A stretch of DNA of 64,000 nucleotides from Micromonosporaceae bacterium (GTDB taxonomy: Bacteria > Actinomycetota > Actinomycetes > Mycobacteriales > Micromonosporaceae), in the NCBI GenBank assembly GCA_035296325.1, contig DATHBD010000082.1, forward strand, positions 137,771-201,770. The letters are read 5' to 3'. A model generated the notes under the pieces. The model did not search any database and was not told where the DNA came from. It saw nothing but the letters and a program-made list of their open reading frames with translations. Positions 1 to 64,000 of this stretch are shown one piece after another. How positions within the stretch are numbered: the stretch's first letter is position 1; each line of letters starts with the position of its first letter. The translations under genes and the position numbers were made by a program.

Positions 1-1400
<1,400 letters not shown>

Positions 1401-1492
1401 TTATTGGCCGTCCGCTGGAAAGCCGCGAACCCGCTGGGCAGCGTGGCGGCCCCGGGCGGACGTCCCGATGATACGTAGGTGGCGCGGCCCGG

Positions 1493-1792
1493 TCAGCCTG
1501 GCCCCACCGATCCGGGAGGCGCCGGAGCGTCGGCCGTCGCGTCGGGCCGGTGGATCCGGCGGAGCCGGGGCGCCATTGCCCGCACGGCCAGTGCTGCGAC
1601 AACCGCGCCGACCAGCACCATTTTCGCGACCACCTTGCCGGCCGTCACGGCTTTGATCCCGAGCCAGATCAACCCGCCCCCCGGGGTCACGTCAAAGCGC
1701 TGCCACAACAGCACCACCAGGACGAGGCCGGCGACAATGGCGAGGACGGAGGCGACGACTGCCGCCAGGCGATAGCCCGATATTTGTCTCAT
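1493..1792 (-). CDS. Small hypothetical membrane protein (two predicted TM helices)
   Basis: 99-aa ORF with two hydrophobic stretches ('AAVVASVLAIVAGLVLVVLLW', 'MVLVGAVVAALAV'). It sits between the response regulator and lacZ-like gene on the same strand. No recognisable domain. Confidence 0.3.
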   Translation of the reverse strand: MRQISGYRLAAVVASVLAIVAGLVLVVLLWQRFDVTPGGGLIWLGIKAVTAGKVVAKMVLVGAVVAALAVRAMAPRLRRIHRPDATADAPAPPGSVGPG

Positions 1793-1889
1793 GCGCTGAC
1801 GCTATGCGGCCCGACAGCGGTTTTCGTCCGGCTCCAGAAGTGTCCACAGTGGTACCACCTTGAACCAGCGACGTGCGCCGACTCCAACC

Positions 1890-2549
1890 TCAGGTGGAGG
1901 GCTGCGGGCCGGGCCGGACCAGTCCAGCGTCATAGGCGAAGATGGTCGCCTGCACCCGGTCGCGGATCTCCAGCTTCGTGAGAATGGCATTCACATGCGC
2001 CTTGACGGTCGACAGCCGAATGTCGAGTTGCTCGCCGATCTCGATGTTGGAATGTCCACGGGCCAGGCGGGAAAGGACCTCCAGCTCACGTGGCGTCAGC
2101 CGCTCGAGCGACGCCACCAGGTGGGGCGCCGGCACACTGGCGCCCTTGGTGAACGCTTCGATAAGCCTCCGGGTGAGCGTGGGATCGAGGATTGAATGAC
2201 CCGACGCGATGACCCGGATGGCGTCGACCAGTCGCTGCGGGTCAGCGTCCTTGAGCAGGAATCCCGACGCGCCGGCCCGTAGTGCCGCGTACACGTACTC
2301 GTCCAGATCGAATGTGGTCAGGACGAGCACCCGGGCCGGTATCGGGCCGGCCACCAGTGTCGCCGTTGCCGCCAACCCGTCCATCGTCGGCATGCGGATG
2401 TCCATCAACACCACGTCGGGCCGCACCCGGGCGGCCTCGGCGAGGGCCAGTCGCCCGTCGGCCGCCTCCCCGACCACGGTCAGATCCGGCTCGGCGTCGA
2501 CGATCGCGGAGATCCCGGCGCGCACCATCGACTGGTCGTCGACCACCAT
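1890..2549 (-). CDS. NarL/LuxR-family response regulator (REC + LuxR HTH)
   Basis: 'MVVDDQSMVRAGI...VVLMDIRMPTMDGL' receiver domain, then 'LTPRELEVLSRLARGHSNIEIGEQLDIRLSTVKAHVNAILTKL' LuxR-type HTH. Its ATG overlaps the stop of the upstream kinase (ATGA), which is classic HK-RR coupling. The longer track ORF (to 2819) is an N-terminal over-extension. Confidence 0.85.
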   Translation of the reverse strand: MVVDDQSMVRAGISAIVDAEPDLTVVGEAADGRLALAEAARVRPDVVLMDIRMPTMDGLAATATLVAGPIPARVLVLTTFDLDEYVYAALRAGASGFLLKDADPQRLVDAIRVIASGHSILDPTLTRRLIEAFTKGASVPAPHLVASLERLTPRELEVLSRLARGHSNIEIGEQLDIRLSTVKAHVNAILTKLEIRDRVQATIFAYDAGLVRPGPQPST

Positions 2550-4984
2550 CACCCGGGTATGGATGGCTTCACCCCCGCGATCGGGAACCTCGCCTGAACG
2601 GTCCAGCCATTCGGTGCGGGCCCGCGCGTCGTCAGGGCTCCACCGACGGCATCCACCCGTTCCCTCAGGGCTGCCAGCACGGCCGCCCGCGGCGACGTGG
2701 CGAGATCGGCGACGATCAACCGTACGTCGTCGTCGCCGTACTCCACCGTCACCACCGGCCGCCCGGCGTCGCGCGTGCCGCCGGGCGGCAGCACCGACTC
2801 CACCAGCCGGTACGAGCACAGCTCCACCTCCGGCGGGAGTGGTCGCTGGACACCGCGGACCCGCAGACTCGCCGTAGGGCTGGCGTCATCCGCGGACCTG
2901 CAGAGGTCGAGCACCCCGGCCAGGGTTGGCTCCGGCGACCGCGGCCCCACCCGGACGCCGCCGCGGAGCACGGTGAGCAGCTCTCGCATGGCGGCCAGCG
3001 CCGCCCGACCCCGCGCCATGGCGGCCGCCACGCGATCGGATTCGGTTTGGCCGGGATCGCCACATTCCGCGATGGCGACCAGCCGCTCGGTATGGCCGAG
3101 GACCTGTTCCCGCAGGCCCGAGGCGAGGCGGACCCGTTCCCCGCGGGCCGCGGCAACCGCTCGGCTGGTGGCCGCGTGCAGCATGGCCGCGTCGCGCGCC
3201 GACCGTCGCGATCGGGTCCGGCGGACGCGCCAGCCCAGCGCCCAGGTGGGAAGCAGCAGCGCGATCAGCGTCAGCATGACCAGAGCCGCGCCGAAGATGG
3301 CGAAACCGAGGCGCTGGTCGGCCGGCGTACTGCGGTCATCGAGCGCGAAGACACCGGCGACGGCACCGCCGGTCACGCCGACGGCAGCGGCCGATACCCA
3401 GGTGAGCGCCGGCGGCCCGGCGTAGGCGCCGACCGAGTACACCGCGACGAACTGCGCACCGGCCATCATCCACAGCTGCTCCGTCCCGCCCCACGGCAGC
3501 ACGTCGAACCGGACCAGCGCCCAGCCCAGTGTGGCGACGCCGAGCATCCCGGCGAGCACCAGCCACGGACAACGCCGCCGCCAGAGCAGCAGGCCACCAT
3601 GCACGAGGACGACCAGGCACAGCAGCGCGGCGGCCGCCGGCGTGGTACGGACGAAGCCGCCGGACGGCGACGGCTCTGCCATCGACTCCAGCCCCGCAAC
3701 GAGCGGGAGCGCCACGGCAAGTGCCGCCACGAGTCCGTCGAGCAGCTTGACGTGCCGATGCCTGGTGTTCCAGACCGGATCCGCCGGCCCTGCCACCGGC
3801 GCCGGCGTGCGGACCGGCATGGCGCGCAGGGGCAGTACCGCACGCACGGACCACCCACCGCCGGGTCGCGGACCGGCGTGCACCTCCCCGCCGAACTCCC
3901 CGGCTCTGGCTTTCATGCCGGCGATGCCGCTTCCCGAACCGAGGTCGAAGGCGCTGTCCGCGCAGTCTGGTCCCGCATCGTCGACGAACAGGCGGATCTC
4001 CGTCACGGCGCGGAGCACCCGGACGGTCACCGGCCCGCCGCCGGCGTAGCGCAGTGCGTTGGTCAACGACTCCCGGGCGATCCGGTACACGGCCGCCTCC
4101 ACATCGACCGGCATCACGTCCGACGTCCCCTCGACGGTGTACCGGACGGACAGGCCGAGCCGTTCGAATCCGGCGATCAGGTCGGTCATGCCGTGCAACG
4201 ACGCATCCGGGGTGCGCTCGTCACCGGGAGTGTCGGCGATGGACACCAGATGGCGCAGCGAGGTGACGGTCTGCCGGCCGGCCGTGCCGGCGTACCCGAG
4301 CGCCTGCCCGACCAGCGCCGGTGACCGGTCCCCCAGCCGGTGCGCCGCGCCGAGGTTGACCACGATCGCGGTCAAATGATGTGCCGCGACGTCGTGCAGT
4401 TCGCGCGCCAGGCGTTCCCGCTCACCTGCGGCCGCATACCGCTCGTCGTCCTCGGCGCGGGCCAGACGGGCGGCGATCGCCTCCTGTCTGGCACCGCCGT
4501 GCCGCCTCGATCGCCCGAACAGGACCGTCATGCTCAACAACGCCACGCTGAGTACGCCGTTGAGCACCACCGCGAGCCATCCCGCTCGGGTGGCCAGTTC
4601 CGCGATCACGCCGGCGACCGCGGTCACCGTCAGGCAGTTCACCGCGACCCGGGCGGTCCGATAGCGGGCCACCGAGTACAGCACCACGAGGTCGCCGTAG
4701 GCGAGGACCACCGTTTCGACATCCAGACCGGCAACCGTGAGGACGACCCGCCCGATGCCTACGGCCACCCAGGCCGGAACCGGTGACACCCGGCGCACGC
4801 TCAACGCCACCAGGGACCAGGCGGTGGCGATGCCGACGATCAGCAACTCGGCGCCGGCCACCTGGCGGTTCGCCACCCAGGGCACGAGCGGCCAGGCGAC
4901 GAGCTGCAGCACGCCGAGCACGCCGGGTAGCCGAAGGTCACGGCGGTTCGGGCGGCGGACGAGCCGGCCGGTGACGCCTCGCAT
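2549..4984 (-). CDS. Membrane sensor histidine kinase, NarL-partner type (HisKA_3 + HATPase_c), with a second degenerate TM/HisKA_3/ATPase-like module fused in frame
   Basis: N-terminal half: several TM helices, 'ERERLARELHDVAAHHLTAIVVNL' (HisKA_3 H-box) and an ATPase domain with 'FVDDAGPD...GSGIAGMKARAGEFGGEVH'. C-terminal half: another multi-TM region, 'ERVRLASGLREQVLGHTERL' (H-box-like) and an ATPase-like tail lacking G1/G2 boxes. One 811-aa ORF with no internal stop. Confidence 0.8.
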   Translation of the reverse strand: MRGVTGRLVRRPNRRDLRLPGVLGVLQLVAWPLVPWVANRQVAGAELLIVGIATAWSLVALSVRRVSPVPAWVAVGIGRVVLTVAGLDVETVVLAYGDLVVLYSVARYRTARVAVNCLTVTAVAGVIAELATRAGWLAVVLNGVLSVALLSMTVLFGRSRRHGGARQEAIAARLARAEDDERYAAAGERERLARELHDVAAHHLTAIVVNLGAAHRLGDRSPALVGQALGYAGTAGRQTVTSLRHLVSIADTPGDERTPDASLHGMTDLIAGFERLGLSVRYTVEGTSDVMPVDVEAAVYRIARESLTNALRYAGGGPVTVRVLRAVTEIRLFVDDAGPDCADSAFDLGSGSGIAGMKARAGEFGGEVHAGPRPGGGWSVRAVLPLRAMPVRTPAPVAGPADPVWNTRHRHVKLLDGLVAALAVALPLVAGLESMAEPSPSGGFVRTTPAAAALLCLVVLVHGGLLLWRRRCPWLVLAGMLGVATLGWALVRFDVLPWGGTEQLWMMAGAQFVAVYSVGAYAGPPALTWVSAAAVGVTGGAVAGVFALDDRSTPADQRLGFAIFGAALVMLTLIALLLPTWALGWRVRRTRSRRSARDAAMLHAATSRAVAAARGERVRLASGLREQVLGHTERLVAIAECGDPGQTESDRVAAAMARGRAALAAMRELLTVLRGGVRVGPRSPEPTLAGVLDLCRSADDASPTASLRVRGVQRPLPPEVELCSYRLVESVLPPGGTRDAGRPVVTVEYGDDDVRLIVADLATSPRAAVLAALRERVDAVGGALTTRGPAPNGWTVQARFPIAGVKPSIPG

Positions 4985-5139
4985 GATCCCTCCCCCCGCT
5001 ACGACGCACAGCGACCGTACCGCTGCCGACGGCCGACGGAGTCGCCCGAGGGAGGGAGAGCGCGGTAGATCCTTGGTTGGAGGCGCCGGTGGGCCGGGCG
5101 GTTTCCCGCCCGGCCCACCGGCGCCCGCTGTCGGGTGGA

Positions 5140-8100
5140 TCAGCCCGTGCAGGTGACCCGGGCGTCCGCCCAGTCCGCATGGTCCAGGCCGACCCCGTTG
5201 CCGGCGTCGCCGACCACCAGCCGGACCACCTGCGCGCCGGTGATGTCCACATCGACCACCGCCGACGGGCTGCTGCCGGTGAGCGTCGGCGAGGTGTAGC
5301 GCGCCACGCCGTCGGCCACCACCGAGAAGACCACGGATCCGCTGGCGCCGACCTCGTCGTCGAGCCCCACGGTCGCGGCGAACCGGGTGCAGCGCCCACC
5401 CAGGTTGAGGGCCACGTCGCTGTTGGCGTGCACCCCCAGCCCGGAGGCGTACACCGTGCCACCCAGCGTGATCGGCCTGCCGTCACCCGCGGCCGCCTCG
5501 CCGTTGCTCGTGTTGCGCTCCACCGGGCCCCACCCGTTCGCCAGGGACTGGAACGGCAGCGAACTGACCGCGGTCGTGCCGGGCGGCGGGTCCGTGGGAT
5601 CGGTCGGGCCCGAGCCGCCGTAGCCGGGGCTGTTCACCATGGCCACCTGTAGCGGCGAGACGTGCGACCCGTACGACTCCAGTCGCACCGTGCCCAGCCC
5701 GCCGGTGGTGGCGTCGGAGTTCCACACCGCGATGGCGATGGTGTTGTTCCCGTTGGGGTTCAGGATGCCGTTCGGGATCGGGAAGCTGTGCTGCGGCCCG
5801 ACATTGTTGATGTAGCGGCCCATGTGCCAGCCGTTGACGAAGATCTGCGCCCGGTACTGCTTGCTGGCCGGGTCGTCGATCCGGATACCCAGTGAAGTGT
5901 CCTGGCCGGCCGGCATGTTGAGCGCCACGTTGCTGCGGTACCAGACGACGCCGGGTGTGGTGCTGGAGTGCGGCGTGGTGACGGTCTGCCAGCCGGAGTC
6001 CGGGAAGCCCGGCAGGTGCCAGCCGGAGCGCTCACCGAACATCCCACCGGTGTTCATCGGCCCGCGTACCGGGTCGACCAGGTTCTGCCCGCCCTGTGCG
6101 CCCTGGATGCGCCAGGTGACCGGATTGGCGGTGGAGCCGGTGAGGCTCGCGCCGATCAGGCCCCGCGCCTCCTTGTGCGTGTCGTTGTGCTGGTAGTCCT
6201 CGTTGTGGCCCTGGTTGTTGACCAGGACCGAGACCACGTTGTCGGCCCCTTGGCGCACCGCGCCGGCGGGGAACGTGAAGGTGCGCTGCGAGGATCTGCC
6301 GCTGCCGGTCGGGTTGCTGCTGCCGAGGAACCGGCCGTTGAGCCACACGGACCAGATGCCGGCCCGGCCGGTGATGGCGGAGAGGTTGATCCCGGTCTGG
6401 CCGCTGTTGCCGGTGAAGTGGCCGCGGTACCACAGATTCCCGTAGTGGTAGCCGTAGTCGTCGGCGAACAGGATCGGCCGGGTGACCGGCGTGGTGGTGC
6501 TGTTGGACGTGGTCTTGTTCGCCACCGTCCAGGCCGAGTCGTTGAAGGCCAGCTGCGCCTCCGGCGACTCGGTGGCGTACCGCCAGGTGTTCAGCGCGGG
6601 CAGGGTGACCGGCCGCGGTCCGGCGAGTGCGCCCTGCAGACTGCCGCTGGTGGTGGCAGTGGTCGGCAGCGCGGCGCCGTTCCAGGTCACCGCGCCGGCG
6701 GTGGAGAAGACCTCCAGGTCGCCGGCGGTGGCGACATCGCCGGTCAGGTTGAGCGTGGTGCCGCTGGTGGCGGCGGAACGCAGCAGATACGACCCGCGTA
6801 CCAGCACCGGTCCGGCGGTGGTGTCCTGCCGCCAGAACGTGGCGGCCGTCTCGTCGGTGCCGAGCAGCAGCAGCAACGGCCGTTCGCCACCGGTGATCAG
6901 CACCCGGGCCAGCCCGCCGTGCGTGTAGTTCAGCCGCAGGTCGTCGGTCGCGGCGTTGTAGGTGCTGGTGACCGAGCCGCTGAGCACGGTGACCGTGGGC
7001 TGGGTGGCGTAGCGCAGCATGGTCTCGCCGGCCTGGCCGTTGCGGCCGTACAGCAGCGCCACGTCCCGGTCGCCGATCTGCGCGTGGGTCATGATCTCCG
7101 AGGTGGAGTACTGCAACTGCTGCGAACCCATCCGGTAGTTCGCCACGAGGATCTTCGAGTCCCGCCCGGCCAGGGTGATCGCCGTGCCGGGCTGGTACGG
7201 GACCCGCGGGTAGGACCCCGCCGAGCCGAGGTTCAGCGACATGGTCGTCGAGTCGGTGGTGGTCGCGGTCGAGTCACGGTGCCGCAGGGTGTGGAACTGG
7301 GTGCCGGTGTCCGGGTTCACCCGGGCGGTGTCCTGGATGACGGTCGAGCTCAGCGTCGCCGCGGGAGCCGCGTCCGTCTTGGTCAGTGGCGCCACCGCCT
7401 GGGTGAAGTACCCGATCCGCTTGTCCTCGTCGTACTTGGCGCTCAGCTGGCGACCCTCGGTGATGGCCGCGCCGTAGTCGTAGGAGCTGTACACCTGCTG
7501 CGGGTCGGGCTGCCAACCCCACGATGTGCCGCCGTAGGCCATGTAGAAGTTCTGCTCGGTCACGCCCTGGGCGATGTTGTCCTTGTAGAAGACCTTCTGG
7601 AACTCCACGCCGGTGAGCTGCCGGCAACGGTCGTAGCCGGGGCCGCCCCACGGGTCGAACGCACCGCCCTGGAACTCGGCGATCCGCAGCGGGTGCCCCG
7701 CGTAGCGGGCCCAGTTGTAGCTCTGGGTCGGCCGCCACACCGTCGGGTTGGAGCAGTTGAAGCCCTGCGGGTAGGAGTCCGGGCTGTCCACGTCCAGCCC
7801 GCCGGTGCCGCTGATGAAGTTGTTGTTGTGGTTACCGGTCAGCGGCACGGTGATGCCGTCGGCACGGGCCCGGCGCTTGAGGTGCTCCATGTACTGGTCG
7901 GCCTGGGCCGAGGTGTCGTAGAACTCGTTCTCCACCTGGTACGACACGACCGTGCCGCCGCCGTTGGTGATCTGGTATTTCGCGATGATCGGGTTGATCC
8001 GCGACAGCCACTCGTCGGCGGCGGCGCGGAAGTCCGCGGCGTTGCTGCGGGCCCGACCGGGCTGGGTGGTCAGCCACGCCGGGAACCCGCCGCTGTCCAC

Positions 8101-8577
8101 CTCGGCATTGATGTACGGCCCGGGCCGGGCCATCACGTAGATGCCGACCTCGGCGGCGATGGCGAGCAACCGGTCCACGTCGCGGACGCCGGTGAAGTCG
8201 TACACACCCGGCTTGGGCGAGTGGTAGGCCCAGCTGAAGTACAGGGAGGTGGCGTTGAACCCGGATGCCTTCATCTTGACCAGGACGTCGCGCCACAGGT
8301 CCGGGCTCGGCAGCCGGAAGTAGTGGAACTCGCCGGACCAGAAGTAGACGCGCCTGCCCCCGATGAAAAAGGAGTACCCGTCGAAGGTGACCGTCTGCGG
8401 CACCGCGGCCGCGGCACCGGCCACCGTGGGTGCGGCGGCCCGGTCGGGCGCGGCGGTCGCCGGTGCTGCGCTCAGTACGGCGGCGCCGACGACGGCTGCG
8501 GCGAGCAGGCGCACGCCGATGCGGCGGGGAAATGAAAGCCGGCGCGGCCGGCGGGCGGCGGGATGGGTCACGGACAC
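5140..8577 (-). CDS. Secreted GH35 beta-galactosidase with C-terminal NPCBM-type carbohydrate-binding module
   Basis: Tat/Sec signal 'RRPRRLSFPRRIGVRLLAAAVVGAAVLSAAPATA'. GH35 core 'YFWSGEFHYFRLP...GPYINAEVDSGGFPAWL...YQVENEF'. C-terminal 'GTVYASGLGVHANSDVALNLGGRCTRFAATVGLDDE...VGLDHADWADARVTC' resembles NPCBM. The start is probably the GTG at 8577, which has the RBS-like 'gagagg' upstream; the TTG at 8583 is the alternative. Confidence 0.85.
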   Translation of the reverse strand: MSVTHPAARRPRRLSFPRRIGVRLLAAAVVGAAVLSAAPATAAPDRAAAPTVAGAAAAVPQTVTFDGYSFFIGGRRVYFWSGEFHYFRLPSPDLWRDVLVKMKASGFNATSLYFSWAYHSPKPGVYDFTGVRDVDRLLAIAAEVGIYVMARPGPYINAEVDSGGFPAWLTTQPGRARSNAADFRAAADEWLSRINPIIAKYQITNGGGTVVSYQVENEFYDTSAQADQYMEHLKRRARADGITVPLTGNHNNNFISGTGGLDVDSPDSYPQGFNCSNPTVWRPTQSYNWARYAGHPLRIAEFQGGAFDPWGGPGYDRCRQLTGVEFQKVFYKDNIAQGVTEQNFYMAYGGTSWGWQPDPQQVYSSYDYGAAITEGRQLSAKYDEDKRIGYFTQAVAPLTKTDAAPAATLSSTVIQDTARVNPDTGTQFHTLRHRDSTATTTDSTTMSLNLGSAGSYPRVPYQPGTAITLAGRDSKILVANYRMGSQQLQYSTSEIMTHAQIGDRDVALLYGRNGQAGETMLRYATQPTVTVLSGSVTSTYNAATDDLRLNYTHGGLARVLITGGERPLLLLLGTDETAATFWRQDTTAGPVLVRGSYLLRSAATSGTTLNLTGDVATAGDLEVFSTAGAVTWNGAALPTTATTSGSLQGALAGPRPVTLPALNTWRYATESPEAQLAFNDSAWTVANKTTSNSTTTPVTRPILFADDYGYHYGNLWYRGHFTGNSGQTGINLSAITGRAGIWSVWLNGRFLGSSNPTGSGRSSQRTFTFPAGAVRQGADNVVSVLVNNQGHNEDYQHNDTHKEARGLIGASLTGSTANPVTWRIQGAQGGQNLVDPVRGPMNTGGMFGERSGWHLPGFPDSGWQTVTTPHSSTTPGVVWYRSNVALNMPAGQDTSLGIRIDDPASKQYRAQIFVNGWHMGRYINNVGPQHSFPIPNGILNPNGNNTIAIAVWNSDATTGGLGTVRLESYGSHVSPLQVAMVNSPGYGGSGPTDPTDPPPGTTAVSSLPFQSLANGWGPVERNTSNGEAAAGDGRPITLGGTVYASGLGVHANSDVALNLGGRCTRFAATVGLDDEVGASGSVVFSVVADGVARYTSPTLTGSSPSAVVDVDITGAQVVRLVVGDAGNGVGLDHADWADARVTCTG

Positions 8578-8835
8578 GGGCAACCTCTCGGGCCACGGGT
8601 GGGCATCGAGGACCGGCCGACAGCGGAATCGGTCGAACTGGCTTATCGATGGGGATGAACGTGTTGACGCTCCCAGACTCCGTGAATCCTTTCAAGGGCC
8701 AACCGCTGATCGAAATGCGTGTGGAGCCGTCCGAGCGAGTGCCGAATCGCAGCGCAGATCGCGCGGGGTGACGTCCGAATCGCCGCCCGCCTTCAATTCC
8801 GGCGTTCGTCCCCGGAACGGGCAAGGAACGCAAAC

Positions 8836-8875
8836 GGACCACCGACCACGGTTGGCAACCGGTGGTCGGTGGTCC
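8836..8875. terminator. Perfect 14-bp-stem hairpin downstream of the small gene, upstream of GH35
   Basis: 'ggaccaccgaccac ggttggcaacc gtggtcggtggtcc' is a perfect inverted repeat about 55 nt after the stop of the 48-aa ORF on the minus strand. There is no T-tract, as is usual in actinomycetes. Confidence 0.45.
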
Positions 8876-8928
8876 CTGAGGACGGCCCCGCCGGCATGGG
8901 CCCATGCCCACGGCGGCGGCGCGCGCCG

Positions 8929-9075
8929 CTAGCGCCGCTTGTTGAAGCGCGCCGCCAGCTGGCGGAGCTTCTGCTGGTTCTGCGGCTTGGACAGCTCGCG
9001 GCGACCCCGCTCCACCGCCCGCTGCCCGCTCGGGCTGCTCAGAAATGCCTTGAGCCGCTGAACTATCGATGCCAT
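8929..9075 (-). CDS. Small basic hypothetical protein (48 aa)
   Basis: ATG with a strong 'aaggagg' RBS. Sequence 'MASIVQRLKAFLSSPSGQRAVERGRRELSKPQNQQKLRQLAARFNKRR'. Followed by a strong hairpin. The longer track ORF (85 aa) is an upstream over-extension. Confidence 0.45.
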   Translation of the reverse strand: MASIVQRLKAFLSSPSGQRAVERGRRELSKPQNQQKLRQLAARFNKRR

Positions 9076-9195
9076 CCGAACTCGCCTCCTTGTTGAGCTT
9101 CGCGTGTGTCGTCGTACCCAGGACAACGGCAAACGAACGCATTTGTTCCTGCTCAGCAACCTGCCGGCTCGCGGGAGCCGCCGCATCGGGCGGCG

Positions 9196-9948
9196 TTACG
9201 ACGCCGTGACGCCTGCTACGTAGACAGTATTGGTGGCGTCCCGATCCTGCAGCGGGTTCGGAAACCGCACCACATGCGCCCGCCAGCTCGCAAAAATTTC
9301 CGCCAGCACGCCGGTGAAGGCCTCGTCCGGTGGATCGTTCGACCAGAGCGCGAACACGCCGCCGGGACGCAGGTGCCCGGCAAGTCGACGCAGGCCGGCC
9401 GGCGTGTAGAACGGCGCGTGGCTGGGGTGCAGCACCTGGCTCGGGGTGTGGTCGACGTCCAGCAGAATCGCGTGGAAGCGGCGGCCCGGCGCATCGGGAT
9501 CGAACCCGGCGGCGTCCCGCGCCATCGCGAAGAAGTCGCCCTGCACCAATCGGCTGCGTGAGTCCGAGATCAACGGGCGGGCCATCGGCAGCAGCTCGCG
9601 CCGGTGCCAGTCGATCACCTCGCCGAGCGCCTCGACCACGGTCAGCGACCGCACCCGGGGATCCTCCAGGACGGCGCGGGCGGTGTAGCCGAGCCCGAGG
9701 CCACCCACGACGACGTCGAGCTCTGTGCCGTGCGCCTCGGCCAGGCCGAGCCGGGCCAGCTCGATCTCCGCGACAGTGAACAGGCTGGACATGAGGAACT
9801 CGTCGTCGAGCTTCACTTCGTAGACATCGACGTTGAGGGAGGGCTCCACGCGGCGCCGCAGGCTGATCGCGCCGATTGGCGTCTCCCGCCAGTCGAGCTC
9901 TTCGAACCTGGCGCTCACACCCTGCCCTCCTGGATACCGTAGGGTCAT
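9196..9948 (-). CDS. Spermidine/spermine synthase-like (PABS-type) class I methyltransferase-fold protein
   Basis: 'LDVVVGGLGLGYTARAVLEDPRVRSLTVVE...ILLDVDHTP...FYTPAGLRRLAGHLRPGGVFALW' shows a Rossmann GxGxG-like motif and an aminopropyltransferase-like layout. The start is taken at the internal ATG ('MTLRYPGG'). Confidence 0.5.
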   Translation of the reverse strand: MTLRYPGGQGVSARFEELDWRETPIGAISLRRRVEPSLNVDVYEVKLDDEFLMSSLFTVAEIELARLGLAEAHGTELDVVVGGLGLGYTARAVLEDPRVRSLTVVEALGEVIDWHRRELLPMARPLISDSRSRLVQGDFFAMARDAAGFDPDAPGRRFHAILLDVDHTPSQVLHPSHAPFYTPAGLRRLAGHLRPGGVFALWSNDPPDEAFTGVLAEIFASWRAHVVRFPNPLQDRDATNTVYVAGVTAS

Positions 9949-10054
9949 CGCGCAGTGGACCAAACCCGGCGATCCGGGACACATTACCCGCAGACGAGAA
10001 CGTCCCGCGTCCGGCTCCCGAGGGAGCCCGACGCGGGACGCGCGTTCTATCAGC

Positions 10055-11635
10055 CTAGTAGTCGACCTTGCCCTGAGCGTAATCTGCGAAGTTCATGACG
10101 GTGAACTCGTTTCTGCCCGTCATCGGCGTGAAGCCCGACTTCGCGTTGAGGTACGAGTCCTTGTCACCGTTCAGGATGCACATGATCACCTCGCCCACGA
10201 TCGTGCTGCCCAACTTACCGAGCGTCTGACCGCCATTCGCAGGGTCGAGCATCGGCTCCGCGAGGACGTAGAACCATAGCGGCAACTCCGCGCGCCACTC
10301 GGGTTTACGGAGCACCTTGGCCAAGTCGGTCTGTCCGGCGTTCTCGACACTCACGGCGAATTCTTCGTTGGTGTGCACCTTCAAGCCGGGTACCTCGCCG
10401 AGCATCTCCCGGGCAACCGCCTGTCCGGACGGCAGGTTCAATTGCCGGCCGCGCCTCAGGTTGCGCTGGGCCAGGGAGACCACTCCATCGTTGACAACCG
10501 TGGGAGGCAGGGTGAACAGCGGAGTCGCCAGCCGGGGATCGATCACGCGAGCCATGTTCCGCTGCTTTTTCGGATCGGAACTGAAGAAGCGTTCCCACTC
10601 GATCACCTTGTTGGCCGGCAGCCGCTGAGACCCGTGGAGGTCGGGGAAGGTGAGAACCGCCCCCGATGCGCTGTTCAAGACGTACGCCCCGCGGACCATG
10701 CTGTGCCCGAACCGGAACGCAGCCCCCGAGTACTCGAGCGGAATCTCAGGCTTCTGTGGGCTCTTCGGATTGAAGAACTGGCCCTTTTTCTTGGGGTTCG
10801 CCTTGACCGTTTCGAATATGTCCCGGTCCAGGACCCGCTTGAGGAACTCGTTCACGATCATCCACTGGAAGTGCCACTGGGTGATGCGCTGGGCCTCCGC
10901 GAACGTCGAAGCCTTCTTGTCCTCCAGGAGCCGGTTGTGGAACTTGAGGAACAACAGGTGGAACTGCGTAATGATGAGGTTCTCGTCGTTGCGGGCATCC
11001 CCGCACAGTGCAGTCCAGTTTCCTTCGTCTCGCGGCAGGTCTTCGGCGTAGTAGTTGCCGAGCCTCAGCCGCTTACCGTCGCTCTCGTACAGGTGCGCCT
11101 GCGGGCTCTTCGGATCCGGACCCTTCCCGTACACCGACTGCAGATCGAACTTCGGGCTGTCGAAGTTCACGCCCTTTTCGTCGGTCGGCGACCCGGTCAG
11201 CGCCCTGCGGTCCAGCGTCATGTCGTGATCGACGAACTGACCGAAGAAGGTATAACCGGCCGTGACCGTCTTGTTGTCCAGCGTCGACGAAGGCGGTCGT
11301 GTCTCGGTCATCCACTTGGCGAGGTCGCTCAGCAGACTCTCGTCCGGGGTGAAGCCCTTCAGCTTCTTGAACATGTAGCCGAAGCGGCCCTCCGCGGCGC
11401 CCGGCGCGGCAGCCGCGTCCTCGCCCCGCGGCTTCATGCCGTGCTTGGTGAGCATCGTCGCCGCCTGCGCGGCACGGGTACCGCTGATCGCTCCGCCCGA
11501 GGTCGCCGCGACGATACCGCCCGCGGCGACGGCTCCCGCCGCGGTTCCGATGACAGCGCGACGGGTCCAGCCGGGCGTGCCGGGTGCCGGCTCGGCACCA
11601 GCGTGGTCGGGGGCAAGGCTGCCTTCGTTACTCAC
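10055..11635 (-). CDS. Secreted animal-type haem peroxidase (An_peroxidase / peroxidase_3 family), Tat signal
   Basis: 'FFGQFVDHDMT' is the distal-His motif of animal haem peroxidases. 'TRRAVIGTAAGAVAAGG' is a twin-arginine signal. GTG start at 11635 preceded by 'agggaga'. GC content is visibly lower than the flanks, and a 414-bp AT-richer region lies upstream. Confidence 0.75.
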   Translation of the reverse strand: MSNEGSLAPDHAGAEPAPGTPGWTRRAVIGTAAGAVAAGGIVAATSGGAISGTRAAQAATMLTKHGMKPRGEDAAAAPGAAEGRFGYMFKKLKGFTPDESLLSDLAKWMTETRPPSSTLDNKTVTAGYTFFGQFVDHDMTLDRRALTGSPTDEKGVNFDSPKFDLQSVYGKGPDPKSPQAHLYESDGKRLRLGNYYAEDLPRDEGNWTALCGDARNDENLIITQFHLLFLKFHNRLLEDKKASTFAEAQRITQWHFQWMIVNEFLKRVLDRDIFETVKANPKKKGQFFNPKSPQKPEIPLEYSGAAFRFGHSMVRGAYVLNSASGAVLTFPDLHGSQRLPANKVIEWERFFSSDPKKQRNMARVIDPRLATPLFTLPPTVVNDGVVSLAQRNLRRGRQLNLPSGQAVAREMLGEVPGLKVHTNEEFAVSVENAGQTDLAKVLRKPEWRAELPLWFYVLAEPMLDPANGGQTLGKLGSTIVGEVIMCILNGDKDSYLNAKSGFTPMTGRNEFTVMNFADYAQGKVDY

Positions 11636-12048
11636 GTAATTTCTCCCTGCGGCGTCGTCGAGTTGCGCGGGGGCGCCATGCTCTCGTGCGCGAAGTGTGC
11701 GACCGTACAAACAGACCTGTGTCTATCACGTTCGCGGGACGTGCGCTACAGCAGAGAGGCACCTCGCGGGAACCGTATTTCCCCGGTTTCGGATCCTGCA
11801 CACTCAGTCATGGTTCTCGATACATCGACCGGGTGCGAATGTCGAGTGAATGGATGCGGGCGGACCGTTTGCCCAGCTCACGGACCTAGCAGAAGCACCC
11901 GTGCCGGGGCATCTATACGCCAATGTCCGCTCGATGCGCGATGCCCGCTAACCCAATCCCCGCTCCCCCGTTCGGCCGATCGATAACGACGAACGGCTGA
12001 TCGCTGCGCATGCGTAATCGCGAAAAATCTTCAACGAATCCAGCCCGG

Positions 12049-12882
12049 TTACCACGCGAGTCCGATGCCGTCGCCCGGGTACCAGTGATTGGCCGGCGTC
12101 TCGCGGTAGGCCAGGAATCGTCGCCCGGTCCGTTCCGCGTGCTCGGCGAGGACATTTGTCACCGTCGCATTGTCGGTGAGCAGCAGCGCCCCGGGCGCCA
12201 GCCGGGATTCCACCGCTTCGAACTCGTTCCGCTCGTGCTCGACACTGTGGTCGCTGTCGTGCAGGAAGAAGTCGACCGGCCGATCGAGCGCCCGGATCGA
12301 GGCGATCGAGTCGCCGATCACCAGGTCGACGACGGTCGACCACGGCTCGGCCTTCGCCAGGTAGCCGGCCTCGGGGTTGATGTCCAGGGAGGTGACGCGG
12401 CCGGGGTGCCCCTCCGCGGCGTTGCGCAGCAGGGCCGCGGCGATGACGCAGGTACCCAGGCCCTTGTCGACGCCGGTCTCCACGACGTGGGCCGGGCGCT
12501 TCGCGCGCACCATGGCGTACCAGCCGACCCGACGCGCGAAGCGGACGTTCCGGTCAGCGAGACCTCGCCGGGCTGACGCGGCGGTGGCTCGCCGGATGTG
12601 CTCACGGAGATCGTCATCGGACTCGATCTCGGTCAGGTACGCCCGGACCTGCCCGATCGGCACGTCGCAGGTCATGCCGACGAACCACGCGAGATGCTCG
12701 CGGCTGAGGTCGGTCAGGTCGTAGGTGTAGTTGTGGTGCTCGCGCGAGGCGAACAGCCAGCGGGCCGAGGTGCGCACGACGCGGGCGTCGTGGCGGGCCA
12801 CCTGCAGGAGGCGGACGGGGAACGCCGCGACCGGAGCCAGCGGGGTACGTGCGATCGCGCGTTGAACGTTGGTCCGGTTCAC
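12049..12882 (-). CDS. Class I SAM-dependent methyltransferase (TylF/Methyltransf_24-like O-methyltransferase)
   Basis: 'VVETGVDKGLGTCVIAAAL...VTSLDINPEAGYLAK...DFFLHDSDHSVEHERNEF' has the nucleotide-binding loop and acidic residues typical of macrocin-O-MT-like enzymes. The start is uncertain and may be downstream of 12882. Confidence 0.5.
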   Translation of the reverse strand: MNRTNVQRAIARTPLAPVAAFPVRLLQVARHDARVVRTSARWLFASREHHNYTYDLTDLSREHLAWFVGMTCDVPIGQVRAYLTEIESDDDLREHIRRATAASARRGLADRNVRFARRVGWYAMVRAKRPAHVVETGVDKGLGTCVIAAALLRNAAEGHPGRVTSLDINPEAGYLAKAEPWSTVVDLVIGDSIASIRALDRPVDFFLHDSDHSVEHERNEFEAVESRLAPGALLLTDNATVTNVLAEHAERTGRRFLAYRETPANHWYPGDGIGLAW

Positions 12883-12936
12883 CCGAGAGGTTGTATCACG
12901 GCGCGGGAGCGACCGGTAGCGCCGGCGATGGACTCC

Positions 12937-14850
12937 TTACGGGGTCAGCAGGAGCACGCGCTGCCCGGCGCTGTCGTCGGCCGCCGCCTCGATCGCTTGA
13001 CCGCCACCGAGCTGCACCACGCCCCCGCCAACGCGATTGACCAGCCGATACGAACCGTCGGACAGGACCTCGATGCGCCACTGTGCCGCCCTGCCCGGCC
13101 TACCGAGCGCCAGCCGCCGGTCGTCGAGCGTCGTCAGCGGTCGCCCACTCCGCGCATTCACGACGGCGAAATATCCCTCTTCGAGGTGCACGAACCGCCA
13201 GCGCTGGCACGCACTGTCCCGCGGGCGGCTCACCACCGCCGTCCGACCGTCGCCCCGGCCGCAGCCGGCGATGTCCAGCACCCGCTGACCGGTCGCGTCG
13301 GCGATCAGGATCTGTCCGACCGGTTCCACCCGGAACTGCTGACATGTGGCGGAGGTCCAGGTGAACACCTGGACGGCGGCGCCGGCGCCGGCGCACTCCG
13401 CCGGCTGCAGTACGCGCCCGGTCCGGACGTTCTCGATCCGGGACCAGCCGGCTTCGGTCGGGGAGAACCGGAACTGCTGGCAGTCGTTGTCCAGCCACCC
13501 CCACTGCGCGACCCGGGCACCCTCGGCGTCGACGCAGGCCGCCACCTCGGCGACCTTGTTGCTGTACCTGTTGAGCAGGCTCCGCGTGTCGTTGCCCCAG
13601 TCGTCCAGCCGCCATTGCGCGCAGGCGCTCTCGCGCCGGGTGCTGAGCACGATGTCGGCGCCCTCGTACCCGCAGGAGGCATTGTCGAGCACACCGCCGG
13701 TGGCGCGGTTGACGACGGTGAAGTACGCGCCGCCGTGGCCCACCCGGCTGCTGCCGGTCAGCGGGTCGCCGAGGCCTGGCCATCCGTCGTCCCACGAGAT
13801 CCGCCGCACGGAGAGTCGAGGCGTCCCCTCGTCCTCGGCGTCGTAGTAGTGGTGGGTGAACCAGTCGACGCCCCGCTCGGAGTAGACGTCGCCGCCGCCG
13901 GGTCCCCGGAACTCGTTGTAGCCGCGCAGCAGCTCGGTACCGCCGCCGGCCATCATGTCCACGCCGGCCCGGTCCAGGTACGGACCGGTGATGCTGCGCG
14001 ACCGCCCGACCATGACCCGGTAGTCACTGTTCACGCCGCGGCAGCAGAAGTCGAAGCTGACGAAGAGGTAGTAGTACCCCCGGCGATACAGGATCGCGGG
14101 CCCCTCCACCGCGCCCACGCCGATCCCGGCGCGGCTGGCCAGCGGGTACAGGGTGGTGTCGGCCGACGACAGGAAGCCGGTGCCCGGATCGAGGCGCCGC
14201 ATCTTGATGCCGGTCCAGAACGAGCCGAAGGAGAGCCACGCCGCACCGTCACGGTCGAAGGTGACCTCCGGGTCGATGGCGTTGAAGTCGTCGGCTGTAC
14301 TCGACCGCAGCACCATGCCCCGGTCGACCCAGCGGTAGTCCGGGCTGTTCGGATCAAGCGTCGTGTTGGTGGCCAGCCCGATCACCGAGTTGTTCGTGCC
14401 GAACGACGAGGCGGCGTAGTAGAGGTGGTACTCCCCGTCGAAGAAGGTGATGTCGGGGGCCCAGAAATCGCCCGGCGTGACCCCGAGTTCCTGCACAACC
14501 CAGGCCGGCGGGGTGGTGAACACCGTGCCAAGGAACTCCCAGTTGACCAGGTCGGTGGACCGTCGGATGGGCAGGTAGGTCCGCGTGCCGATATCGCCGG
14601 TGATGATGGTGTAGTAGTACCGACCTTCTTTGATCATGGTCGGGTCGTGCGCGATCGGGTCCTGGACAGACCCGTCCGCCGGAGTGGCCGGGCCGGGCGC
14701 CGGCGCGGCTGGTGCCGGCGCAGCCGCTGCCGGACCACTCGGCGCGACCGGGCCGAGGAGCGCCACGGCTGTCACCGCCGCCAACATCAACCCGTGGGTC
14801 TTCGCGGTACGCCGCGGTGAGGTGCTCGCCCAACCAGGTGCCGTCGCCAT
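12937..14850 (-). CDS. Secreted GH43 endo-alpha-1,5-L-arabinanase with C-terminal ricin-B lectin (CBM13) repeats
   Basis: Signal peptide 'LMLAAVTAVALLGPVAPSGPAAA'. GH43 motifs 'DPTMIKEGRYYYTI', 'DFWAPDITFFDGEYHLYYAAS', 'AVEGPAILYRRGYYYLFVSFD'. C-terminal 'QWRL...QQFRF...QQFRV...QRWRF...QWRI' are ricin-B QxW repeats. Start taken at the internal ATG ('MATAPGW'), not the 707-aa extension. Confidence 0.8.
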   Translation of the reverse strand: MATAPGWASTSPRRTAKTHGLMLAAVTAVALLGPVAPSGPAAAAPAPAAPAPGPATPADGSVQDPIAHDPTMIKEGRYYYTIITGDIGTRTYLPIRRSTDLVNWEFLGTVFTTPPAWVVQELGVTPGDFWAPDITFFDGEYHLYYAASSFGTNNSVIGLATNTTLDPNSPDYRWVDRGMVLRSSTADDFNAIDPEVTFDRDGAAWLSFGSFWTGIKMRRLDPGTGFLSSADTTLYPLASRAGIGVGAVEGPAILYRRGYYYLFVSFDFCCRGVNSDYRVMVGRSRSITGPYLDRAGVDMMAGGGTELLRGYNEFRGPGGGDVYSERGVDWFTHHYYDAEDEGTPRLSVRRISWDDGWPGLGDPLTGSSRVGHGGAYFTVVNRATGGVLDNASCGYEGADIVLSTRRESACAQWRLDDWGNDTRSLLNRYSNKVAEVAACVDAEGARVAQWGWLDNDCQQFRFSPTEAGWSRIENVRTGRVLQPAECAGAGAAVQVFTWTSATCQQFRVEPVGQILIADATGQRVLDIAGCGRGDGRTAVVSRPRDSACQRWRFVHLEEGYFAVVNARSGRPLTTLDDRRLALGRPGRAAQWRIEVLSDGSYRLVNRVGGGVVQLGGGQAIEAAADDSAGQRVLLLTP

Positions 14851-15256
14851 GCCGGCGCTCCTAACCGAGGACCGCGCCCGCTCCCAACGTCGCCGCTGTG
14901 CCGTCGTTGGCCGGGCCGGGATGGTTGTGTGTGCTCCGCCATCCACTGTGCGGGCTCCCCACGTGGCCGTCAAACGGAGCACGGGTCGGCGACGGACGCG
15001 ACGCGACCCTCGCCGCGGAGCGCCACGGCGGGCCTCCAGGGGGTGTGCCCGAATTGGCACGGCCGACCGAACAGGAAATTCGTTTCCGGGGCCGGCAACC
15101 GTTGTTAACGCTCACACGTAGCGCTGCCAGGGCGTCCGGAGAGGCGTGGTGGCGGCTTGACAACCCCCACATCCGGGCTTATCAATGCCCTACCGCACTG
15201 TGTCGCCGGACCGCCACCCGGCCGCCAAAGGCACACCGACCAAGGAGTACGCCACC

Positions 15257-17332
15257 ATGACGCGTCCAGGCTCCGGTATGCCCCGCCGCAGGGTGTTCAC
15301 CATCGCCGCCGCCACCGGGCTGGGCCTCACGGCCCTCCCCCTGACCCGGGGTCTGATCACGCCCGCGTCGGCCGCGCCGGTCGGCGCCTGGGGCGATCAG
15401 GGCGACGGCACCTACGTCAACCAGATCGTCCCGGCCGACCTGAGCGACCTCGACGCGATCCGGGTGGGCAACGACTACTACGCGATCAGCAGCACCATGC
15501 AGTTCTCCCCCGGCATGGCCGTGCTGCACTCCACCGACCTGGTGAACTGGTCGATCATCAGCCACGCCGCCGGGGATCTGCTGCAGATGGGTCCGGAGTA
15601 CAACTGGGACCGGATGAACCGGCAGGGCAAAGGGGTCTGGGCCGGGGCGATCCGCCACCACGCCGGCCGGTTCTGGGTCTACTACAACACGCCGGACGAG
15701 GGCTTCTTCGTCACCTCGGCGGTCAACCCGGCCGGGCCGTGGGAGCCTCTGACGTCGATGTGGCGCACCACCGGCTGGAACGACGTCTGCCCGTTCTGGG
15801 ACGACAACGGCCAGGGCTACCTCGCCACCACCAACTACGCCGACGCGTACAAGATCTATCTGATTCCGCTCGGCCCGGACAACAGGTCGCTGGTGACCGG
15901 CTCACGCCGATTGATCCACCAGTCCAGCGGCAGCGAGGCCAGCAAACTCTACAAGATCAACGGACGGTACTACCACCTCTACAGCGAGACCCGGGGCGGC
16001 GCCCGGGTGGTCATGATGAACCGGTCCACCAGCCTCTTCGGGCCGTACGAGAACCGGCAGATCCAGCGCGGCAGTGCCAGTGTCGATCGGGAGCCGAACC
16101 AGGGTGGCCTCATCCAGGCGCCGTCCGGATCGTGGTACTGGCTCACCCACCACGGCAGCGGCGGGCACTGGGAGGGCCGGTCGATGAGCCTCGTGCCGGT
16201 GACGTGGGTCGACAACTGGCCGATCCTCGGCGCCGTCGGTTCGGACGGCGTCGGCACGATGGTGTGGGGCGGCCGGGTCCCGGCAGGCGGCGTGCCGGGC
16301 GCTCCGCTGCCGGCGATCTCCGGCGTGATCACCAACGACGACTTCAGCCGCACCACGCTGCGGCCGCAGTGGGAGTGGAACTACCAGCCCCGCGCCGACC
16401 GGTGGTCGCTCACCGAGCGGCCCGGGTACCTGCGGCTGCGCGCATTCGCGCCGCTGCGCCCGCACACCCTCAACCGGGTCGGCAACGTGCTGAGCCAGCG
16501 GTCGTTCAAGTCGATCAGCAACACCGCGACCGTACGGCTGGAACTGGCCGGCATGATCGACGGCCAGCACGCCGGGCTCTGCCACTTCTCCAACGTCTAC
16601 GCCGGCCTCGGCGTCTCCCGCGCCGGGACCACCAACCGGCTGACCCACAACGTCAACGGCGTGCTGTCCTACGGGCCCAACATCGCCGGCACGGCGATCT
16701 GGCTGCGCTCCACCTGGGACCTTGCCGGGGTGAGCCGGTTCTCGTACAGCACCGACGGCGTCACCTACACCGCGTTCGGCGGCACGTACCAACTCGCCTG
16801 GGGCAGCTACCGGGGCGACCACGTGGGCGTCTACACCTACAACGCGGGCGCCGCCGGCGGGTACGTCGACGTCGACACGTTCGAGTACACGACCGCGCCG
16901 GCCCGGGCGTACACCATCACCAACGCCGGCAGCGGCAAGGTCGTCGACGTCTTCGGCGGGTCGTCCACCACCGGCGCAGCGATCATCCAGTGGCTGCGCA
17001 CCGGCGGCACCAACCAGCAGTGGCGGTTCCACCCGACCGGCGACGGCTACTACACCATCACCAGCATGCGCAGCGGCAAGCTGCTCGACGTCACCGGCGG
17101 CGCCACCGCCGCCGATACCCCGGTCGTGCAGTGGCCGGGCGTGAGCGGCAACGGCAGCCGCAACCAGCACTGGCAGCTCAGGCCGGTCACCGGCGGTTTC
17201 GCCATCGTCAATCGGCAGAGTGGCCTGCTGCTCGACGTCGCCGCCGGGTCAACGGCCGACGGGGCCGCCCTGGTGCAGACCGCCGACCGCGGCGCAGCCA
17301 GCCAACGGTGGAGTTTCACCCTGGTCGGCTGA
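15257..17332 (+). CDS. Secreted GH43 beta-xylosidase/alpha-L-arabinofuranosidase with GH43 C-terminal beta-sandwich domain and ricin-B lectin domain
   Basis: 'aaggag' RBS. Tat signal 'MTRPGSGMPRRRVFTIAAATGLGLTA'. GH43 core 'VGNDYYAISSTMQFSPGMAVLHSTDLVNWS...VWAGAIRHHAGRFWVYY'. C-terminal 'QQWRF...QHWQL...QRWSF' are ricin-B QxW repeats. Confidence 0.8.
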   Translation: MTRPGSGMPRRRVFTIAAATGLGLTALPLTRGLITPASAAPVGAWGDQGDGTYVNQIVPADLSDLDAIRVGNDYYAISSTMQFSPGMAVLHSTDLVNWSIISHAAGDLLQMGPEYNWDRMNRQGKGVWAGAIRHHAGRFWVYYNTPDEGFFVTSAVNPAGPWEPLTSMWRTTGWNDVCPFWDDNGQGYLATTNYADAYKIYLIPLGPDNRSLVTGSRRLIHQSSGSEASKLYKINGRYYHLYSETRGGARVVMMNRSTSLFGPYENRQIQRGSASVDREPNQGGLIQAPSGSWYWLTHHGSGGHWEGRSMSLVPVTWVDNWPILGAVGSDGVGTMVWGGRVPAGGVPGAPLPAISGVITNDDFSRTTLRPQWEWNYQPRADRWSLTERPGYLRLRAFAPLRPHTLNRVGNVLSQRSFKSISNTATVRLELAGMIDGQHAGLCHFSNVYAGLGVSRAGTTNRLTHNVNGVLSYGPNIAGTAIWLRSTWDLAGVSRFSYSTDGVTYTAFGGTYQLAWGSYRGDHVGVYTYNAGAAGGYVDVDTFEYTTAPARAYTITNAGSGKVVDVFGGSSTTGAAIIQWLRTGGTNQQWRFHPTGDGYYTITSMRSGKLLDVTGGATAADTPVVQWPGVSGNGSRNQHWQLRPVTGGFAIVNRQSGLLLDVAAGSTADGAALVQTADRGAASQRWSFTLVG

Positions 17333-17342
17333 GCCGGCGGCG

Positions 17343-17395
17343 CCGACCATGGCTTGGCGGTGCACCAGCGCGGTAGTGCCATCCGACGCTTGGCG
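17343..17395 (+). promoter_or_regulatory. 17-bp perfect direct repeat (cttggcggtgcaccagc x2, 36 bp apart) about 85-135 bp upstream of the TIR gene start
   Basis: Two identical copies at 17343-17359 and 17379-17395 in the 146-bp intergenic region between the GH43 stop and the TIR-WD40 start. Confidence 0.4.
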
Positions 17396-17478
17396 GTGCA
17401 CCAGCTCGCTTCTCCTTTGAGCTGGCACGGTGGAGAATCGTTCGGCGCGCCGATGTATCGACTGCGGGGGACGTTGTC

Positions 17479-20400
17479 ATGGGTTTCGATGGGTTCATTT
17501 CGTACAGTCATGCTGCGGATGGGCAGTTGGCACCGGCGGTGCAGCGGGGTCTGCATCGGTTGGCGAAGCCGTGGCATCGTCGTCGGGCGTTGTGGATCTT
17601 CCGGGACCAAACCGGCCTGGCGGTGACGCCGGCGTTGTGGACGTCGATCCAGCAGGCTTTGGACGGTTCGAAGTATTTCGTGCTGATGGCGTCGCCGGAG
17701 GCGGCGCGTTCGCCGTGGGTGAACCGCGAGATCGAGCACTGGGTGGCGACGAAGTCGGCGGACAAGATTCTGCCGGTGGTGACCGACGGGGAGTGGCGCT
17801 GGGACGCGGCGGCGAAGGACTTCGACCCGTCGTCGACGGCGGTGCCGGCGGCGTTGCGGGGGGTGTTCGGTGAGGAGCCGCTGTATTTGGATTTGCGGTG
17901 GGCTCGAAATGACGTGCAGTTGAGTTTGCGGCATTCCCGGTTTCGGGATGCGATCGCACAGTTGGCGGCGCCGATGCATGGGTTGAGTAAGGACGAGCTG
18001 GAGGGGGAGGACGTTCGGCAGCATCGTCGGGTGCGGCGGGTGTGGTCGGTGGGTGTGGCGTCGTTGGTGGTGTTGGCGTTGGTGGCGTCGTTGACCGGCG
18101 TGTTGGCGGTGCGTAACGCGGGTCGGGCGAACACGTCGGCGGCCGAGGCGCAGCGGCAGGAGCGGGCGGCGGCGGAGCAGCGGGGCAGCGCTGAGCGCTT
18201 TGCTGAGAAGGCCCGTGAGCAGGAGGAGGTAGCCAAGCGGGAGGAGGCTCGGGCGAAGGCGGCGGGGGATGAGGCGCGGCGGCAGGAGCAGCTCGCGGCG
18301 CAGCAGAAGGGGTTGGCTGGGCAGGCGGCTGCGGAGGCCGGGCGGCAGCAGGAGAACGCGCGTCGGCAGCAGGGGTTGGGGGATGCGGCGGCGGCGCGGG
18401 CGCGGGAGCAGGAACGTGCCGCGCAGCAGCAGCGTGAGGTCGCACGGGGTGCGGTCGCGGAGACGGCTCGGCAGAAGGAGATCGCACAGCAGCAACAGCG
18501 CCTGGCTGAGCAGGCGGCAGCGGTGACGCGGGAGCAGGAGCAGATCGCCCGGGACATGCAGCGCCTGGCCGAGGAAGCGACCAAGAAGGCCCAGCAACAG
18601 GAACAGATCGCGAAGGACATGCAGCAGCTGGCGAAGGACGCCGAAGCTGAGATGCTCAAGCAGAAGGCCAACGCCGAGGAGCAGCAGCGGATCGCGATCA
18701 GCCGACGATTGACCACCCAGGCCAAAGCAACGATGGGACGCGACCCGAAGACGGCCCTGATGCTCGGGGCGGCCGCCCAGAAGGTTCAGCCCGACGCCGA
18801 GACCCGCCGCGATATTACCGGCCTGATTAGGGGGACGCATCACGCAGGGATCATCCCCGACGTGACCGGCGTCGCGTACGGCTCGAACGGTGTCCTCGCC
18901 ACCATGAGCGAGGACGGGCAGGTGTCCCTGTGGAACGCGACCGACCCGGCGAAGCCCGACCTGCTCGCCAAGCCCGAGAACAAAGGTTCACCGGCCGTCG
19001 CGTACGCGCTCAGCGCGGACGGGCGGACACTTGTCACTTCCCATCAGGACGGCAGGGTCGTCGTCTGGAGCCTCGCCAACCCAACCCGTCCGGATGAGAC
19101 CGCCACGCTCCCCCGCGACGACGCCCTCACCACCGTCTCGATGGCACTCAGCGTGGACGCACGCACCCTCGCCATGTATGACCATGACGCCACGGCCGAA
19201 GACCGGCTTTTTTCCAGCTGGAGCGAGAGCCTGTGGGACCTGACCGACAGGTCCGGGCCGAAACGTCTTTTCCAACGGGCTGACAGCACCAACTCTAGGC
19301 ACGAGCCGGCCAGCTTCCTGTTCAGTCACGACGGGCGCACGATGGCTACCACGTCTAATGCCGAGGGAGACGGCTCCCTCTCCGATGTAACTGATCCGGC
19401 GCATCCGGTTCAGCTCGACTGGTTTGGCAAGATCGATCCGGCACAGTCACCGCTGACGTTTAGCCCGGTGGCAGACATTCTGGTAGTAGCAGACATTGGA
19501 ACGATGACCCTCTGGGATCTGGCTCCGGACAGTCGGGGCTGGCTCTCCGAGCTGAAGGGCCACGTGGTTTCAGCAGCGTTCAGTCCCGACGGCCGTACCC
19601 TCGCCGCCGCTGACGCCGATGGTAAGACAACCCTGTGGAATGTGTCCGATCCGGAGTACCCGGTCCGCCTCGCCGATGTGACAGGTCATGGCTCGGTTAC
19701 GTCGATGGCATGGAGCCCGGACGGCACGACGTTGGTCACCACAGGCGGCTTCGCGACCGCCCGGCTGTGGAGGGTCAAGCCATACGGCGCTCCCGAGCCG
19801 TTCCGCGAGCTAATCGAAGAACACGCATCGGTGGTGACGACGGCGTTCAGCCAGGACGGACACACCATGGCGACCACCGGCGCTGACGGAACGATCTTCT
19901 GGGATATGACCAATCCGGCGCATCCTGTTCGGCGTGACCACACCCCGTCGCTCGACGGCGGTTCCTTCGCACGGACTGCGTTCAGCCGAGACCTGCGCAC
20001 GGCAGCCTCCGCCGGGGGGGACGAAGTGACGGTGACGGACGTGACGCACCCGACCCGGCCTCGAACACTGTTCCACGAGGACCTCAAACCGGAGGACCTC
20101 ACCTGGGGAGTCACCGGCCTGGTTCTCAGCCCGGACGCACGCACCCTCGCGATAGGCGCTGACCGGAACAGGGTGATGATCTGGGCTATGACCGACCAGG
20201 GCCGATTCACTCGGTTAGGCACGGTCCCGTACAAGGGGAAATCGATCGCGCTCAGCCCCGACGGCCGCACCCTTGCCGTCGACGACACCGCCAAGACGGT
20301 GGCGCTGTGGGACCTGACCAGTCGCCCTGCGCCGGTCAAGGTCGGTAAGGTGGCCGGCGATGTGGACCTCGTCGGCCCGGTCGCCTTCAGCCCGGACGGA

Positions 20401-20919
20401 GGAACCCTGGCAACCGGGCACTCGGACCGGACAGCGATGCTGTGGGACGTCACCGACCGAGCCGCTCCCCACCAGCTCGCCATCCTGACCGGCAGCGGCG
20501 CCCCACGCAACTACTGGCAACAACACGGGCCCCGGCGCGAGGAAGTGTCGACGTTGGCGCTCAGCGCCGACGGAGCCACCCTGGTGGCCGTCTCGGGCGA
20601 TGACGCAGAAGCGGTGCTGTGGGACATCGCCGTCCGGACCAACCCTATCCAACTGGCCACCTTTGCATTTCAACAGGAGAACTGGATGAGGAACCCCTAT
20701 TACTCGGCGGCCTTGAGCCCCGACGGACGCACCCTGGCAATCAGCGGTGAGAGCGACCGCGGCGACGGGCTTACTTCACTTTGGGACTACACGAAGCTGA
20801 ACGATCTCCGCGCCGACCCTGCCAAGCAGGCCTGTGCCATCACCGGTCGTGGCCTCACCGCCGAGGAGTGGGCCAGTTACATTCCCGACTTCCCGTACCA
20901 ACCGACCTGTGCCGCCTGA
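17479..20919 (+). CDS. TIR-domain / transmembrane / coiled-coil / WD40 beta-propeller protein (1146 aa)
   Basis: N-terminal 'GFDGFISYSHAADGQLA...YFVLMASPEAARSPWVNREIEHW' matches the TIR betaA (xFISY) and SxW..E catalytic-Glu motifs. 'VWSVGVASLVVLALVASLTGVLAV' is a single TM helix. About 230 aa are Q/E/R/A-rich coiled coil. From about residue 440 onward there are at least 14 WD40-like repeats (WD/WN/LWD dipeptides recurring every 40-50 aa), consistent with two propellers. The TIR part uses TTG/GTG/CGT-rich codons and the propeller part has lower GC3 than neighbouring genes. Confidence 0.8.
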   Translation: MGFDGFISYSHAADGQLAPAVQRGLHRLAKPWHRRRALWIFRDQTGLAVTPALWTSIQQALDGSKYFVLMASPEAARSPWVNREIEHWVATKSADKILPVVTDGEWRWDAAAKDFDPSSTAVPAALRGVFGEEPLYLDLRWARNDVQLSLRHSRFRDAIAQLAAPMHGLSKDELEGEDVRQHRRVRRVWSVGVASLVVLALVASLTGVLAVRNAGRANTSAAEAQRQERAAAEQRGSAERFAEKAREQEEVAKREEARAKAAGDEARRQEQLAAQQKGLAGQAAAEAGRQQENARRQQGLGDAAAARAREQERAAQQQREVARGAVAETARQKEIAQQQQRLAEQAAAVTREQEQIARDMQRLAEEATKKAQQQEQIAKDMQQLAKDAEAEMLKQKANAEEQQRIAISRRLTTQAKATMGRDPKTALMLGAAAQKVQPDAETRRDITGLIRGTHHAGIIPDVTGVAYGSNGVLATMSEDGQVSLWNATDPAKPDLLAKPENKGSPAVAYALSADGRTLVTSHQDGRVVVWSLANPTRPDETATLPRDDALTTVSMALSVDARTLAMYDHDATAEDRLFSSWSESLWDLTDRSGPKRLFQRADSTNSRHEPASFLFSHDGRTMATTSNAEGDGSLSDVTDPAHPVQLDWFGKIDPAQSPLTFSPVADILVVADIGTMTLWDLAPDSRGWLSELKGHVVSAAFSPDGRTLAAADADGKTTLWNVSDPEYPVRLADVTGHGSVTSMAWSPDGTTLVTTGGFATARLWRVKPYGAPEPFRELIEEHASVVTTAFSQDGHTMATTGADGTIFWDMTNPAHPVRRDHTPSLDGGSFARTAFSRDLRTAASAGGDEVTVTDVTHPTRPRTLFHEDLKPEDLTWGVTGLVLSPDARTLAIGADRNRVMIWAMTDQGRFTRLGTVPYKGKSIALSPDGRTLAVDDTAKTVALWDLTSRPAPVKVGKVAGDVDLVGPVAFSPDGGTLATGHSDRTAMLWDVTDRAAPHQLAILTGSGAPRNYWQQHGPRREEVSTLALSADGATLVAVSGDDAEAVLWDIAVRTNPIQLATFAFQQENWMRNPYYSAALSPDGRTLAISGESDRGDGLTSLWDYTKLNDLRADPAKQACAITGRGLTAEEWASYIPDFPYQPTCAA

Positions 20920-20998
20920 CGGATCGGCAAACCGGACGCGACAGCGTGCCAGTAGGCCTGACGTGCGCCATCAAGGCGCAGCACACTAGCGTGAGCCC

Positions 20999-21523
20999 AT
21001 GGCGCATGCTGGCGATGGCGAACGGGTGGCCGCGGCACTCGTGGACCGGTTGGCCGGCCTGACCTTCGTGGACAAGACCGCCGACGAGGTGACCGCGCTG
21101 CTCATCGACGCGGCGGCGGCCTGGGCCGCCGAGCAGGGCTGGCGGGTGTACCGGCGGGCGGCCAGCGTGCTCCCCCTGCCACCGCCGTACGCGCACCAGC
21201 GCTCCACCGTGGACCTCGCGTGCGCCCGCCCGCACGGGGCGCCCATCGTGATCGAGTTCGACCGCACCAACCGGCAGCGGTCCATCGACAAGCTCCTCGC
21301 CGAGGCGGCGGCCGGGCGCGTCGCGATCTGGGTGCGGTGGAACAGCCGTCGGATCGAGCCGGCGCCCCCGCCCATCTGGCTGGTGCCGTGCGAGGTCATC
21401 GCGCGTTCCGGCGCCGGGGACCGCGGGCGGTTGTTCTCCCGGTTGCCGGCGCCGGACCGCCCGGCGCCGATGCACACTGTGCTCGAGGGTGCCGTCGACC
21501 AGCAACCCGACCTGTTCAGCTGA
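20999..21523 (+). CDS. Hypothetical protein (174 aa), possible nuclease-like fold
   Basis: ORF immediately downstream of the TIR gene and overlapping by about 35 nt the start region of the aldehyde dehydrogenase. 'VDLACARPHGAPIVIEFDRTNRQRSIDKLL' loosely resembles a PD-(D/E)xK-like core. No confident domain call. Confidence 0.35.
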   Translation: MAHAGDGERVAAALVDRLAGLTFVDKTADEVTALLIDAAAAWAAEQGWRVYRRAASVLPLPPPYAHQRSTVDLACARPHGAPIVIEFDRTNRQRSIDKLLAEAAAGRVAIWVRWNSRRIEPAPPPIWLVPCEVIARSGAGDRGRLFSRLPAPDRPAPMHTVLEGAVDQQPDLFS

Positions 21524-21539
21524 CCAGAAGGGCGCGACG

Positions 21540-22949
21540 ATGCCGATCGCCACCACGAACCCGGCCACCGGCGAGGTGATCCGCACGTTTCAGGCGTTCT
21601 CCGAGGCGCAGATCGACGCCGCGATCGGGCGCTCGGCCGACGCCTTCGCGGTGCTGCGTGCCACCTCGTTCGCCCAGCGGGCCACCTGGATGCGGGCGGC
21701 CGCGGACCTCCTCGACGCCGAGGGCGACGAGGTTGCGGCGTTGATGACCCTGGAGATGGGCAAGATCCTGGCGGCGGCGAAGGCGGAGGTGGCGAAGTGC
21801 GCCACCGCCTGCCGGTTCTACGCCGAGCATGCCGAGGCGTTCCTGGCCGACGAGCCGGCGGATGCCGACGCGGTGGGCGCGGCGCGGGCGTACACCCGGT
21901 ATCAACCGATCGGCCCGGTGCTGGCGGTCATGCCGTGGAACTTCCCGCTGTGGCAGGCGATGCGGTTCGCGGCGCCGGCGTTGATGGCCGGCAACGTCGG
22001 CCTGCTCAAGCACGCTTCGAACGTGCCACAGACCGCGCTCTACCTGGGCGGGTTGTTCGCCCGGGCGGGCTTCCCGGACGGCGCCTTCCAGACGCTGCTG
22101 ATCGGCTCGGACGCCGTGGAGCGGGTGCTCTCCGACCCCCGGGTGCGGGCCGCCACCCTCACCGGCAGCGAGGGCGCCGGCCGCTCCATCGGCCAGATCG
22201 CCGGCCGGGAGCTGAAGAAGACCGTACTGGAACTCGGCGGCAGCGACCCGTTCGTCGTGATGCCCTCGGCCGACATGGACCTGGCCGCCGCGGTTGCGAC
22301 CACCGCGCGTTGCCAGAACAACGGCCAGTCCTGCATCGCGGCCAAGCGCTTCATCGTGCACACCGACGTCTACGACGCCTTCGTGGACCGGTTCGTGGCG
22401 CACATGGCGGCACTGCGGGTGGGCGACCCGATGGCCGACGGCGTGGACGTTGGTCCGCTCGCCACCGAGCAGGGGCGCGCCGACGTCGAAGAGCTCGTCC
22501 GCGACGCGGTCGACAGGGGCGCCAAGGTCCTCTGCGGCGGCCAGCCTGGCGAGGGCGCCGGATGGTGGTACCCGCCGACCGTGGTGGCCGACCTGACGCC
22601 GGACATGCGGATGTACCGCGAAGAGGTGTTCGGCCCGGTCGCCGGCCTCTACCGGGTCTCCTCCTACGCCGAGGCGATCGAGGTGGCCAACGACAACCCG
22701 TACGGTCTCGGCTCCAACGCGTGGACCCGGGACCCGGCCGAGCAGGAGCGCTTCGCCGCCGATCTGGACGCCGGCATGGTCTTCGTCAACGGGATGACGA
22801 CGTCCTACCCGGAGTTGCCGTTCGGTGGCGTCAAGGACTCCGGATACGGTCGGGAACTGTCCGCCGTGGGTATCCGCGAATTCTGCAACCTCAAGGCCGT
22901 GTGGGTCGGCGACGGTGGCCGGGCCCACCTCGGTTCCACAACCGAGTAA
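21540..22949 (+). CDS. NAD(P)-dependent aldehyde dehydrogenase (succinate-semialdehyde dehydrogenase-like)
   Basis: 'VLAVMPWNFPLWQA', 'ELGGSDPFVV', 'NNGQSCIAAKRFIV' (catalytic Cys), 'EEVFGPV', 'NDNPYGLGSNAWT': the full ALDH signature set. Start at the ATG at 21540 ('MPIATTNPATGEV'). Confidence 0.85.
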   Translation: MPIATTNPATGEVIRTFQAFSEAQIDAAIGRSADAFAVLRATSFAQRATWMRAAADLLDAEGDEVAALMTLEMGKILAAAKAEVAKCATACRFYAEHAEAFLADEPADADAVGAARAYTRYQPIGPVLAVMPWNFPLWQAMRFAAPALMAGNVGLLKHASNVPQTALYLGGLFARAGFPDGAFQTLLIGSDAVERVLSDPRVRAATLTGSEGAGRSIGQIAGRELKKTVLELGGSDPFVVMPSADMDLAAAVATTARCQNNGQSCIAAKRFIVHTDVYDAFVDRFVAHMAALRVGDPMADGVDVGPLATEQGRADVEELVRDAVDRGAKVLCGGQPGEGAGWWYPPTVVADLTPDMRMYREEVFGPVAGLYRVSSYAEAIEVANDNPYGLGSNAWTRDPAEQERFAADLDAGMVFVNGMTTSYPELPFGGVKDSGYGRELSAVGIREFCNLKAVWVGDGGRAHLGSTTE

Positions 22950-22967
22950 CGGCGGCCCGGCCGTGCG

Positions 22968-24266
22968 TCACGCCAGGACGAAGTAGCGGAGCCAGAGGTA
23001 CGGCACGGCGAGCCCCACGGTGACCAGGGTGACCACCAGGCCGTACTTGGTGAACTCCCAGAACGTGATGCGCTTGCCGGCGCGTTCCGCGATGCCCAGC
23101 ACCACCACGTTGGCCGACGCACCGACGGCGGTGGCGTTGCCACCCAGGTCCGCGCCGAGCGCCAGCGCCCACCACAGCACCTGGGACTGCTTACCGCCGC
23201 CCTGGGCCTCGACCAGTTCGGCGACGACCGGGCTCATCGTCGCCACGTATGGGATGTTGTCCACGATCGCCGACAGCACCGCCGACCCCCACAGCAGCGC
23301 CATCGACGCGAGGAAGAGCCGGCCCTCGGTCGCCTCGATCGCGGCCCGGGAGATCTGCTCCACGACACCGGTGTTGACCAGTGCGCCGACCATCACGAAC
23401 AGACCCGCGAAGAACACCAGGGTCGGCCACTCCACATCCTTGGCGACGGATTCGGCGTCCAGCCGGGACAGCACGAGCAGGAGCAGCCCGCCGACGAGCG
23501 CGACGATCGACGGCTCCAGGTGCAGTGCGGTGTGCAGCACGAACGCCGCCGTGACGACGCTGAGGACCGCGAGGCTGACAACGAGCAGCCGGCCGTCGCG
23601 GATCGCGTCGCGCTCCCGCAGCGCGGCGATGCTCTGCGCGCGCTCGGCGTCGTAGGTGAACGCCTTGCGGAAGAGCACCCGGCACAGCCCCACGAACACC
23701 ACCAGGAGCAGGACGACGAACGGCGCGAGGTGGACCAGGAAGTCGTTGTACGACAAGCCGGCCCGGCTGGCGACGATGATGTTCGGCGGGTCACCGACGA
23801 GCGTCGCCGTGCCACCGATGTTGGCGGCCAGCACCTCGGCGATCAGGAATGGCGCGACCGGAACGCCGAGCCGCTCGCACACCAGAAAGGTCACCGGCGC
23901 CACCAGGAGCACCGTGGTGACGTTGTCCAGCGCCGCCGACGCCACTGCCGTGACGAGTACCAGGATCACCATGACCCGGAACGGCCGGCCCTTGGCCCGC
24001 TTCGCCGACCAGATGGCGATGTACTCGAACGCGCCGGTGCGCTGCAGCACCGCGACGATGAGCATCATGCCGACCAGCAGGAAGATGACGTTCCAGTCGA
24101 TGCCGGCCTCTTCGGAGAAGAAGGCGTGCTCGGCGTCGGTGGCGCCGATCAGCATCATGATCACCGCGCCGCCGACCGCGGCCTTCACCCGGTGGATCTT
24201 CTCCGTCGCGATCAGGATGTAGGCGCCGGTGAAGACCGCCACGGCCGCCCAGGCGAGCCCGCTCAT
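22968..24266 (-). CDS. ArsB/NhaD-superfamily anion permease (citrate/arsenite transporter-like)
   Basis: 432 aa with about 10-12 TM helices and internal repeat topology ('...NVTTVLLVAPVTF...' and '...DNIPYVATMSPVV...'), typical of ArsB/NhaD/CitMHS permeases. Confidence 0.6.
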   Translation of the reverse strand: MSGLAWAAVAVFTGAYILIATEKIHRVKAAVGGAVIMMLIGATDAEHAFFSEEAGIDWNVIFLLVGMMLIVAVLQRTGAFEYIAIWSAKRAKGRPFRVMVILVLVTAVASAALDNVTTVLLVAPVTFLVCERLGVPVAPFLIAEVLAANIGGTATLVGDPPNIIVASRAGLSYNDFLVHLAPFVVLLLVVFVGLCRVLFRKAFTYDAERAQSIAALRERDAIRDGRLLVVSLAVLSVVTAAFVLHTALHLEPSIVALVGGLLLLVLSRLDAESVAKDVEWPTLVFFAGLFVMVGALVNTGVVEQISRAAIEATEGRLFLASMALLWGSAVLSAIVDNIPYVATMSPVVAELVEAQGGGKQSQVLWWALALGADLGGNATAVGASANVVVLGIAERAGKRITFWEFTKYGLVVTLVTVGLAVPYLWLRYFVLA

Positions 24267-24709
24267 GTGCCGAGCATCCGGTCCAGCAGCGAGTCCAGCG
24301 TGATCGCTCCGACCAACGGCTGGTCCTTCGCAGCCACCGCCACCAGCGGGGTCCGGGTACGCGCCATCACGGCGGCAATCTCCAGGACCGTCGCGTCCGG
24401 GTCGACCACAGGGAGTTCGCGCTTCTCCCGGGGCAGCAACTCGGCAACGGTCCGACCGTCGATGCCCCGGAGGAAGACATCCGCGGCGGCCTCGTCGATC
24501 ACGCGGGCCAGCGCCGGGTCGTCCTGGCAGTAGGCGGGGAGGGCCATCCGGAGCACCTGCGTGCCGGGCAGGATGGTGGCCGGTCGGCCGCTGTCATCCA
24601 CGACGATCAGGCCGGGCAAATTGTTGCCGGCCAGCAGGCGCGCCGCCTCGAGCGCCGCCGTGTCCATGGTGACGGTCGGGAATGGCCCGGCCAGGTCTCT
24701 GGCTCGCAT
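24263..24709 (-). CDS. CBS-domain pair protein
   Basis: '...PGLIVVDDSGRPATILPGTQVL...' and '...TRTPLVAVAAKDQPLVGAITLDSLLDRM' are tandem CBS motifs. ATG with a GGAG RBS. Its stop overlaps the permease start (ATGA). The track ORF is over-extended at the N-terminus. Confidence 0.7.
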   Translation of the reverse strand: MRARDLAGPFPTVTMDTAALEAARLLAGNNLPGLIVVDDSGRPATILPGTQVLRMALPAYCQDDPALARVIDEAAADVFLRGIDGRTVAELLPREKRELPVVDPDATVLEIAAVMARTRTPLVAVAAKDQPLVGAITLDSLLDRMLGT

Positions 24710-24868
24710 ACGGGTCTCCTGGTCATGGTCGTGGACAGAAGAAATCCAACGCCGACCAGACTTCCCGGCACACCTGCTGATCACCCTATCCTGACCCGGC
24801 TCCCGGCGGGATCGGCCGGGCCCTCGATCCACGCGTCGAGGGCCCGGTGGCCCTCGACGCGTGGACCA

Positions 24869-26053
24869 TCAGAAGTCCACGGCCACCAACGCGTTTCCGG
24901 TGGCGCCGATCAGGTGGGAGCGGCAGTCCATGGCGGCCTGCAGGCAACCCTTCACCCAGGCCTCCGAAGCCGCCGGATCCCAGCCGTTGAACCAGTCGCC
25001 GTGGATGGAGTAGCCGCCCGCGCCGTTGCGGTACATGTCGGAGGACAACCGAAGGTTCGCCGCGCTGCCGGTCACGTGGTACGTCACGTGGTAGCTGACC
25101 TCCGGCAACGCGATCGTTCCCGCCGGGCAGCCCCGGCCCGGTATGGCGTAGACCAGATGACTCTTGTGGTCGGCGGAGTCGAGATCCCGACCGTTCCAGC
25201 ACTGCGGGAACGTGATGTTCATGACGATCTGTCCGCTGGGGCACTGCGCGTTCGTCGGGATGGCCGGAGTGGCCGCGCCGCCGTTCACGCATCCCCAGTC
25301 GGCGATGTCGGACTGCGGGCCGCTCGCCATCGCGTTGCCGGCCACCATCCGCAGGCCCGCGGGCAACGGCCGGATGTCGCGCGGCTGCACTCCGCGATAT
25401 CCGGTCTTGTAGTACACATCGATCGTCTGCGGCGCGACCGCTTCGCCGGTCGCGGTGTCCACCAGTGCGGGCACCCAGTACCCGCTGCGGTTGATGGTGC
25501 CGCCGCGGCAGGTCCCGTTGCCGGTTGACGCGATCGACTGCGCGGTGGAGTGTGCATCCACGCCGGCGTTGCCCCAGAACATGTGCAGGTGCGACCCGCC
25601 CGGTCGACCCGGTGCCACGATGGGGTCGTCGGCCAGCCAGCGCGCGGCCCGGCAGCGGGTGCGGAACGCCCCGACCCCGTCGCCGGCCCGTACCGGCTTT
25701 TCGTTGGTGCGCCGCACCAGGGCCTCGGGGTACCCGGCCCAGACCGGCGGGGTCTTCAGGATGCTCGATGGGTCGCCGGTCGCCTGGTGCTGCGGCGTCC
25801 GTGGTGCGCCGCCCGTCGGAGGCGATACCTCTTTGTCCACGCCGGGGGGCGCTGCGACGGCGCTCCGACCGGGCATCGCCGTCGTCGCCGGTGCCGGTTG
25901 GGCGGCCTGGGCCGGTCGGTGCTGGCCGTGCCAATGCCGACGACGCGACTCCGCCCCCGCGGAGCCGTACGCCGTCAGCACCACCGCGACCACGGCGACG
26001 GCGATGCCGGCAACCACCGTCCGTCGGTGCCACGCGCTGCGCTGCCCTGCCAT
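24869..26053 (-). CDS. Membrane-anchored DUF1996-like extracytoplasmic protein (paralogue 1)
   Basis: N-terminal signal-anchor 'RRTVVAGIAVAVVAVVLTAY', then a Cys/Trp/His-rich domain ('SHLHMFWGNAGVDAHSTAQSIASTGNGTC...FPQCWNG...YHVTYHV...GDWFNGW') that aligns along its length with the adjacent paralogue. The DUF1996 assignment is from memory of the family signature (H-x-H-x-F-x-G) and is unverified. Confidence 0.5.
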   Translation of the reverse strand: MAGQRSAWHRRTVVAGIAVAVVAVVLTAYGSAGAESRRRHWHGQHRPAQAAQPAPATTAMPGRSAVAAPPGVDKEVSPPTGGAPRTPQHQATGDPSSILKTPPVWAGYPEALVRRTNEKPVRAGDGVGAFRTRCRAARWLADDPIVAPGRPGGSHLHMFWGNAGVDAHSTAQSIASTGNGTCRGGTINRSGYWVPALVDTATGEAVAPQTIDVYYKTGYRGVQPRDIRPLPAGLRMVAGNAMASGPQSDIADWGCVNGGAATPAIPTNAQCPSGQIVMNITFPQCWNGRDLDSADHKSHLVYAIPGRGCPAGTIALPEVSYHVTYHVTGSAANLRLSSDMYRNGAGGYSIHGDWFNGWDPAASEAWVKGCLQAAMDCRSHLIGATGNALVAVDF

Positions 26054-26095
26054 GGTGTCCCTCCAGGATTGTTGCTGTTCGGTCGGTCGTCCCGG

Positions 26096-27367
26096 CTAAA
26101 GATCGCCGTCGATCATGCGGCCGTCGCCGAGGGTGGATGAGCAGCTCGCGGGCTTGCCAACGCAGCTGTCGGTCCACACCGTCGCCAGCTCCGGCCGCCA
26201 TCCGTTGCTGAAGCCGCCGGCGATCGCGTAGCCGCCCTGCGCGGCCGACACGTCGGAGGCCAGCCGCCAGCGCGTCGGGTCGCTGCCCGGCAGGACCGGG
26301 TAGTAGACGTGGTAGTGCAGTTCCGGAATGGCTTTCCAACCCGCCGGGCACCCCTTGCCCGGGGTCACGTACGCCATGTGGCGCATGAAGTTCGGCGTGC
26401 CGGTGGCGGCGCCGTCCCAGCACTGCGGAAACGCCAGGTTCAACACGACCGCGTCGCCCACCGCGCACGACGGGATCGTGGCGGACCGCACGTAGGCGTT
26501 CTCGCAGCCCCAGTCGGCGTGCTCCTGCCGACCGCTCGCCGACGGGTTGCCGGCCACCATGCGCAGCCCGGCCGGCAGGGGCACCACCTGCTCCGGCCGC
26601 ACCCCGCCGTACCCGTTCTGGTAGTAGACGGAAATGGCACGGGGCGCCAGCGGGGCGCCGGTCGCGGTGTCGATGACCGCCGGAGTCCAGTACGCCGAGC
26701 GGTCGGCGATGCCGCCCTTGCAGGTGGAGTTGCCGGATCCGGCGATGCTCTGCGCGGTCGATGTCGCCCCGGTGCCGGTGTTGCCCCAGAACATGTTCAG
26801 GTACGAGCTTCCCGGTCGGCCCGGATGCAGCACCGGGTCGTCGGGGGCCATGTGGGAGTACAGACAGGCGGTGCGGAACCAGCCCTGTCCATCGTCGCTC
26901 GCCGGCGGGCGGTGGCCCGTCTGGCGCACCCGCAGCTGAGCCGATCCGGCGGAGCCCGCCGGGATCTTCGTCGGGTCGAAGCGCACGCCTGGCGGTGTCC
27001 CGGGACGTTGCGCCAGGGTCGGTGTTGCGGATGCGGGCCGGCTTGCCGCACCGGACGGCGTGCCCGGCTTCGCCGGGTCACCGAGCACCGGGTCACCGAG
27101 CGCCGGGTCACTGAGCGCCGGACCCGGTGGCGCATCGAGAGACTCCGGGGCTGCGGGGGGAGCCAGATGCGGCCCTGCCTCGCTGCGCAGCGACGACCAC
27201 ACCGGCACCGACACCGCCAGCACCACGGCGGCCAGGACCGTCCCGGCGATCCGCCTCATTCGGCGGCGCGCGACCATGCCGCCGGCCACCTCGATCATCT
27301 CCCGGGGCCGTGCCGGCACGTCGGGCACCGCGTCGACCAGCAGCCGTCGCAGCTCTTCGTTGCTCAT
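26096..27367 (-). CDS. Membrane-anchored DUF1996-like protein (paralogue 2), in anti-sigma position downstream of the ECF sigma factor
   Basis: 'MSNEELRRLLVDAVPDVPARPREMIEVAGG' is a short cytoplasmic N-terminus, then TM 'IAGTVLAAVVLAVSVPVW', then a P/A-rich linker and a domain 'SYLNMFWGNTGTGATSTAQSIAGSGNSTC...FPQCWDG...YHVYYPV...GGFSNGW'. Its ATG overlaps the sigma-factor stop (ATGA). Confidence 0.5.
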   Translation of the reverse strand: MSNEELRRLLVDAVPDVPARPREMIEVAGGMVARRRMRRIAGTVLAAVVLAVSVPVWSSLRSEAGPHLAPPAAPESLDAPPGPALSDPALGDPVLGDPAKPGTPSGAASRPASATPTLAQRPGTPPGVRFDPTKIPAGSAGSAQLRVRQTGHRPPASDDGQGWFRTACLYSHMAPDDPVLHPGRPGSSYLNMFWGNTGTGATSTAQSIAGSGNSTCKGGIADRSAYWTPAVIDTATGAPLAPRAISVYYQNGYGGVRPEQVVPLPAGLRMVAGNPSASGRQEHADWGCENAYVRSATIPSCAVGDAVVLNLAFPQCWDGAATGTPNFMRHMAYVTPGKGCPAGWKAIPELHYHVYYPVLPGSDPTRWRLASDVSAAQGGYAIAGGFSNGWRPELATVWTDSCVGKPASCSSTLGDGRMIDGDL

Positions 27368-27879
27368 CGGGCCACCTCCTCGACGTCGGGAATCCTCAGA
27401 TCTGTGTCGGCGCGCAACGCGGCCAGGGCCCGGGCGGCCTGCACCTTGACCGTGCCTTCGGAGCAGCCCAGGACGTCGGCGGTGGCAGTGATCGACAGGT
27501 CCTCGACGTAGCGGAGCACCACCACCGCCCGCTGTTGGCGCGACAACCGCGCGAGCGCCCGGCGGACGACATCGCGGGTGGCGAAATCGCCGGCCACATC
27601 GCGGTGGTCGCCGATCTCGGGCAGGTCCGTCGACGGCACCTCGAAACGCCACCGGCGGCGGCGCCACGACATGTACGTCGAGAACAGCGCCTGCCGGACG
27701 TACGCCTCCGGGTTGCCGCCGGCGGCGATTCGCTGCCATCGCGGCCACACCTGGGCCAGGACCGTCTGCAGCAGGTCCTGGGCCCGGTACGAGTCGCCCG
27801 TGAGCAACCACGCCGACCGCAGCATCGCGGGCGAGCGGGCAGTCACGAATTCCTCGAATCCGTCCGGGGGTGTAGGCAT
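27364..27879 (-). CDS. ECF-subfamily RNA polymerase sigma-70 factor
   Basis: 'FEEFVTARSPAMLRSAWLLTGDSYRAQDLLQTVLAQVW' is region 2. 'LSRQQRAVVVLRYVEDLSITATADVLGCSEGTVKVQAARALAALR' is the region 4 HTH. ATG at 27879 with a GGAGG RBS, 171 aa. The track ORF is over-extended. Confidence 0.8.
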   Translation of the reverse strand: MPTPPDGFEEFVTARSPAMLRSAWLLTGDSYRAQDLLQTVLAQVWPRWQRIAAGGNPEAYVRQALFSTYMSWRRRRWRFEVPSTDLPEIGDHRDVAGDFATRDVVRRALARLSRQQRAVVVLRYVEDLSITATADVLGCSEGTVKVQAARALAALRADTDLRIPDVEEVAR

Positions 27880-28053
27880 GCGTTCCTCCACCCACCCAAG
27901 CGCGTTGGCAGTGCCGGGGGGTAAACAGACGCAAGGGCAGAGACGGGACTTTTTTCGGCGACCGGCGCAGGGACCATATCGCGCCACGCCGCGGTCAGAA
28001 CCGGGACCGGACCTGCGGCCCGGAGCTGCCGGAGAGCACTCGGACCCAGTCCC

Positions 28054-30069
28054 CTACCTGAGCGGCCCGCCGGGGCGCTGGGAGACTACGGCGGCGCCGT
28101 CAAGCTCCGGGACGGCCGCGCCGTCGACGCTGAACCGGCCCTGGAGCATCATCGCCCGCAGCTGGCTGACGGGGACCGGGCGGGCATAGTGGAAGCCCTG
28201 CGCGATGTCGCATCCCATCAGCTTGAGCGCCGCACTGTGCTCGGCGCGCTCCACTCCCTCGGCCACGACGGTCAGCCCGAGGTTGTGGCCGAGATCGATA
28301 GCGCCGCGAACCAGGATGGCATCGTTCTCGTCCTCCGTCATGCCCAGCACGAAGGAACGATCGATCTTGAGCTCGTCCACCGGGAGCCGCTTGAGGTACG
28401 CCATCGAGGAGTAGCCGGTGCCGTAGTCATCGACGGAGAGCCGGATGCCCAGCCGGTGCAACTCGGTCAGGATCGTCATGGCGAGCCCGGTGTTGGCCAT
28501 GATCGCGGTTTCCGTCACCTCCAGCCGCAGCAGTGCCGCCGGCACCCCGTACTCCTCGAGCAACCCGTGAACGCGTTCCGGCAGCGTGGTGTCGAGCAGG
28601 CACCGCGGCGACAGGTTGACCGCCACCTGCACCTCCACGCCGTCGTCCAGCCACGCCCGCACGTCGACCAGCGCGATCCTCAGTACATGGGTGGTTAGGC
28701 GGTTGATCAGGCCGGTGCCCTCCGCGACGGGGATGAACTCGCCCGGCGGCACGAGCCCGCGGGTGGGGTGCTGCCAGCGCACCAGCGCCTCCATGCCGGA
28801 CAGCTCGCCCAGCTCGAGGCTCACCTTCGGCTGGTAGTACACGACCAGCTCGTCCTCGCGATCGAGCGCCCGGCGCAGGTCGCCGAGCAGCGCTAGCCGG
28901 GTCGGGCTCTCCACGTGCAACGCCGGGTCGTAGACGACGATGCCGGTCCTGCCGTCCTTGGCGCGGTACATCGCCACGTCGGCGTAGCGCATCAGCTCGT
29001 CGACGGTGCCGCCGTGCGCGGACGTGACGACCACGCCGATGCTGGCCTCCACGTCGACCGTCAGGGCGTCGTCCATGACGAACGTCTGGTGCAGGGCGTG
29101 CAGCACCCGCTCGGCAAGTTCGCCGGCGCTGTCGGCGTCGGTCCGGGGAAGCAGCACGGCGAACTCGTCTCCGCCGAGGCGGGCCACCGTGTCGGCCGCC
29201 CGCACCGCCTGCCCCACCCGGTTCGCCACCTGGCACAGCAGCTGGTCGCCGTAGTGGTGTCCGAGCGCGTCGTTGACCTCCTTGAACCGGTCCAGGTCGA
29301 ACACCATGACAGCAACCGCCTCGCCCGTGCGGGCGGCGCCGGACAGGGCCTGTCCCAGCCGGTCCGCGAACACGGTGCGGTTGGGCAGGCCGGTGAGCCG
29401 GTCGTGCAGCGCCTGGTACTCGCTCTTGCGCGACTGCCGTACCAGCTCACGCTGGTAGCCGAGGATGACCAGGCCGAACGCCGCGAGCATGCAGAGCCCG
29501 ACGGCGAAGCCGGCCAGGGTGGCGACGTACACCAGTCGCTCGACCCGTTCCAGTTCGCGCACCGCCCGTGCGGCCGCCACGATGTGGACGTCGGCCGCCG
29601 CCTGCACGTCGCCGCTGATCCGATCGAACGCCGGGTCGGTCTCGGTATTGTCGATCTCCAACTCGAGCGCGGCGTCACCCGCGTCGACCGCCCGGAACAA
29701 CCGCTGCACGGACTGGTAGTACTCGGTGTGCCGCGCCTCCAGGCGCGCCACACCGGCCCGTTCCTCGGCACTTCCCCATTGCCGCACGTCGTCCAGGGCG
29801 AGGGCCAGATCCAGGCTCGCCTGCTTGTGCCGCGCCTCGACCTCCGGGCCTGGTTCCAGCCGGTACTTGCGCTCCAGCGACTCCTCCGCCGCGACCGCCT
29901 CCTTGGCCCGCACGTACGCACCGGCCAGGGTGGTGGACTTGGTCACCGCCGCGGCGGACCGTCGGGTGCTGGTGACTCCGACGAGGCTCAGCGCGGTCAG
30001 GGCGAGCAGGGTGACCGCAAGCCCGGCCGCTGCGGCCCGGCCGGCACCGCTCGGCTTAGCCATCACCAT
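28054..30069 (-). CDS. Membrane sensor GGDEF-EAL protein (diguanylate cyclase/phosphodiesterase) with periplasmic helical sensor domain
   Basis: TM, then about 170-aa extracytoplasmic helical region, then TM. Then 'LTGLPNRTVFADRL...RLGGDEFAVLL' (GGDEF) and 'ELSGMEALVRWQHP...EVTET...DDYGTGYSS...LKIDRSF' (EAL motifs). Start at the ATG at 30069 ('MVMAKPSG'); the longer upstream extension is rejected. Confidence 0.85.
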   Translation of the reverse strand: MVMAKPSGAGRAAAAGLAVTLLALTALSLVGVTSTRRSAAAVTKSTTLAGAYVRAKEAVAAEESLERKYRLEPGPEVEARHKQASLDLALALDDVRQWGSAEERAGVARLEARHTEYYQSVQRLFRAVDAGDAALELEIDNTETDPAFDRISGDVQAAADVHIVAAARAVRELERVERLVYVATLAGFAVGLCMLAAFGLVILGYQRELVRQSRKSEYQALHDRLTGLPNRTVFADRLGQALSGAARTGEAVAVMVFDLDRFKEVNDALGHHYGDQLLCQVANRVGQAVRAADTVARLGGDEFAVLLPRTDADSAGELAERVLHALHQTFVMDDALTVDVEASIGVVVTSAHGGTVDELMRYADVAMYRAKDGRTGIVVYDPALHVESPTRLALLGDLRRALDREDELVVYYQPKVSLELGELSGMEALVRWQHPTRGLVPPGEFIPVAEGTGLINRLTTHVLRIALVDVRAWLDDGVEVQVAVNLSPRCLLDTTLPERVHGLLEEYGVPAALLRLEVTETAIMANTGLAMTILTELHRLGIRLSVDDYGTGYSSMAYLKRLPVDELKIDRSFVLGMTEDENDAILVRGAIDLGHNLGLTVVAEGVERAEHSAALKLMGCDIAQGFHYARPVPVSQLRAMMLQGRFSVDGAAVPELDGAAVVSQRPGGPLR

Positions 30070-30303
30070 GTCACTCCGTCGGTCCGCGCCAAGGGCATCG
30101 CAGGTGCCCGTTGACCATGGATCGGCCGCCAGCGGGCCAGGATGAGCACATTCGGCCGCCCGTTGCGCGCGGCTGTCAACATGGCGTCGTGACATCCGAA
30201 CCGGTCCCCGCGCGTACCGCAATGTCGATATGCTGCCGGCTCGGCGCGTCCGCCCGGGCTTCGGGGCGCCGCTGGCAGCGGCGTTGAGGGGACTGACAGG
30301 CGA

Positions 30304-30996
30304 ATGAGTGCGTTCGTTGCCGCGGCCCTCGGCGTTCCCACCGTCTTCCTGACGTTCCTGCTTATCGTCGTCATCGGCTACTGGCTGGTGGTCCTGCTGG
30401 GCGCCGGCGAGATCGACGCGCTCGACGGCGCGGAGGGCGAGATCGGCGAAGCCGGCCACGGCACGAACGGCGGCCTGTCCGGCGGCCTGTCCGGCGCCCT
30501 GGCAACGGTGGGGCTCGGCGGGGTGCCGGTGACCGTGGTGCTCTCGTTGCTGATCGCCGTCGCCTGGTTCGTCAGCCTGATCGGGACGGTGCTGCTCGGG
30601 CACCTGACCCTGTCGACGCCGCTGCTGGCCGCCGCCGGCCTGGCGGTGCTCATCGCCGCCGGGCTCGTGGCCGTCTTCACGGTGCGCCTGCTCGTTCTGC
30701 CGATCCGGCGGATGTTCTCGGGCGGTGCCGCGCCGTCCCGCGCCGACTTCGTCGGCCGGCCCTGCGTGATCCGCACCGGCCGGGTCGGGGCCGACTTCGG
30801 GCAGGCAGAGGTGACCGCGGGTGACGGGTCCTCCGCGGTCGTCCAGGTCCGCCAGACCGGCAACGAAGCCCTAACCGCGGGCAGCGTGGCCCTCATCTAC
30901 GACTACGACCCGGATGGTGAGTTCTTCTGGGTGCTGCCCCGCAGCGCCGCCACGGGTCCCGAACTCCCCGGCACCGAACCCCAAAGGAACTCCTGA
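30304..30996 (+). CDS. NfeD-like membrane protein (YuaF-type short NfeD with C-terminal OB-fold)
   Basis: 3-4 TM helices, then 'GRPCVIRTGRVGADFGQAEVTAGDGSSAVVQVRQTGNEALTAGSVALIYDYD', a beta-rich OB-fold typical of NfeD. Its stop overlaps the flotillin ATG (TGATG). A 17-nt perfect palindrome (cgccgctggcagcggcg, 30267-30283) lies 20 bp upstream. Confidence 0.6.
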   Translation: MSAFVAAALGVPTVFLTFLLIVVIGYWLVVLLGAGEIDALDGAEGEIGEAGHGTNGGLSGGLSGALATVGLGGVPVTVVLSLLIAVAWFVSLIGTVLLGHLTLSTPLLAAAGLAVLIAAGLVAVFTVRLLVLPIRRMFSGGAAPSRADFVGRPCVIRTGRVGADFGQAEVTAGDGSSAVVQVRQTGNEALTAGSVALIYDYDPDGEFFWVLPRSAATGPELPGTEPQRNS

Positions 30997-33005
30997 TGGA
31001 TGTGCTCAACATCGGCTTCGGCGTACTGCTCGGCGTCGTGCTCCTCGTCCTCATCGCCCTCGCCTTCCTCGTCGCCCGACTGTTCCGCAAGATCGAGCAG
31101 GGCAAGGCCCTGATCGTCTCCAAGGTGCGCCGGGTCGATGTCACGTTCACCGGCGCCATCGTCCTGCCGGTGCTGCACAAGGCCGAGGTCATGGACATCT
31201 CGGTGAAGACCATCGAGATCGAGCGCAGCGGCAACGAAGGGCTGATCTGCCGGGACAACATCAGGGCCGACATCCGGATCACGTTCTTCGTCCGGGTCAA
31301 CAAGACCGTGGAGGACGTCATCAAGGTCGCCCAGGCCATCGGCACCGCCCGGGCCAGCGACGAGACCACGTTGCAGGAGTTGTTCAGCGCGAAGTTCTCG
31401 GAAGCCCTGAAGACGGTCGGCAAGCAGCTCGACTTCGTGGATCTCTACACCCAACGCGACGAGTTCCGCGATCAGATCCTGCGGGTCATCGGCACCGACC
31501 TCAACGGCTACAGCCTCGAGGACGCGGCCATCGACTACCTCGAGCAGACCCCGATGCACCGGCTCGACCCGGCCAACATCCTCGACGCCCAGGGCATCCG
31601 CAAGATCACTGAGTTGACCGCAATCGAGCATGTCCGGACCAACGAGTTCCAGCGCAACGAGGAAAAGGAGATCACCCGCCAGAACGTCGACGCGCGGGAG
31701 GCCATCCTCGAGTTGCAGCGCCGGCAGACCGACGCCGAGACCAAGCAGAACCGCGAGATCGAAACCATGCGGGCACGGGAGCAGGCCGAGATCTCCAGGG
31801 TCCAGGCGGAGGAGCGGCTCAAGGCCCAGACGGCCCATATCCGCACCGACGAGCAGCTCGGCATCCAGAACGAGAACCAGGCCCGGGAGATCGCCGTCGC
31901 GCAGAAAAACCGGGAACGCGTCATCGCCATCGAGACCGAGCGGATCGAGAAGGACCGCCAGCTCGAGATCATCGCCCGGGAACGCGAGACGGCGTTGTCC
32001 ACCATCTCGAAGAACAAGGAGGTGGAGACGGAGAAGCGGGCGATCGCCGAGGTGATCCGGGAACGGATCGCGGTGGACAAGACCGTGGCCGAGCAGGAGG
32101 AGAACATCAAGCGGCTGCGCGTCGTCGAGGAGGCGGAGCGCACCCGCCAGGCCGTGATCATCGCGGCGGAGGCCGAGGCGCAGGAGGGCCTGGTCAAGGA
32201 CATCAAGGCGGCCGAGGCCTCCGAGTTGGCCGCGCGGCACAAGGCCCGGGAGGACCTGGTCCTGGCGGAGGCACGCCAACAGGCCGCCGAACTGGACACC
32301 CGGGCGAAGATCCGCCTCGCCGAGGGACACCAGGCGGAGGCCGCCGCCGCCGGGCTCGCCGAGGTGCAGGTCCGCGAGCGCGACGCCGCGGCCACCGAGA
32401 AGGTCGGTCGCGCCGAGGCGGTGGTGGCGCGCGAGATGGCGCTGGTGGCCGCGGACGCGGTGCGGGACAAGCTCAAGGGCGAGGCCGAGGGCCTCACCGA
32501 CAAGGCAGCCGCGATGGCCGCCCTGGACTCCGCGAGTCGCGAGCACGAGGAGTACCGCCTGCGGCTGGAAGCGGAGAAGGAGATCCGGCTGGCCAGCATC
32601 GACGTGCAGCGGCAGATCGCCGACGCGCAGGCCTCCGTGGTCGCCGCGGGTCTGGAGAAGGCGAACATCGACATCGTGGGCGGCGACAGCGTCTTCTTCG
32701 ACCGGTTGATGAGCTCCATCACCATGGGCAAGAGCGTCGACGGGTTCGTCGAGCACTCCGATGTCGCGAAGGCGCTCGGCGGCCCGTGGTTGGACGGCTC
32801 GGGGAACTTCGGGCAGGACCTGACCCGGCTGCTCGGCTCGCTCAACAGCAACGACATCAAGAACCTGACCCTCGCAACGCTCCTCGGCCAACTGATCAAG
32901 GCCGGCGGGTCGGACGCCGGCAAGCTCCGTGAGCTGTTGAGTACCGCGCATCGGCTCGGCGTTGCGGAGGCGCCCGTCGCCGCGCTCGCCACGTCGAGGC
33001 AGTGA
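30996..33005 (+). CDS. Flotillin-family SPFH/band-7 protein (FloT/YqiK-like)
   Basis: N-terminal TM 'IGFGVLLGVVLLVLIALAFLVA'. SPFH domain 'KALIVSKVRRVDVTF...DISVKTIEIERSGNEGLICRDNIRADIRITFFVRV'. Then a long E/A/R-rich coiled-coil 'flotillin' region. 669 aa. Confidence 0.85.
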   Translation: MDVLNIGFGVLLGVVLLVLIALAFLVARLFRKIEQGKALIVSKVRRVDVTFTGAIVLPVLHKAEVMDISVKTIEIERSGNEGLICRDNIRADIRITFFVRVNKTVEDVIKVAQAIGTARASDETTLQELFSAKFSEALKTVGKQLDFVDLYTQRDEFRDQILRVIGTDLNGYSLEDAAIDYLEQTPMHRLDPANILDAQGIRKITELTAIEHVRTNEFQRNEEKEITRQNVDAREAILELQRRQTDAETKQNREIETMRAREQAEISRVQAEERLKAQTAHIRTDEQLGIQNENQAREIAVAQKNRERVIAIETERIEKDRQLEIIARERETALSTISKNKEVETEKRAIAEVIRERIAVDKTVAEQEENIKRLRVVEEAERTRQAVIIAAEAEAQEGLVKDIKAAEASELAARHKAREDLVLAEARQQAAELDTRAKIRLAEGHQAEAAAAGLAEVQVRERDAAATEKVGRAEAVVAREMALVAADAVRDKLKGEAEGLTDKAAAMAALDSASREHEEYRLRLEAEKEIRLASIDVQRQIADAQASVVAAGLEKANIDIVGGDSVFFDRLMSSITMGKSVDGFVEHSDVAKALGGPWLDGSGNFGQDLTRLLGSLNSNDIKNLTLATLLGQLIKAGGSDAGKLRELLSTAHRLGVAEAPVAALATSRQ

Positions 33006-36000
33006 GCGGGCAGGTGGCCGACCCCGCCGCTCCCGGTGCCGCTCCCGCCGCTCCCGGGGCCGACAGGGGGACCGTTCCCGGCGCGACGGCGGCCCCGCGC
33101 GACGCTGACCGGAACGGCGCCGAGCCGTCCGTCGGCACCGGACTGGACGCGGGCACCTACGAGGTGCTCCGGGGGCGCCTGCGCACCCAGGTTGCCGAGC
33201 TCGGCCGGCGGGCGGAGGCGCTCAACGCCCGCCGCCTGACGACGTTCGGCAGCACCGAACTGAGCCTGCTCGGCACGGAGCGGATCCGCACCGAGCACAA
33301 CTGCGTGCCCCGCGACATCGTCTCGGTGGGCGGGCGGATGCTGTTCGGGTACAACGTCTTCATCGGCCTCAAGGCCGAGACGTCGGTCGACGATGTGTTC
33401 TCGCTGCACCACTTCGCCCGGGCGGAAGGGGCCGGCGCGGAGGCCGGCGCGGGCACCGCGGCCGGCAAGGCGGCATTCCGGTTCGAGGACGCGGCCGCCG
33501 ACGAACTGCCCGGCCTGCTGCGCGCCGCCCAGTTCCAGCGCGACTTCGCCGAACTGTACCGCTACTACCGGGAGACCCGGCTGGTCCAGCTCCGACGCCT
33601 CGACGGTCGGCTGCTGGCCATCTTCCAGACGAGTCCCCGCATCGACGACATCCGGGTACTGCGGTGGCGGGTCGACACCTCGGGCGCGGTCAGCTATCTG
33701 GACAACCGGGGCGAGCGCGACCACACGTTCCCGCCGTCACACGACTTCGAGTGGCTCGAAACCACGCGGGACAACCACGTGCTGGGGCGACACCCACACA
33801 TCTCAATCGATGACGAGGTCTTCGTCGAGACGGTCGGCGGCAACCTCACCGTGAAGGTGGAGAACAACACCGAGTCCGGGGAGGGCGTCTACAGCGAGCC
33901 GGTCGAGGAGCCGCTGCAGAGCCTCGCCGACGCCGACGTGTCGTACGCCAGGGTGGGGCCGCTGATCCTGCTCCGGATCCGGCCGTACAAGGAGACCCAG
34001 TGGCGGCACCTGGTCTTCAACACCCGGACCCGGGCGGTGGTGCGACTCGACAGCATCGGGCAGGCATGCCAGCGCCTGCCCGAGGATCACGGGATCATCT
34101 TCCCCGGCGGGTACTACCTGTCCACCGGCGCGACGAAGACGTTCGAGACGGACGTGGCGAGCCTGGAGTTCGAGCGGATGATCCGCTCCGCGAACGGCGA
34201 GGACGTGCTCTACGTCTTCCACGCCCGGGCCGAGGGCCGCAGCCTGCTGCTGTCGTACAACGTGATCCGCAAGGAGATCGCCAACCCGATCCCGTGCCAC
34301 GGCTACTCGCTCTTCGACGACGGCACGCTTGTCGTCTTCCGGGCCACCTCCGAGGAGCCGACCCGGGTGCACCCGATGCAGGTCTGGCAGACGCCGTACC
34401 AGTCCGACACCTACGCGGCGGCGCAGCCGGTGGGCACCGGGCCGCTGGAGCGCATCGGCAACGCCGAGCTGGTCCGTGGCATCTCCGACTGCCTTTCGCT
34501 GGGGCGCATGGTCGAGGAGATGGCCCCCTCCGTGGCGGTCTTCGAGGCGCTCATCGCGACCTGTGCCAAGATTTTCGACCACTACCACTGGCTTGGTGAA
34601 TCCGAGCTCGGTGATCTCCGTGCGCCGTTGGCGGACGTGCGGGCCACCGCGGAACAGGTCCTCGACGAGTACGAGACGGTGCAGACCCTGACCGCCCGCG
34701 CCGCCGCTGACCTCGCCACCGCCGCAGCCGAGATCACGTCGATGATGCGGCTGGCCCGGGCCGAGGCGCCGCGCACCGCCGACGCCTGGGTCACCCAACT
34801 CGCCGAGCTGCGACGCGCCCAGGGCCGGCTGATCACCCTGCGGGAGCTGCGTTACGTCGACGTCGCCGAGATCGACCGGCTGGCCGGCGATCTCGCCGCC
34901 GAACTGACCGCGGCAGCGCAGCGCGCGGTCGAGTTCCTGCAGGGCGACGACGCATTTGCCGGCTACCACGCGCAGGTCGATGGGTTGATCGCCGACGCCG
35001 AGGCGATCGCCACCGTCGCGGACGCGACTCCGGTCACCGAACGGCTCACCGCGCAGGCCGAAGGCCTGGAGATTGTGACCGAGGTGGTCGGGTCCCTGGA
35101 CGTCGCCGCGGCCACGGTCCGGACCGCCATCCTGGCCCGGATCGGTGAGGTGCTCGCCGGCGTCAACCGGGCCCGGGCGACCCTGGACGCCCGCCGCCGG
35201 GAGTTGCGCTCGGCTGAGGGCCGCGCCGAGTTCGCCGCCGAATTCGCCCTGCTCAGCCAGGCGGTCACCGGCGCGTTGGCGACTGCCGACACGCCGCAGC
35301 GCTGTGACGAGCAAGTGGGTCGGCTCCTTCTGCAGCTGGAGAACATGGAGTCGCGCTTCGCCGACCTGGACGACTTCGGCGCGCAGTTGGCCGACAAGCG
35401 CGAAGACGTGTACGAGGCCTTCGCGTCGCGCCGGCAGGCCCTCGTCGACGAGCGGGCCCGGCAGGCCGGCCGGCTCAGCGACTCGGCGGAGCGGATCCTG
35501 CGCAGCGTGCAGCGCCGGGTCGCCGGCCTGCGCTCGCTGGACGAGGTGAACACGTACTTCACCTCCGATCCGATGATCACCAAGCTGCGCGCGGTGGGCG
35601 AACAGCTGCGCGCCCTCGGCGACGCTGTCCGGGCCGAGGAACTCGAGGGCCGGGTCAAGGCCGCCCGCCAGGAGGCCGGCCGGGCGCTGCGCGACCAACT
35701 GGACCTCTACAGCGACGGCGGCGAGACGATCCGACTGGGGCGGCACCGGTTCGCGGTCAACACCCAGTCCATCGACCTCACCCTGGTGCCGCAGGACGGC
35801 CGGATGAGCCTGGCCATCACCGGGACGGACTACCGCGCCCCCGTGCACGACCAGGCGTTCCAGGCCACCCAGCCGTACTGGGAGCAGTTGCTGGTCTCCG
35901 AGTCACCGCAGGTGTACCGGGCGGAGTACCTGGCCACCGCCATCCTCGCCGACGCCGAGCTGGGCGGCGGTGGGCTCAGCGTGGACGCGCTGTACCGGGC

Positions 36001-38167
36001 GGCGGCCGATGCCAGCCTGGAGGATCTGGTCCGCCGGGTCGCCGAGAGCCGGTACGACGAGGGGTACGTGCGCGGCATCCACGACGCCGACGCCACCGTG
36101 ATCCTGGACGCGCTGCTGCGGTTGTACGCCGGCGCCGGTCTGCTGCGCTACCCGCCGGCGGCGCGCGCGATGGCGCAGGTGTTCTGGTCGTTCGGCTGCG
36201 CCGAGCCGACCCGGGCGGCGTGGACGACGCGGGCGGTGTCGCTGGCCCGGGCCCGAACCATGTTCGGCCGGCCGACGGACAACGGCGCGGACGCGGCCGA
36301 CGACCTACGCGCCGAGGTGGCCGCCGCGCTGACATCGTTCGCTTCTGGCGCCCGTCTGGCCGGGTGGGCCGGCGGCGACCTCGACCTGAGCGCCGAGTAC
36401 CTCACCGGGGAACTCGCCTGCGCACCGCTCGGCTTCGTCACCAGCGCTGCGGCCCGGGCCCTGCTCGACGACTTCCGCACCGCGCTCGGCGGGCCGCAGT
36501 CCAAACAGGGCGCCGAGTTCACCGAGGACCTGCGCGCGTTGGGGGACGACCTGGCCGCCCGGGCGCAGCTGGTCACGGCATGGCTCGGGGCGTTCCTCTC
36601 CACCACCGCCAGCCCCACCTCAGCCACCCCCGCGGACGGGAACGCCGGGGCGGCACGGCGGTACTCGGCCGCCGACCTGCCGGAAGCCGTCGCCATCGAG
36701 CTGTGCGGCGCCGCCCTCCCCCGGCACGACTCCTCGGCGAGCCTGTCCGAAGTCGTCGTCGGCCTGCTCGGCTCGCATCCACGCGTTCTCGATCGACGGC
36801 TGCGCCTGAACATCGACGAGGTGCTGACCCGGACCAGGCGGTTCCGCACGGTACGGGTGCCGGCCTTCCGCGCGTACCAGCGCCAGCGCACCGAGCTCCT
36901 CGCCGCCCAGCGGGAGCGGCTGCGGCTGTCGGAGTACCAGCCGTCGGTGATGAGCGCCTTCGTCCGCAACCGGTTGCTGGATGAGGTCTACCTGCCGCTG
37001 ATCGGGGCCAACCTGGCCAAGCAGCTCGGTGCGGTCGGTGCCGGCAAACGCACCGACCAGATGGGGCTGCTCCTGCTCATCTCGCCGCCGGGGTACGGCA
37101 AGACCACCCTCATGGAGTACGTGGCGAGCCGGCTCGGTCTGGTGTTCGTCAAGGTCAACGGACCTGCCCTGGGGCACGCGGTCACCTCGCTCGATCCCGC
37201 CGAGGCACCCAACGCCACCTCGCGGCACGAGGTGGCGAAGATCTCCTTCGCCCTCGAGCTGGGCAGCAACGTGCTGCTGTACCTGGACGACATCCAGCAC
37301 ACCTCGCCGGAGCTGCTGCAGAAGTTCATTTCACTCTGTGACGCCCAGCGCCGGATGGAGGGGGTGTGGGACGGCCGGACCCGCACGTACGACCTGCGCG
37401 GCAAGCGCTTCGCGGTCTGCATGGCCGGCAACCCGTACACCGAGTCCGGCCAGCTCTTCCGCGTCCCGGACATGTTGGCGAACCGGGCCGACGTCTGGAA
37501 CCTGGGCGACGTGCTCGCCGGCCGGGAGGATCTCTTCGCGCTCAGCTACGTCGAGAACGCACTGACCTCCAACCCGGTCCTGGCGCCGCTGTCCACCCGG
37601 GACCGCGCCGACATCGGGCTGCTGGTGCGCCTCGCCGACGGCGACGACACGGTCCGGCCGGACCAGCTCAGCCATCCGTATGCGGCGGCGGAGCTGGAGC
37701 AGATCCTGGCAGTGCTGCACAAGGTGCTCCGGGTGCAGCGCGTGGTGCTCGCCAACAATCAGGCGTACATCGCCTCGGCGGCACAGTCCGACGCGTCCCG
37801 CACCGAGCCGCCGTTCCTGCTCCAGGGCTCGTACCGCAACATGAACAAGTTGACCGAGCGCATCGTCGCGGTGATGAACGACGACGAGCTGGACGCCGTC
37901 ATCGACGACCACTATCTCGGCGAGGCGCAGACGCTCACCTCCGGCGCCGAGGCCAACCTGCTGAAGTTCGCGGAACTGCGCGGCACGATGACGGCCGAGC
38001 AGGCCCGGCGGTGGGCCGAGGTGAAGGCCGGCTACCTGCGGGCACGTGCGCTGGGCGGGGACGCCGACGACCCGATGAGCCGCGCGGTGGGCGCCGTCGG
38101 CCTGGTGGCCGATGGTGTCCGGGCCGTCGAGCACGCCATCCGTCGGGCGGCGGAGCGGCCGGCCTGA
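33002..38167 (+). CDS. Giant (1721 aa) flotillin-operon protein with C-terminal AAA_5-type (MoxR/McrB/dynein-like) ATPase domain; function unknown
   Basis: GTG start overlaps the flotillin stop (GTGA). About 1250 aa N-terminal with no recognisable motifs and a long helical middle. C-terminal 'LLLISPPGYGKTTLMEYV' (Walker A), 'VLLYLDDIQHTSPELLQKFISLCD' (Walker B), and '...RFAVCMAGNP', the Asn-Pro ending characteristic of AAA_5 modules. Confidence 0.65.
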   Translation: MSGQVADPAAPGAAPAAPGADRGTVPGATAAPRDADRNGAEPSVGTGLDAGTYEVLRGRLRTQVAELGRRAEALNARRLTTFGSTELSLLGTERIRTEHNCVPRDIVSVGGRMLFGYNVFIGLKAETSVDDVFSLHHFARAEGAGAEAGAGTAAGKAAFRFEDAAADELPGLLRAAQFQRDFAELYRYYRETRLVQLRRLDGRLLAIFQTSPRIDDIRVLRWRVDTSGAVSYLDNRGERDHTFPPSHDFEWLETTRDNHVLGRHPHISIDDEVFVETVGGNLTVKVENNTESGEGVYSEPVEEPLQSLADADVSYARVGPLILLRIRPYKETQWRHLVFNTRTRAVVRLDSIGQACQRLPEDHGIIFPGGYYLSTGATKTFETDVASLEFERMIRSANGEDVLYVFHARAEGRSLLLSYNVIRKEIANPIPCHGYSLFDDGTLVVFRATSEEPTRVHPMQVWQTPYQSDTYAAAQPVGTGPLERIGNAELVRGISDCLSLGRMVEEMAPSVAVFEALIATCAKIFDHYHWLGESELGDLRAPLADVRATAEQVLDEYETVQTLTARAAADLATAAAEITSMMRLARAEAPRTADAWVTQLAELRRAQGRLITLRELRYVDVAEIDRLAGDLAAELTAAAQRAVEFLQGDDAFAGYHAQVDGLIADAEAIATVADATPVTERLTAQAEGLEIVTEVVGSLDVAAATVRTAILARIGEVLAGVNRARATLDARRRELRSAEGRAEFAAEFALLSQAVTGALATADTPQRCDEQVGRLLLQLENMESRFADLDDFGAQLADKREDVYEAFASRRQALVDERARQAGRLSDSAERILRSVQRRVAGLRSLDEVNTYFTSDPMITKLRAVGEQLRALGDAVRAEELEGRVKAARQEAGRALRDQLDLYSDGGETIRLGRHRFAVNTQSIDLTLVPQDGRMSLAITGTDYRAPVHDQAFQATQPYWEQLLVSESPQVYRAEYLATAILADAELGGGGLSVDALYRAAADASLEDLVRRVAESRYDEGYVRGIHDADATVILDALLRLYAGAGLLRYPPAARAMAQVFWSFGCAEPTRAAWTTRAVSLARARTMFGRPTDNGADAADDLRAEVAAALTSFASGARLAGWAGGDLDLSAEYLTGELACAPLGFVTSAAARALLDDFRTALGGPQSKQGAEFTEDLRALGDDLAARAQLVTAWLGAFLSTTASPTSATPADGNAGAARRYSAADLPEAVAIELCGAALPRHDSSASLSEVVVGLLGSHPRVLDRRLRLNIDEVLTRTRRFRTVRVPAFRAYQRQRTELLAAQRERLRLSEYQPSVMSAFVRNRLLDEVYLPLIGANLAKQLGAVGAGKRTDQMGLLLLISPPGYGKTTLMEYVASRLGLVFVKVNGPALGHAVTSLDPAEAPNATSRHEVAKISFALELGSNVLLYLDDIQHTSPELLQKFISLCDAQRRMEGVWDGRTRTYDLRGKRFAVCMAGNPYTESGQLFRVPDMLANRADVWNLGDVLAGREDLFALSYVENALTSNPVLAPLSTRDRADIGLLVRLADGDDTVRPDQLSHPYAAAELEQILAVLHKVLRVQRVVLANNQAYIASAAQSDASRTEPPFLLQGSYRNMNKLTERIVAVMNDDELDAVIDDHYLGEAQTLTSGAEANLLKFAELRGTMTAEQARRWAEVKAGYLRARALGGDADDPMSRAVGAVGLVADGVRAVEHAIRRAAERPA

Positions 38168-38257
38168 CCGACCGCTGGACGCCGCGGACAAACGCCTCAC
38201 CCTCCCCCGCTACCGGCCGATCTGAGGGGTGCGACCAGCGGAGGAGGTCTGAGCGGG

Positions 38258-40624
38258 ATGGCTGTGCCCCCAAGCCGGCTGGCCGGCCTTCGCGTGGTCG
38301 CGTCGCGCGCCCGCCGGACCGACCCGCTGCTGCTCACCTCGTTCTCGATCGTGATCTTCGCGATCGTGTGGTTCGGAGTGAACCTCGACCGGCCCAGGGC
38401 GCTGTGGCTGCTGTGGCTCCCGTCCCCACTGGCCGCCGCGATGTTGACGGCGGTGTTCCAGCGCGTCGCCCGAACCGAACGGCTACCCGCCCTCACCCGC
38501 AGGTTCTGGCGGCACCTCAGCTTCTCCGCGGCGATGGTGGGCGCCGGTTCGCTGGCACAGGCCTACGACGCGCTGCAGGATCCGCTTGCCGGCGGCCAGC
38601 GCACCGGACCGGCCATGTTGATCTCTTACACCTGCGCGATCGCGATCGTCATGTGGGCCCTCCTCCGCCTGCCGCTGGGTGTCCAGGCGCGTGGCGAACG
38701 CCTTCGGGTGGCGCTGGACGCCGGCACGGTCATGCTGGCGGCCGCGGCGTTTCTCTGGCACTTCAACACCCGGCCGCTGCTGGCACTCGGCGCAGACCGG
38801 AGCACCACCCTGATCACGTCCGCGATGGTGGCCCTCCTCGCCCTGCTGGCCGTGTTCGCCATCGCCAAGGTGGTGCTGTCCAGTCACGCCTTCATCGACC
38901 GGGCCGCGCTCCGGCTGCTGGCCTGTGCCATCCTGATCGGCAGCCTCTCCGCACTTCCGCAGCAGTACCTCTCCAGCCAGCCGCACCTGATGTCGACCCA
39001 GCTCAGCGTCCCCGCCGTGATGTTCCTCGCGGCATGGGCAGGGGTCCGGCAACGCGCCAGCGGGCAGCTACCGGCCGGCACCTTTGCAGACGTCGGCCGG
39101 CGACCGTTCACCGTGCTGCCCTACCTCGCCGTTGCGGCTGTCGACGCATTGCTTCTGACGCTGCTCTGGTCGCCGAACGACGATGAACTGGTGATCGGGG
39201 TGGTGGCGGTCCTGCTCACCGGACTCGTCGTGCTGCGGCAGGTCACAGCGTTCCAGGACAACCGGCGACTGCTCGATCAGCTTGACCACGGGGCGACCCA
39301 CGACACGCTGACCAATCTTCCCAACCGGCGACTGTTCAACGAACGGCTGCAGCACGCGCTGACCTCCGGGACGCCCCGGACGGTGAGTGTGGCGCTCATC
39401 GACCTCGATGACTTCAAGGTGGTGAACGACAACCTGGGGCACGAGATCGGCGATGCGCTGCTCGTCGCCGTGGCGCAGCGACTCACCACCTGCGTCCGGG
39501 CCCCGCACACCGTGGCGCGGCTGGGCGGTGACGAGTTCGTCCTGATCCTCGACGAAGTCGGGCCGGCCGCCGCGTCAGCCACCGCGGAAACCATCACCGC
39601 CGCGCTGACCGAACCGATCGCCGCGCAGGGCCATGAGCTGTTGATCCGGGCCAGCATCGGGATCGCCGACGGTGGCACCGGCGACGAGCCGAGCCAGCTC
39701 CTCCGCCGGGCTGACATCGCCATGTACGCCGCCAAGAACCTCGGTGGCAGCCGGCATCTGCACTACCAGGCCGGCATGGCAGGTACCGTGGCGAATCACG
39801 CCCAGTTGGGCGTCGAGCTGCGCCAGGCCATCCTGGCGGAGCAGTTCGTTGCCCTGTACCAGCCGATCGTGAGCCTGGACAGCGACGCACAGATCACCGG
39901 CGTCGAGGCGCTCGTCCGCTGGGTTCATCCGGTGCGCGGCATGCTCCCGCCCAGCGAGTTCATCCCCCTGGCCGAGCGCACGGGCCTCATTGTCCCGCTG
40001 GGCCGTTGGATCCTCCGCCACGCGTGCTTCCAGCTCGTTGCCTGGACCGCGGAGCACGGTGCGACGAACCCGGCGTTCCTGAACGTCAACGTGTCCGCCC
40101 GGGAGTTGCGCGAGGGGGGGTACGCCGACGACGTCGCCGCGGCACTCGCCGACTCGGGGTTGGCGCCGGACCGCCTCACCCTCGAGATCACCGAAACGAC
40201 GATCTTCGAGCTCGGAGCGTCAGTGACGAATCTCCAGCACCTGCGCGACATGGGCGTGCGGATCGCCCTCGACGACTTCGGCACCGGGCAATCCACCCTC
40301 ACCCAGCTGCAGAACTGCCCGGTCGATCAGCTCAAGCTGGACCGGTCTTTCACCCGGGCAACGGTGAACACGGAGCCGACCATCGCCGCCGCGGTGCTGC
40401 AGCTGGCTCGGGTCCTGCGTCTGGCCATCATCGCGGAGGGCGTCGAGACCGCCCAGGAGGCGCACCGGCTGCGCCACATCGGCTACGAGACCGCGCAGGG
40501 CTACTTCTTCGCTCGCCCCATGCCGGCCGAGGAACTCAACGATCGGCTTCGGGCGCAGGCGCACACGCCGTGCCTCAGCGGCGCCGGCGGCCGGATAGCG
40601 ACGCTACCGGTCACGGCCCACTGA
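38258..40624 (+). CDS. Integral-membrane (about 8 TM) GGDEF-EAL protein
   Basis: Multi-TM N-terminal sensor region. 'LTNLPNRRLFNERL...RLGGDEFVLIL' (GGDEF). 'ITGVEALVRWVHP...EITET...DDFGTGQSTL...LKLDRSF' (EAL). Confidence 0.85.
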   Translation: MAVPPSRLAGLRVVASRARRTDPLLLTSFSIVIFAIVWFGVNLDRPRALWLLWLPSPLAAAMLTAVFQRVARTERLPALTRRFWRHLSFSAAMVGAGSLAQAYDALQDPLAGGQRTGPAMLISYTCAIAIVMWALLRLPLGVQARGERLRVALDAGTVMLAAAAFLWHFNTRPLLALGADRSTTLITSAMVALLALLAVFAIAKVVLSSHAFIDRAALRLLACAILIGSLSALPQQYLSSQPHLMSTQLSVPAVMFLAAWAGVRQRASGQLPAGTFADVGRRPFTVLPYLAVAAVDALLLTLLWSPNDDELVIGVVAVLLTGLVVLRQVTAFQDNRRLLDQLDHGATHDTLTNLPNRRLFNERLQHALTSGTPRTVSVALIDLDDFKVVNDNLGHEIGDALLVAVAQRLTTCVRAPHTVARLGGDEFVLILDEVGPAAASATAETITAALTEPIAAQGHELLIRASIGIADGGTGDEPSQLLRRADIAMYAAKNLGGSRHLHYQAGMAGTVANHAQLGVELRQAILAEQFVALYQPIVSLDSDAQITGVEALVRWVHPVRGMLPPSEFIPLAERTGLIVPLGRWILRHACFQLVAWTAEHGATNPAFLNVNVSARELREGGYADDVAAALADSGLAPDRLTLEITETTIFELGASVTNLQHLRDMGVRIALDDFGTGQSTLTQLQNCPVDQLKLDRSFTRATVNTEPTIAAAVLQLARVLRLAIIAEGVETAQEAHRLRHIGYETAQGYFFARPMPAEELNDRLRAQAHTPCLSGAGGRIATLPVTAH

Positions 40625-40651
40625 CGCACGGTGTGTGCGCCTGGCACCGCG

Positions 40652-42460
40652 CTAGCTGATCCGAACGAACCGCCACTGCTGCTGAACGGCGCCGGTGTCG
40701 GTCCACTGGACGGCGGCCGAACCATTCGTGGTCCCGCTGCCGTTGTCCAGGGCCTTGCCGCTACGCCTCGAGATCAGCTTGAACGCGCCGCCCGCCGCCG
40801 CGGTGATGGCCCACTGCTGCGGGTCGCCGCCGTTGTCGGTCCACTGCATCGCGGGCGCCCCCTCGGTCAGGACGTAGCCGTTGTCCAGGGCCTTGCCGCT
40901 GTGCCGGCTGATCAGCTTGTAGTAGCCACCGCTGAGTGCGGTGACGGTCCACTGCTGCGCCGTGCCGCCGTTGTCGGTCCACCCCACGACGCCAGCGCCG
41001 TCGGTGGTCGAGCTGGCGTTGTCGAGCGCCAGGCCACTGTGCACGCTGACCAGCTTGTACACCCCGCCCGAGACGATTCCGGTGGCAGGTGCACCGGAGC
41101 CTGCGACGGGAACCCCGGACACCTCGACCACGACGACCGACACGTTCGGGTTGGGCGCTGCGGTGGGCACCCGGACGTTGATGAACCCGCCGCTGACCGT
41201 GTACGTCAGCGACGTACCCGGGCTGTTCAGCAGGTAGACCCGGCTGATCGTGTTCTGCAGCGTCGGGATCTGCAGGGTGCCGCCGGTGGGCCAGTTGAAG
41301 ACGTGGGCGTAGAGCCGGCCGTTCTTCTTGGTGTAGCGGCCCCAGGACGGCTCGGAGCTGAACGGGCTGGCCGTCGCTCCGTAGATGCTGTCGCCGTAGA
41401 TGCCCATCCAGGAGCCGATGGCGTTGAGCAGGTTCACCGACCCGGTGGGTACCGCGCCGTTGCCCATTGGCCCGATGTTTAGCAGGTAGTTCCCGTCCCG
41501 GGAGACCACCGTCGCCAGCTCCTGGATCAGCGTCCGCGCCGACTTGTACGAGTTCTCCCGGCCGGCGTCGTAGCCCCACGCGCCGTTCAGCGTCGCGCAG
41601 GTCTCCCACGGGCGGGACAGCGGCCGTGCCGGCACGGTCTGCTCCGGGCACTCGAAGTCACCGAGGCCGGTGTGGCGCTTCACCCGCTCGTTGACGATCA
41701 GATTGGGCTTGCGGGCGATCAGCCAGTTGTACAGGTCCTGACCGTCGGCCCGGTTCCACCAGTCGGCGAGCGTCGGGGTGGCGCGGTCCACGCACCAGTC
41801 CCCGTCGAACCACATCACCGCGGGGTCGTAGCGGTCCAGCAGTTCCTGCAGCTGCGCCTTCATGTCGCGCACGTAATTGGCCTTGGCGGTCATCGACGAC
41901 ACCGTGGAGAAGACCGTGTCGGTCTTGCGCAGGGTCTGCGACGGGTGGCTCCAGTCCAGGATGGAGTAGTAGAGGCCGAACACGATGCCCTGGCGGGTGC
42001 ACTCCGCCTTCAGCTGGGCCAGCAGGTCGGCCTTGTACGGGGTGTAGGCGGGCAGGGTGTACGGGCGGCCCGCGGTGTCGGTGAAGCTCGCGACCTTGGA
42101 ATCCCACATGGCGAAGCCCTCGTGGTGCTTGGCCGTGATCACCAGGTACTTCATCCCGGCGGCCTTCGCCAGCCCGACGATGCTGGCGGCACTGAAGCTG
42201 GTCGGGTTGAACCGGGCCGAGATGTCACGGTGGTAGTTGGCCTTGGCCCAGGTCTCGTTGGCGAAGACCCACTCGCCGCGACCCGCGTACGAGTACGACC
42301 CGAAGTGGATGAACATCCCGAACCGGGCCGCGTACCACCAGTTCATCTTCGAGGGCACGGTGTAGGCGGATGCCTCGGTGGCACGCAGGGCGAGCGGCAC
42401 GCCGATGGCGGCCATCCCGGTCGCCGCGGCGCCCAACTTGATCAATTGCCGGCGACTCAT
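40652..42460 (-). CDS. Secreted GH29 alpha-L-fucosidase with C-terminal ricin-B lectin domains
   Basis: Tat signal 'MSRRQLIKLGAAATGMAAIGVPLALRATEASA'. 'ARFGMFIHFG...KYLVITAKHHEGFAMWDS...MWFDGDW' is the GH29 core. C-terminal 'QQWTV...QQWAI...QQWRF' are ricin-B QxW repeats. Start at the ATG at 42460; the GTG at 42472 is possible. Confidence 0.8.
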   Translation of the reverse strand: MSRRQLIKLGAAATGMAAIGVPLALRATEASAYTVPSKMNWWYAARFGMFIHFGSYSYAGRGEWVFANETWAKANYHRDISARFNPTSFSAASIVGLAKAAGMKYLVITAKHHEGFAMWDSKVASFTDTAGRPYTLPAYTPYKADLLAQLKAECTRQGIVFGLYYSILDWSHPSQTLRKTDTVFSTVSSMTAKANYVRDMKAQLQELLDRYDPAVMWFDGDWCVDRATPTLADWWNRADGQDLYNWLIARKPNLIVNERVKRHTGLGDFECPEQTVPARPLSRPWETCATLNGAWGYDAGRENSYKSARTLIQELATVVSRDGNYLLNIGPMGNGAVPTGSVNLLNAIGSWMGIYGDSIYGATASPFSSEPSWGRYTKKNGRLYAHVFNWPTGGTLQIPTLQNTISRVYLLNSPGTSLTYTVSGGFINVRVPTAAPNPNVSVVVVEVSGVPVAGSGAPATGIVSGGVYKLVSVHSGLALDNASSTTDGAGVVGWTDNGGTAQQWTVTALSGGYYKLISRHSGKALDNGYVLTEGAPAMQWTDNGGDPQQWAITAAAGGAFKLISRRSGKALDNGSGTTNGSAAVQWTDTGAVQQQWRFVRIS

Positions 42461-42671
42461 TTCGATGGCCACGCCACACCCCTCGTCTGCCCGCTGCGCC
42501 CAGCGTGCTCGGATTATTGCAGGAATTCATCCGACGATAAGGTCCCACTACCGGTCGGTCAAGGCGTACATCGGCGGCCGTCGTTCAACCAGCACCGTCA
42601 GCCAGGCATTTCGCGGACGTTTCAGAAAGGGACGACTTTCCGCTTCGACACACCGTGGCGATCCCGGGCGG

Positions 42672-44624
42672 TCAGCGCGCCGCCGGCCGCGCCGTCAGGG
42701 TTGCTCCGGCCAGCACGTCTGCGATGCCTTCCAACAGGGCGTCCGCGGTGAACGGCTTGCGCAGCAGCGGCAGCTCGGCGTTCGGCGGATTTCCGCCGGG
42801 GAACGACCCAGCCGTGTACCCCGACATCAGCAGGTAGCGGAGATCGGGCCGAAGCGAGACCAGGCGCTCGATCAGCTGCGGGCCGGACATCTCCGGCATG
42901 ATCACGTCGGTCAGTACCGCGTCGATGTGCGGGTCGTCGTGGACGAACAGTTCCAGCGCGTGCATCGGCGTGGCGGCCGGAACGACGCGGTAGCCGGATC
43001 TGCCGAGGATGCGGACCACGATGTCCCGTACCGCGGCTTCGTCCTCGACCACCAGAATCGTCTCGCCCGAACCAGCCGCCGGCGTCGCCACCGGTGGGAC
43101 CGGTTTGACTTCGCCGAACTCGACGCACGGCAGCGCCACCGTGATGGTGGTGCCCCGGCCGGGCTCGGTGTCCACGGTGATCTCGCCGCCGGCGTCCTTG
43201 ATCACGCCGTACGCGGTCGCGAGTCCCAGACCCGTCCCGTGCCCCTGCGCCTTCGTCGTGAAGAACGGCTCGAAGGCACGTCGGGCCACCTCCGGGCTCA
43301 TCCCGCTGCCGGTGTCGGTGATCACGAGGCGTACCCGCCGGCTGAGCCCGGCGCCCGGGACGGCGTCGGCGGAACTGCAGGCGGTGGTCTCGATGCGCAG
43401 CTGGCCACCGTGTGGCATCGCCGCTCGGGCGTTGACCACGAGATTCACGATGACCTGTTCCAGCTTGCTCCGATCGATGCGGACGGCCGACAGGCCGGGT
43501 TGCAGCACGGTACGGAACTCGATGTCCTCACCGATGGTGCGCCGGAGCAGGTACTCGGTCTGGCTCACCACCGCGTTCAGATCGAGGATCTCGGCCTGCG
43601 ACGGTTCCAGTCGGCTGAAGATGAGCAGTTGCCGGGTCAGCGCGGCGGCCCGCTCGGCCGCTTCGTTGATCCCCACCACATCGGGCCGGCACGGGTGGGA
43701 AGGGCCGAGCGCCTCCAGCACCTCGCCGCCGAACCCCATGATCACGGCGAGCAGGTTGTTGAAGTCGTGCGCGATGCCGCCGGCGAGCTGACCCAGCGAG
43801 TCGAGCCGCTCGGCCTGGCGCAGCTCCCGGTCGAGCCGTTCCCGTTCCTGGTTGCCCAGGGTCTGCTCGGTGACGTCGCGGAGGATCCCCTCCACCGCGA
43901 TCAGGCGTCCGTCGCTGTCGCTGATCCCCACCGCCCGCTGTTCCATCCAGACCAGGCGACCGTCGCGCCGCCGCCAGCGGACCACGAGATCGCGCGGCTT
44001 GGAGGAACGCCATGCCTCTTCAAATCTGGGTCGGTCCTCGGGCTCCACCATCGCGAACACGATCCCGGAATTCGCGTAGAGCTCGGTGGGCCGGTAGCCG
44101 GTGACCGTCGCGACCGCGGGGCTGATGTAGTCCAGGCGGGCATCCGGCACCAGGTACCGGAAGATGATGTCCTGCGCATGTTCGGCCAGGAGCCGGAATC
44201 GTTCCTCGCTCGCCCGCAGTGCCGCCTCGGCGTTGCGGCGCTGACGGCGTTCGTCGGCCTCCCGGATCTCCCGCTCCACCGCCGGCGCGAGCCGGTTCAG
44301 TCGGTTCTTGAGCACGAAGTCATGGGCGCCGGCCTTCATCACCGTCGCCGCGACCTCCTCACCGACCTTGCCGGACACCAGGATGAGCGGGATGTCCAGG
44401 CCGCTCTCCCGGATGATGCGCAGGGTGTCCTCGACGCTGAAGGACGGCATGTTGTAGTCCGAGATGACCACCTGCGGCGGCCTGGCCCGCAGCGCGTCGG
44501 CCACACCCTGCGCGGTCTGCACCGCCTGGTAGGTCAGCTCCACCTCGCCGCGCCGCAGCTCCAGGACGATGAGCAGGACATCGTCCTCGCTGTCCTCCAC
44601 GATGAGCGCGTGGACCGGGGTCAT
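42672..44624 (-). CDS. Hybrid sensor histidine kinase (REC-PAS-HisKA-HATPase_c-REC)
   Basis: 'ALIVEDSEDDVLLI...VVISDYNMP...ILVSGK' (REC). PAS 'RFRLLAEHAQDIIFRY'. 'LAGGIAHDFNNLL' (H-box). 'ITDTGSGMSPEV...GTGLGLATAYGVI' (N/G boxes). C-terminal 'ILVVEDEAAVRD...AVLTDVIMPEMSG' (REC). Start at 44624, two nt after the upstream REC stop. The 1067-aa track ORF is over-extended. Confidence 0.85.
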   Translation of the reverse strand: MTPVHALIVEDSEDDVLLIVLELRRGEVELTYQAVQTAQGVADALRARPPQVVISDYNMPSFSVEDTLRIIRESGLDIPLILVSGKVGEEVAATVMKAGAHDFVLKNRLNRLAPAVEREIREADERRQRRNAEAALRASEERFRLLAEHAQDIIFRYLVPDARLDYISPAVATVTGYRPTELYANSGIVFAMVEPEDRPRFEEAWRSSKPRDLVVRWRRRDGRLVWMEQRAVGISDSDGRLIAVEGILRDVTEQTLGNQERERLDRELRQAERLDSLGQLAGGIAHDFNNLLAVIMGFGGEVLEALGPSHPCRPDVVGINEAAERAAALTRQLLIFSRLEPSQAEILDLNAVVSQTEYLLRRTIGEDIEFRTVLQPGLSAVRIDRSKLEQVIVNLVVNARAAMPHGGQLRIETTACSSADAVPGAGLSRRVRLVITDTGSGMSPEVARRAFEPFFTTKAQGHGTGLGLATAYGVIKDAGGEITVDTEPGRGTTITVALPCVEFGEVKPVPPVATPAAGSGETILVVEDEAAVRDIVVRILGRSGYRVVPAATPMHALELFVHDDPHIDAVLTDVIMPEMSGPQLIERLVSLRPDLRYLLMSGYTAGSFPGGNPPNAELPLLRKPFTADALLEGIADVLAGATLTARPAAR

Positions 44625-44626
44625 GA

Positions 44627-45067
44627 TCAGCCCTCGCCGGGCCGCAACGGCGGTGGTTCGTTGAGCAGCAGCCAGTACATCCCCAGCATCTTCGCCGCAT
44701 CGAGGAACTCGCTGAAGACGACCGGCTTGCGCACGTAGCTGTTGGCGCCGAGCCGGTAACTCTCCACGATGTCGCGCTCCTCGCTCGACGTGGTCAGCAC
44801 CACAACCGGCAGCGGGTGGGTCCGGGCGTCGGCCCGGATCCGTCGCAGCACCTCGAGCCCGTCGACTCTGGGCAGCTTGACGTCGAGCAGTACCAACGCC
44901 GGCCGAAGTGGCGTGCTCTCGTCGGTCGGAAACAACATGTCGATCGCGACCTGGCCGTCCGGCGCGACGACGACCTCGTTGCCCATGTTGTTCTTCCGGA
45001 ATGCCCGCAGGGTCAGAATGACGTCGTCCGGGTTGTCCTCGACCAACAGAATGGGGTCGCTGTTCAT
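44627..45067 (-). CDS. Single-domain CheY-like response regulator (REC only)
   Basis: 'ILLVEDNPDDVILTLRAF...LVLLDVKLPRVDGLEVLRRIR...VVVLTTSSEERD...GANSYVRKP', a stand-alone receiver of 146 aa. Confidence 0.85.
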   Translation of the reverse strand: MNSDPILLVEDNPDDVILTLRAFRKNNMGNEVVVAPDGQVAIDMLFPTDESTPLRPALVLLDVKLPRVDGLEVLRRIRADARTHPLPVVVLTTSSEERDIVESYRLGANSYVRKPVVFSEFLDAAKMLGMYWLLLNEPPPLRPGEG

Positions 45068-45082
45068 TCGAACAACTCCAGT

Positions 45083-46285
45083 TCAGGGATTGTGTGGCGT
45101 GAGCGTGAACGAGAACGTGGCGCCGACGCCCGGCTCGCCGGCCGCCCAGACCCGACCGCCGTGGCGCGCGATGACCCGGTGCACGATGGCCAGGCCGACG
45201 CCGTTGCCGGCGAAGTCCTTGGTGTCGTGCAGGCGCTGGAACGGGTCGAAGAGCTTCTCCGCGTAGCGCATGTCGAACCCGGCGCCGTTGTCGCGTACGA
45301 ACAGCACCTGCTCGCCGTCCTGGCGCAGCGACCCGAACTCGACGACGCCGTGCCCTTCCTTGGCCGTGAACTTCCACGCGTTGCTCAGCAGGTTCACCAG
45401 CACCAGTCGGACCAGGTGCTGGTCGCACGAGGCGAGCACGCCGTCGGCCACGACCGCCTCGATCGGCCGCTCCGGGTTGGCGGCCCGCAGGTCCGCGAGA
45501 ATGTCGCAGACCAGCGCACTCACGTCGACAGGTTTGCGGACCAGGTCGACCCGGCTGGCACGGGACAGGTCCAGCAGGTCGTCGATCATCTGCGCCATCC
45601 GGGCGACATTGGACTGGAGTCGGCGCAGGTAGTCCTTGCCGGTGTCGTCCAGGCAGTCGGCGTAGTCCTCCAGCAGCACCTGGCTGAACCCGTCCAACGA
45701 ACGCAACGGCGCCCGCAGGTCGTGCGACACCGAGTACGCGAACGCGTCCAGCTCCCGGGTGGTTGCCTCCAACTCGGCGTTGCGCTCCCACCCCCGGTGC
45801 TCCCGCTCGGCGCTGAGTCGCTGGATCTTCTCCTCGGCCCGCTTGCGGTCGGTGATGTCGGTGGAGATCCCGCACACCGCGTACGGTTCGGCGGCGGCGT
45901 CGAGCAGTGCGAACCGCACCGTGATGAAGGTGTGCTCGCCATCCTCGCCCGGCGCGTCCTCCTCGATCTGGATCGGCGTTTCGCTGGCCGCCGCCCGCAG
46001 GTCGCTGGCCCGGAACTCGGCGGCCAGCTCAGCCGGGAAGAGATCGTGGTCGGTCAGTCCCACGATGGCATCGCGGCGCAGGCCGAACCGTCGTTCGAAC
46101 TCGCGGTTGACGAGCATGTACCGGCCGTCCATGTCCCGCATGTAGATCACCGAGGACGTGTTGTCGATCAACGCGAGCAGCTGGTCGCGCCCGATCCGAT
46201 CGTCGTACTGGGCGGCCCGCAGGCGCGCCTCCGCCGGCACGGGGTGTTCCCTGGCCGACGTCGCCAATGGCGGCTGACTCGTCAT
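45083..46285 (-). CDS. PAS-domain sensor histidine kinase (cytoplasmic)
   Basis: PAS 'LIDNTSSVIYMRDMDGRYMLVNREFERRFG'. 'FAYSVSHDLRAPLRSLDGFSQVLLE' (HisKA H-box). 'LLSNAWKFTA...DNGAGFDMRYAEKLFDPFQRLH...GNGVGLAIVHRVI' (HATPase). No TM segments. Confidence 0.85.
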   Translation of the reverse strand: MTSQPPLATSAREHPVPAEARLRAAQYDDRIGRDQLLALIDNTSSVIYMRDMDGRYMLVNREFERRFGLRRDAIVGLTDHDLFPAELAAEFRASDLRAAASETPIQIEEDAPGEDGEHTFITVRFALLDAAAEPYAVCGISTDITDRKRAEEKIQRLSAEREHRGWERNAELEATTRELDAFAYSVSHDLRAPLRSLDGFSQVLLEDYADCLDDTGKDYLRRLQSNVARMAQMIDDLLDLSRASRVDLVRKPVDVSALVCDILADLRAANPERPIEAVVADGVLASCDQHLVRLVLVNLLSNAWKFTAKEGHGVVEFGSLRQDGEQVLFVRDNGAGFDMRYAEKLFDPFQRLHDTKDFAGNGVGLAIVHRVIARHGGRVWAAGEPGVGATFSFTLTPHNP

Positions 46286-46739
46286 CGCTCGCCCCCTGGA
46301 TTACCTGAGAGCCGCCGACCGGGCCGGGTATCGCCATACCACGGCACCCACGAGGTCGGCGTCCAGCGGTTGGCGCGACACCCCATCGCGCCGCGGCCCG
46401 CCCCCCGGACAGGGGTCGGAGTCGACTCGGCTGAGACTCGACACCGGTTGGCCACGTTTGGCAACTTACACCAAGCGTAATTGTGACATAACAGTACGTG
46501 AACTTTGCGTTGCGGCCGCCCGCGCCCGGGAATGCACGTCGACGCCGCCAAGGGCACCGCTCCACCGGCCCGTGGGTGTTGCCACCGTCCGACCGCAGCC
46601 GGACCGGGCACGCCGCCGACCCCAGCTCTCAGTGCGACGGCAAGGACGACGATGTCGCGGCACGCGGCACGCGCCCGTAGCGTGTTGCCGGGACCGACCG
46701 GCCGAAGTCGCCGATCGGCGATGGACTCCAGGAGGCGGC

Positions 46740-47102
46740 GTGACCAGGAACGATCTGCTGGCCTACTGCCTGGCCAAGCCGGGCGCATGGCAGGACGAGC
46801 CATGGGAGGGCGACGTCGTGACGAAGGTGGGCAGCAAGATCTTCGCCTTCTTCGGATCCGACCCCGGTGCCGGGCCGCCCGGCGTGGGACTGAAGTGTGG
46901 CCCGAACCGGGAGGCCGCTGACGAGTGGCTGCTGCGCTACCCCGACGACGCCAGTGTGATGGCCTACATCGGGCGATCCGGCTGGAACAGTCTGCGGATC
47001 GGCGGGGCGATCCCGGAGGACGAGCTGCGCGAGGCGGTCGACGCCTCGTACGACGCCGTGGTCGCCAAGTTGCCGAAACGGGAACGGCCCAGTGATCACT
47101 GA
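46740..47102 (+). CDS. MmcQ/YjbR-family DNA-binding protein
   Basis: GTG start with a GGAGG RBS. 'RNDLLAYCLAKPGAWQDEPWEGDVVTKVGSKIFAFFG' matches the family N-terminus. The 214-aa ATG-initiated track ORF is rejected as over-extended. Confidence 0.7.
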   Translation: MTRNDLLAYCLAKPGAWQDEPWEGDVVTKVGSKIFAFFGSDPGAGPPGVGLKCGPNREAADEWLLRYPDDASVMAYIGRSGWNSLRIGGAIPEDELREAVDASYDAVVAKLPKRERPSDH

Positions 47103-47186
47103 CGGCCTGCGTCGCCCCCGATCCCGATGAGCGGCGGTCCGCGGGCGGGGTGGAATGCGGATCTTCACCGGAGAGTTGGTCGCGGT

Positions 47187-47879
47187 ATGACGACAATCGG
47201 GTTCATCGGCAGTGGCAACATCGGCGGCACGGTCGCACGACTCGCGGTGGCGGCCGGCCACCAGGTGGTACTGAGCAACTCACGCGGGCCGGAGACCCTG
47301 ACGGACCTCGTCGACGAACTCGGCCCGCAGGCGCAGGCGGGCACGCCCGCCGAGGCCGCGGAGGCGGGTGACCTGGTGGTCGTGAGTATTCCGCTGCGGG
47401 CGTACCGCGACGTGCCGGTCCAGCCGCTGTCCGGCAAGGTGGTGGTGGACACCAACAACTACTACCCGCAGCGCGACGGGCACTTCCCCGACCTCGACGA
47501 CGACTCGACGACGAGCAGCGAACTCCTCCAGCGGCACCTGGCGACCGCCCGGCTGGTCAAGCTGTTCAACAACATCGCGTCCGGGCATCTGCTGGAACTC
47601 GCTCGCCCCGCCGGCGCGCCGGACCGCAGCGCACTCCCCATTGCTGGTGACGACACGGACGCGAAGGCCTCGGTTGTGCGCTTCCTCGATGCCATCGGCT
47701 ACGACGCCGTGGACGCGGGTCCGCTCGCCGAAGGTTGGCGCTTCCAGCCCGACACCCCCGCGTACGGTCTGCCGTACATCCCGGAGGGCCAGAGCTTCGA
47801 CGGGCCCCCCGCCCCCGCGGGCGCCGACATCATCCGGCGCGCCTTGGCGGCCGCCAATCGCCCGGTGACCATCCACTGA
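47187..47879 (+). CDS. NADP-binding F420-dependent NADP oxidoreductase-like (F420_oxidored/ProC-like Rossmann) protein
   Basis: 'MTTIGFIGSGNIGGTVARLAVAAGHQVVLSNSR' is a dinucleotide-binding fold. 230 aa. The track ORF start is over-extended. Confidence 0.55.
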   Translation: MTTIGFIGSGNIGGTVARLAVAAGHQVVLSNSRGPETLTDLVDELGPQAQAGTPAEAAEAGDLVVVSIPLRAYRDVPVQPLSGKVVVDTNNYYPQRDGHFPDLDDDSTTSSELLQRHLATARLVKLFNNIASGHLLELARPAGAPDRSALPIAGDDTDAKASVVRFLDAIGYDAVDAGPLAEGWRFQPDTPAYGLPYIPEGQSFDGPPAPAGADIIRRALAAANRPVTIH

Positions 47880-47948
47880 CCGGCGCCGGCGGGCGCGGAC
47901 CCGCCGCGGCCGCTTGCTGAACCGCGCCTACCGGGAGATCGTTGCGGG

Positions 47949-49238
47949 GTGACCGGCACCCTGCCCGAAACACCCGACCTCGCCGCGGGCGCGGCCAGCA
48001 TCGGCGGCGCCGACGAGATCCTCAGCGACGGCGCCGTCCGGCAGTTCGTGGTCCGCTCCCTGCTCGGCGCCGACCTCGACGGCAGCAGCGTCTGCGTCAT
48101 CGTCCCGGACGCCACCCGCAGCTGCCCGCTTCCCCTGCTGCTCTCGGCGGTGCACGAGGCGCTGGCCGGGCGGGCGACCCGGGTGACGGCGCTGGTCGCG
48201 CTGGGCACGCACGCCGCGATGACCGCTGCCGAACTGGGCGCGCACCTGGGCTATCCGGCCGGCGATCCGGCGACACGCTATCCCGGCTGGACCGTGCGCA
48301 ACCACGAGTGGTGGAAGCCGGACACGTTCGTCTCGCTCGGCACGATCGACGCGGAGCGAGTCGCGGAGCTGTCCGAAGGGCGGCTGCGGCAGGCGGTGCC
48401 GGTCGCCCTGAACCGGGCCGTGATCGAGCACGACGTCTCACTGGTGGTCGGGCCGGTGTTCCCGCACGAGGTCGTCGGCTTCTCCGGCGGGAACAAGTAC
48501 TTCTTCCCGGGCGTCGCCGGGCCAGAGGTGATCGACTTCTCACACTGGCTCGGCGCTCTGATCAGCAGCGCCGAGATCATCGGCACCCGGGGGATCACGC
48601 CGGTGCGGGCGCTCATCGACCAGGCCGCGTCGATGATTCCGAGTCGGCGGCTGGCGCTGTGCCTGGTGGCGCAGTCCGGTACCAGCGCGCTGCACGCGGC
48701 GTCGTTCGGTGCGCCGGAGGCTGCCTGGGCCGCGTGCGCCGACGTGTCGGCCCAGACCCATGTGCGCTACCTCGACGCGCCGGTGCGGCGGGTGCTGTCG
48801 GTCGTGCCGACGAAGTACCGGGACATGTGGACCGGCGCCAAGGGCTTCTACAAGGTGGAGCCGGTGGTCGCCGACGGTGGGCAGGTCATCGTGTACGCCC
48901 CGCACATCACCCAGATCTCCGCGATGCACCCGCACATCGAGGAGATCGGATACCACTGCCGGGACTACTTCCTCAAGCAGTGGGACCGGTTCTCCCACCA
49001 CCACTGGGGCGACCTCGCCCACTCCACCCACCTGCGCGGCGCCGGCACCTGGGACCCGGAGCACGGCGAACGCGGCCGGGTCACCGTCACGCTGGCCACC
49101 GGCATCCCGGAGGACGTGGTGCGCCGGGCGAACCTGGATTACCTCGATCCGGCCGAGGTGGACCTGGACCGCCTCGCCGCCGACCCGGACACGCTCATCG
49201 TGCCCCAGGCCGGCGAGGTCCTGTTCCGTCTGCGCTGA
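47949..49238 (+). CDS. LarA-like (lactate racemase / DUF2088 family) protein
   Basis: 429 aa. 'VCVIVPDATRSCP...ALGTHAAMT...GPVFPHEVVGFSGGNKYFFPGVAG...HSTHLRGAGTW' matches the LarA N- and C-terminal domain layout with conserved His/Lys positions. Assignment by family resemblance only. Confidence 0.55.
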   Translation: MTGTLPETPDLAAGAASIGGADEILSDGAVRQFVVRSLLGADLDGSSVCVIVPDATRSCPLPLLLSAVHEALAGRATRVTALVALGTHAAMTAAELGAHLGYPAGDPATRYPGWTVRNHEWWKPDTFVSLGTIDAERVAELSEGRLRQAVPVALNRAVIEHDVSLVVGPVFPHEVVGFSGGNKYFFPGVAGPEVIDFSHWLGALISSAEIIGTRGITPVRALIDQAASMIPSRRLALCLVAQSGTSALHAASFGAPEAAWAACADVSAQTHVRYLDAPVRRVLSVVPTKYRDMWTGAKGFYKVEPVVADGGQVIVYAPHITQISAMHPHIEEIGYHCRDYFLKQWDRFSHHHWGDLAHSTHLRGAGTWDPEHGERGRVTVTLATGIPEDVVRRANLDYLDPAEVDLDRLAADPDTLIVPQAGEVLFRLR

Positions 49239-49251
49239 CCCCGGACTCAGC

Positions 49252-49329
49252 CCCGCGATCTTGCAGTCCTGCCTCGGGCAAATCACCGCGAATGGCGCAG
49301 AACGGCGGGCACGGCTGCAAGATCACGGG
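49252..49329 (+). repeat. Copy 1 of a conserved ~78-nt inverted-repeat element (gatcttgcag...gggcaaatcacc...ctgcaagatc)
   Basis: Between the larA-like stop and the MMPL 3' end, overlapping the last MMPL codons. About 80% identical to the copy at 54749-54827. The terminal arms 'gatcttgcagtcctgcc' and 'ggcacggctgcaagatc' are imperfect inverted repeats. Confidence 0.6.
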
Positions 49330-51421
49330 TGGGTGGCGGCGGAGCGGCCCGGGTGATCCGACCGGGCCACCACATCCGTGGGCCGAGATCCACCGCCAGC
49401 GCCGGGATGAGCAGGCTCCGGACCAGCAACGCGTCCAACAGGACGCCGACCGCCACGATGACGCCCATCTGCAGGGAGGGCACCAGTGGCAGGACACCGA
49501 GCGCCGCGAACGTCGCCGCCAGCACCAGCCCCGCGCTGGTGACGACCCCTCCGGTGACCGTGAGCGCGTGCAGCACACCGCGACGATGGCCGAGCGTGAC
49601 CGCCTCCTCGCGGGCGCGGGTCATCACGAAGATCGTGTAGTCCACGCCCAGCGCCACCAGGAACAGGAACGTCTGCAGGGGCAGCGCCACCCAGAGATTG
49701 GGGTAGCCGAGTACCGGCAGGATGAGGCCCGCCGCGCCGAGCGCCGCCGCGTATGACAGCACCACGCTGGCGAGCAGCACCACCGGGGCGACAAGCGCGC
49801 GCAGCAGCAGCACCAGGACCGCGAGGACCACGACCAGGATCAGTGGCATGACCACCCGGTTGTCCCGGTCGATGACCCGGTCGGAGTCGAGCGCGGCAGC
49901 CGCGTCGCCGCCCACCAGCGCGTCGGCGCCCGGGACGGCATGCACGGCGGTCCGCAGGCGGCGCACGGTGTCCTTGGCGGCGGCACTCTCCGCCTCGGCC
50001 GCGAGGACGGCGTCGATGCGGACCCAGCGGCCGTCCGCCGAGGACACCGCCGGCCGGACCTCGGCCACGCCGGGGACCGCCGCGGCGACGGCGGCCACCG
50101 CGGCCGCTCCATCCGCGGTTGCCAGGACGGTGGTCGGCGAGGATGCGCCGCCGGGATAGTGCCGCTCGATGAGGCGCTGGCCGGTCACCGAGCCCACCTC
50201 GCTTGTGAAGTTCTCCGACGCGGGCAGGCCGAGGCTGAGGTTGCCCATGCCGAGGGTGAGTACGCCGAGCGCGGCTGCCGTCCCGACCCAGATCAACCGC
50301 GGCCGCCGGCCCACCGCCCCAGCCACCCGGGCCCAGCCCCGGTGGTCCTCGGCTGCGTCATGACCGACCGCGCCGGGCGTGTACCGGGGGACGAACGGCC
50401 AGAACATCCACCGTCCACCCAGGACCAGCAGAACCGGCAGCAGGGTCGTCATGGCGGCCAGCGCGCCCAGCACCCCGATCGCGGCCACCGGACCGAGGCC
50501 GCGCGTCGCGGGCATCTGCGCCGCCAGCAGGCACAGCAGGCCGAGCGCCACCGTGGCGGCCGACGCCAGGATCGCCGGGAAGGAGCGCCGCAGCGCCACC
50601 GCCATCGCCTCGTGCCGGTCGGCGTGGCGGCGCAACTCCTCGCGGTAGCGGGCGATCAGCAGGAGCGCATAGTCCACACCGACTCCGAAGAGCAGCACCG
50701 TGAGGATGCTCTGGCTCTGCAGATCCACGGCCAGCCCGCCGTAGCGGGCGAGCAGGTAGATCACCGCCGTCGCCACCTGGCTCGCGACCAGTACGGCGAC
50801 CAGTGGGACGAGCCACAGCACCGGGCTACGGTAGGTCAATAGCAGCAGCAGGATGACCACCCCGGCGGTCACCAGCAGCAGGGTGCTGTCCATACCGTCG
50901 AACGCGTCCAGGACGTCCTGGAATCCCCCGGCCGACCCGGTCAGTGCGGTACGCAGCCCCGGCGGGCTGTCGGCGGCCAGCCGCTTCTTGATCTCCGCCA
51001 CCGCCGTACCCTGCTGGTCGTCGTCGCCGGCCAGCGGGAACACCAGCAGCGTCGCGGCGCCGTCGCCGCTGGGCACCGCGTCGACGGAGCCGGCCCGGGC
51101 GTACCCGGCGAAGGCCGCGCGATCGCCTTCCACCTTGGCCCGGTCGGCGGCGGTCAGCCCGCCGTCCCTGGCATACACGGCGACCGCGACGAGGCCGTCG
51201 GAGCCGGGGAACGCGGCGGCCGCGCGCTCAGCCGCGCGGGCCGCCTCGGCACTCGCCGGCAGCGCCGCCAGCGAGTCGTTGTTCTGTACCTCGCTCAGCT
51301 TCATGCCGAGCGGCGTGGCGAGGGCGGCCAGCAGGAGCCAGATGGCCAGGGTCAGGAACTTGGCGCGCCGGCCCGCGGGTGCGGGCCGGCGCGCGAATCG
51401 CTGGGAAGTCGATTTGGTCAT
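49283..51421 (-). CDS. MMPL-family (RND-superfamily) membrane transporter
   Basis: 712 aa with two 6-TM bundles separated by soluble loops ('...MWFWPFVP...' and '...VDYTIFVMTRARE...'). Typical MMPL N-terminus with a single TM then a large periplasmic domain. Confidence 0.8.
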   Translation of the reverse strand: MTKSTSQRFARRPAPAGRRAKFLTLAIWLLLAALATPLGMKLSEVQNNDSLAALPASAEAARAAERAAAAFPGSDGLVAVAVYARDGGLTAADRAKVEGDRAAFAGYARAGSVDAVPSGDGAATLLVFPLAGDDDQQGTAVAEIKKRLAADSPPGLRTALTGSAGGFQDVLDAFDGMDSTLLLVTAGVVILLLLLTYRSPVLWLVPLVAVLVASQVATAVIYLLARYGGLAVDLQSQSILTVLLFGVGVDYALLLIARYREELRRHADRHEAMAVALRRSFPAILASAATVALGLLCLLAAQMPATRGLGPVAAIGVLGALAAMTTLLPVLLVLGGRWMFWPFVPRYTPGAVGHDAAEDHRGWARVAGAVGRRPRLIWVGTAAALGVLTLGMGNLSLGLPASENFTSEVGSVTGQRLIERHYPGGASSPTTVLATADGAAAVAAVAAAVPGVAEVRPAVSSADGRWVRIDAVLAAEAESAAAKDTVRRLRTAVHAVPGADALVGGDAAAALDSDRVIDRDNRVVMPLILVVVLAVLVLLLRALVAPVVLLASVVLSYAAALGAAGLILPVLGYPNLWVALPLQTFLFLVALGVDYTIFVMTRAREEAVTLGHRRGVLHALTVTGGVVTSAGLVLAATFAALGVLPLVPSLQMGVIVAVGVLLDALLVRSLLIPALAVDLGPRMWWPGRITRAAPPPPTRDLAAVPAVLRHSR

Positions 51422-51451
51422 GCCGGCAGCGTCCGCCGGCGCGCTGACCGC

Positions 51452-54400
51452 TCACGCACCTGACGCTGACGGACCCGCTGACAGCAGTGCGGCGACCTCC
51501 CCGTCGGCGAGCGCCGCACCGCGGGCGTACACGGCGTCGTAGGCCGCGTCACCGAGCACCGCCCGCGCCCGCGCTGCCACCCGCGCGCCGTCGCAGTCGC
51601 CGGTGCCCGTCTCGCGCCGTAACGTTCCCGCCGCACCCAGCAGCAGCGCCGCCTGCAGCGCGTCGCCTTCCAGCAGGGCCACCCCGGCGAGGCCCTCGGC
51701 AACCGGGGCGGCCGCGCCGAATCGGCCGCCCTCCGCCGCGGCGAGCGCCTGCTCGTGCCACGCCCGCGCGGTCGGCGCGTCACCGGCTGCCTCCGCGATC
51801 CATCCCAGTGCGGTAAGGATGCGCAGGCGGAGCAGGTCGGGCCCGAACCACCCGGTCGGGCAGTCCAGCAGCGCCGCATCGGCCAGCTCCCGGGCGCCGT
51901 CCAGGTCGCCGCCGAGGCGGGCCACGTCGGCCAGTCCGAGGGTGGCCATCGCCAGCGCCTCGCGGGTGGCCCCGCGCCGCGCCAGGTGCGCGGCGTGGGC
52001 GAAGTCGGCCTGGGCACTCGCCAGGTCCCCGGCGGCGGCGGAGCTGCGACCCCGTCGGCACATCAGCTCCACGATGTCGTCGGTGGAGTCCAGTTGCGCG
52101 GCCAGACTCAACGCCTCATCGATCATCGCGAGGAAGCCCGCCCGGTCACCCCGCCACTCCGCCAGCGACGCCAGATCGGCCAGCGTGTTGGCCATCCCCC
52201 AGCGATCGCCGACCGCACGGAAGCCGGCCAGCGCGGCGGACAGCTCCGTGTCTCCCTCGGCCAGCCGACCGCTGTACAGCTCGATCGCACCCAACCCGTA
52301 CCGGGCCAACGCCCGCAACCACGGGTCCTCGCCCAGCTGGTGCACCATCATCCGGTCGAGCGCATCCTCGGGAGGCGGCCCCATCGTCATGCCGTGCAGC
52401 ACGTTGAGGAACGGGTAGCGGGCCGGGCGCCGCAGCGCGTACACGATGTTGCGGGCCTGCTCGACCCGTGCCTGCAGCGGCGCGGTCGAGGAACTGCCCG
52501 CGGTGGTGTCGAGCAGGCACATCGCGTACTCGTCGAGCAGCTCCGGTGACGGTTCGCCGGGCAGGCGGTCGAGCACCAGGCCGGCGAGGGCGGCACCTTC
52601 GCTGCGCAGCCCGCGCAGCCACCAGTACCCGGACAGGTTCGCCACCAGCCGCAGCGCGGTCGCCGTGTCGCCGGCAGCGGTCGCCCGCCGCACCGCGGCG
52701 TGCAGGTTGTCGCGATCGGCGTCCAGCCGGCGCAGCCAGTCCACCTGCTCATGGCCACGCAGGTAAGGGTCCGCGGTACTCGCGACCCCGAGGAAGTACG
52801 CAGCGTGCGCGGCCCGCAGTCGCTCCTCCTCGCCGGCCTCGGCAAGGCGCTCGGCAGCGTAGGCCCGCACCGTCTCCGACATCCGGTAGCGCCCGTCCGC
52901 GACATCCACCAGGGACTTCTCCACCAGGCCGGTCAGCACGTCGACGACCGTGGCGGGTGGCAGCCCGCAAACCCGCTCGATCGCCGCCAGGGTGGCGCCG
53001 CCGGCGAAGACGGTGAGCCGCCGGGCCAGACCGCGCTCCTCCTCGGCCAGCAGGTCCCAGCTCCAGTCGACCACCGCGCGCAGGGTGCGGTGCCGGGGCG
53101 CCGAGGCGCGGCTGCCCCGCGACAGCAGGGCGAAGCGGTCGTCCAGACGCGCCGCCACCTCCGCCGGCGTCAGCGAGCGCAGTCGGGCGGCGGCCAGCTC
53201 AATGGCGAGCGGGAGGCCGTCCAGCGCCCGGCACACCCGTCCCACGTCGGAAACGGTCGACGCGTCCAGCGTGAAGTCGGGTCGGACGGCGGTCGCCCGA
53301 TCGACGAAGAGCCGGACGGCCGGGAAGGCCATCGCTTCAGCGAGTGTGGCACCCGGTGGCGGCAGCGCCAACGGCGGCACCGGGCAGAGACTCTCGCCGG
53401 TGATGCCCAACGCCTCCCGGCTGGTGGCCAGGATCTGCAGCGTGGGGCAGGCACGGAGCAGCCGGTCGGCGAAGGTGGCGACCGCTGCCACCACGTGCTC
53501 ACAGTTGTCCAGGACGAGCAGCAACCGGTGCCCGTTCAGGGCCGCGACGAGTCGGCCCACCGGGTCGGGCGGGCGCGGCATGCGATCCGGGCCCGGCCGG
53601 AGTCCAGCCTCGCGCAGACCCAGCGCCCCGAGTACGGCCCGCGGTATGTCCGCGCCGTCCACCAGGGGCGCCAGCTCGACGAACGCCACTTCGCCACCGT
53701 GCCGGGCGGCGGCTTCCGCGGCGAGCCGGGTCTTGCCCGCCCCGCCGGGCCCGGTGAGCGTGACCAGCCGCGTGGAGCCGAGCAGCTGCTCCACCCGGAC
53801 AAGCTCTTCGCCGCGTCCAACGAACGTGGTGAGCTGCGCCGGAACGGCATCGTGGCGCAGCCGGCCGGTGCCCGGCAGCCCGGAGCCGGGCGACGGGCCG
53901 GCCGCCGGGCGACCGGGGAGCGGATCGGGCACCGGGTCGGCGCGCAGGATGGCCAGGTGGACGGCTGCCAGTTCGGCCGACGGATCCACGCCGAGTTCGT
54001 CGGCGAGGGTGCGCCGGGCGTCGGTGTACACGGCGAGCGCCTCGGCCGGGCGACCATCGGCGTACAGCGCGTGCATCAGCCGCGCCCGCAGCCGCTCCCG
54101 CAGCGGATGCACGGCGACCAGTTCGCGCAGCTCGGCCACGAGCGGGGCGTGACGACCAAGGGCGAGCTCGGCGGCGGCACGGTCCTCGACCGCGGTGAGC
54201 CGCGACTCCTCCAGTCGGGCGGCAGCGACCCGACCGGCCGGCACCTCCAGCACCTCCGCCAGCGCCGCGCCGCGCCACAGGTCGAGGGCCTCGCGGAGCA
54301 GGTCGGCGGCGCTCGCCGGGTCCGCCGCGGCCAGCGCACCGCGGCCCGCCGCGGCCAACGCCGTGAACCGGCACGCGTCGACCCGGTCCGGATCCACAAC

Positions 54401-54697
54401 GAGCCGGTACCCGGCCGGGTGGAACTCCACCGCCACGCCGTACCGCCCGGCGTCGGTCGCCGCGTCTCCCGTGATGAGCGCCCGACGCAGCCGGGAAACC
54501 TGGGACTGCAGGGCGTTCGGCGCGCCGATGGGTGGCTGCCCGCCGTACACGCCGTCGATCAGCGACTCCGTGGGCACCACCCGACCCACGTCGGCCAGCA
54601 GGAGCGCGAGGAGCGCGCGCAGCCGGGCACCGCCGAGGGTCAACTCCCGCCCGTCGGCGAACCACACCTGGGTCGGACCCAGGATGCCGAAGCGCAT
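51452..54697 (-). CDS. SARP/AfsR-family transcriptional regulator (OmpR-type winged helix + BTAD + NB-ARC ATPase + TPR)
   Basis: 'MRFGILGPTQVWFADGRELTLGGARLRALLALLL' (SARP DNA-binding). 'LDLWRGAALAEV' (BTAD). 'LVTLTGPGGAGKTRLA' (P-loop). A long C-terminal Ala/Leu-rich TPR-like region. 1081 aa. Confidence 0.85.
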   Translation of the reverse strand: MRFGILGPTQVWFADGRELTLGGARLRALLALLLADVGRVVPTESLIDGVYGGQPPIGAPNALQSQVSRLRRALITGDAATDAGRYGVAVEFHPAGYRLVVDPDRVDACRFTALAAAGRGALAAADPASAADLLREALDLWRGAALAEVLEVPAGRVAAARLEESRLTAVEDRAAAELALGRHAPLVAELRELVAVHPLRERLRARLMHALYADGRPAEALAVYTDARRTLADELGVDPSAELAAVHLAILRADPVPDPLPGRPAAGPSPGSGLPGTGRLRHDAVPAQLTTFVGRGEELVRVEQLLGSTRLVTLTGPGGAGKTRLAAEAAARHGGEVAFVELAPLVDGADIPRAVLGALGLREAGLRPGPDRMPRPPDPVGRLVAALNGHRLLLVLDNCEHVVAAVATFADRLLRACPTLQILATSREALGITGESLCPVPPLALPPPGATLAEAMAFPAVRLFVDRATAVRPDFTLDASTVSDVGRVCRALDGLPLAIELAAARLRSLTPAEVAARLDDRFALLSRGSRASAPRHRTLRAVVDWSWDLLAEEERGLARRLTVFAGGATLAAIERVCGLPPATVVDVLTGLVEKSLVDVADGRYRMSETVRAYAAERLAEAGEEERLRAAHAAYFLGVASTADPYLRGHEQVDWLRRLDADRDNLHAAVRRATAAGDTATALRLVANLSGYWWLRGLRSEGAALAGLVLDRLPGEPSPELLDEYAMCLLDTTAGSSSTAPLQARVEQARNIVYALRRPARYPFLNVLHGMTMGPPPEDALDRMMVHQLGEDPWLRALARYGLGAIELYSGRLAEGDTELSAALAGFRAVGDRWGMANTLADLASLAEWRGDRAGFLAMIDEALSLAAQLDSTDDIVELMCRRGRSSAAAGDLASAQADFAHAAHLARRGATREALAMATLGLADVARLGGDLDGARELADAALLDCPTGWFGPDLLRLRILTALGWIAEAAGDAPTARAWHEQALAAAEGGRFGAAAPVAEGLAGVALLEGDALQAALLLGAAGTLRRETGTGDCDGARVAARARAVLGDAAYDAVYARGAALADGEVAALLSAGPSASGA

Positions 54698-54748
54698 ACC
54701 GCTGATTGTCGCTCACCGCCCGCTCCGTCGGCCCCCGCGCCGACCCCT

Positions 54749-54827
54749 CCCGCGATCTTGCAGTTGTGCCTCGGGCAAATCACCCCGGAAAGGGGCAGAG
54801 CGGCGCGCACGACTGCAAGATCGCGGG
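54749..54827 (+). repeat. Copy 2 of the conserved ~78-nt inverted-repeat element
   Basis: In the divergent intergenic region between the SARP start and the protease start. The terminal arms 'gatcttgcagttgtgcc' and 'gcacgactgcaagatc' pair over 16 nt with one U-G wobble. Shares the central conserved 'ctcgggcaaatcacc' with copy 1. Confidence 0.6.
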
Positions 54828-54943
54828 AGGACGCGGGGCGGGTGTCCGATTCGGTGGAGATGTCTTCGGGGGGCACGACCATGGCAGGGGCGATGCCATA
54901 GTGACCCGGTCCACATCGATGAACGCCAACCGGGGGAGCATCT

Positions 54944-56212
54944 TTGCGAATATTCCGAGTCCCTGCCGTCCTCGGCGTCAGCCTCGTGCTGGTGGCCGGG
55001 CTTGCCAGCGCGGCGCAGGCCGATCCGCCAGAAACGCGACACCGCAGCGGCATCGTCATCGTGCCCTCCACGGACCCGCCGGTCGGCGAGCCGATCTCGG
55101 ACGCCCTGGGCCAACTCCTGCACGAGGCGGCCGATGCCGTCGAGGCCAGGCCGGAAGATCTGGCATACCCGTGGTACGACCGCGCCAGCAACGCGGTCGT
55201 GGTTGACACCGTGAACGATCAGGGCGACATGTTGGCCGCCGGGCTTGTCGGTGCCCGGGGCGGCCTGGGCGCTGTCACCCGCAACCGACGGGTGCCGCAC
55301 AGCTGGGCGAAGCTCCAGAGCATCAAGGACGAGGCGATCGCGTTGACCGCGACGGACGTGCCGGACGGTGACGCGATCTTCATGACCGAGCCGGACCCCG
55401 AGCACAATCGCGTCGTCATCTACACGACGCGGATGTCCGACGAGTTCCTTGACGCGCTGGCCGAGCGTTACGGCACATCAGCGGTCGCGGTTCGCCACAT
55501 GCCCGGCCAGATCTCCTCCACCGGCGACGCGCGCAACAACGACACGTCCCCGTTCTACGGTGGCGCCAGGATCGACTCGCCGTCCGGGTGCACCACCGGA
55601 TTTTCGTGGCGGTCGGGGGCCATCAACATGATGCTGACGGCCGGCCACTGCGTGCCCGGCGGTGGCACGCTCCACACCCCGGTCGCCGTGATCGGGCCGG
55701 TGGCGCCGAACTCCCGGGAGAACTGGAAGCCGGGCACCGGCACGGTCTACCTGACCGGCCAGACCACCTACCGCGGCGACGTGGCTCTTGCGACGGTGAC
55801 GTCCCCGAGAACCTCCGGAGCGTCCATCTACCGCGGCGGGCCCGGTGCCAGCGTCAGCGCCCGCGTTGCCGAGATGTGGAGCCGGCGCCCCGCCACGAAC
55901 GACCGGTACTGCACCGGAGGTCATGTCACCGGAGAGAAGTGTGGTTGGTCGGTGTACCGGACCGGCATCAACTTCCGCTGGAGCAGCGGCGAATTGGCAC
56001 GCAACATGGTCCGGAGCTTCTACCGCACCGATACCTGCACCATCGGCGGCGACTCCGGAGGACCGGTCTACACCGTCCGCGCGGATGGCAGAATCGCCGC
56101 TAAGGGCATCCACCACGGGAAGTCCACCATGCCGGTCTTCGGCTGCATGGAGGTCTTCACCGACATCTGGGACGCCTACTACGCACTTCCGGGATCGCTG
56201 GCAACAGGATGA
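54944..56212 (+). CDS. Secreted S1-family serine protease (streptogrisin/alpha-lytic-protease-like, with propeptide)
   Basis: Signal peptide 'VLGVSLVLVAGLASAAQA'. About 180-aa prodomain. Catalytic 'LTAGHCV' (His), 'GDVALA' (Asp) and 'GGDSGGPVY' (Ser), with conserved Cys pairs. Confidence 0.8.
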   Translation: MRIFRVPAVLGVSLVLVAGLASAAQADPPETRHRSGIVIVPSTDPPVGEPISDALGQLLHEAADAVEARPEDLAYPWYDRASNAVVVDTVNDQGDMLAAGLVGARGGLGAVTRNRRVPHSWAKLQSIKDEAIALTATDVPDGDAIFMTEPDPEHNRVVIYTTRMSDEFLDALAERYGTSAVAVRHMPGQISSTGDARNNDTSPFYGGARIDSPSGCTTGFSWRSGAINMMLTAGHCVPGGGTLHTPVAVIGPVAPNSRENWKPGTGTVYLTGQTTYRGDVALATVTSPRTSGASIYRGGPGASVSARVAEMWSRRPATNDRYCTGGHVTGEKCGWSVYRTGINFRWSSGELARNMVRSFYRTDTCTIGGDSGGPVYTVRADGRIAAKGIHHGKSTMPVFGCMEVFTDIWDAYYALPGSLATG

Positions 56213-56586
56213 CGATGCGGCAGAGGACGCGCACCGCGGCAACGGCGCTTGCCGGTGCCGTCCTCTGCTGCGCCATCGTGGTGGCATACCTCGCGCTGCG
56301 CTCCGCTGGTGCGTACCCGGCACCGATCACCGGGTACCGGGTGTCCGCCGACCCTCGGGTCCTGATCGTCCTCGTGGAGATTCACCCCGACCATCGGATC
56401 TCGGCCGTGACGGCCGACGAAGACGGTCCCGAGGTCGTACTGCACATCACCGCGAGACCACCGCGTTTGTGGTGGTCCGGCGGTGACGACGCAACACAGC
56501 GGGAGGTGCGGGTGCGACTGGCGCAGCCGGTGACCGGTCGGCCGGTGACCGATGGTCGGACCGGATCCGCGGTGCCGGCCGGCTGA
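56209..56586 (+). CDS. Small hypothetical membrane-anchored protein
   Basis: ATG overlaps the protease stop (ATGA). One N-terminal TM 'ALAGAVLCCAIVVAYLAL'. 125 aa, no domain recognised. Confidence 0.3.
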   Translation: MTMRQRTRTAATALAGAVLCCAIVVAYLALRSAGAYPAPITGYRVSADPRVLIVLVEIHPDHRISAVTADEDGPEVVLHITARPPRLWWSGGDDATQREVRVRLAQPVTGRPVTDGRTGSAVPAG

Positions 56587-56831
56587 CCGCTGCCGTCGGA
56601 CGCCGCAGCCACGTTCACCACAGGGCCCGGCGACAAGGCGGTCGGACGGTCAGAAGGTGACGAGGCGAGGGCTATTGACCCGTCAGGACGAGCTTGGCGG
56701 CCATGCCAGCGCCGCGGCACGTCGTGCAGAATCAGCGGCACCGGGAGGCCTCGCAGACCAGACGCGCGACAGACCCGGCCGATCCTGCCTCATGGTTGGT
56801 CGTTCTCCGCCGATGAGGATACGTCGGCCGG

Positions 56832-58424
56832 ATGCGCCGACGGCACAGGCGACGCGGCGGAGGGTTCGCGATGGTCGGTACCCCGGCGGGCGGGCGTATC
56901 CGGGACCGCGCACGGTGGCTGGACTCGCGCGCGGTGGGGCTCGTCCTCGGCGCCATCTACCTGGTGGGTCTGACCGCCCTGGTGCTCGCCTGGGGCCGGC
57001 CCGGGCACGCCATGGACGAGGCCGCCGGGCCCTTCATGTTCCTCTACGCCGTCGCGGCCGCCGTCCTCGCCGCGCGCGCCGGCACGCACCGGGCGCTGAG
57101 CCTCCGGCTCCGGCGGGCCTGGCTCGTGATGGCGGCGGCCTTCGTCGTGCTCGGCGTGGCGTATCTGGCGTTCGCGGCGACCGAGACGCAGGCGTTCCCG
57201 ACGATCGGGGACGCTCTGCGGCTGTTGTTCGTGCTGGTGCTGCTGCCGGGTCTGCTGATGCTGCCGATCCGGGCGCACACCCGCCGGGAACTCACCAAGC
57301 TCGCGCTGGACATCGGCGTCGTGCTGGCCGGCGGCGCGATGCTGCTGTGGTACCTGATGCTGGGTTGGGTGGTGACGGGCGCGGAGTCGGGCCTGGCCGC
57401 CGCCGTCGGTGCCGCCTACCCGATCGGTGACCTGGTCCTGATCTTCGGTGCGACGTACGTGCTGTTCCGCTCCGCCGGGCCGACCAGCCGCGTACCCCTG
57501 CTGCTGCTCTCCGGCGCGGTGATGTGCCTGGTCGTCGGTGACGTGTACCTGGGCTACCAGCGGGCCAACGCCCCGACCGGCGAGTATGTCGGCTGGCAGT
57601 TCGTGGGCTGGTTGACCGGGTCGTACCTGATGGCGGCGGCCGTCGCCGAGCAGTGCCGCCGGGCCGGTGGCCCCGCGGCGGCAAATGCCGAGCGGCAGAT
57701 CCGCGAGATCCCCCGGCTGCCGTACGCCGCTGTCGCCATGGGGTACGTGGTCCTGCTGTGGGTGGCCTCGGGGCTCCCGCTCTACCCGTACGGCGGTCTG
57801 ATCATCGGCGCCGTCGCGATGACCTGCCTGGTGGTCGCCCGCCAGATCGTGGCATTGCGAGAGAACCACCTGTTCGCCATCACCGACAACCTCACCGGCC
57901 TGGCCAACCGGACGCTGCTGCGCCACGAGCTGAGCCGGGCTCTGGACCGGGCGCGGCGCACCCGCGAACCGATCGGCGTGCTGCTGATCGACCTCAACGG
58001 GTTCAAGCAGATCAACGACTCGCTCGGGCACGAGGCCGGGGACCAGATGCTGGTGGCGTTCGCGCGACTGCTGGAGCGCAGCGTTCGGCGTACGGACTGC
58101 GTCGCGCGGCTGGGCGGCGACGAGTTCGCGGTCGTGGTGGACGGCGGTGACGCCGCCACGAGCGCCAACATGATCGCGCAGCGGATCAGCGACGGCAGCA
58201 ACGAACCGGTGACGTTGGGCGGTCACCCGACCCGGCCGCGCGCCAGCATCGGCATCGCGATCAGCGATCCGGTCCAGAGCACAGTCAGCAACCTCCTGCA
58301 TCGGGCGGACGCGGAGATGTACCGGGCCAAGCGGGCCAGCGCGGGCCAGCGCGCCGATTCCCCGGGCATGGCGACGTCCGCCGACCGGCGCGGCGAACTC
58401 CGGTCGGCTCGGCCAGCCCGGTGA
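56832..58424 (+). CDS. Integral-membrane GGDEF protein (diguanylate cyclase, no EAL)
   Basis: About 9 TM helices, then 'LTGLANRTLLRHEL...LIDLNGFKQINDSLGHEAGDQ...RLGGDEFAVVV'. The real start may be the internal ATG near 56871. Confidence 0.8.
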   Translation: MRRRHRRRGGGFAMVGTPAGGRIRDRARWLDSRAVGLVLGAIYLVGLTALVLAWGRPGHAMDEAAGPFMFLYAVAAAVLAARAGTHRALSLRLRRAWLVMAAAFVVLGVAYLAFAATETQAFPTIGDALRLLFVLVLLPGLLMLPIRAHTRRELTKLALDIGVVLAGGAMLLWYLMLGWVVTGAESGLAAAVGAAYPIGDLVLIFGATYVLFRSAGPTSRVPLLLLSGAVMCLVVGDVYLGYQRANAPTGEYVGWQFVGWLTGSYLMAAAVAEQCRRAGGPAAANAERQIREIPRLPYAAVAMGYVVLLWVASGLPLYPYGGLIIGAVAMTCLVVARQIVALRENHLFAITDNLTGLANRTLLRHELSRALDRARRTREPIGVLLIDLNGFKQINDSLGHEAGDQMLVAFARLLERSVRRTDCVARLGGDEFAVVVDGGDAATSANMIAQRISDGSNEPVTLGGHPTRPRASIGIAISDPVQSTVSNLLHRADAEMYRAKRASAGQRADSPGMATSADRRGELRSARPAR

Positions 58425-58469
58425 TGACCGGGACGGCCACCGCGGCACCGCGGAGTTGAGCGGGAGAAC

Positions 58470-59438
58470 TCAGCCTGGTGCCAGGCGGGCGGCGTCGGCC
58501 CGGAGGCGGTCGGCCAGCGTCCGTACCTCGGCGCGCAGTCCTTCGGGCTGCACGATGGTGAACGGCCAGCCAACACCGGCCAGCAGCGCGGCCATCCCGT
58601 CGAGCCGCTCGGCCCGGGCCCGCAGCCGCACGCCGCCCTCGACCTCGGTCAGCTCCCCCACCGTCGCCGGCAACCGCCGCCGGGCGTCGGCCAACGTCGT
58701 GTGCAGCACCACGATCACCTCGTGGCGCCACCGGACCGCTGCGATGCCGGCCAGGACCTGCGCCGACGAATCGAAATCGGATGGCACGTCGTAGCTCTGC
58801 CCGGTGGGCCGGATTCGCGCCACCCGGTCGAGGCGGAACGTCCGCACCTGACCCCGGCTGTGGTCGTGGCCGGTGACGTACCACCGTCCAGAGTGGAAGA
58901 CCAGACCGTACGCGTCGAGGGCGCGCTCCCCGGTGCGCCCATCCCAGGACGTGTACTCGATGCTGACCGTACGCCTGGCCCGGGTTGCCTCGGCGAGTTC
59001 CAGCAGCACGGCCACCACCGGCGGATCCGCCGGGCGGTCCGGTGCGGTGAAGTCCAGTGTGGACAGCAGCGCGTCCAGCCGTCGGGTGAGCGCTCCGGGC
59101 AGCACCCGCTGCACCTTCGCCAACGCGCTGTCGGCGGCCGCCGCGGTGGCGGTGGCAAGCCCAACCCGGCGGCCGGCGACCAGGCCCAGCGCCACCGCGA
59201 CCGCCTCGTCGTCGGTGAGCATGAGTGGCGGGAGTTTGTACCCCGGCGCCAGCCGGTATCCGCCGTAGCGACCGCGCAGCGCCTGCACCGGGATGCCCAG
59301 GTCGGTGAGGTGTTCGGCATACCGCCGCACGGTGCGCTCGTCGACACCGAGTCGATCCGCCAGCGTCCGAACCGGATGCGTGCCACCGGACTGCAACAGG
59401 TCGAGCAGGGCCAGGACACGGGCGGTCGGGCGGCTCAC
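58470..59438 (-). CDS. WYL-domain transcriptional regulator (YafY-like: HTH + WYL + WCX)
   Basis: GTG start with a GGAGG RBS. 'ARVLALLDLLQSGGTHPVRTLADRLGVDERTVRRYAEHLTDLGIPV' (HTH). 'VSIEYTSWDGRTGERALDAYGLVFHSGRWYVTGHDHSRGQVRTFRLDRV' (WYL core). The 581-aa track ORF is an over-extension. Confidence 0.7.
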   Translation of the reverse strand: MSRPTARVLALLDLLQSGGTHPVRTLADRLGVDERTVRRYAEHLTDLGIPVQALRGRYGGYRLAPGYKLPPLMLTDDEAVAVALGLVAGRRVGLATATAAAADSALAKVQRVLPGALTRRLDALLSTLDFTAPDRPADPPVVAVLLELAEATRARRTVSIEYTSWDGRTGERALDAYGLVFHSGRWYVTGHDHSRGQVRTFRLDRVARIRPTGQSYDVPSDFDSSAQVLAGIAAVRWRHEVIVVLHTTLADARRRLPATVGELTEVEGGVRLRARAERLDGMAALLAGVGWPFTIVQPEGLRAEVRTLADRLRADAARLAPG

Positions 59439-59489
59439 CGAAAAGCCTCCAAATCCGGGCGGATCCTGTCCGGTATTCACACTAGCATC

Positions 59490-60248
59490 ATGCGCATGAC
59501 AACTTTCGTACTGGTTCCCGGATTCTGGCTCGGCGGATGGGCGTGGCGCCCGGTCACAGCGGCACTGCGCGAGCACGGCCACGACGTCTACCCGGTGACG
59601 CTGACCGGGCTCGGCGAGCGCGCCCACCTGGCCCGGCCCGACACCGACCTGGAGACGCACATCACCGACGTGGTCAACCTTCTGCACTTCGAGGACCTGC
59701 GCGACGTGGTGCTGGTCGGGCACAGCTACGCCGGCACGGTCGTCACCGGCGTCGCTGACCGGGTGCCGGACCGGATCTCGCAGTTGGTGTACGTCGACAC
59801 CGGGCCGCTGCCGGACGGGACGGCGCAGAACGACTTCGCCGATCCGGAGGAGCAGGCCGCCAACGCGGCCCAGGTGGCCGAGCACGGCGAGGGCTGGCGG
59901 TTGCCGCCGCCACCATGGACGGCGATCGCCGGCGAGGTGCCGGACGTGGACGACGTGGCGCTCGCCGCGCTGACCGAGCGGTCGGTTGCCCAGCCGTGGG
60001 CGAGCGCCACCGAGCCGATCCGGCTCACTGGCGCGTGGGAGAAGCTGCCGAGACTCGGCGTGCTGTCCAGCTTCACCACCGAGCAGGTCCAGGGCATGGC
60101 CGCGGCCGTGCCGATCTTCCGGCACATGGCCGGCGACAACTGGCGCTACGTCGAGCTGCCCACCTGGCACTGGCCGATGTTCAGCCGCCCGGCCGAGCTG
60201 GCGACGATCCTGCATGCGGAAACGGGCGGTGGTTCATCGGTACGATGA
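59490..60248 (+). CDS. Alpha/beta-hydrolase fold protein (esterase/haloperoxidase-like)
   Basis: 'FVLVPGFWLGGWAWRPV...VVLVGHSYAGTVV' carries the nucleophile elbow G-H-S-Y-A-G. 252 aa. Divergent from the WYL regulator. Confidence 0.6.
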   Translation: MRMTTFVLVPGFWLGGWAWRPVTAALREHGHDVYPVTLTGLGERAHLARPDTDLETHITDVVNLLHFEDLRDVVLVGHSYAGTVVTGVADRVPDRISQLVYVDTGPLPDGTAQNDFADPEEQAANAAQVAEHGEGWRLPPPPWTAIAGEVPDVDDVALAALTERSVAQPWASATEPIRLTGAWEKLPRLGVLSSFTTEQVQGMAAAVPIFRHMAGDNWRYVELPTWHWPMFSRPAELATILHAETGGGSSVR

Positions 60249-60251
60249 ATC

Positions 60252-60738
60252 GATGAGGGCGAGCGTCGGACTGTACGTCACTGCCGTACTGATCAGTGCC
60301 TTTCTGCTCCCCGACCGGGTGCCGCTGCATTTCGGCGGGAGCGGGGCGGCCGATCGGTACGGCAGCCGTACTGAACTTCTGCTCGTCGAAATCGCGGTGG
60401 GCGTGCTGTTCGCCGCGGTGTTCGGCCCGGGCGCCCGGCTCCTCGCCCGGGCTCCACTGGATCTGCTCAACGTGCCGAACCCGGAGTACTGGAAGTCCCC
60501 ACAGCACGAGGCGGAGCTGCGCCGCCGGACGGTCGTGGATCTGCGCCGCATCGGCACGGCCACGTTTGTGTTCCTCACCGTGTTGGTGGCGCTGCACACC
60601 CGCGCGGCGGTCGACGGCACCAATCGGTTGTCCTCGTGGTCCTGGGTGGTGGTGGTCGCCTTTGTCGGCTACATCCTCGCCTTCTGCGGATACCTGATGC
60701 GGGTGCGCTACCGGGTCGACGAGCGATCACCCGGCTAG
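60252..60738 (+). CDS. Hypothetical membrane protein (4 TM)
   Basis: 'MRASVGLYVTAVLISAFLL...' and three more hydrophobic helices. 161 aa. Confidence 0.35.
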
Positions 60739-60802
60739 GATCGCCTGGTCCTGATCCGGCACCGCTCGGATCATCCGCAACGCGCCTGCCGGAGGTACCC
60801 CG

Positions 60803-61801
60803 ATGAGCAGCACCAGCCGGGTGCCGGAAACCCGGCTGATGAACAACGAGGAGCTCTCCGGCGACGAGGCTTGGGAGGCGCTGCGGCAGTACGGCCGGTG
60901 GCACCTCCTGCACGACGCGTTCCTCCGGTTCCGCTACGGCGACGGATTCAGCCACGCCCGAGCGCTGGGTCTTCAGCTCTGCCTGGCCATGGTGCCGTTC
61001 CTGATCGCGCTGACCGGCCTGGCCAGCGACCTCGGCCAGCGCGCCAGCGGCCAGGTGGTCGCCGAGGCGGTGCTGGCCCTGACGCCGGGTGCCAGCGAAC
61101 CGCTGGTCAGCGAACTGCTCACGGACGACGAGCGGGTCCAGGAGACGGGTGAGGTCGCGTTGGTCTTCGGGCTACTCACCGCCATCGCGGCGTTGACCAC
61201 GGTGGTGGCGCAGGTGGAGCGCGGCGCGAACCGGATCTACGGCGTGGAGCGCGACCGCCCGGCCCTGCACAAGTACCTGCGCGCCTTCGTGCTGGCCCTG
61301 GTCGCCGGCGCCCCGGCCCTGGCCGGCTTTCTGATCCTGGTCGCCGGCGGTGCGATGGGCGAATCGGCCCACCGGTGGTACGGCTGGAGCGGCACCGCCG
61401 ATCTCGCGTGGAGCGTGCTGCGCTGGCCGTTGAGCCTCGGCCTCACCGTGTTCAGCGTGGCCGTGCTGTTCCGCCACGCGCCCCGACGTCGCCAGCCCGG
61501 CCTGTCCTGGCTGCTCTTCGGCGCCGGTCTCTCCACCGCCCTGTGGTGGCTGATCAGCCTGCTGCTCGCGCTGTACGTGAAATCCAGTGGCGCCTTCGAC
61601 GCCACCTACGGCGCGCTGGCCGGCGTCATGGCGCTGCTGGTGTGGGCCAACCTGACCGGTGTCGCGCTGTTCCTGGGCATCGCGTTCGCCGCCCAGTTGG
61701 AGGCGGTCCGCGCCGGCGTGCCCAGCCCTGGCGAGCCGGACGAGTGGCAGTCAGAGCCGCGGCCCGGCCGCAGCCGGCTGCTCGCCTGGCGCTCGCCATG
61801 A
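60803..61801 (+). CDS. YihY/BrkB-family membrane protein
   Basis: Six TM helices with the YihY layout ('...LCLAMVPFLIALTGL...', '...GALAGVMALLVWANLTGVALFLGIAF'). 332 aa. Confidence 0.7.
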   Translation: MSSTSRVPETRLMNNEELSGDEAWEALRQYGRWHLLHDAFLRFRYGDGFSHARALGLQLCLAMVPFLIALTGLASDLGQRASGQVVAEAVLALTPGASEPLVSELLTDDERVQETGEVALVFGLLTAIAALTTVVAQVERGANRIYGVERDRPALHKYLRAFVLALVAGAPALAGFLILVAGGAMGESAHRWYGWSGTADLAWSVLRWPLSLGLTVFSVAVLFRHAPRRRQPGLSWLLFGAGLSTALWWLISLLLALYVKSSGAFDATYGALAGVMALLVWANLTGVALFLGIAFAAQLEAVRAGVPSPGEPDEWQSEPRPGRSRLLAWRSP

Positions 61802-62214
61802 ACCTCGGTACCCTGCCGATCGTGGAGTTCGCCTTCCCCGGGCCGGTCCGCGACCAGCTGGTCGCCGCGATCCTTTCCGGCGCGAAGACGACAACCTCCA
61901 GCCTGGCGCTCGGATACGAGCGGGACGGCGACCCGCCGCCACGGGCCGGCCAGGTGCTGGCGGTCGTGGACTCGGCGGGCCGCCGGGTCGCGGCGATCGC
62001 GCTGACCGAGGTCCGGGTCGTCCGGCTCGCCGACGTGGACCTGCAACACGCACTCGACGAGGGCGAGGGCGATGCGTCGGTGGCGCAGTGGCGCGCCGGG
62101 CACCAGGCGTTCTGGCACAGCGCGGAGGTGCGCGCGGAGCTGGGTGATCCGACGTTCACCGTGAACGACGACACGCTGGTGGTCGCCCAGCGCTTCCGGC
62201 TGGTTGCCGACTGA
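61798..62214 (+). CDS. ASCH-domain protein
   Basis: ATG overlaps the YihY stop (ATGA). 'PIVEFAFPGPVRDQLVAAILSGAKTTTSSL...GQVLAVVDSAGRRVAAIALTEVRVVRLADV' is the ASCH beta-barrel signature. 138 aa. Confidence 0.7.
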   Translation: MNLGTLPIVEFAFPGPVRDQLVAAILSGAKTTTSSLALGYERDGDPPPRAGQVLAVVDSAGRRVAAIALTEVRVVRLADVDLQHALDEGEGDASVAQWRAGHQAFWHSAEVRAELGDPTFTVNDDTLVVAQRFRLVAD

Positions 62215-62287
62215 CCATCGAGCGGTATGTGGCCTACGCACGTAATGACGCCGCCATTCGGTGCTTCACTCACATGCCAGTGACACA

Positions 62288-62917
62288 TCAACGGGTGGAA
62301 TCAACCCCGTTGGGGACCTCGACGATTGTCGTGACGCGGACCAGCGCCGGCCGGGGCGGCACCGACCCGAAGCCGAACCGGACCGGCGGGGCCACGTCGG
62401 CCAGCGCGCCCAGGTCGGTACCGTCGAGCGTGGCCGCCGCCGACGTGATCGGCCACAGGTCGCGGGCGCCGTACCACTCCCGCCGCCCACCGCCCGCACT
62501 GCCGCGGGTCCGCACTCCACGCAGGGCCACCCGGGCGGGAAGATCGACCAGGGAGATCCACGCCGGTTGGCCGGCCAGTCGTTGAGGCACAGCGCGCAAC
62601 ACCCGTCCCAGCGCTCCCCGGGCGCCGAGACTGAACGCGACATCGAGCGACCCCGCCGTGACACGCCAGCCGCCGCGGCCCGCGGATACGCCCACCGGCC
62701 CCACGCGGACCTCGTCGAACCGGTAGGTGTCGGCCACGAAGTCGGCCAGTTGCGCCGTCGCGGCCAGCAGCAGCCGGTGCCCGACCGCGGTTTCCACCAT
62801 GACGTCGCTGACCGGCCCGAACGGCGACGACGGCCAGTGCCCGACCACGATCCGGGTCCCGCTCGCCGTGCCGATGCCGGCGATGTACCCGTCGAATCGC
62901 ACGCGTCGCGCCCTCAT
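62288..62917 (-). CDS. Conserved hypothetical protein (209 aa)
   Basis: The C-terminal 209 aa of the 428-aa track ORF. 'MRARRVRFDGYIAGIGTASGTRIVVGHWPSSPFGPVSDVMVETAVGHRLLLAATAQLADFVADTYRFDEV...' has non-artefactual composition. The N-terminal remainder overlaps rtcB and has junk-like composition. Confidence 0.4.
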   Translation of the reverse strand: MRARRVRFDGYIAGIGTASGTRIVVGHWPSSPFGPVSDVMVETAVGHRLLLAATAQLADFVADTYRFDEVRVGPVGVSAGRGGWRVTAGSLDVAFSLGARGALGRVLRAVPQRLAGQPAWISLVDLPARVALRGVRTRGSAGGGRREWYGARDLWPITSAAATLDGTDLGALADVAPPVRFGFGSVPPRPALVRVTTIVEVPNGVDSTR

Positions 62918-62969
62918 CTCTGCACCGTATGCCGAAAAGGGCGTGCCGGATCGGAGGGCCTGGGTCAGC

Positions 62970-64000
62970 ATGAATGCCGAACCGATCCGAGGGAGTGCCG
63001 CCGTGCAGCAGGTGAGCAAGAAGCTGATGAACTGGGCCAGCATCATCGAGCCGACCACCCTGGCCCAAGCCGAGGCCGCAGCGTCGATGCCCTTCATCTT
63101 CCCGCACCTCGCCCTCATGCCGGACGCCCACCTCGGCAAGGGCGCAACGGTCGGCTCGGTGATCCCGACGCTCGGCGCCATCATCCCGGCGGCCGTCGGT
63201 GTCGACATCGGCTGCGGCATGCAGGCCGTCCGGACGCAGTACCGCCGCGACGAACTCCGTGGACCGCTCGCCAATCTGCGCGTGTCGATCGAGCGGGCGA
63301 TCCCGCTGTCGGCCGGCAGGTACAACGCCGACGTCAGCGCGACGGCCCGGGGTCGCGTGGAGCAGTTGGCGAAGCTCGCCGCGGAGGCCGACTTCGACCC
63401 TGCCTCGTACGCCGGGAACTGGGCTCTGCAGCTCGGCTCGCTCGGCTCGGGCAACCACTTCATCGAGGTGACGGTGGACGAGGAGGGTCTGGTCTGGCTG
63501 TTCCTGCACTCGGGTTCGCGCGGGGTCGGCAACAAGATCGCCACCCGGCACATTCGGGTCGCGCAGGAGGCCATGCGCCGCTGGTGGATTTCGCTGCCGG
63601 ACCCTGACCTGGCGTACCTCGTGGAGGGGACCGACGAGTTCTGGCGTTACATCCGCGAGTTGCGCTGGGCGCAGGAGTTCGCCCGGCTCAACCGCGAGGA
63701 GATGATGGACCGCGTGGTCGCGTGCTTCGAGGAGTGGCACGGCCCGATCCAGAAGCAGACCACGGTCCAGTGTCATCACAACTACACCACCCGCGAGCGC
63801 CATTTCGGCAAGGAGGTGTGGTTGTCCCGCAAGGGCGCCATCGACGCCTCGACCGGCACCATGGGCCTAATCCCGGGTTCCATGGGCGACGCGTCCTACG
63901 TCGTCGTCGGCAAGGGCAACAAGATGGCGCTCGACTCCTCGCCGCACGGCGCCGGTCGGAACTACTCCCGGTCCGCGGCACGCAAGACGTTCACCCGCCA
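62970..64000 (+). CDS. rtcB: RNA 3'-phosphate ligase RtcB (N-terminal approximately 343 aa; continues beyond window end)
   Basis: 'SMPFIFPHLALMPDAHLGKGATVGSVIPTLGAIIPAAVGVDIGCGM' is almost identical to the E. coli RtcB metal-binding core 'KMPFIFKHIAVMPDVHLGKGSTIGSVIPTKGAIIPAAVGVDIGCGM'. Downstream 'GSGNHFIEV...LHSGSRGVGNKIA'. Absent from the track because there is no stop in the window. Confidence 0.85.
   Translation, partial: MNAEPIRGSAAVQQVSKKLMNWASIIEPTTLAQAEAAASMPFIFPHLALMPDAHLGKGATVGSVIPTLGAIIPAAVGVDIGCGMQAVRTQYRRDELRGPLANLRVSIERAIPLSAGRYNADVSATARGRVEQLAKLAAEADFDPASYAGNWALQLGSLGSGNHFIEVTVDEEGLVWLFLHSGSRGVGNKIATRHIRVAQEAMRRWWISLPDPDLAYLVEGTDEFWRYIRELRWAQEFARLNREEMMDRVVACFEEWHGPIQKQTTVQCHHNYTTRERHFGKEVWLSRKGAIDASTGTMGLIPGSMGDASYVVVGKGNKMALDSSPHGAGRNYSRSAARKTFTR

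Follow-up and report, generated by a model that had tools for sequence, protein, structure and literature searches.

What can a bacterial TIR domain do when the gene encoding it continues into a membrane helix and a long array of WD40 repeats? This question was raised by a gene at positions 17,479–20,919 of a 64,000-nucleotide stretch of a Micromonosporaceae contig (DATHBD010000082.1), the whole of which is referred to here as the window; the gene and all of its features described below lie on the + strand. Translation begins at an ATG, with no in-frame start possible further 5′, and yields 1146 amino acids; residue 1 of the protein was aligned with residue 1 of more than 100 homologues. A preliminary description had proposed an open reading frame encoding a TIR domain, a transmembrane (TM) helix, a coiled coil and two seven-bladed WD40 propellers, and both the frame and this order were confirmed by Pfam, hydropathy, AF2 and Foldseek: a TIR_2 domain is followed by an Arg-rich juxtamembrane motif, one TM helix, a stalk, and 14 WD40 blades with a cap. 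The literature searched contained no description of this TIR-TM-WD40 architecture, and the earlier statement that such proteins are functionally uncharacterised was borne out. The large, uncharacterised actinomycete family to which the protein belongs looks like a surface receptor coupled to a cell-death or immune effector. In what follows, the architecture, the catalytic-type glutamate and, as probable, the topology proposed at the outset are retained, while horizontal acquisition and a defence context for the locus are not.

The TIR domain comprises aa 1–170 (17,479–17,988), with the betaA strand FISYSH at aa 6–11. Its identity, already claimed from the sequence, was upheld by a Pfam TIR_2 match (PF13676; aa 6–106, E=3.9e-8), which scored 34.2 bits where the gathering threshold is 28, and by a flavodoxin-like fold that matched NADase TIRs. 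The AF2 model of aa 1–185 had a pLDDT of 83, and its best Foldseek matches were the TIR domains of L6, EcThsB, SPARTA, BtpA, AbTir and RUN1, with probabilities of 0.99–1.0 and TM-scores of only about 0.4–0.5, a moderate similarity to the solved TIRs; the model also contained an unusual insert at aa 102–150. The segment 'SPWVNREIEHW' aligned with AbTir 'KDWTNYELDGL', so that W80-V-N-R-E84 corresponded to W-T-N-Y-E, although this alignment alone is weak (E=0.4). The codons of W80 (17,716–17,718) and E84 (17,728–17,730) thus occupy positions equivalent to AbTir W204 and E208. The expectation of a glutamate at the catalytic position was therefore correct, but the residue is E84 and not E86. E84 was invariant in both family alignments (59 and 81 sequences), as was the preceding Trp, and it corresponds to the glutamate by which enzymatic TIRs are recognised, at the start of helix alphaC (AbTir E208, SARM1 E642). 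Judged from its predicted fold and the position of this glutamate, the domain probably cleaves NAD. PMC8494770 includes a TIR from Actinoplanes, 'ApTir', among the NADases.

The same fold is shared by bacterial NADase TIRs (AbTir, BtpA/TcpB, ThsB of Thoeris and TIR-APAZ of SPARTA) and by plant L6 and RUN1, and self-association of TIR domains would be the common mode of activation. These are soluble cytoplasmic proteins or complexes, whereas the TIR of the window protein precedes a TM helix and differs from them in its insert and its conserved juxtamembrane helix. No ThsA, Argonaute or STING partner was found near the gene.

The juxtamembrane helix (aa 171–190; 17,989–18,048) carries the motif KDELEGEDVRQHRRxRR, which is near-invariant in the family, was also conserved across the wider superfamily and bears the positive-inside charge. 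It leads into the single TM helix (aa 191–212; 18,049–18,114), recognised by hydropathy, in which the best 19-residue window (aa 193–211) had a mean Kyte-Doolittle value of 2.56 and was flanked N-terminally by DVRQHRRVRRV. The claim of one strongly hydrophobic helix held throughout the family, since such a helix was present in all 121 sequences (at aa 173–240; lowest hydropathy 1.81).

The helix is followed by an Ala/Gln/Glu/Arg-rich stalk (aa 214–418; 18,118–18,732), delimited by AF2 helices (aa 214–337 and 346–418), composition (A 26%, Q 18%, E 14%, R 13%; 38 K+R and 34 D+E) and heptad periodicity, the last of these being 3.5/7.0 if Ala is scored as hydrophobic. The stalk is probably a coiled coil, as had been suggested, but it extends over about 205 residues rather than 230. 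Stalks of the Actinoplanes-type family had a median length of 189 aa; of the 101 wider representatives, 62 had one shorter than 30 aa. A short helical linker domain (aa 419–454; 18,733–18,840), modelled by AF2 with helices at 423–436 and 440–452 and pLDDT above 90, contains the conserved motif DDPxTALMLGxAAQ and precedes blade 1. The 14 blades, 13 SxDG-type repeats plus the first blade, occupy aa 455–1103 (start approximate; 18,841–20,787) and were supported by repeat motifs, by WD40 (PF00400, E=1.7e-35) and many other propeller models in Pfam, and by an AF2 model with pLDDT mostly above 90 that formed two seven-bladed units with a boundary near aa 780 (about nt 19,820). Foldseek matches of this model included 2ymu, Aip1 (1nr0), Utp21 and Apaf-1, and fitted tandem 7+7 propeller proteins. 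The two propellers first proposed were thus modelled, over about 650 aa rather than the 700 first estimated. No tandem DNA repeats were detected among the blades, which are divergent at the DNA level. The protein ends in a helical cap (aa 1104–1146 and the stop codon; 20,788–20,919) with the motif ACAITGRGLTAEEWASYIPDFPYQPTC, including C1119 and C1144, the sole cysteines of the window protein and both invariant in the family. Exactly two cysteines were present in 53 of 59 family members, and conservation of the cap extended to the wider superfamily and to one caspase-nSTAND1-TM-WD40 protein.

Two features of the family bear on the side of the membrane on which the propellers lie. Within 15 residues of the helix, the K/R count was 5.3 on the N side and 2.5 on the C side in the 121 family sequences (5.0 and 3.25 in 101 wider representatives). 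Furthermore, when sequences were grouped at 50% identity, 75 of the 84 independent clusters had an even number of cysteines (2, 4, 6, 8 or 10) C-terminal to the helix, as did 40 of the 49 clusters with cysteines besides the cap pair (p=9e-6); the TIR side contained 0–3 cysteines with no parity, and the bias was thus limited to the propeller side. Exported, disulfide-bonded domains of Actinobacteria are reportedly expected to have their cysteines in pairs (Daniels et al. 2010). Because of the positive-inside bias and the even-cysteine bias on the propeller side only, the topology is probably N-in/C-out, that of a type II single-pass protein with stalk and propellers outside; the family-wide charge bias had been anticipated for the window copy, and cysteine parity lends this topology independent support. 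Since there is only one 22-residue helix, its two flanks would lie in different compartments. A membrane-tethered intracellular sensor, in which stalk and propellers remain cytoplasmic because the protein is N-out or the helix fails to cross the membrane, would agree with the strong charge of the stalk and with G-beta-type WD40 arrays of bacterial STAND/NLR-like proteins being generally taken as cytoplasmic (PMC7159879, PMC8195603). We consider it very unlikely, since a folded domain of 190 aa ending in five Arg would implausibly have to be exported without a signal peptide, the TIR requires cytoplasmic NAD+, and both the charge bias and the confinement of even cysteine counts to the C-terminal side favour N-in.

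The distribution of the family was that of a lineage-specific expansion in Actinoplanes-like Micromonosporaceae, with 246 loci in species-representative genomes, 3–4 or more copies per genome, some of them in tandem, and at least four copies in the source metagenomes; the wider TIR-TM-WD40 superfamily exceeded 3000 sequence clusters. Mean pairwise identity in the family fell from 84% in the TIR to 54% in the TM helix, 50% in the stalk and 40% in the propellers. The paralogue P0002 was 89% identical to the window copy in the TIR and 100% in the TM helix, and only 32–34% in the propellers. A constant effector is thus combined with a variable sensor across a multi-copy family, which would behave like a family of conflict receptors, for immunity or non-self recognition.

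Taking domain content, models and analogy together, we moderately favour a type II receptor with a cytoplasmic TIR NADase, outer propellers and a role in conflict. The TIR would be anchored in the cytoplasm via the Arg-rich juxtamembrane helix, while the stalk, whose 205 helical residues would measure about 30 nm, would present the double propeller, closed by its disulfide-stapled cap, outside the cell. If the protein works as characterised TIR NADases do, a ligand bound by the variable propellers may cluster or re-orient the stalks and bring TIR domains together; these would self-associate and form an active site centred on E84, and cleavage of NAD+ could then, through depletion or an ADP-ribose-derived signal, cause a hyphal compartment to halt growth or die.

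Such a layout has partial counterparts elsewhere. Among actinobacterial receptor Ser/Thr kinases, PknD has a kinase domain, a TM helix and an extracellular NHL beta-propeller, and PknB a kinase domain, a TM helix and PASTA domains; both have the type II order proposed for the window protein, with an N-terminal cytoplasmic catalytic domain, a juxtamembrane segment, one TM helix and an outer sensor, but the effector here is a TIR instead of a kinase, and the sensor is a double WD40 propeller on a 200-aa stalk. Animal Toll-like receptors are likewise single-pass receptors with a TIR in the cytoplasm and a sensor outside, a repeat solenoid where the window protein would have propellers. The window protein differs from them in its N-terminal TIR of the enzymatic, Glu-containing bacterial type, its probable type II orientation without a signal peptide, and WD40 repeats on a long stalk in place of LRRs, for which profile searches gave no matches; the likeness is an analogy of layout and not homology of the whole protein. 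To our knowledge, the known bacterial TIR immune proteins (Thoeris, TIR-STING, SPARTA and TIR-NLR/AVAST) all sense intracellular events. A TIR NADase with an external sensor would instead work from the outside in, in immunity or allorecognition, detecting a threat before or without its entry into the cytoplasm, and would mean that bacteria had arrived at Toll-like receptor logic independently. Fungal allorecognition proteins of the HET/NACHT/WD40 type (HET-E/D/R, nwd) also combine a TIR-like death effector with variable WD40 repeats in multi-copy families of filamentous organisms (PMC9153377); they are cytoplasmic, with a NACHT NTPase and near-identical WD40 repeats in concerted evolution, whereas the blades of the window protein are divergent and a TM helix is present.

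The surroundings of the gene gave no support to a defence reading. The window copy is flanked by ordinary genes (a GH43 glycosidase upstream, SSADH and a CitMHS transporter), PADLOC returned only sub-threshold ThsB-like matches (E=0.003–0.02), and the genes directly beside 71 family members were ordinary metabolic and transport genes with no enrichment of defence or mobile elements. These results count against the conflict receptor that we favour, as do the usual cytoplasmic location of bacterial G-beta WD40 proteins and the modest values of the TIR comparisons (TM about 0.5 to solved TIRs, and the E-value of the AbTir alignment). A SARP gene (Trans_reg_C-BTAD-NB-ARC-TPR) was found at 35 of the 71 loci, within three genes in 34 cases; these family-linked SARPs had a median mutual identity of 76%, and a conserved protein of about 157 aa adjoined the SARP at 14 of the 71 loci in otherwise variable wider surroundings.

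Upstream of the gene, a conserved, putative promoter-like and operator-like element (17,410–17,454) consists of a -35-like TTCTCC (17,410–17,415), a 17-nt spacer, GTG with the -10-like GAGAAT (17,433–17,438) and, directly after this hexamer, a box CGTTCGGCGCGCCGAT (17,439–17,454) with the internal palindrome TCGGCGCGCCGA. A simple sigma-70 scan gave no match. NANAAT was present 33–44 nt 5′ of the start codon in 80 of 87 family genes of other genomes (35–40 nt in 76), the family consensus being cTTc.Cc-N17-GTGgAgAATCGGTCG.CGCcGAt, and the element was also kept before the paralogues P0121 and P0002. A Shine-Dalgarno-like GGGGGA (17,466–17,471) lies 7 nt 5′ of the ATG, and CgcgGGGg was conserved around this site in the family consensus.

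This family-wide putative promoter/operator suggests a single regulon and, together with the specific SARP, the housekeeping neighbours outside defence islands and the extremely conserved TIR surface, is what would be expected of a developmental or regulatory receptor, whose TIR would be a protein-protein scaffold or give a low-level nucleotide signal to a SARP controlling differentiation or secondary metabolism. We regard this as unlikely: the catalytic-type Glu and its preceding Trp are invariant as in NADase TIRs, a multi-copy expansion with fast-evolving sensors is more typical of conflict systems, and no cognate SARP accompanies the window copy, since the sole SARP in the window (51,452–54,697) is only 30–44% identical to the linked subfamily. 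With its size, constant effector, variable sensors and own putative promoter/operator, the family should be experimentally tractable.

The conflict receptor that we prefer also differs from the systems nearest to it. Thoeris, in which a ThsB-type TIR protein is encoded beside a ThsA effector (SIR2/SLOG or TM/Macro), would be represented here only by the ThsB matches mentioned above, with no ThsA-like neighbour. TIR-STAND/NLR-like proteins (TIR-NB-ARC/NACHT-WD40/TPR) have a central STAND NTPase between effector and repeats, where the window protein gave no P-loop/NTPase match and has a TM helix and stalk. The Arg-rich juxtamembrane-TM-WD40 module was also found after EACC1-linked caspase, caspase-nSTAND1 and HTH-NTPase domains in related genomes (L009:2324-6631, L068_606 and L088:16073-18346). 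The Cys-capped tail was clear only in the caspase-nSTAND1 protein L009:2324-6631; it was divergent in L068_606 and missing from the caspase-WD40 protein of L088. Sharing of this module links the family with conflict systems that were set out in section 33 of Kaur et al. 2020 (PMC7159879); those systems and the ones in Kaur et al. 2021 (PMC8195603) are likewise multi-copy and lineage-specific in filamentous actinomycetes. The TIR-TM-WD40 architecture is not among the systems described in those two papers; the window protein lacks NTPase and caspase domains, its TIR being fused straight to the TM helix. In EACC1-caspase membrane-associated systems a 5′ EACC1 gene is paired with a 3′ gene whose product starts with a caspase, whereas the window gene has no EACC1 partner and the upstream gene is the GH43 glycosidase. 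The shared module invites a fresh look at related caspase- and STAND-WD40 proteins. We tentatively raise the possibility that filamentous actinomycetes possess a class of surface pattern-recognition receptors in which one outer module, made up of a double WD40 propeller with a disulfide cap and optionally a stalk that spans the wall, would signal across one TM helix to swappable cytoplasmic death effectors, a TIR in the window protein and caspase or nSTAND1 in its sister proteins. Bacteria would then have a counterpart of Toll-like receptor logic directed at particles, competitors or non-self hyphae outside the cell, and many 'STAND/caspase-WD40' conflict proteins assumed to be intracellular would then face outward.

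Finally, the codon usage of the gene had been described as foreign. The anomaly is real: GC3 of the whole gene was 0.807 against 0.894 ± 0.041 for 29 window genes (z=-2.1), with a minimum of 0.69 over aa 601–750, and the GC skew at 17,500–18,500 (+0.32) was the strongest in the window. The TIR part used TTG for 67% of Leu, GTG for 92% of Val and CGT for 20% of Arg, and third-position C was nearly missing in the first 340 codons or so. Additionally, the SSADH region was non-syntenic in the closest relatives, one of which has glycosidase and SSADH directly adjacent without the gene between them. A recent acquisition from a donor whose codon bias differs would account for these observations, but it is distinctly unlikely and the proposed horizontal origin was not supported, since the family is native to the Actinoplanes clade, where it is endemic and has several paralogues per genome, all close homologues come from the same family of actinomycetes, and GC3 of 77 family copies at fetched loci (0.911) equalled that of their flanks (0.909). 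The gene also bears the family's own conserved putative promoter, and we know of no genome-wide codon usage that matches the C-poor pattern (G3 0.65–0.77, C3 0.08–0.2). Moreover, the same metagenomes yielded at least two other paralogues with this pattern, which differed from the window copy at about 40–47 synonymous sites per 212 codons; shared by paralogues so diverged, it speaks for a bias or constraint within the lineage and not for recent import.

The gene was delimited as the ORF at 17479-20919 (+), the longest frame at this site, which encodes 1146 aa from an ATG that allows no upstream extension and follows the Shine-Dalgarno-like motif GGGGGA (+) by 7 nt. Soil-metagenome contigs (353 kb and 199 kb) encode the identical protein, with the same neighbours. 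Searches against Pfam detected TIR_2 at aa 6-106 with 34.2 bits, exceeding the curated threshold of 28, in agreement with the TIR hallmarks noted earlier, and strong WD40/beta-propeller matches across aa ~430-1100. A Kyte-Doolittle scan gave one dominant hydrophobic segment at aa 193-211 (mean 2.56), with DVRQHRRVRRV before it. The full-length AF2 model, obtained with an alignment of 59 sequences of the family (Actinoplanes-type TIR-TM-WD40 genes), showed a stalk made of two helical stretches (aa 214-337 and 346-418), joined by a small helical linker to the propellers; these consist of beta-strands between aa 455 and 1103, for the most part at pLDDT above 90, and are followed by a helical cap at the C-terminus. 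Fourteen blades were counted, 13 SxDG-type repeat motifs plus the first blade, and the proteins that Foldseek found to resemble the model were those with two 7-bladed propellers (2ymu, Aip1 1nr0, Utp21 and Apaf-1). Concerted WD40 repeats of the fungal style were discarded, since Tandem Repeats Finder reported no blade-length repeat. The ORF and the domain order of the preliminary description (TIR, one TM helix, coiled coil, two propellers) were thus recovered with slightly different sizes, the stalk measuring ~205 aa instead of 230 and the propellers ~650 aa instead of 700, and we hold the TIR-TM-stalk-propeller architecture to be very likely.

A dedicated model of the TIR domain (aa 1-185, built from 81 sequences, pLDDT 83) had as best structural matches in Foldseek flax L6, EcThsB, SPARTA TIR-APAZ, BtpA, AbTir and RUN1, with probabilities of 0.99-1.0 and TM scores of ~0.4-0.5. 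In a PDB sequence search, 'ASPEAARSPWVNREIEHWVA' of the window protein was aligned with 'LSTDFIKKDWTNYELDGLVA' of AbTir at a weak E-value (0.4), and this alignment agreed with the HMM and the fold. It placed W80 and E84 at the AbTir tryptophan and catalytic glutamate, presumably W204 and E208 in AbTir numbering. E84 was invariant in both alignments (59 and 81 sequences), and W80 was invariant or nearly so. Given the AbTir alignment and this invariance, the catalytic glutamate previously located in 'REIEHW' does align with the catalytic position, and the relevant residue was narrowed to E84. Judged from sequence, the window TIR would be expected to have NADase activity.

The helix occupied the same position in each of 121 family sequences, with a mean of 5.3 K/R in the 15 residues before it versus 2.5 in the 15 after it. 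The same bias was present in the wider superfamily of more distant TIR-TM-WD40 clusters (5.0 on the N side versus 3.25 on the C side; N greater than C in 78 of 101 representatives), so that the positive-inside argument made from the single protein was borne out. The parity of cysteines provided a line of evidence independent of charge. Disulfide-bonded exported domains of Actinobacteria show paired cysteines. The window protein contains only C1119 and C1144, both invariant and both in the C-terminal cap. Across 84 independent 50%-identity superfamily clusters, the number of cysteines C-terminal to the helix was even (2, 4, 6, 8 or 10) in 75; in the 49 clusters with cysteines beyond the cap pair it was even in 40 (p=9e-6), and the TIR side carried 0-3 cysteines with no parity. 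Furthermore, export of a folded 190-aa N-terminal domain ending in five arginines is implausible, and a TIR needs cytoplasmic NAD+. From the charge bias, the cysteine parity and these two arguments, we infer N-in/C-out as the best reading of the window protein. A membrane-tethered cytoplasmic sensor, with its propellers kept inside, is very unlikely.

A full-length search returned more than 1200 matches. The best 120 were all TIR_2+WD40 proteins of 1060-1290 aa, and the named ones among them came from Actinoplanes, Paractinoplanes, Amorphoplanes and Spirilliplanes; the top identity to the window protein among them was 53% in the best local alignment and 51% for the top full-length match. Scanning one genome per species gave 246 confirmed family loci, distributed over Actinoplanes, Paractinoplanes, Spirilliplanes, Krasilnikovia and Pilimelia, and in the 80 loci kept of these 246, individual genomes had 3-4 or more copies, with tandem copies at several loci. 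Architecture statistics were taken from an exhaustive representative search (HMMER, aa 1-215), because a word-based search with the TIR alone returned only proteins below 380 aa, many of them partial gene calls. At E<=1e-30 this yielded 3362 clusters (50% identity), mostly of 900-1200 aa, with TIR_2 plus WD40/propeller in all nine clusters scanned. Related proteins bore names that included Pseudonocardia, Cryptosporangiaceae, Dormibacteraeota and Thermomicrobiales. The long stalk was variable, with a median of 189 aa in the Actinoplanes type and less than 30 aa in 62 of the 101 wider representatives.

Identity along the family proteins was very uneven, the mean pairwise values being 84% for the TIR, 80% for the juxtamembrane segment, 54% for the TM helix, 50% for the stalk, 40% for the propellers and 58% for the cap. 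The source metagenomes contained at least four copies, namely the window gene, the paralogue P0002, a copy directly upstream of P0002, and the paralogue P0121. For P0002 (L087:1817-5239), identity to the window copy was 89% (TIR), 100% (TM helix), 71% (stalk) and 32-34% (propellers). P0121 (L084:6001-7101), which has ligA on one side and phoD/gatCAB on the other in a 397-kb contig of the same sample series, encodes a TIR-TM-stalk protein of only 366 aa, devoid of propellers and 90% identical to the N-terminus of the window protein. The best-supported reading, in which we place moderate confidence, is that the window protein is an outside-in receptor belonging to a multi-copy family of conflict type. 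Variable external propellers on the stalk would control the self-association of a constant cytoplasmic NADase-type TIR.

In other WD40 proteins of the fetched loci, the Arg-rich segment and TM helix followed by WD40 blades were also observed behind other N-terminal parts: a caspase with nSTAND1 (L009:2324-6631; nSTAND1 is named in PMC8195603, section 7), an HTH with a P-loop NTPase (L068_606, the ORF from 606) and a caspase encoded beside an EACC1 gene (L088:15665-18346). The first two have a short Ala/Gln/Glu/Arg coil; the Cys-capped tail was present only in the L009 protein, the tail of L068_606 being divergent and the L088 protein lacking the Cys cap. These cases suggest a membrane-spanning layout for many 'STAND/caspase-WD40' proteins of these bacteria as well. 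According to Kaur et al. (2020; PMC7159879, section 33), the EACC1-caspase pair constitutes a conflict system associated with the membrane, and a third or more of its caspase proteins possess TM helices. Like the conflict systems of multicellular bacteria, the window protein joins a TIR effector to a repeat sensor; it stands apart in that the two would be split across the membrane, and in its lack of an NTPase. Searches of the accessible literature (TIR-WD40, bacterial TIR with transmembrane and WD40, Actinoplanes with TIR) gave no description of the TIR-TM-WD40 architecture, consistent with the earlier remark that such proteins are functionally uncharacterised.

The codon usage of the window gene, previously taken as foreign, was indeed anomalous, though not in the way that had been proposed. 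Its GC3 was 0.807 versus 0.894 +/- 0.041 in 29 window genes, falling to 0.69 in the propeller part. Third-position C was nearly absent from the first ~340 codons (17479 to ~18500; C3 0.05-0.20, G3 0.6-0.8, T3 0.1-0.3), where the GC skew of +0.32 was the highest of the 64-kb window; in the TIR part CTC, GTC, GCC and AGC were never used and TTG made up 67% of the Leu codons. G-quadruplexes were rejected as the cause of this G-rich, C-poor 5' third, as no canonical G4 motif occurred on either strand at 17000-21000. Among the fetched loci, 77 family gene copies had a mean C3 of 0.42 over these ~340 codons and, leaving out the window copy, a minimum of 0.31; the window copy is therefore an outlier. 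Low GC3 as a family trait was also dismissed, since family genes equalled their flanks on average (0.911 vs 0.909). P0002 and P0121 had the same C3-poor pattern over the same extent, although they differed from the window copy by 40-47 synonymous changes per 212 codons, and family members in other genomes lacked it. Since the paralogues share the pattern and family GC3 equals that of the flanks, C3 avoidance is a trait of the constant N-terminal module that arises within the lineage. A maintained bias could explain it, as could selection, e.g., for a toxic effector to be translated in a de-optimised or tRNA-dependent manner. A recent foreign origin, offered as the explanation of the codon usage, would be compatible with the other alternatives; a pattern common to local paralogues gives no evidence that the gene was imported from a distant donor, and we regard this origin as distinctly unlikely. 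Synteny was uninformative on island status, because the three nearest relatives (81-84% identity) each have a different neighbourhood around the succinate-semialdehyde dehydrogenase (SSADH) gene.

Among the three local paralogues, the 80 nt preceding the start codon were conserved. A -10-like NANAAT hexamer was found 33-44 nt before the start in 80 of 87 family genes (35-40 nt in 76), within a family consensus of a -35-like TTc.CC, ~17 nt, GTG, NANAAT and then the palindromic box AATCGGTCG.CGCCGAT. In the window, this conserved footprint spans 17410-17454 (+), with the promoter-like part at 17410-17438 and AATCGGTCGNCGCCGAT as the palindromic box of the candidate operator. The box is probably a shared operator and, as the element is conserved family-wide, duplicated copies carry their own promoter-like element and probable operator; footprinting suggests that family copies may be under coordinated control. 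Between the stop codon of the preceding GH43 gene and the TIR promoter, a tandem direct repeat of 36 nt was also noticed (17335-17406, copies 75% identical), and the 18-mer GCTTGGCGGTGCACCAGC, with the palindrome GGTGCACC inside it, is exact in both copies. This 18-mer has no further occurrence in the window, nor is it present upstream of the two paralogues P0002 and P0121.

Of 71 family loci, 35 had a SARP-type STAND regulator of ~1000 aa (Trans_reg_C, BTAD, NB-ARC, TPR; p about 5e-16 against an assumed 10% background), which in 34 cases lay no more than three genes away. It adjoins the TIR-TM-WD40 gene, e.g., in L012, L020, L033, L041, L072 and L074, and two layouts recurred. The association exceeds general synteny, since the family-linked SARPs are ~76% mutually identical while the other flanking genes differ. 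A conserved ~157-aa protein lay between the SARP and TIR genes in 14 loci; it had no Pfam, NCBIfam, PADLOC or PDB sequence match, and our impression is that it is SLOG/LOG-like. This association is what a developmental or regulatory receptor acting with SARP regulators would call for. The cognate cassette was absent from the window, whose only SARP (51452-54697 (-), 1081 aa, SARP-BTAD-NB-ARC-TPR) belongs to a different subfamily, 30-44% identical to the TIR-linked one; its best matches (40-44%) were those copies that are separated from the TIR gene by a distance of 2-3 genes (L016, L023, L025, L026, L036 and L043). We consider such a regulatory role unlikely beside the conflict-type receptor.

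The neighbours of the window gene are ordinary: two GH43-ricin glycosidases upstream, and a 174-aa ORF, an SSADH, a CitMHS transporter and a CBS protein downstream. The proposal of a defence candidate gained no backing from the locus. PADLOC gave only sub-threshold ThsB-like matches for the window protein and generic ABC-ATPase cross-hits for 102 immediate neighbours of family genes, whose top Pfam families were transporters, oxidoreductases and sigma factors and included neither integrases nor transposases. No defence-island or mobile-element enrichment was thus seen among these immediate neighbours.

Additionally, the 174-aa ORF directly 3' of the TIR gene (20999-21523 (+), GC3 0.93) was annotated as a gene in the metagenome contigs, and the SSADH ORF runs into it when extended to its longest possible start. 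It had no Pfam, NCBIfam or PADLOC match and is unrelated to the ~157-aa SARP-linked protein; a V-D...I-E-F-D...K pattern, judged by eye, hints at a putative PD-(D/E)xK nuclease. A large-ATPase operon at 30996-38167 (+), comprising a 669-aa ORF and then a protein of 1721 aa that combines DUF3686 ('ATPase involved in DNA repair') with DUF7902 and an AAA_5 domain of the dynein type, is flanked by two GGDEF-EAL proteins (28054-30603 and 38258-40624). Lastly, a homologue of animal haem peroxidases (PF03098, E=1e-20) was found at 10055-11710 (-) beside methyltransferase genes, where the GC content of the window is lowest (0.62 at 10001-11000).

Follow-up and report, generated by a model that had tools for sequence, protein, structure and literature searches.

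An abbreviated, three-gene form of a widespread flotillin-giant ATPase module in a Micromonosporaceae bacterium

What does a giant ATPase do directly behind a flotillin gene, and do the two belong together? The question is raised by a locus in a 64,000-nucleotide stretch of DNA from a Micromonosporaceae bacterium (contig DATHBD010000082.1), referred to here as the window. An ORF check of the window finds three ORFs, all on the plus strand and at the same coordinates as in a preliminary description made from the sequence alone, with GC3 values of 0.88-0.93. The locus is laid out as follows:

30304-30996, plus strand: gene 1, YqiJ/YuaF-type (DUF1449, NfeD2-like) membrane protein, 230 aa
30994-30998, plus strand: TGATG junction read in the sequence, gene 1 stop TGA and gene 2 start ATG, 1-nt overlap
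30996-33005, plus strand: gene 2, YqiK-type flotillin, 669 aa
33002-33005, plus strand: GTGA junction read in the sequence, gene 3 start GTG overlapping gene 2 stop TGA
33002-38167, plus strand: gene 3, giant soluble ATPase, auto-annotated 'DNA repair ATPase', 1721 aa

The overlapping arrangement first claimed for the three genes, including both junctions, is confirmed in the sequence. The sole alternative start of gene 3 ahead of its conserved N-terminal helix, GTG at 33014, lies only 8 nt past the flotillin stop, so the spacing between genes 2 and 3 is tight with either start.

Across several phyla the three genes keep their co-linear order and are almost always direct neighbours. A flotillin gene lies directly upstream of the ATPase gene at all 76 genome loci with upstream DNA, and at 61 of 65 divergent metagenome loci with GC contents of 33-72% (63 of 65 if a gap of up to ~740 bp is allowed); the ATPase is found without flotillin at two loci. 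Gene 1 lies upstream of the flotillin at ~62 of the 76 genome loci and at 58 of the 61 metagenome loci with an adjacent flotillin, and 80 actinomycete-type loci have no conserved neighbour besides the trio. The adjacency is thus widespread, and the restriction to a single strain that the preliminary description had named as counting against its reading is not what is found. Its view of the NfeD-like/YqiJ protein, the flotillin and the giant AAA+ protein as one unit is borne out by conservation across loci. We conclude that a membrane-associated module of wide distribution is present here in its three-gene, 'abbreviated' version.

The module is patchy at species level, with at least ~590 carriers among 185,579 species genomes, and is also present on megaplasmids. 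Streptomyces, Myxococcus and Pseudomonas (plasmid pQBR103) are among its carriers. Clostridia, Myxococcus and delta/proteobacterial MAGs are represented in the 76 genome loci.

The start/stop overlaps are lineage-specific. The 1-nt overlap of genes 1 and 2 occurs at 12 related loci, with gaps of up to ~180 bp elsewhere, and the GTGA overlap of genes 2 and 3 at 10, while many relatives have a 45-400 bp spacer with a very stable hairpin between flotillin and ATPase. Obligate co-translation, as had been proposed for the third gene, therefore fails for the family, and the stable hairpins suggest that synthesis of flotillin and ATPase in a fixed ratio is perhaps unnecessary. A possible operator had been seen in the following element:

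30267-30283, upstream of gene 1: 17-nt palindrome read in the sequence, CGCCGCTG-g-CAGCGGCG

The palindrome is present as described, but such elements are no more frequent than chance predicts, and this one lacks conservation. Counting perfect palindromes with 8-nt arms, the window has 17 with a spacer of 0-4 nt, where Markov simulations give 18 +/- 4, and 4 with a 1-nt spacer, where they give 4 +/- 1.8. The element is absent upstream of gene 1 at 54 of 55 related loci checked and from all Micromonosporaceae relatives checked; the lone near match, at a Streptomyces locus (L057), has 2 mismatches and lies ~90 nt upstream. Both flanking genes (28054-30069 and 38258-40624) do encode GGDEF-EAL proteins, as had been described; both proteins have hydrophobic segments, and their GGDEF and EAL motifs are intact. 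Such flanks occur at no related locus, and they are incidental rather than a feature of the system.

Searched directly against Pfam, neither gene 1 nor gene 2 gives a match, and their identities therefore rest on comparisons with E. coli YqiJ and YqiK and on homologs. Gene 1 encodes a divergent YqiJ/YuaF-type (DUF1449, NfeD-like) three-TM protein: Kyte-Doolittle hydropathy shows three TM segments, the protein also has an acidic loop and, at ~145-215, a beta-rich C-terminal domain, and its homologs carry the names DUF1449 or OB-fold protein. The family profile aligns to YqiJ over 138 columns (hhalign probability 95%, E 3.5e-8), pairwise BLASTP against YqiJ gives E 2e-4, and Pfam YqiJ_N is matched weakly by 4 of 26 family members. 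The C-terminus looks beta-rich in the alignment and some homologs are called OB-fold-containing; Pfam NfeD (PF01957) is not matched.

Hydropathy and composition divide gene 2 into an anchor (residues 1-34, its single hydrophobic segment), an SPFH domain (~36-190), an E/A/R/K/Q-rich coiled-coil region (~200-560; residues 200-560 are 59% E/K/R/Q/A) and a C-terminal tail. BLASTP aligns it with YqiK over 460 aa that span the SPFH domain (E 2e-38, 28% identity), and the coiled-coil region of YqiK aligns too, which backs the coiled-coil assignment. PF01145 is matched by homologs at 80% identity, which are named flotillin/YqiK, and by the flotillins of locus L086 and pQBR103. Gene 2 thus combines an SPFH domain, an N-terminal anchor, a charged coiled coil and an upstream NfeD/YqiJ/YuaF-type partner, as a flotillin should. 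SPFH-domain identity to gene 2 is 62% for ATPase-linked flotillins across phyla versus 29% for YqiK, and on this comparison the ATPase-linked flotillins are a separate, tightly constrained subfamily.

Gene 3 has more than 6000 homologs, with 787 clusters at 50% identity among 1.84 billion representatives, and homolog lengths and domain strings agree with its placement in a DUF3686-DUF7902-AAA family of ~1600-1900 aa. The preliminary description had recognised only a C-terminal AAA_5 module, but Pfam also matches DUF3686 (PF12458, E 2.8e-222), over the N-terminal 460 residues, and DUF7902 (PF25472), in addition to AAA/AAA_5. The parts of the protein are:

33197-34588, plus strand: DUF3686 region, residues 66-529, N-terminal helix then predicted beta-propeller of ~26 strands in 6-7 blades
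34442-35701, plus strand: long-helix stalk, residues 481-900, from AF2 secondary structure (pLDDT ~80-90)
34949-35203, plus strand: DUF7902, residues 650-734, inside the stalk (Pfam E 1e-28)
35774-36931, plus strand: middle domain, residues ~925-1310, small beta unit and helical domain
36938-38041, plus strand: AAA+ module and C-terminal helical lid, residues ~1313-1680, from invariant columns in diverse homologs
37082-37105, plus strand: Walker A SPPGYGKT, residues 1361-1368, in the AAA+ module
37274-37300, plus strand: Walker B LYLDDIQH, in the AAA+ module

Structure prediction with AF2 and comparison with Foldseek give a propeller, a helical stalk and a middle domain. Strands are modelled at residues 88-463, and Foldseek matches the propeller to IFT-A, nucleoporins, clathrin heavy chain, Ctf4 and prolyl oligopeptidase, which are propeller-plus-helical proteins (E 7e-6 to 1e-2, with low TM-scores). 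The middle domain is confidently modelled, yet no structural relative was found. Hydropathy shows no hydrophobic segment in gene 3, so its product is cytoplasmic. Identity is ~70% across actinomycete orders and, for the AAA module, 55-64% across phyla. The invariance of Walker A, Walker B and one arginine speaks for an active NTPase; in alignments of diverse homologs NPYTE (1477-1481), R1495 and QGSYR (1608-1612) are invariant as well as the Walker motifs. In the same alignments Walker B reads DD rather than DE and the usual pore-loop-1 position is non-aromatic, so that a classical threading unfoldase mechanism seems doubtful.

The AAA+ clade had been given as dynein/MoxR-like, a label that is not specific. 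All matches of the region are weak (AAA_5 27-32 bits, AAA 26-28, AAA_22 24-26, RuvB_N 22-25), and AAA, AAA_5 and AAA_22 are matched about equally by 22 of 22 diverse family members. A PDB profile search matches NVL, Rix7 and p97, all classical AAA proteins, in the Walker A region only. The AAA+ core is poorly modelled by AF2 (pLDDT < 50), and inserts specific to the AAA_5 clade are unreadable in it.

The third partner had been presented as lying outside the characterised FloT/FloA systems, but the association was not unrecognised: a comparative-genomics paper by Ravi et al. (mSystems 2024; PMC11237479) had already noted it. They describe a CesT/Tir-PspA-YqiJ/YuaF-flotillin operon ending in a beta-propeller, coiled-coil and AAA+ protein, with Dokdonia donghaensis ANH61663.1 as an example neighbourhood, and in a single sentence on abbreviated operons suggest that these work with PspA encoded elsewhere (PMC11237479). 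The window trio shares with that operon the order YqiJ-like, Band-7/flotillin, ATPase and the propeller/coiled coil/AAA+ architecture, but lacks PspA, a CesT-like gene and PLD. Among neighbours of the divergent metagenome loci are PspA_IM30 (22), the CesT-like DUF2170 (21), PLDc_2 (10-11), TelA (8) and rhomboid (8), with PspA immediately upstream of gene 1 at 22 of 80 divergent loci and DUF2170 at 21; gene 3 homologs there share the very PspA/DUF2170/PLD context of the published operon. On pQBR103 the trio follows PspA, rhomboid, DUF2491, DUF350, DUF1190 and a GspS-like gene. With HMMs built from the metagenome neighbours, neither PspA nor DUF2170 is detected in the window or at the 80 actinomycete-type loci, so only the abbreviated form of the operon fits. 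The trio is equivalent to the ATPase system of Ravi et al. on the basis of architecture and context, not of the Dokdonia protein.

Other known systems share parts of this design. In E. coli yqiJ-yqiK and B. subtilis yuaF-floT, which are SPFH2-NfeD2 operons (Hinderhofer et al. 2009, PMC2636767), a multi-TM NfeD-like protein is likewise followed by a flotillin with anchor, SPFH domain and long coiled coil; the window flotillin differs from YqiK in its subfamily, and E. coli K-12 has no ATPase downstream of yqiJ-yqiK. The best mechanistic precedent is HflK/C-FtsH, in which an SPFH scaffold works with an AAA+ machine on membrane proteins (PMC12048511). FtsH, however, is membrane-anchored and carries a zinc protease, whereas gene 3 has neither TM segment nor peptidase domain and no homology to it beyond the P-loop, and the HflK/C cage is periplasmic whereas the window flotillin faces the cytoplasm. 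Vps4/ESCRT-III and PspF/PspA are similar in that an AAA+ protein is gene-linked in some lineages to an inner-face PspA/ESCRT-III polymer, but gene 3 lacks an MIT domain, sigma-54 activator features and any specific sequence or fold match.

We consider it most likely, with a probability of roughly 0.55 for the full explanation as proposed here, that gene 3 is an ATP-driven remodeller acting on a flotillin/NfeD scaffold in envelope stress; the ATP-driven, membrane-related role suggested earlier is thereby kept as the best reading. By analogy with QmcA-YbbJ, FloA-NfeD and HflK/C, the flotillin would join its NfeD-like partner in building an SPFH cage or clamp at the membrane's cytoplasmic face. 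The ATPase may dock on this scaffold via its propeller or stalk, oligomerise through its AAA+ domain and supply an ATP-dependent step, which would be turnover or disassembly, either of the scaffold or of polymers of a PspA encoded at another place in the genome, or else extraction of client proteins from the microdomain. The likely setting would be envelope or membrane stress, as suggested by the PspA, DUF2170, PLD, rhomboid and TelA neighbours in other phyla. [quoted passage not shown] A literature search returned no experimental result on any member of the giant ATPase family.

A different division of labour, in which PspA (bacterial ESCRT-III) polymers are the main target of Vps4-like remodelling by the ATPase and the part of flotillin and YqiJ is confined to bringing the ATPase to the membrane, is a possibility that we hold to be rather unlikely. 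The PspA and DUF2170 genes next to the trio at divergent loci and on pQBR103 favour it, as does the resemblance of the gene 3 Walker A region to the classical AAA clade, of which Vps4 is a member, and in actinomycetes the target would be the PspA encoded elsewhere that Ravi et al. propose for abbreviated operons (PMC11237479). Yet flotillin is the near-universal partner and PspA is present at a minority of loci, being absent from the window and all 80 actinomycete-type loci, and the ATPase shows no MIT-like domain and no specific Vps4 similarity. It is doubtful, though conceivable, that the propeller and stalk (a layout similar to that of clathrin, nucleoporins and IFT proteins) make gene 3 a coat-like machine with an AAA+ motor that assembles on flotillin cages and bends, pinches or reseals the cytoplasmic membrane by ATP; were this so, it would be an energy-driven flotillin membrane remodelling distinct from PspA/ESCRT-III and dynamins.

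That the module is an anti-phage or conflict system, its propeller a sensor and its giant NTPase a trigger of membrane or phospholipid damage (PLD effector, SPFH) as abortive infection, seems improbable. The combination of a giant NTPase and a repeat-type sensor domain does recall the architecture of defence NTPases, PLD genes lie downstream at 10-11 loci, and the distribution is patchy and extends to megaplasmids; but the very high conservation of gene 3 is unlike that of fast-evolving defence genes, the compact trio has no defence-island neighbours in 160 loci, its recurrent partners are envelope-stress genes, and a PADLOC search of the three proteins gives only IetA (E 0.0036, 29 residues of the P-loop). 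As the preliminary description correctly stated, proteins of this kind receive the automatic annotation 'DNA repair ATPase', which is the NCBI product name and is echoed by the Pfam description of DUF3686. A true DNA repair function, with flotillin adjacency incidental, is very improbable: against the weak RuvB_N P-loop matches stand RuvB scores of 21-23 bits versus NCBIfam cut-offs of 282-299, searches of gene 3 detected no domain for DNA binding and none of the nuclease or helicase type, the gene is almost never apart from flotillin, and a literature search found no paper backing the name. The label has been inherited and is unsupported; thousands of genomes carry it, and it misdirects annotation.

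The role of bacterial flotillins is still debated, and the characterised FloT/FloA/YqiK systems are without an energy source, FloA-NfeD being reported as ATP-independent. A flotillin subfamily tied to a giant AAA+ protein offers a concrete handle on the active assembly, emptying or dismantling of flotillin scaffolds, and the same module provides one on the link between flotillins and the PspA envelope-stress response, in carriers (Streptomyces, Myxococcus and Pseudomonas with pQBR103) that are genetically tractable.

The three open reading frames of the operon lie on the plus strand where the preliminary description had placed them, and both start/stop overlaps that it had claimed are present in the sequence:

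30304-30996 (+): gene 1, 230 aa
30994-30998 (+): TGATG, stop of gene 1 and start of gene 2
30996-33005 (+): gene 2, flotillin, 669 aa
33002-33005 (+): GTGA, stop of gene 2 and start of gene 3
33002-38167 (+): gene 3, giant ATPase, 1721 aa

The GC3 of the three frames (0.88-0.93, in a window of 70% GC) is as expected of real genes, and a homolog search matched all three at 100% to a Micromonosporaceae metagenome-assembled genome. The sole alternative start of gene 3 before its conserved N-terminal helix is a GTG at 33014, only 8 nt past the flotillin stop. Thus, the trio is tightly packed on either start. Scans of 29900-38500 for consensus promoters and terminators found nothing.

Genes 1 and 2 gave no match to Pfam, NCBIfam or PADLOC, so their identity was drawn from comparisons with YqiJ and YqiK and from their homologs. 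Gene 1 contains three hydrophobic segments by hydropathy analysis and its family profile matches E. coli YqiJ (95% probability, E 3.5e-8), in agreement with its description as a multi-TM NfeD/YuaF-like protein; some databases label its homologs DUF1449 or 'OB-fold-containing'. It is evidently a divergent partner of the YqiJ/YuaF type, for which Hinderhofer et al. 2009 (PMC2636767) used the class name 'NfeD2'. Gene 2 aligns with E. coli YqiK across the anchor, SPFH domain and coiled coil (E 2e-38), and its homologs at 80% identity carry a Band_7 domain and the names flotillin or YqiK, which bears out its designation as a flotillin; a PDB sequence search gave only a marginal match to QmcA. In the SPFH domain, ATPase-linked flotillins are 62% identical to gene 2 and E. 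coli YqiK 29%. The ATPase-linked flotillins are a distinct, strongly constrained subfamily.

Gene 3 had been credited with a C-terminal AAA_5 ATPase as its only recognisable module. Two further Pfam domains are in fact matched:

Residues 66-529: DUF3686, 'ATPase involved in DNA repair' (Pfam E 2.8e-222)
Residues 650-734: DUF7902 (Pfam)
Residues 1361-1433 (window 37082-37300): Walker A to Walker B region
Invariant motifs in alignments of diverse homologs: Walker A SPPGYGKT; Walker B LDDIQH; NPYTE; the Arg in 'NRAD'; QGSYR

Hydropathy reveals no hydrophobic segments in the protein. In the AF2 model, which covers residues 1-1100 at a mean pLDDT of 69.5, a helix precedes about 26 beta-strands at residues 88-463; very long helices at residues 481-900 come next, and then a small beta unit and further helices. 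Foldseek matched this model to propeller-plus-helical proteins (IFT-A, nucleoporins, clathrin heavy chain, Ctf4 and prolyl oligopeptidase), with E values of 7e-6 to 1e-2 and low TM-scores. These matches support a predicted propeller that leads into a helical stalk; they do not allow a finer assignment.

The ATPase module retains 55-64% identity even across phyla, and the nucleotide-binding motifs are invariant, which speaks for an active enzyme. AF2 gives residues 1361-1433, the most conserved stretch of gene 3, a pLDDT below 50. Pfam matches to AAA_5, AAA, AAA_22 and RuvB_N in the P-loop region are weak, and over 22 diverse family members AAA, AAA_5 and AAA_22 are matched equally often. A PDB sequence search with gene 3 gave P-loop-level matches only, and a profile of the module matched solved structures (NVL, Rix7 and p97) around Walker A alone. 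'Dynein/MoxR-like' is thus an unsafe label, since the Pfam models tie and the structural matches are limited to Walker A. In alignments A1 and A5 of diverse gene 3 homologs, Walker B is invariantly LDDIQH, with DD and not DE, and the pore-loop position between the Walker motifs holds an invariant, non-aromatic 'GHxVxSLDPxxAPNAT'. Both features caution against assuming a threading unfoldase.

The pairing of flotillin and ATPase is not unique to this strain. At least 590 loci came from a scan that took one genome for each species. Of the best 80 of these, 76 include sequence upstream of the ATPase gene, and in every one of the 76 its direct upstream neighbour is a flotillin gene; a gene 1 homolog was detected in about 62 of the 76. 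A Clostridia MAG, Myxococcus, and delta- and other proteobacterial MAGs are among the sources of these loci. When all flanking ORFs in the same best 80 of at least 590 loci were clustered, no other broadly conserved neighbours emerged. A metagenome scan ranked on a distant family member yielded a further 80 loci (GC 33-72%), 65 of them extending more than 2.3 kb upstream; flotillin adjoins the ATPase in 61 of the 65, together with gene 1 in 58 of those 61, and in 2 more the flotillin and ATPase genes are up to about 740 bp apart. Two of the 65 have no flotillin: in one (L099) the ATPase neighbours are a BCCT transporter and a CAAX protease, and in the other (L130) the neighbour is a hybrid histidine kinase.

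The start/stop overlap itself is lineage-specific. GTGA occurs in 10 related loci and a TGATG-type overlap in 12, while Streptomyces and many others have flotillin-ATPase spacers of 45-400 bp, nearly all of which contain a GC-rich hairpin of very high stability (-30 to -48 kcal/mol). The related loci with such spacers are as follows:

About locus positions 7800-8000: L034, L036, L040, L041, L044-L046, L052, L055, L061, L065-L068
Further loci: L004, L005, L021, L029, L053, L063

The Streptomyces hairpins show co-variation in the stem (GAGCTGCCG/CGGCAGCTC vs. GAGCCGCCG/CGGCGGCTC) and often have CACAGGGGA as their loop. No T-tract accompanies the spacer hairpins, and an Rfam search assigned those of the relatives to no family. 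(A cobalamin riboswitch, RF00174, 92 bits, at 16608-16790 (-) in the flank of Streptomyces locus L065 is unrelated to the trio.) These hairpin spacers argue against obligate co-translation of the third partner as a family-wide property. The hairpin may attenuate transcription or stabilise the mRNA within the operon and thereby set the flotillin:ATPase ratio, with more flotillin than ATPase being made.

Two proposed features of the locus did not extend to relatives. The 17-nt palindrome at 30267-30283 exists, but a role as an operator was rejected: such palindromes are as frequent in the window as chance predicts, and it is missing upstream of gene 1 in 54 of 55 related loci, the single near match being in Streptomyces and none in Micromonosporaceae. 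The flanking genes are likewise genuine:

28054-30069 (-): GGDEF-EAL membrane protein, both motifs intact
38258-40624 (+): GGDEF-EAL membrane protein, both motifs intact

The arrangement was matched in none of 80 related loci, and these genes were therefore rejected as part of the system; their bracketing of the operon is probably incidental. Directly downstream of the second lies a TAT-signal secreted alpha-L-fucosidase fused to ricin-type lectin domains (40652-42472 (-)). Elsewhere in the window, two DUF1996 proteins adjoin an ECF-type sigma factor (Sigma70_r2/r4) at 24869-26053 (-), 26096-27934 (-) and 27364-27987 (-); the last two ORFs overlap on the same strand, and gene boundaries there are uncertain. 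In Streptomyces-type loci (L036 3589-4686 (-) and equivalents in 32), a divergent PucR/CdaR-type regulator (GGDEF_2 and HTH_30) lies upstream of gene 1. The palindrome ATTGCCGGnnnCCGGCAAT occurs in the intergenic region that the two share (L038, L041, L044 and L067), with CTCAACCnnGGTTGAG in its place in Nonomuraea loci L015, L020, L058 and L075. Both are better operator candidates than the window palindrome.

Divergent metagenome loci place the trio in a larger setting: PspA_IM30 directly before gene 1 (22 loci), DUF2170 (YjfI-type, CesT-like) upstream of PspA (21), PLDc_2 downstream of the trio (10-11), and TelA and rhomboid nearby (8 each). These and the other extended-operon families are absent from the window and the 80 actinomycete-type loci. 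On the P. fluorescens SBW25 megaplasmid pQBR103 (NC_009444.1 85112-97641), a long same-strand cluster of PspA, rhomboid, DUF2491, DUF350, DUF1190, glutathionylspermidine-synthase-like and YqiJ-like proteins, SPFH and the giant ATPase ends in the trio; it unites the polyamine/PspA group with the flotillin trio in a tractable system. Ravi et al. (mSystems 2024, PMC11237479; preprint 2020) described an operon of CesT/Tir-PspA and three further genes, including a 3TM YqiJ/YuaF protein, with PLD in some Proteobacteria versions and the same gene order in Dokdonia (their Table S3). The trio is a real, conserved module of a computationally described kind and not a new discovery. Our literature search found no paper on DUF3686 or PF12458, none tying 'DNA repair ATPase' to flotillin or SPFH, and no experimental work on the giant ATPase. 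The association has thus been published, as comparative genomics.

Precedents come from other SPFH proteins: QmcA-YbbJ cages are cited in PMC13086221, HflK/C assemblies control the AAA protease FtsH (PMC12048511), and in S. aureus FloA-NfeD needs no ATP to hold unfolded proteins (PMC11222466). The analogous picture here would have gene 1 and flotillin build a scaffold on the cytoplasmic side of the membrane, on which the soluble giant ATPase would dock via its propeller or stalk and supply an ATP-dependent step: scaffold turnover, client extraction or, where pspA is linked, remodelling of the PspA polymer. We put the probability that the giant ATPase is the ATP-driven partner of a flotillin/NfeD scaffold in envelope stress at roughly 55%. 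A version of this model centred on PspA draws on the PspA-linked metagenome and pQBR103 loci, and must be set beside the PspA-free actinomycete-type loci; we consider it rather unlikely. That the trio is a defence or conflict system seems more doubtful still. The NCBI homologs do bear the name 'DNA repair ATPase', as the preliminary description had said, and a true DNA-repair role for gene 3 is nevertheless highly improbable.

Taken together, the trio is amenable to genetics and offers a way into flotillin function, and 'DNA repair ATPase' is exposed as a misleading database name.

Follow-up and report, generated by a model that had tools for sequence, protein, structure and literature searches.

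Two similar palindromic sequences flank a pair of genes in the 64-kb stretch of Micromonosporaceae DNA analysed here (the window), which raises the question of what kind of element they are. The initial annotation took them for a MITE or a structured RNA. The pair is probably better explained by a family of palindromic extragenic repeats, dispersed in the Micromonosporaceae and analogous to REP, BIME, and REPIN sequences, to which both copies belong. The Micromonosporaceae, which include Micromonospora and Actinoplanes, are important as producers of antibiotics, and little has been published on dispersed REP-like repeats in Actinobacteria. For this window alone, the finding is an ordinary one: two members of a repeat family.

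Copy 1 is found at 49252–49329 (+ strand), with a core from GATCTTGCAG to CTGCAAGATC at 49257–49324, and copy 2 at 54746–54830 (+ strand), with a core at 54754–54822. The two have the same orientation, and in copy 1 the + strand is the A-rich strand of the centre. That these sequences resemble each other by more than chance was correctly recognized in the initial annotation, and many further copies exist elsewhere, but its figure of about 80% identity was too low: BLAST gives 87.3% identity across 79 nt, and a MAFFT alignment with flanks gives a mean column identity of 86%, with CCCGCGATCTTGCAGT, TGCCTCGGGCAAATCACC, and CTGCAAGATC as exact shared blocks. A sequence search and the family covariance model R1 each recover only these two copies in the 64 kb of the window, the model scoring copy 1 at 52.5 bits (E = 1.2e-10) and copy 2 at 61.3 bits (E = 7.6e-13).

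Both copies form hairpins, as had been proposed: none of 200 shuffled sequences folds as well as copy 1 (dG −44.3 kcal/mol, z = −3.5) or as copy 2 (dG −63.4 kcal/mol, z = −9.8). The stem of copy 2 extends over 24 bp and takes in the C-rich and G-rich flanks CCTCCCGC and GCGGGAGG, while copy 1 is a degenerate member whose stem contains one C.C mismatch and two G.T pairs. The compensatory changes claimed between the two copies were not recovered; at the three stem positions where they differ (T.G/T-A, C-G/T.G, and C.C/G-C, copy 1/copy 2) every change is one-sided and none is a double compensatory change. Nor did the proposed covarying inner hairpin hold up, as the centre folds with z = +0.2 relative to shuffles in copy 1, −1.4 in copy 2, and a mean of −0.4 across the family, i.e., it is unstructured.

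Upstream of copy 1 is a Lar_N (lactate-racemase-like) gene (47949–49238, + strand; Pfam and JGI gene call), the stop codon of which is 18 nt from the copy 1 core; a gene 3′ end abutting an element in this way is the typical context of the family. Convergent with Lar_N is an MMPL transporter gene (49283–51421, − strand; Pfam, JGI gene call, and C-terminal alignment with homologues). Both copies had been described as intergenic, which is true of copy 2 but not fully of copy 1, part of which encodes the last 15 codons of MMPL (TRDLAAVPAVLRHSR) and its TGA stop, the arm GATCTTGCAG reading Asp-Leu-Ala in the MMPL frame. On this reading, insertion of copy 1 replaced the C-terminal tail and stop codon of the transporter. 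This has a consequence for annotation, in that elements can provide genes, such as this MMPL gene, with stop codons and C-terminal tails. Beyond MMPL, a SARP/AfsR-like regulator of 1081 aa with BTAD, NB-ARC/AAA, and TPR domains (51452–54697, − strand; Pfam and JGI gene call) begins 56 nt from the copy 2 core, and on the far side of copy 2 is a trypsin-like protease gene (54944–56212, + strand; Pfam and JGI gene call). Loci with MMPL orthologues have different neighbours and no elements, and at the closest Lar_N loci synteny does not extend past copy 1, which leaves the two window copies without a clean empty site for comparison.

A metagenome scan for both 10-nt ends identified at least 120 loci. 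Among the matches listed there are 129, of which 121 are 67–71 nt long, on Micromonosporaceae contigs of 70% GC. About 23 further copies occur in the flanks of approximately 700 kb of family loci, and about half of the copies not chosen by the search pattern keep the exact ends. The element is also present in cultured Micromonospora globbae, including the complete genome CP109307.1, and in the M. parva group, occurring singly or as adjacent pairs (loci L214, L239, L193, and L212). Density is about one copy per 30 kb, as estimated from the flanks of ascertained loci rather than from whole genomes; no copy was present in approximately 110 kb covering six further loci of Micromonosporaceae. In 2.9 million viral contigs, the two-end pattern hit a single unrelated sequence, viral scans returning chance matches only, and plasmid BLAST with copy 2 and with the family consensus returned nothing. 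A genome-collection scan with the central 17-mer GCCTCGGGCAAATCACC gave, among the matches listed, only hits by chance in unrelated phyla, and the arms accompanied none of these. Rfam 15 has no match in the window at gathering score, nothing above noise when the E threshold is relaxed to 10, and none on any element of 10 family loci, and no description of this family was found in the literature searched by sequence and by topic.

Members of the family combine constant arms with a variable centre, as seen in 93 oriented members among the matches listed (alignment A2). The arms, GATCTTGCAGTTGTGG(TGCC) and its complement, are near-invariant for 15–20 bp, with conservation of at least 90% as far as position 15 and of about 97% per base across genera, and often continue into CGNNN-GATC and into C-rich and G-rich flanks. 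The left flank consensus is ..CGCGTC|GATC, and the CGTC that is common 5′ of the core pairs with GACG opposite. The centre is 31 nt long, asymmetric, and diverged to about 50%; it carries GGGCRAA repeats and three A-tracts spaced 10 nt, each following a C (columns 24, 34, and 44) with an exact 10-nt period. Pairing in the stem is maintained, with a standard pair in 92.9% of cells across these 93 listed members and nine stem pairs changed on both sides. The inner stem keeps its pairing via G-C to C-G and T-A to C-G changes, and none of 500 shuffles reaches the covariation observed in the 93, which supports the initial annotation in this respect. A compensated pair, G10C/C63G, is seen in the M. 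parva copies. The stem is also conserved in sequence, beyond pairing alone.

The elements are strongly associated with gene 3′ ends. Among the matches listed, 51 elements have a neighbour no more than 400 nt away on each side; their contexts are convergent in 32 cases, tandem in 18, and divergent in one, with 11.6, 30.2, and 9.2 expected (p = 4e-11), and elements are faced by 125 gene 3′ ends versus 39 5′ ends (p = 1e-11). In the same listed matches the median distance from stop codon to core is about 21 nt, with a peak at −2 (seven cases), where the stop TGA overlaps the terminal GATC, and a second at 7 (ten cases). Listed elements in tandem contexts show no strand bias, six being same-sense and eight antisense. 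The genes that elements follow include housekeeping genes such as atpD, leuB, prfA, those of the ferrochelatase operon, and an rpsD paralogue, and one element is situated within the atp operon, between atpD and atpC.

Occupancy of orthologous sites differs between related species. The junction of DUF2470 and TetR genes contains an element in the M. parva group and lacks one in M. globbae, the two stop codons there being separated by 2 nt; the junction of an ABC gene and the rpsD paralogue contains one in M. globbae only; and the elements of loci L128 and L187 are absent at the orthologous genes in L198 and Phytohabitans flavus. Such between-species differences could serve as markers in typing and evolutionary studies. 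Among strains 92–99.5% identical, orthologous copies are fixed in position, and mobility is therefore slow or past. An 87-nt indel between L227 and L233, considered as a possible element polymorphism, is actually a copy-number difference of a 27-nt tandem repeat.

With the family, the maintained hairpin pairing, the post-stop placement, and the presence/absence differences between related species demonstrated, the element is best read as a mobile REP/BIME-like palindrome tolerated at gene 3′ ends. Its spread would take place at the DNA level, dependent on the hairpin and without target duplication, the obvious candidate mover being a single-strand HUH/RAYT-like activity, and copies would persist where they are harmless, that is, at gene 3′ ends. 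Once transcribed, the palindrome is predicted to form a very stable hairpin from either strand (−44 to −63 kcal/mol in the window), which could, like that of REPs, halt or insulate transcription from convergent genes and shield mRNA 3′ ends. The element at gene 3′ ends probably also serves as a hairpin terminator or RNA stabiliser, and these sequences are candidates for use as compact bidirectional terminators or insulators when high-GC actinomycetes are engineered.

The resemblance to the REP, BIME, and REPIN sequences of enterobacteria and Pseudomonas is extensive. Both are dispersed, non-coding, imperfect palindromes that occur as single copies and adjacent pairs, lack target-site duplications, and are also found within operons, as here in atpD-atpC. 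IHF-binding BIMEs have an asymmetric spacer between inverted arms, as do the Micromonosporaceae elements. REPs are reported to occur just 3′ of ORFs, with convergent or unidirectional genes on their two sides, and to avoid promoters (PMC3733652), and the present family likewise favours positions 3′ of ORFs at convergent and unidirectional junctions and avoids promoters. The differences are that the arms here are 15–20 bp or more, as opposed to REP stems of 8–15 bp; that an unpaired tag, whether GTAG or CGTC, is lacking, CGTC/GACG being frequent next to the core but paired; that no RAYT-like gene was found among the approximately 57 neighbouring proteins scanned, a small sample; and that the host is an actinobacterial family, the text of a REP survey containing neither Actinobacteria nor the five actinomycete genera sought in it (PMC3733652). 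CGTC REPs have stems of 8–9 bp beginning with A/T pairs, loops of 4–5 nt, and a CCA tail (Di Nocera et al. 2013, PMC3733652), and have no known dedicated transposase (PMC3733652). The Micromonosporaceae elements share with them a CGTC that is commonly directly 5′ of the stem, but have a stem of at least 20 bp, a 31-nt centre, and no CCA tail. With GTAG absent, CGTC paired, and a stem this long, the family is REP-like in behaviour and outside the GTAG and CGTC super-families.

Among other explanations based on mobility, a classical MITE, i.e., a remnant left by deletion within a DDE-transposase insertion sequence, moved in trans and duplicating a 4-bp GATC target, is unlikely. It would be consistent with the long, conserved terminal inverted repeats and with presence/absence variation between closely related species. 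The ends are always GATC, a palindromic target whose duplication would be invisible to our test, and a second GATC occurs 5 nt outside about one-third of ends. Apart from this self-complementary GATC, however, there is no excess of direct repeats of 3–8 nt at offsets 0–25, nor was a direct repeat seen outside the element at any of these offsets; the approximately 700 kb of family loci contain neither an arm pair enclosing a long insert nor solo arms; no transposase gene was seen beside any copy examined; and near-invariant arms around a centre diverged to about 50% misfit recent bursts from one master copy. The search for flanking target-site duplications thus did not bear out the MITE of the initial annotation in the strict sense, nor did the fetched loci contain a parent insertion sequence. 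Correia/NEMIS elements of Neisseria are non-coding sequences of about 100 nt with long terminal inverted repeats, often co-transcribed and sometimes supplying gene ends; they duplicate a TA target and derive from a recognisable transposon-like end. Our elements are likewise short and non-coding with long terminal inverted repeats, and sometimes supply gene ends, but no target duplication and, in the fetched loci, no parent element were found. We regard as least probable of all that the window copies delimit a mobile SARP+MMPL gene cassette, as attL/attR-like ends or as scars of recombination. In favour of this, they enclose exactly these two genes and share an orientation, conserved gene order with the closest Lar_N loci breaks off at copy 1, the partner of MMPL orthologues elsewhere is a two-component system rather than a SARP, and a DUF559/AbiEi-like gene in L175 is also flanked by two copies. 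Against it, this element is found behind unrelated housekeeping genes throughout; given about one copy per 30 kb, the chance of meeting a second one within 5.5 kb to either side is about 0.3; the flanked genes of L128 and L198 are conserved without elements; and no integrase or recombinase is present in the SARP+MMPL unit, nor an integrase among the other window genes scanned. Integron attC sites, imperfect palindromes with conserved ends and a variable centre at gene 3′ ends, two of which can bracket a gene unit, match our elements in these respects and in length, but the ends here are GATCTTGCAG/CTGCAAGATC, with RYYYAAC/GTTRRRY absent, and instead of co-oriented arrays by intI there are housekeeping genes in mixed orientations.

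The remaining alternatives concern function. A strand-specific structured RNA conserved for its fold, either a cis-regulatory 3′/5′ UTR element or a small RNA, is decidedly improbable. The very stable hairpins, the family-wide stem covariation, and the location in transcribed 3′ regions agree with it, but orientation to flanking genes is random among the matches listed, U.G and C.A mismatches in stems are about equally frequent, the asymmetric centre is unstructured, the stem sequence itself is conserved, and Rfam has no match at gathering or relaxed thresholds; this part of the initial annotation is accordingly disfavoured. Intrinsic (Rho-independent) terminators also have stable GC-rich hairpins directly after stops and are enriched at convergent junctions, but here the loop is 31 nt, the 3′ flank of the stem is G-rich, no T/U tract was found in family flanks or in the scan at copy 2, and one stem sequence is common to hundreds of unrelated genes in several genera. 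We consider it very unlikely that the elements are primarily sites for a sequence-specific DNA-binding protein (nucleoid-associated, regulator, or recombinase), with dispersal secondary. In that case the arms could bind a dimer, and the centre, with its phased A-tracts and GGGCRAA repeats, could bend DNA or bind a third factor, comparably to BIMEs that bind IHF. The cross-genus conservation of the arms, the exact 10-nt period, and the absence of strand bias agree with this; no candidate protein was identified, and abutment on stop codons and avoidance of promoters are opposite to the behaviour of a regulator. Protein binding is compatible with the REP-like reading, the REPs of E. coli being themselves targets of gyrase and IHF. 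Somewhat more probable, though still quite unlikely, is that arms and phased centre form the recognition module of a sequence-specific Micromonosporaceae system, either a stop-codon-inserting HUH-type or other recombinase that moves gene units or protein-dependent 3′-end formation. A domesticated, hairpin-binding recombinase could bracket and move SARP+MMPL or the DUF559 gene, and 3′-end formation could be a dedicated system in a clade largely without U-tract terminators; either, if true, would be an actinobacterial system without a described counterpart. The invariant arms and variable phased centre are in any case an entry point to a protein that recognizes or moves such palindromes in the phylum.

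As the SARP and protease genes are divergent, copy 2 is in a divergent promoter region, a context found elsewhere in only one of 51 family members among the matches listed. Copy 2 may influence expression of these two genes; a scan around it found no promoter or terminator consensus. The 10-nt repeats of the centre were considered as SARP binding sites, given the adjoining SARP gene, and this was rejected because the same centre pattern adjoins unrelated genes family-wide. Short-read contigs of the window locus stop in or at the elements.

The two similar sequences reported by the initial annotation are present in the window at 49252-49329 (copy 1) and 54746-54830 (copy 2). Their similarity was put at about 80% identity; the measured values are higher, with a mean column identity of 86% when the flanks are aligned and 87.3% identity over 79 nt by BLAST. 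No third copy was found in the 64-kb window (G+C content, 70%), as agreed by exact and 3-mismatch searches, a repeat finder, and the covariance model of the family (R1). Folding predicts a long hairpin on either strand of both copies, with a 24-bp stem and -63.4 kcal/mol (z = -9.8) for copy 2 and -44.3 kcal/mol (z = -3.5) for copy 1. Compensatory changes had been proposed between the copies, but the stems differ at three positions, each changed on one side only. Pair 12/61 is T-A in the family consensus, T.G in copy 2, and C-G in copy 1, a single case that plausibly represents a wobble path. Copy 1 is a typical family member, somewhat decayed; copy 2 is well preserved and lies in the rare divergent-promoter context.

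A metagenome scan with the pattern GATCTTGCAG-N40-70-CTGCAAGATC, built from the two 10-nt ends of the element core, returned at least 129 matches and places the family at 120 loci or more. Although lengths of 60-90 nt were permitted, 121 of the listed 129 matches are 67-71 nt long, and among the matches listed nearly all contigs have a G+C content of about 70%. The same pattern matched once in 2.9 million viral contigs, in an unrelated, low-GC sequence, and the matches listed from a genome-collection scan with the central 17-mer are chance matches. With the A-rich strand used for orientation, the matches listed yield 93 distinct members that form a near-gapless alignment (A2) with the consensus GATCTTGCAGTTGTGGTG.C..ACAAA.CGG..C.AA...GGGCGAA..CTGGCACCACAACTGCAAGATC. 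The search fixed 10 nt at each end; outside these, conservation is at least 90% at positions 11-15 and their partners. The centre, 31 nt long, varies but retains a C at columns 24, 34, and 44 with an A-tract after each, giving an exact 10-nt period. Beyond the core the palindrome is extended by CGNNN and, at about one third of the ends, a second GATC; farther out come a C-rich left flank and a G-rich right flank. Of the copies in these loci that the pattern had not selected, about half have exact ends and most of the others a single mismatch, from which per-base conservation of the arms is put at about 97%; that of the centre is about 50%. Elements also occur as adjacent pairs, on contigs L214/L244, L239, L193, L212, L149, and L148.

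The larger alignment bears out covariation at the level of the family. Standard pairs occupy 92.9% of the cells of the 20-bp stem in A2 and nine pairs are altered on both sides; in the inner stem, 9-12 sequences have C-G in place of G-C and 14 have C-G in place of T-A. Among 500 shuffles, none reaches the observed values, and slid controls drop to 26-46% paired. Copies in Micromonospora parva carry a compensated change (GCAC...GTGC) within the supposedly invariant end. Because pairing is kept through double-sided changes and is not equalled by shuffles, the hairpin is under constraint. This constraint could also be taken to indicate a strand-specific structured RNA, but four points argue against that reading. 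The stem is conserved at the level of sequence; it carries U.G and C.A mismatches at about equal frequency; the centre folds no better than shuffles (mean z -0.4); and the elements show no preferred orientation with respect to their neighbouring genes (6 vs 8 in tandem contexts). The inner hairpin that the initial annotation described as covarying is likewise not borne out, the centre scoring z = +0.2 in copy 1 and -1.4 in copy 2, and no Rfam family matches the element.

The alternative of a classical MITE, also raised at the outset, finds no support in two defining features: no direct repeats flank the elements, and in the family loci we found neither arms around a longer insert nor a parent element. 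A GATC target duplication might nevertheless hide in the palindromic ends. The behaviour of the element instead matches that of extragenic palindromes of the REP/BIME/REPIN type. REPs are described as occupying sites downstream of ORFs, where the flanking genes are convergent or unidirectional, and as frequently forming inverted dimers; one REP super-family has no known transposase (PMC3733652). Compared with the GTAG and CGTC super-families of that survey, the element has much longer stems, a paired tag, and no CCA tail, which rules out membership in either. The survey does not mention Actinobacteria, nor do five actinomycete genera searched for in its text occur there, and we found no published description of this repeat family. 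The initial interpretation is supported in part, its underlying observation being confirmed. By analogy with such repeats, the element may spread by a hairpin-dependent, HUH-like mechanism, and could serve in bidirectional termination or insulation together with protection of 3' ends.

Position relative to genes was assessed with a simple third-position-GC gene-calling method that reproduced the JGI calls around the window copies. Among the matches listed, 51 elements have both neighbours within 400 nt, and 32 of these lie between convergent, 18 between tandem, and one between divergent genes, where the same loci predict 11.6, 30.2, and 9.2, respectively (p = 4e-11). Gene ends facing an element are 3' in 125 cases and 5' in 39 (p = 1e-11; matches listed). 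The median distance between stop codon and core is about 21 nt; among the matches listed, a stop TGA overlaps the first GATC in seven cases and the stop is exactly 7 nt from the core in ten, five of which use the TGA of an outer TGATC. In a Micromonosporaceae MAG, an element (L133 14543-14611) sits between atpD and atpC of the F1Fo ATP synthase operon, 7 nt past atpD and 20 nt ahead of the next operon gene; a strong hairpin within this essential operon argues against full transcription termination by the element. At another locus (L175 1026-2146), between leuB and a convergent gene, two elements flank a single gene for a 284-aa protein with weak DUF559/MTES_1575 endonuclease-like and AbiEi-like matches.

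Several family contigs could be assigned to hosts. The Ga0310834 contigs belong to a Micromonosporaceae MAG, L187 is nearest to Virgisporangium (ferrochelatase, 85% identical), L141 groups with Paractinoplanes globisporus, and one protein of L210 is identical to a Micromonospora globbae protein. The window itself is part of a 353-kb JGI soil-metagenome contig, and its MMPL protein is assigned by NCBI to a Micromonosporaceae MAG. In M. globbae genomes, including the complete CP109307.1, an element lies between an ABC-transporter gene and a convergent rpsD paralogue, beginning directly after the stop codon, where homology to M. parva ends; this element is missing in the M. parva group. Conversely, the M. 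parva group has an element at a DUF2470/TetR gene junction, which is empty in M. globbae, where 2 nt separate the two stop codons. The extra ribosomal protein S4 (rpsD) paralogue beside the M. globbae element (L257 11896-12507) is itself missing from the syntenic M. parva region. Element-flanked genes of contig L128 have orthologues without elements in L198, and no element was found in the Phytohabitans flavus region syntenic with L187 or in six other Micromonosporaceae loci totalling about 110 kb. Since species differ at such junctions while strains 92-99.5% identical retain the position of the element, gain or loss of elements occurs between species, without hypermobility. Extrapolating from non-ascertained copies, we estimate about one element in 30 kb, which would amount to a few hundred per genome. 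A difference between contigs L227 (7601-7780) and L233, which are 99.6% identical, was rejected as an element polymorphism; it reflects the copy number of an unrelated 27-nt tandem repeat (GGCGCGGCGCTTCCGGCCGGTGCC...).

In the window, the gene order is Lar_N (+), copy 1, MMPL (-), a SARP/AfsR-like regulator (-), copy 2, and a trypsin-like protease (+), so that genes converge on copy 1, with the Lar_N stop codon 18 nt from the core, and diverge from copy 2. Both copies had been described as intergenic, which holds fully for copy 2 only. The MMPL ORF (49283-51421, minus strand) enters copy 1, which encodes its last 15 residues (TRDLAAVPAVLRHSR) and stop codon (49283-49329, minus strand); the arm GATCTTGCAG is translated as Asp-Leu-Ala and the TGA stop lies in the element centre. 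The tails of MMPL homologues are similar in length and unrelated in sequence. Copy 1 has overwritten the 3' end of the MMPL gene and so is an example of a palindromic repeat that changes the C-terminus of a protein. Overlaps of more than 30 nt with a called ORF occur in about 18 of 115 family members from the matches listed, and these members may likewise alter C-termini.

The regulator gene (51452-54697) lies 30 nt upstream of the MMPL gene in the same orientation, and orthologous MMPL genes in Micromonospora, Plantactinospora, and a forest metagenome contig are instead partnered with a divergent HisKA_3/GerE two-component system. This SARP+MMPL unit lies between the two copies, which share one orientation, and synteny with relatives of Lar_N (nearest named, Jidongwangia and Actinoplanes, 82%) stops at copy 1, which is suggestive of a cassette bounded by the elements. 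However, the family is dense and its members adjoin unrelated genes, so that chance juxtaposition is the more likely explanation. Of two Logan short-read contigs of the window locus (L123 and L124), one starts within copy 2, and both run up to the outer edge of copy 1 and end there; assembly was broken either by the hairpins or by further near-identical copies in the samples.

Elsewhere in the window, a 1146-aa protein (17479-20919, plus strand) combines an N-terminal TIR domain with many WD40 repeats, the units of which account for the direct-repeat families D2, D4, D5, and D7 (18.9-20.7 kb); it may function in TIR-based signalling or defence. Two large adjacent ORFs of 669 aa (30996-33005; no Pfam match) and 1721 aa (33002-38167), both on the plus strand, have GGDEF-EAL genes on either side. 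Three tandem 138-nt repeats, 69-73% identical (40673-41068), lie inside a JGI-annotated alpha-L-fucosidase with Ricin-B lectin domains and are probably beta-trefoil subdomains.
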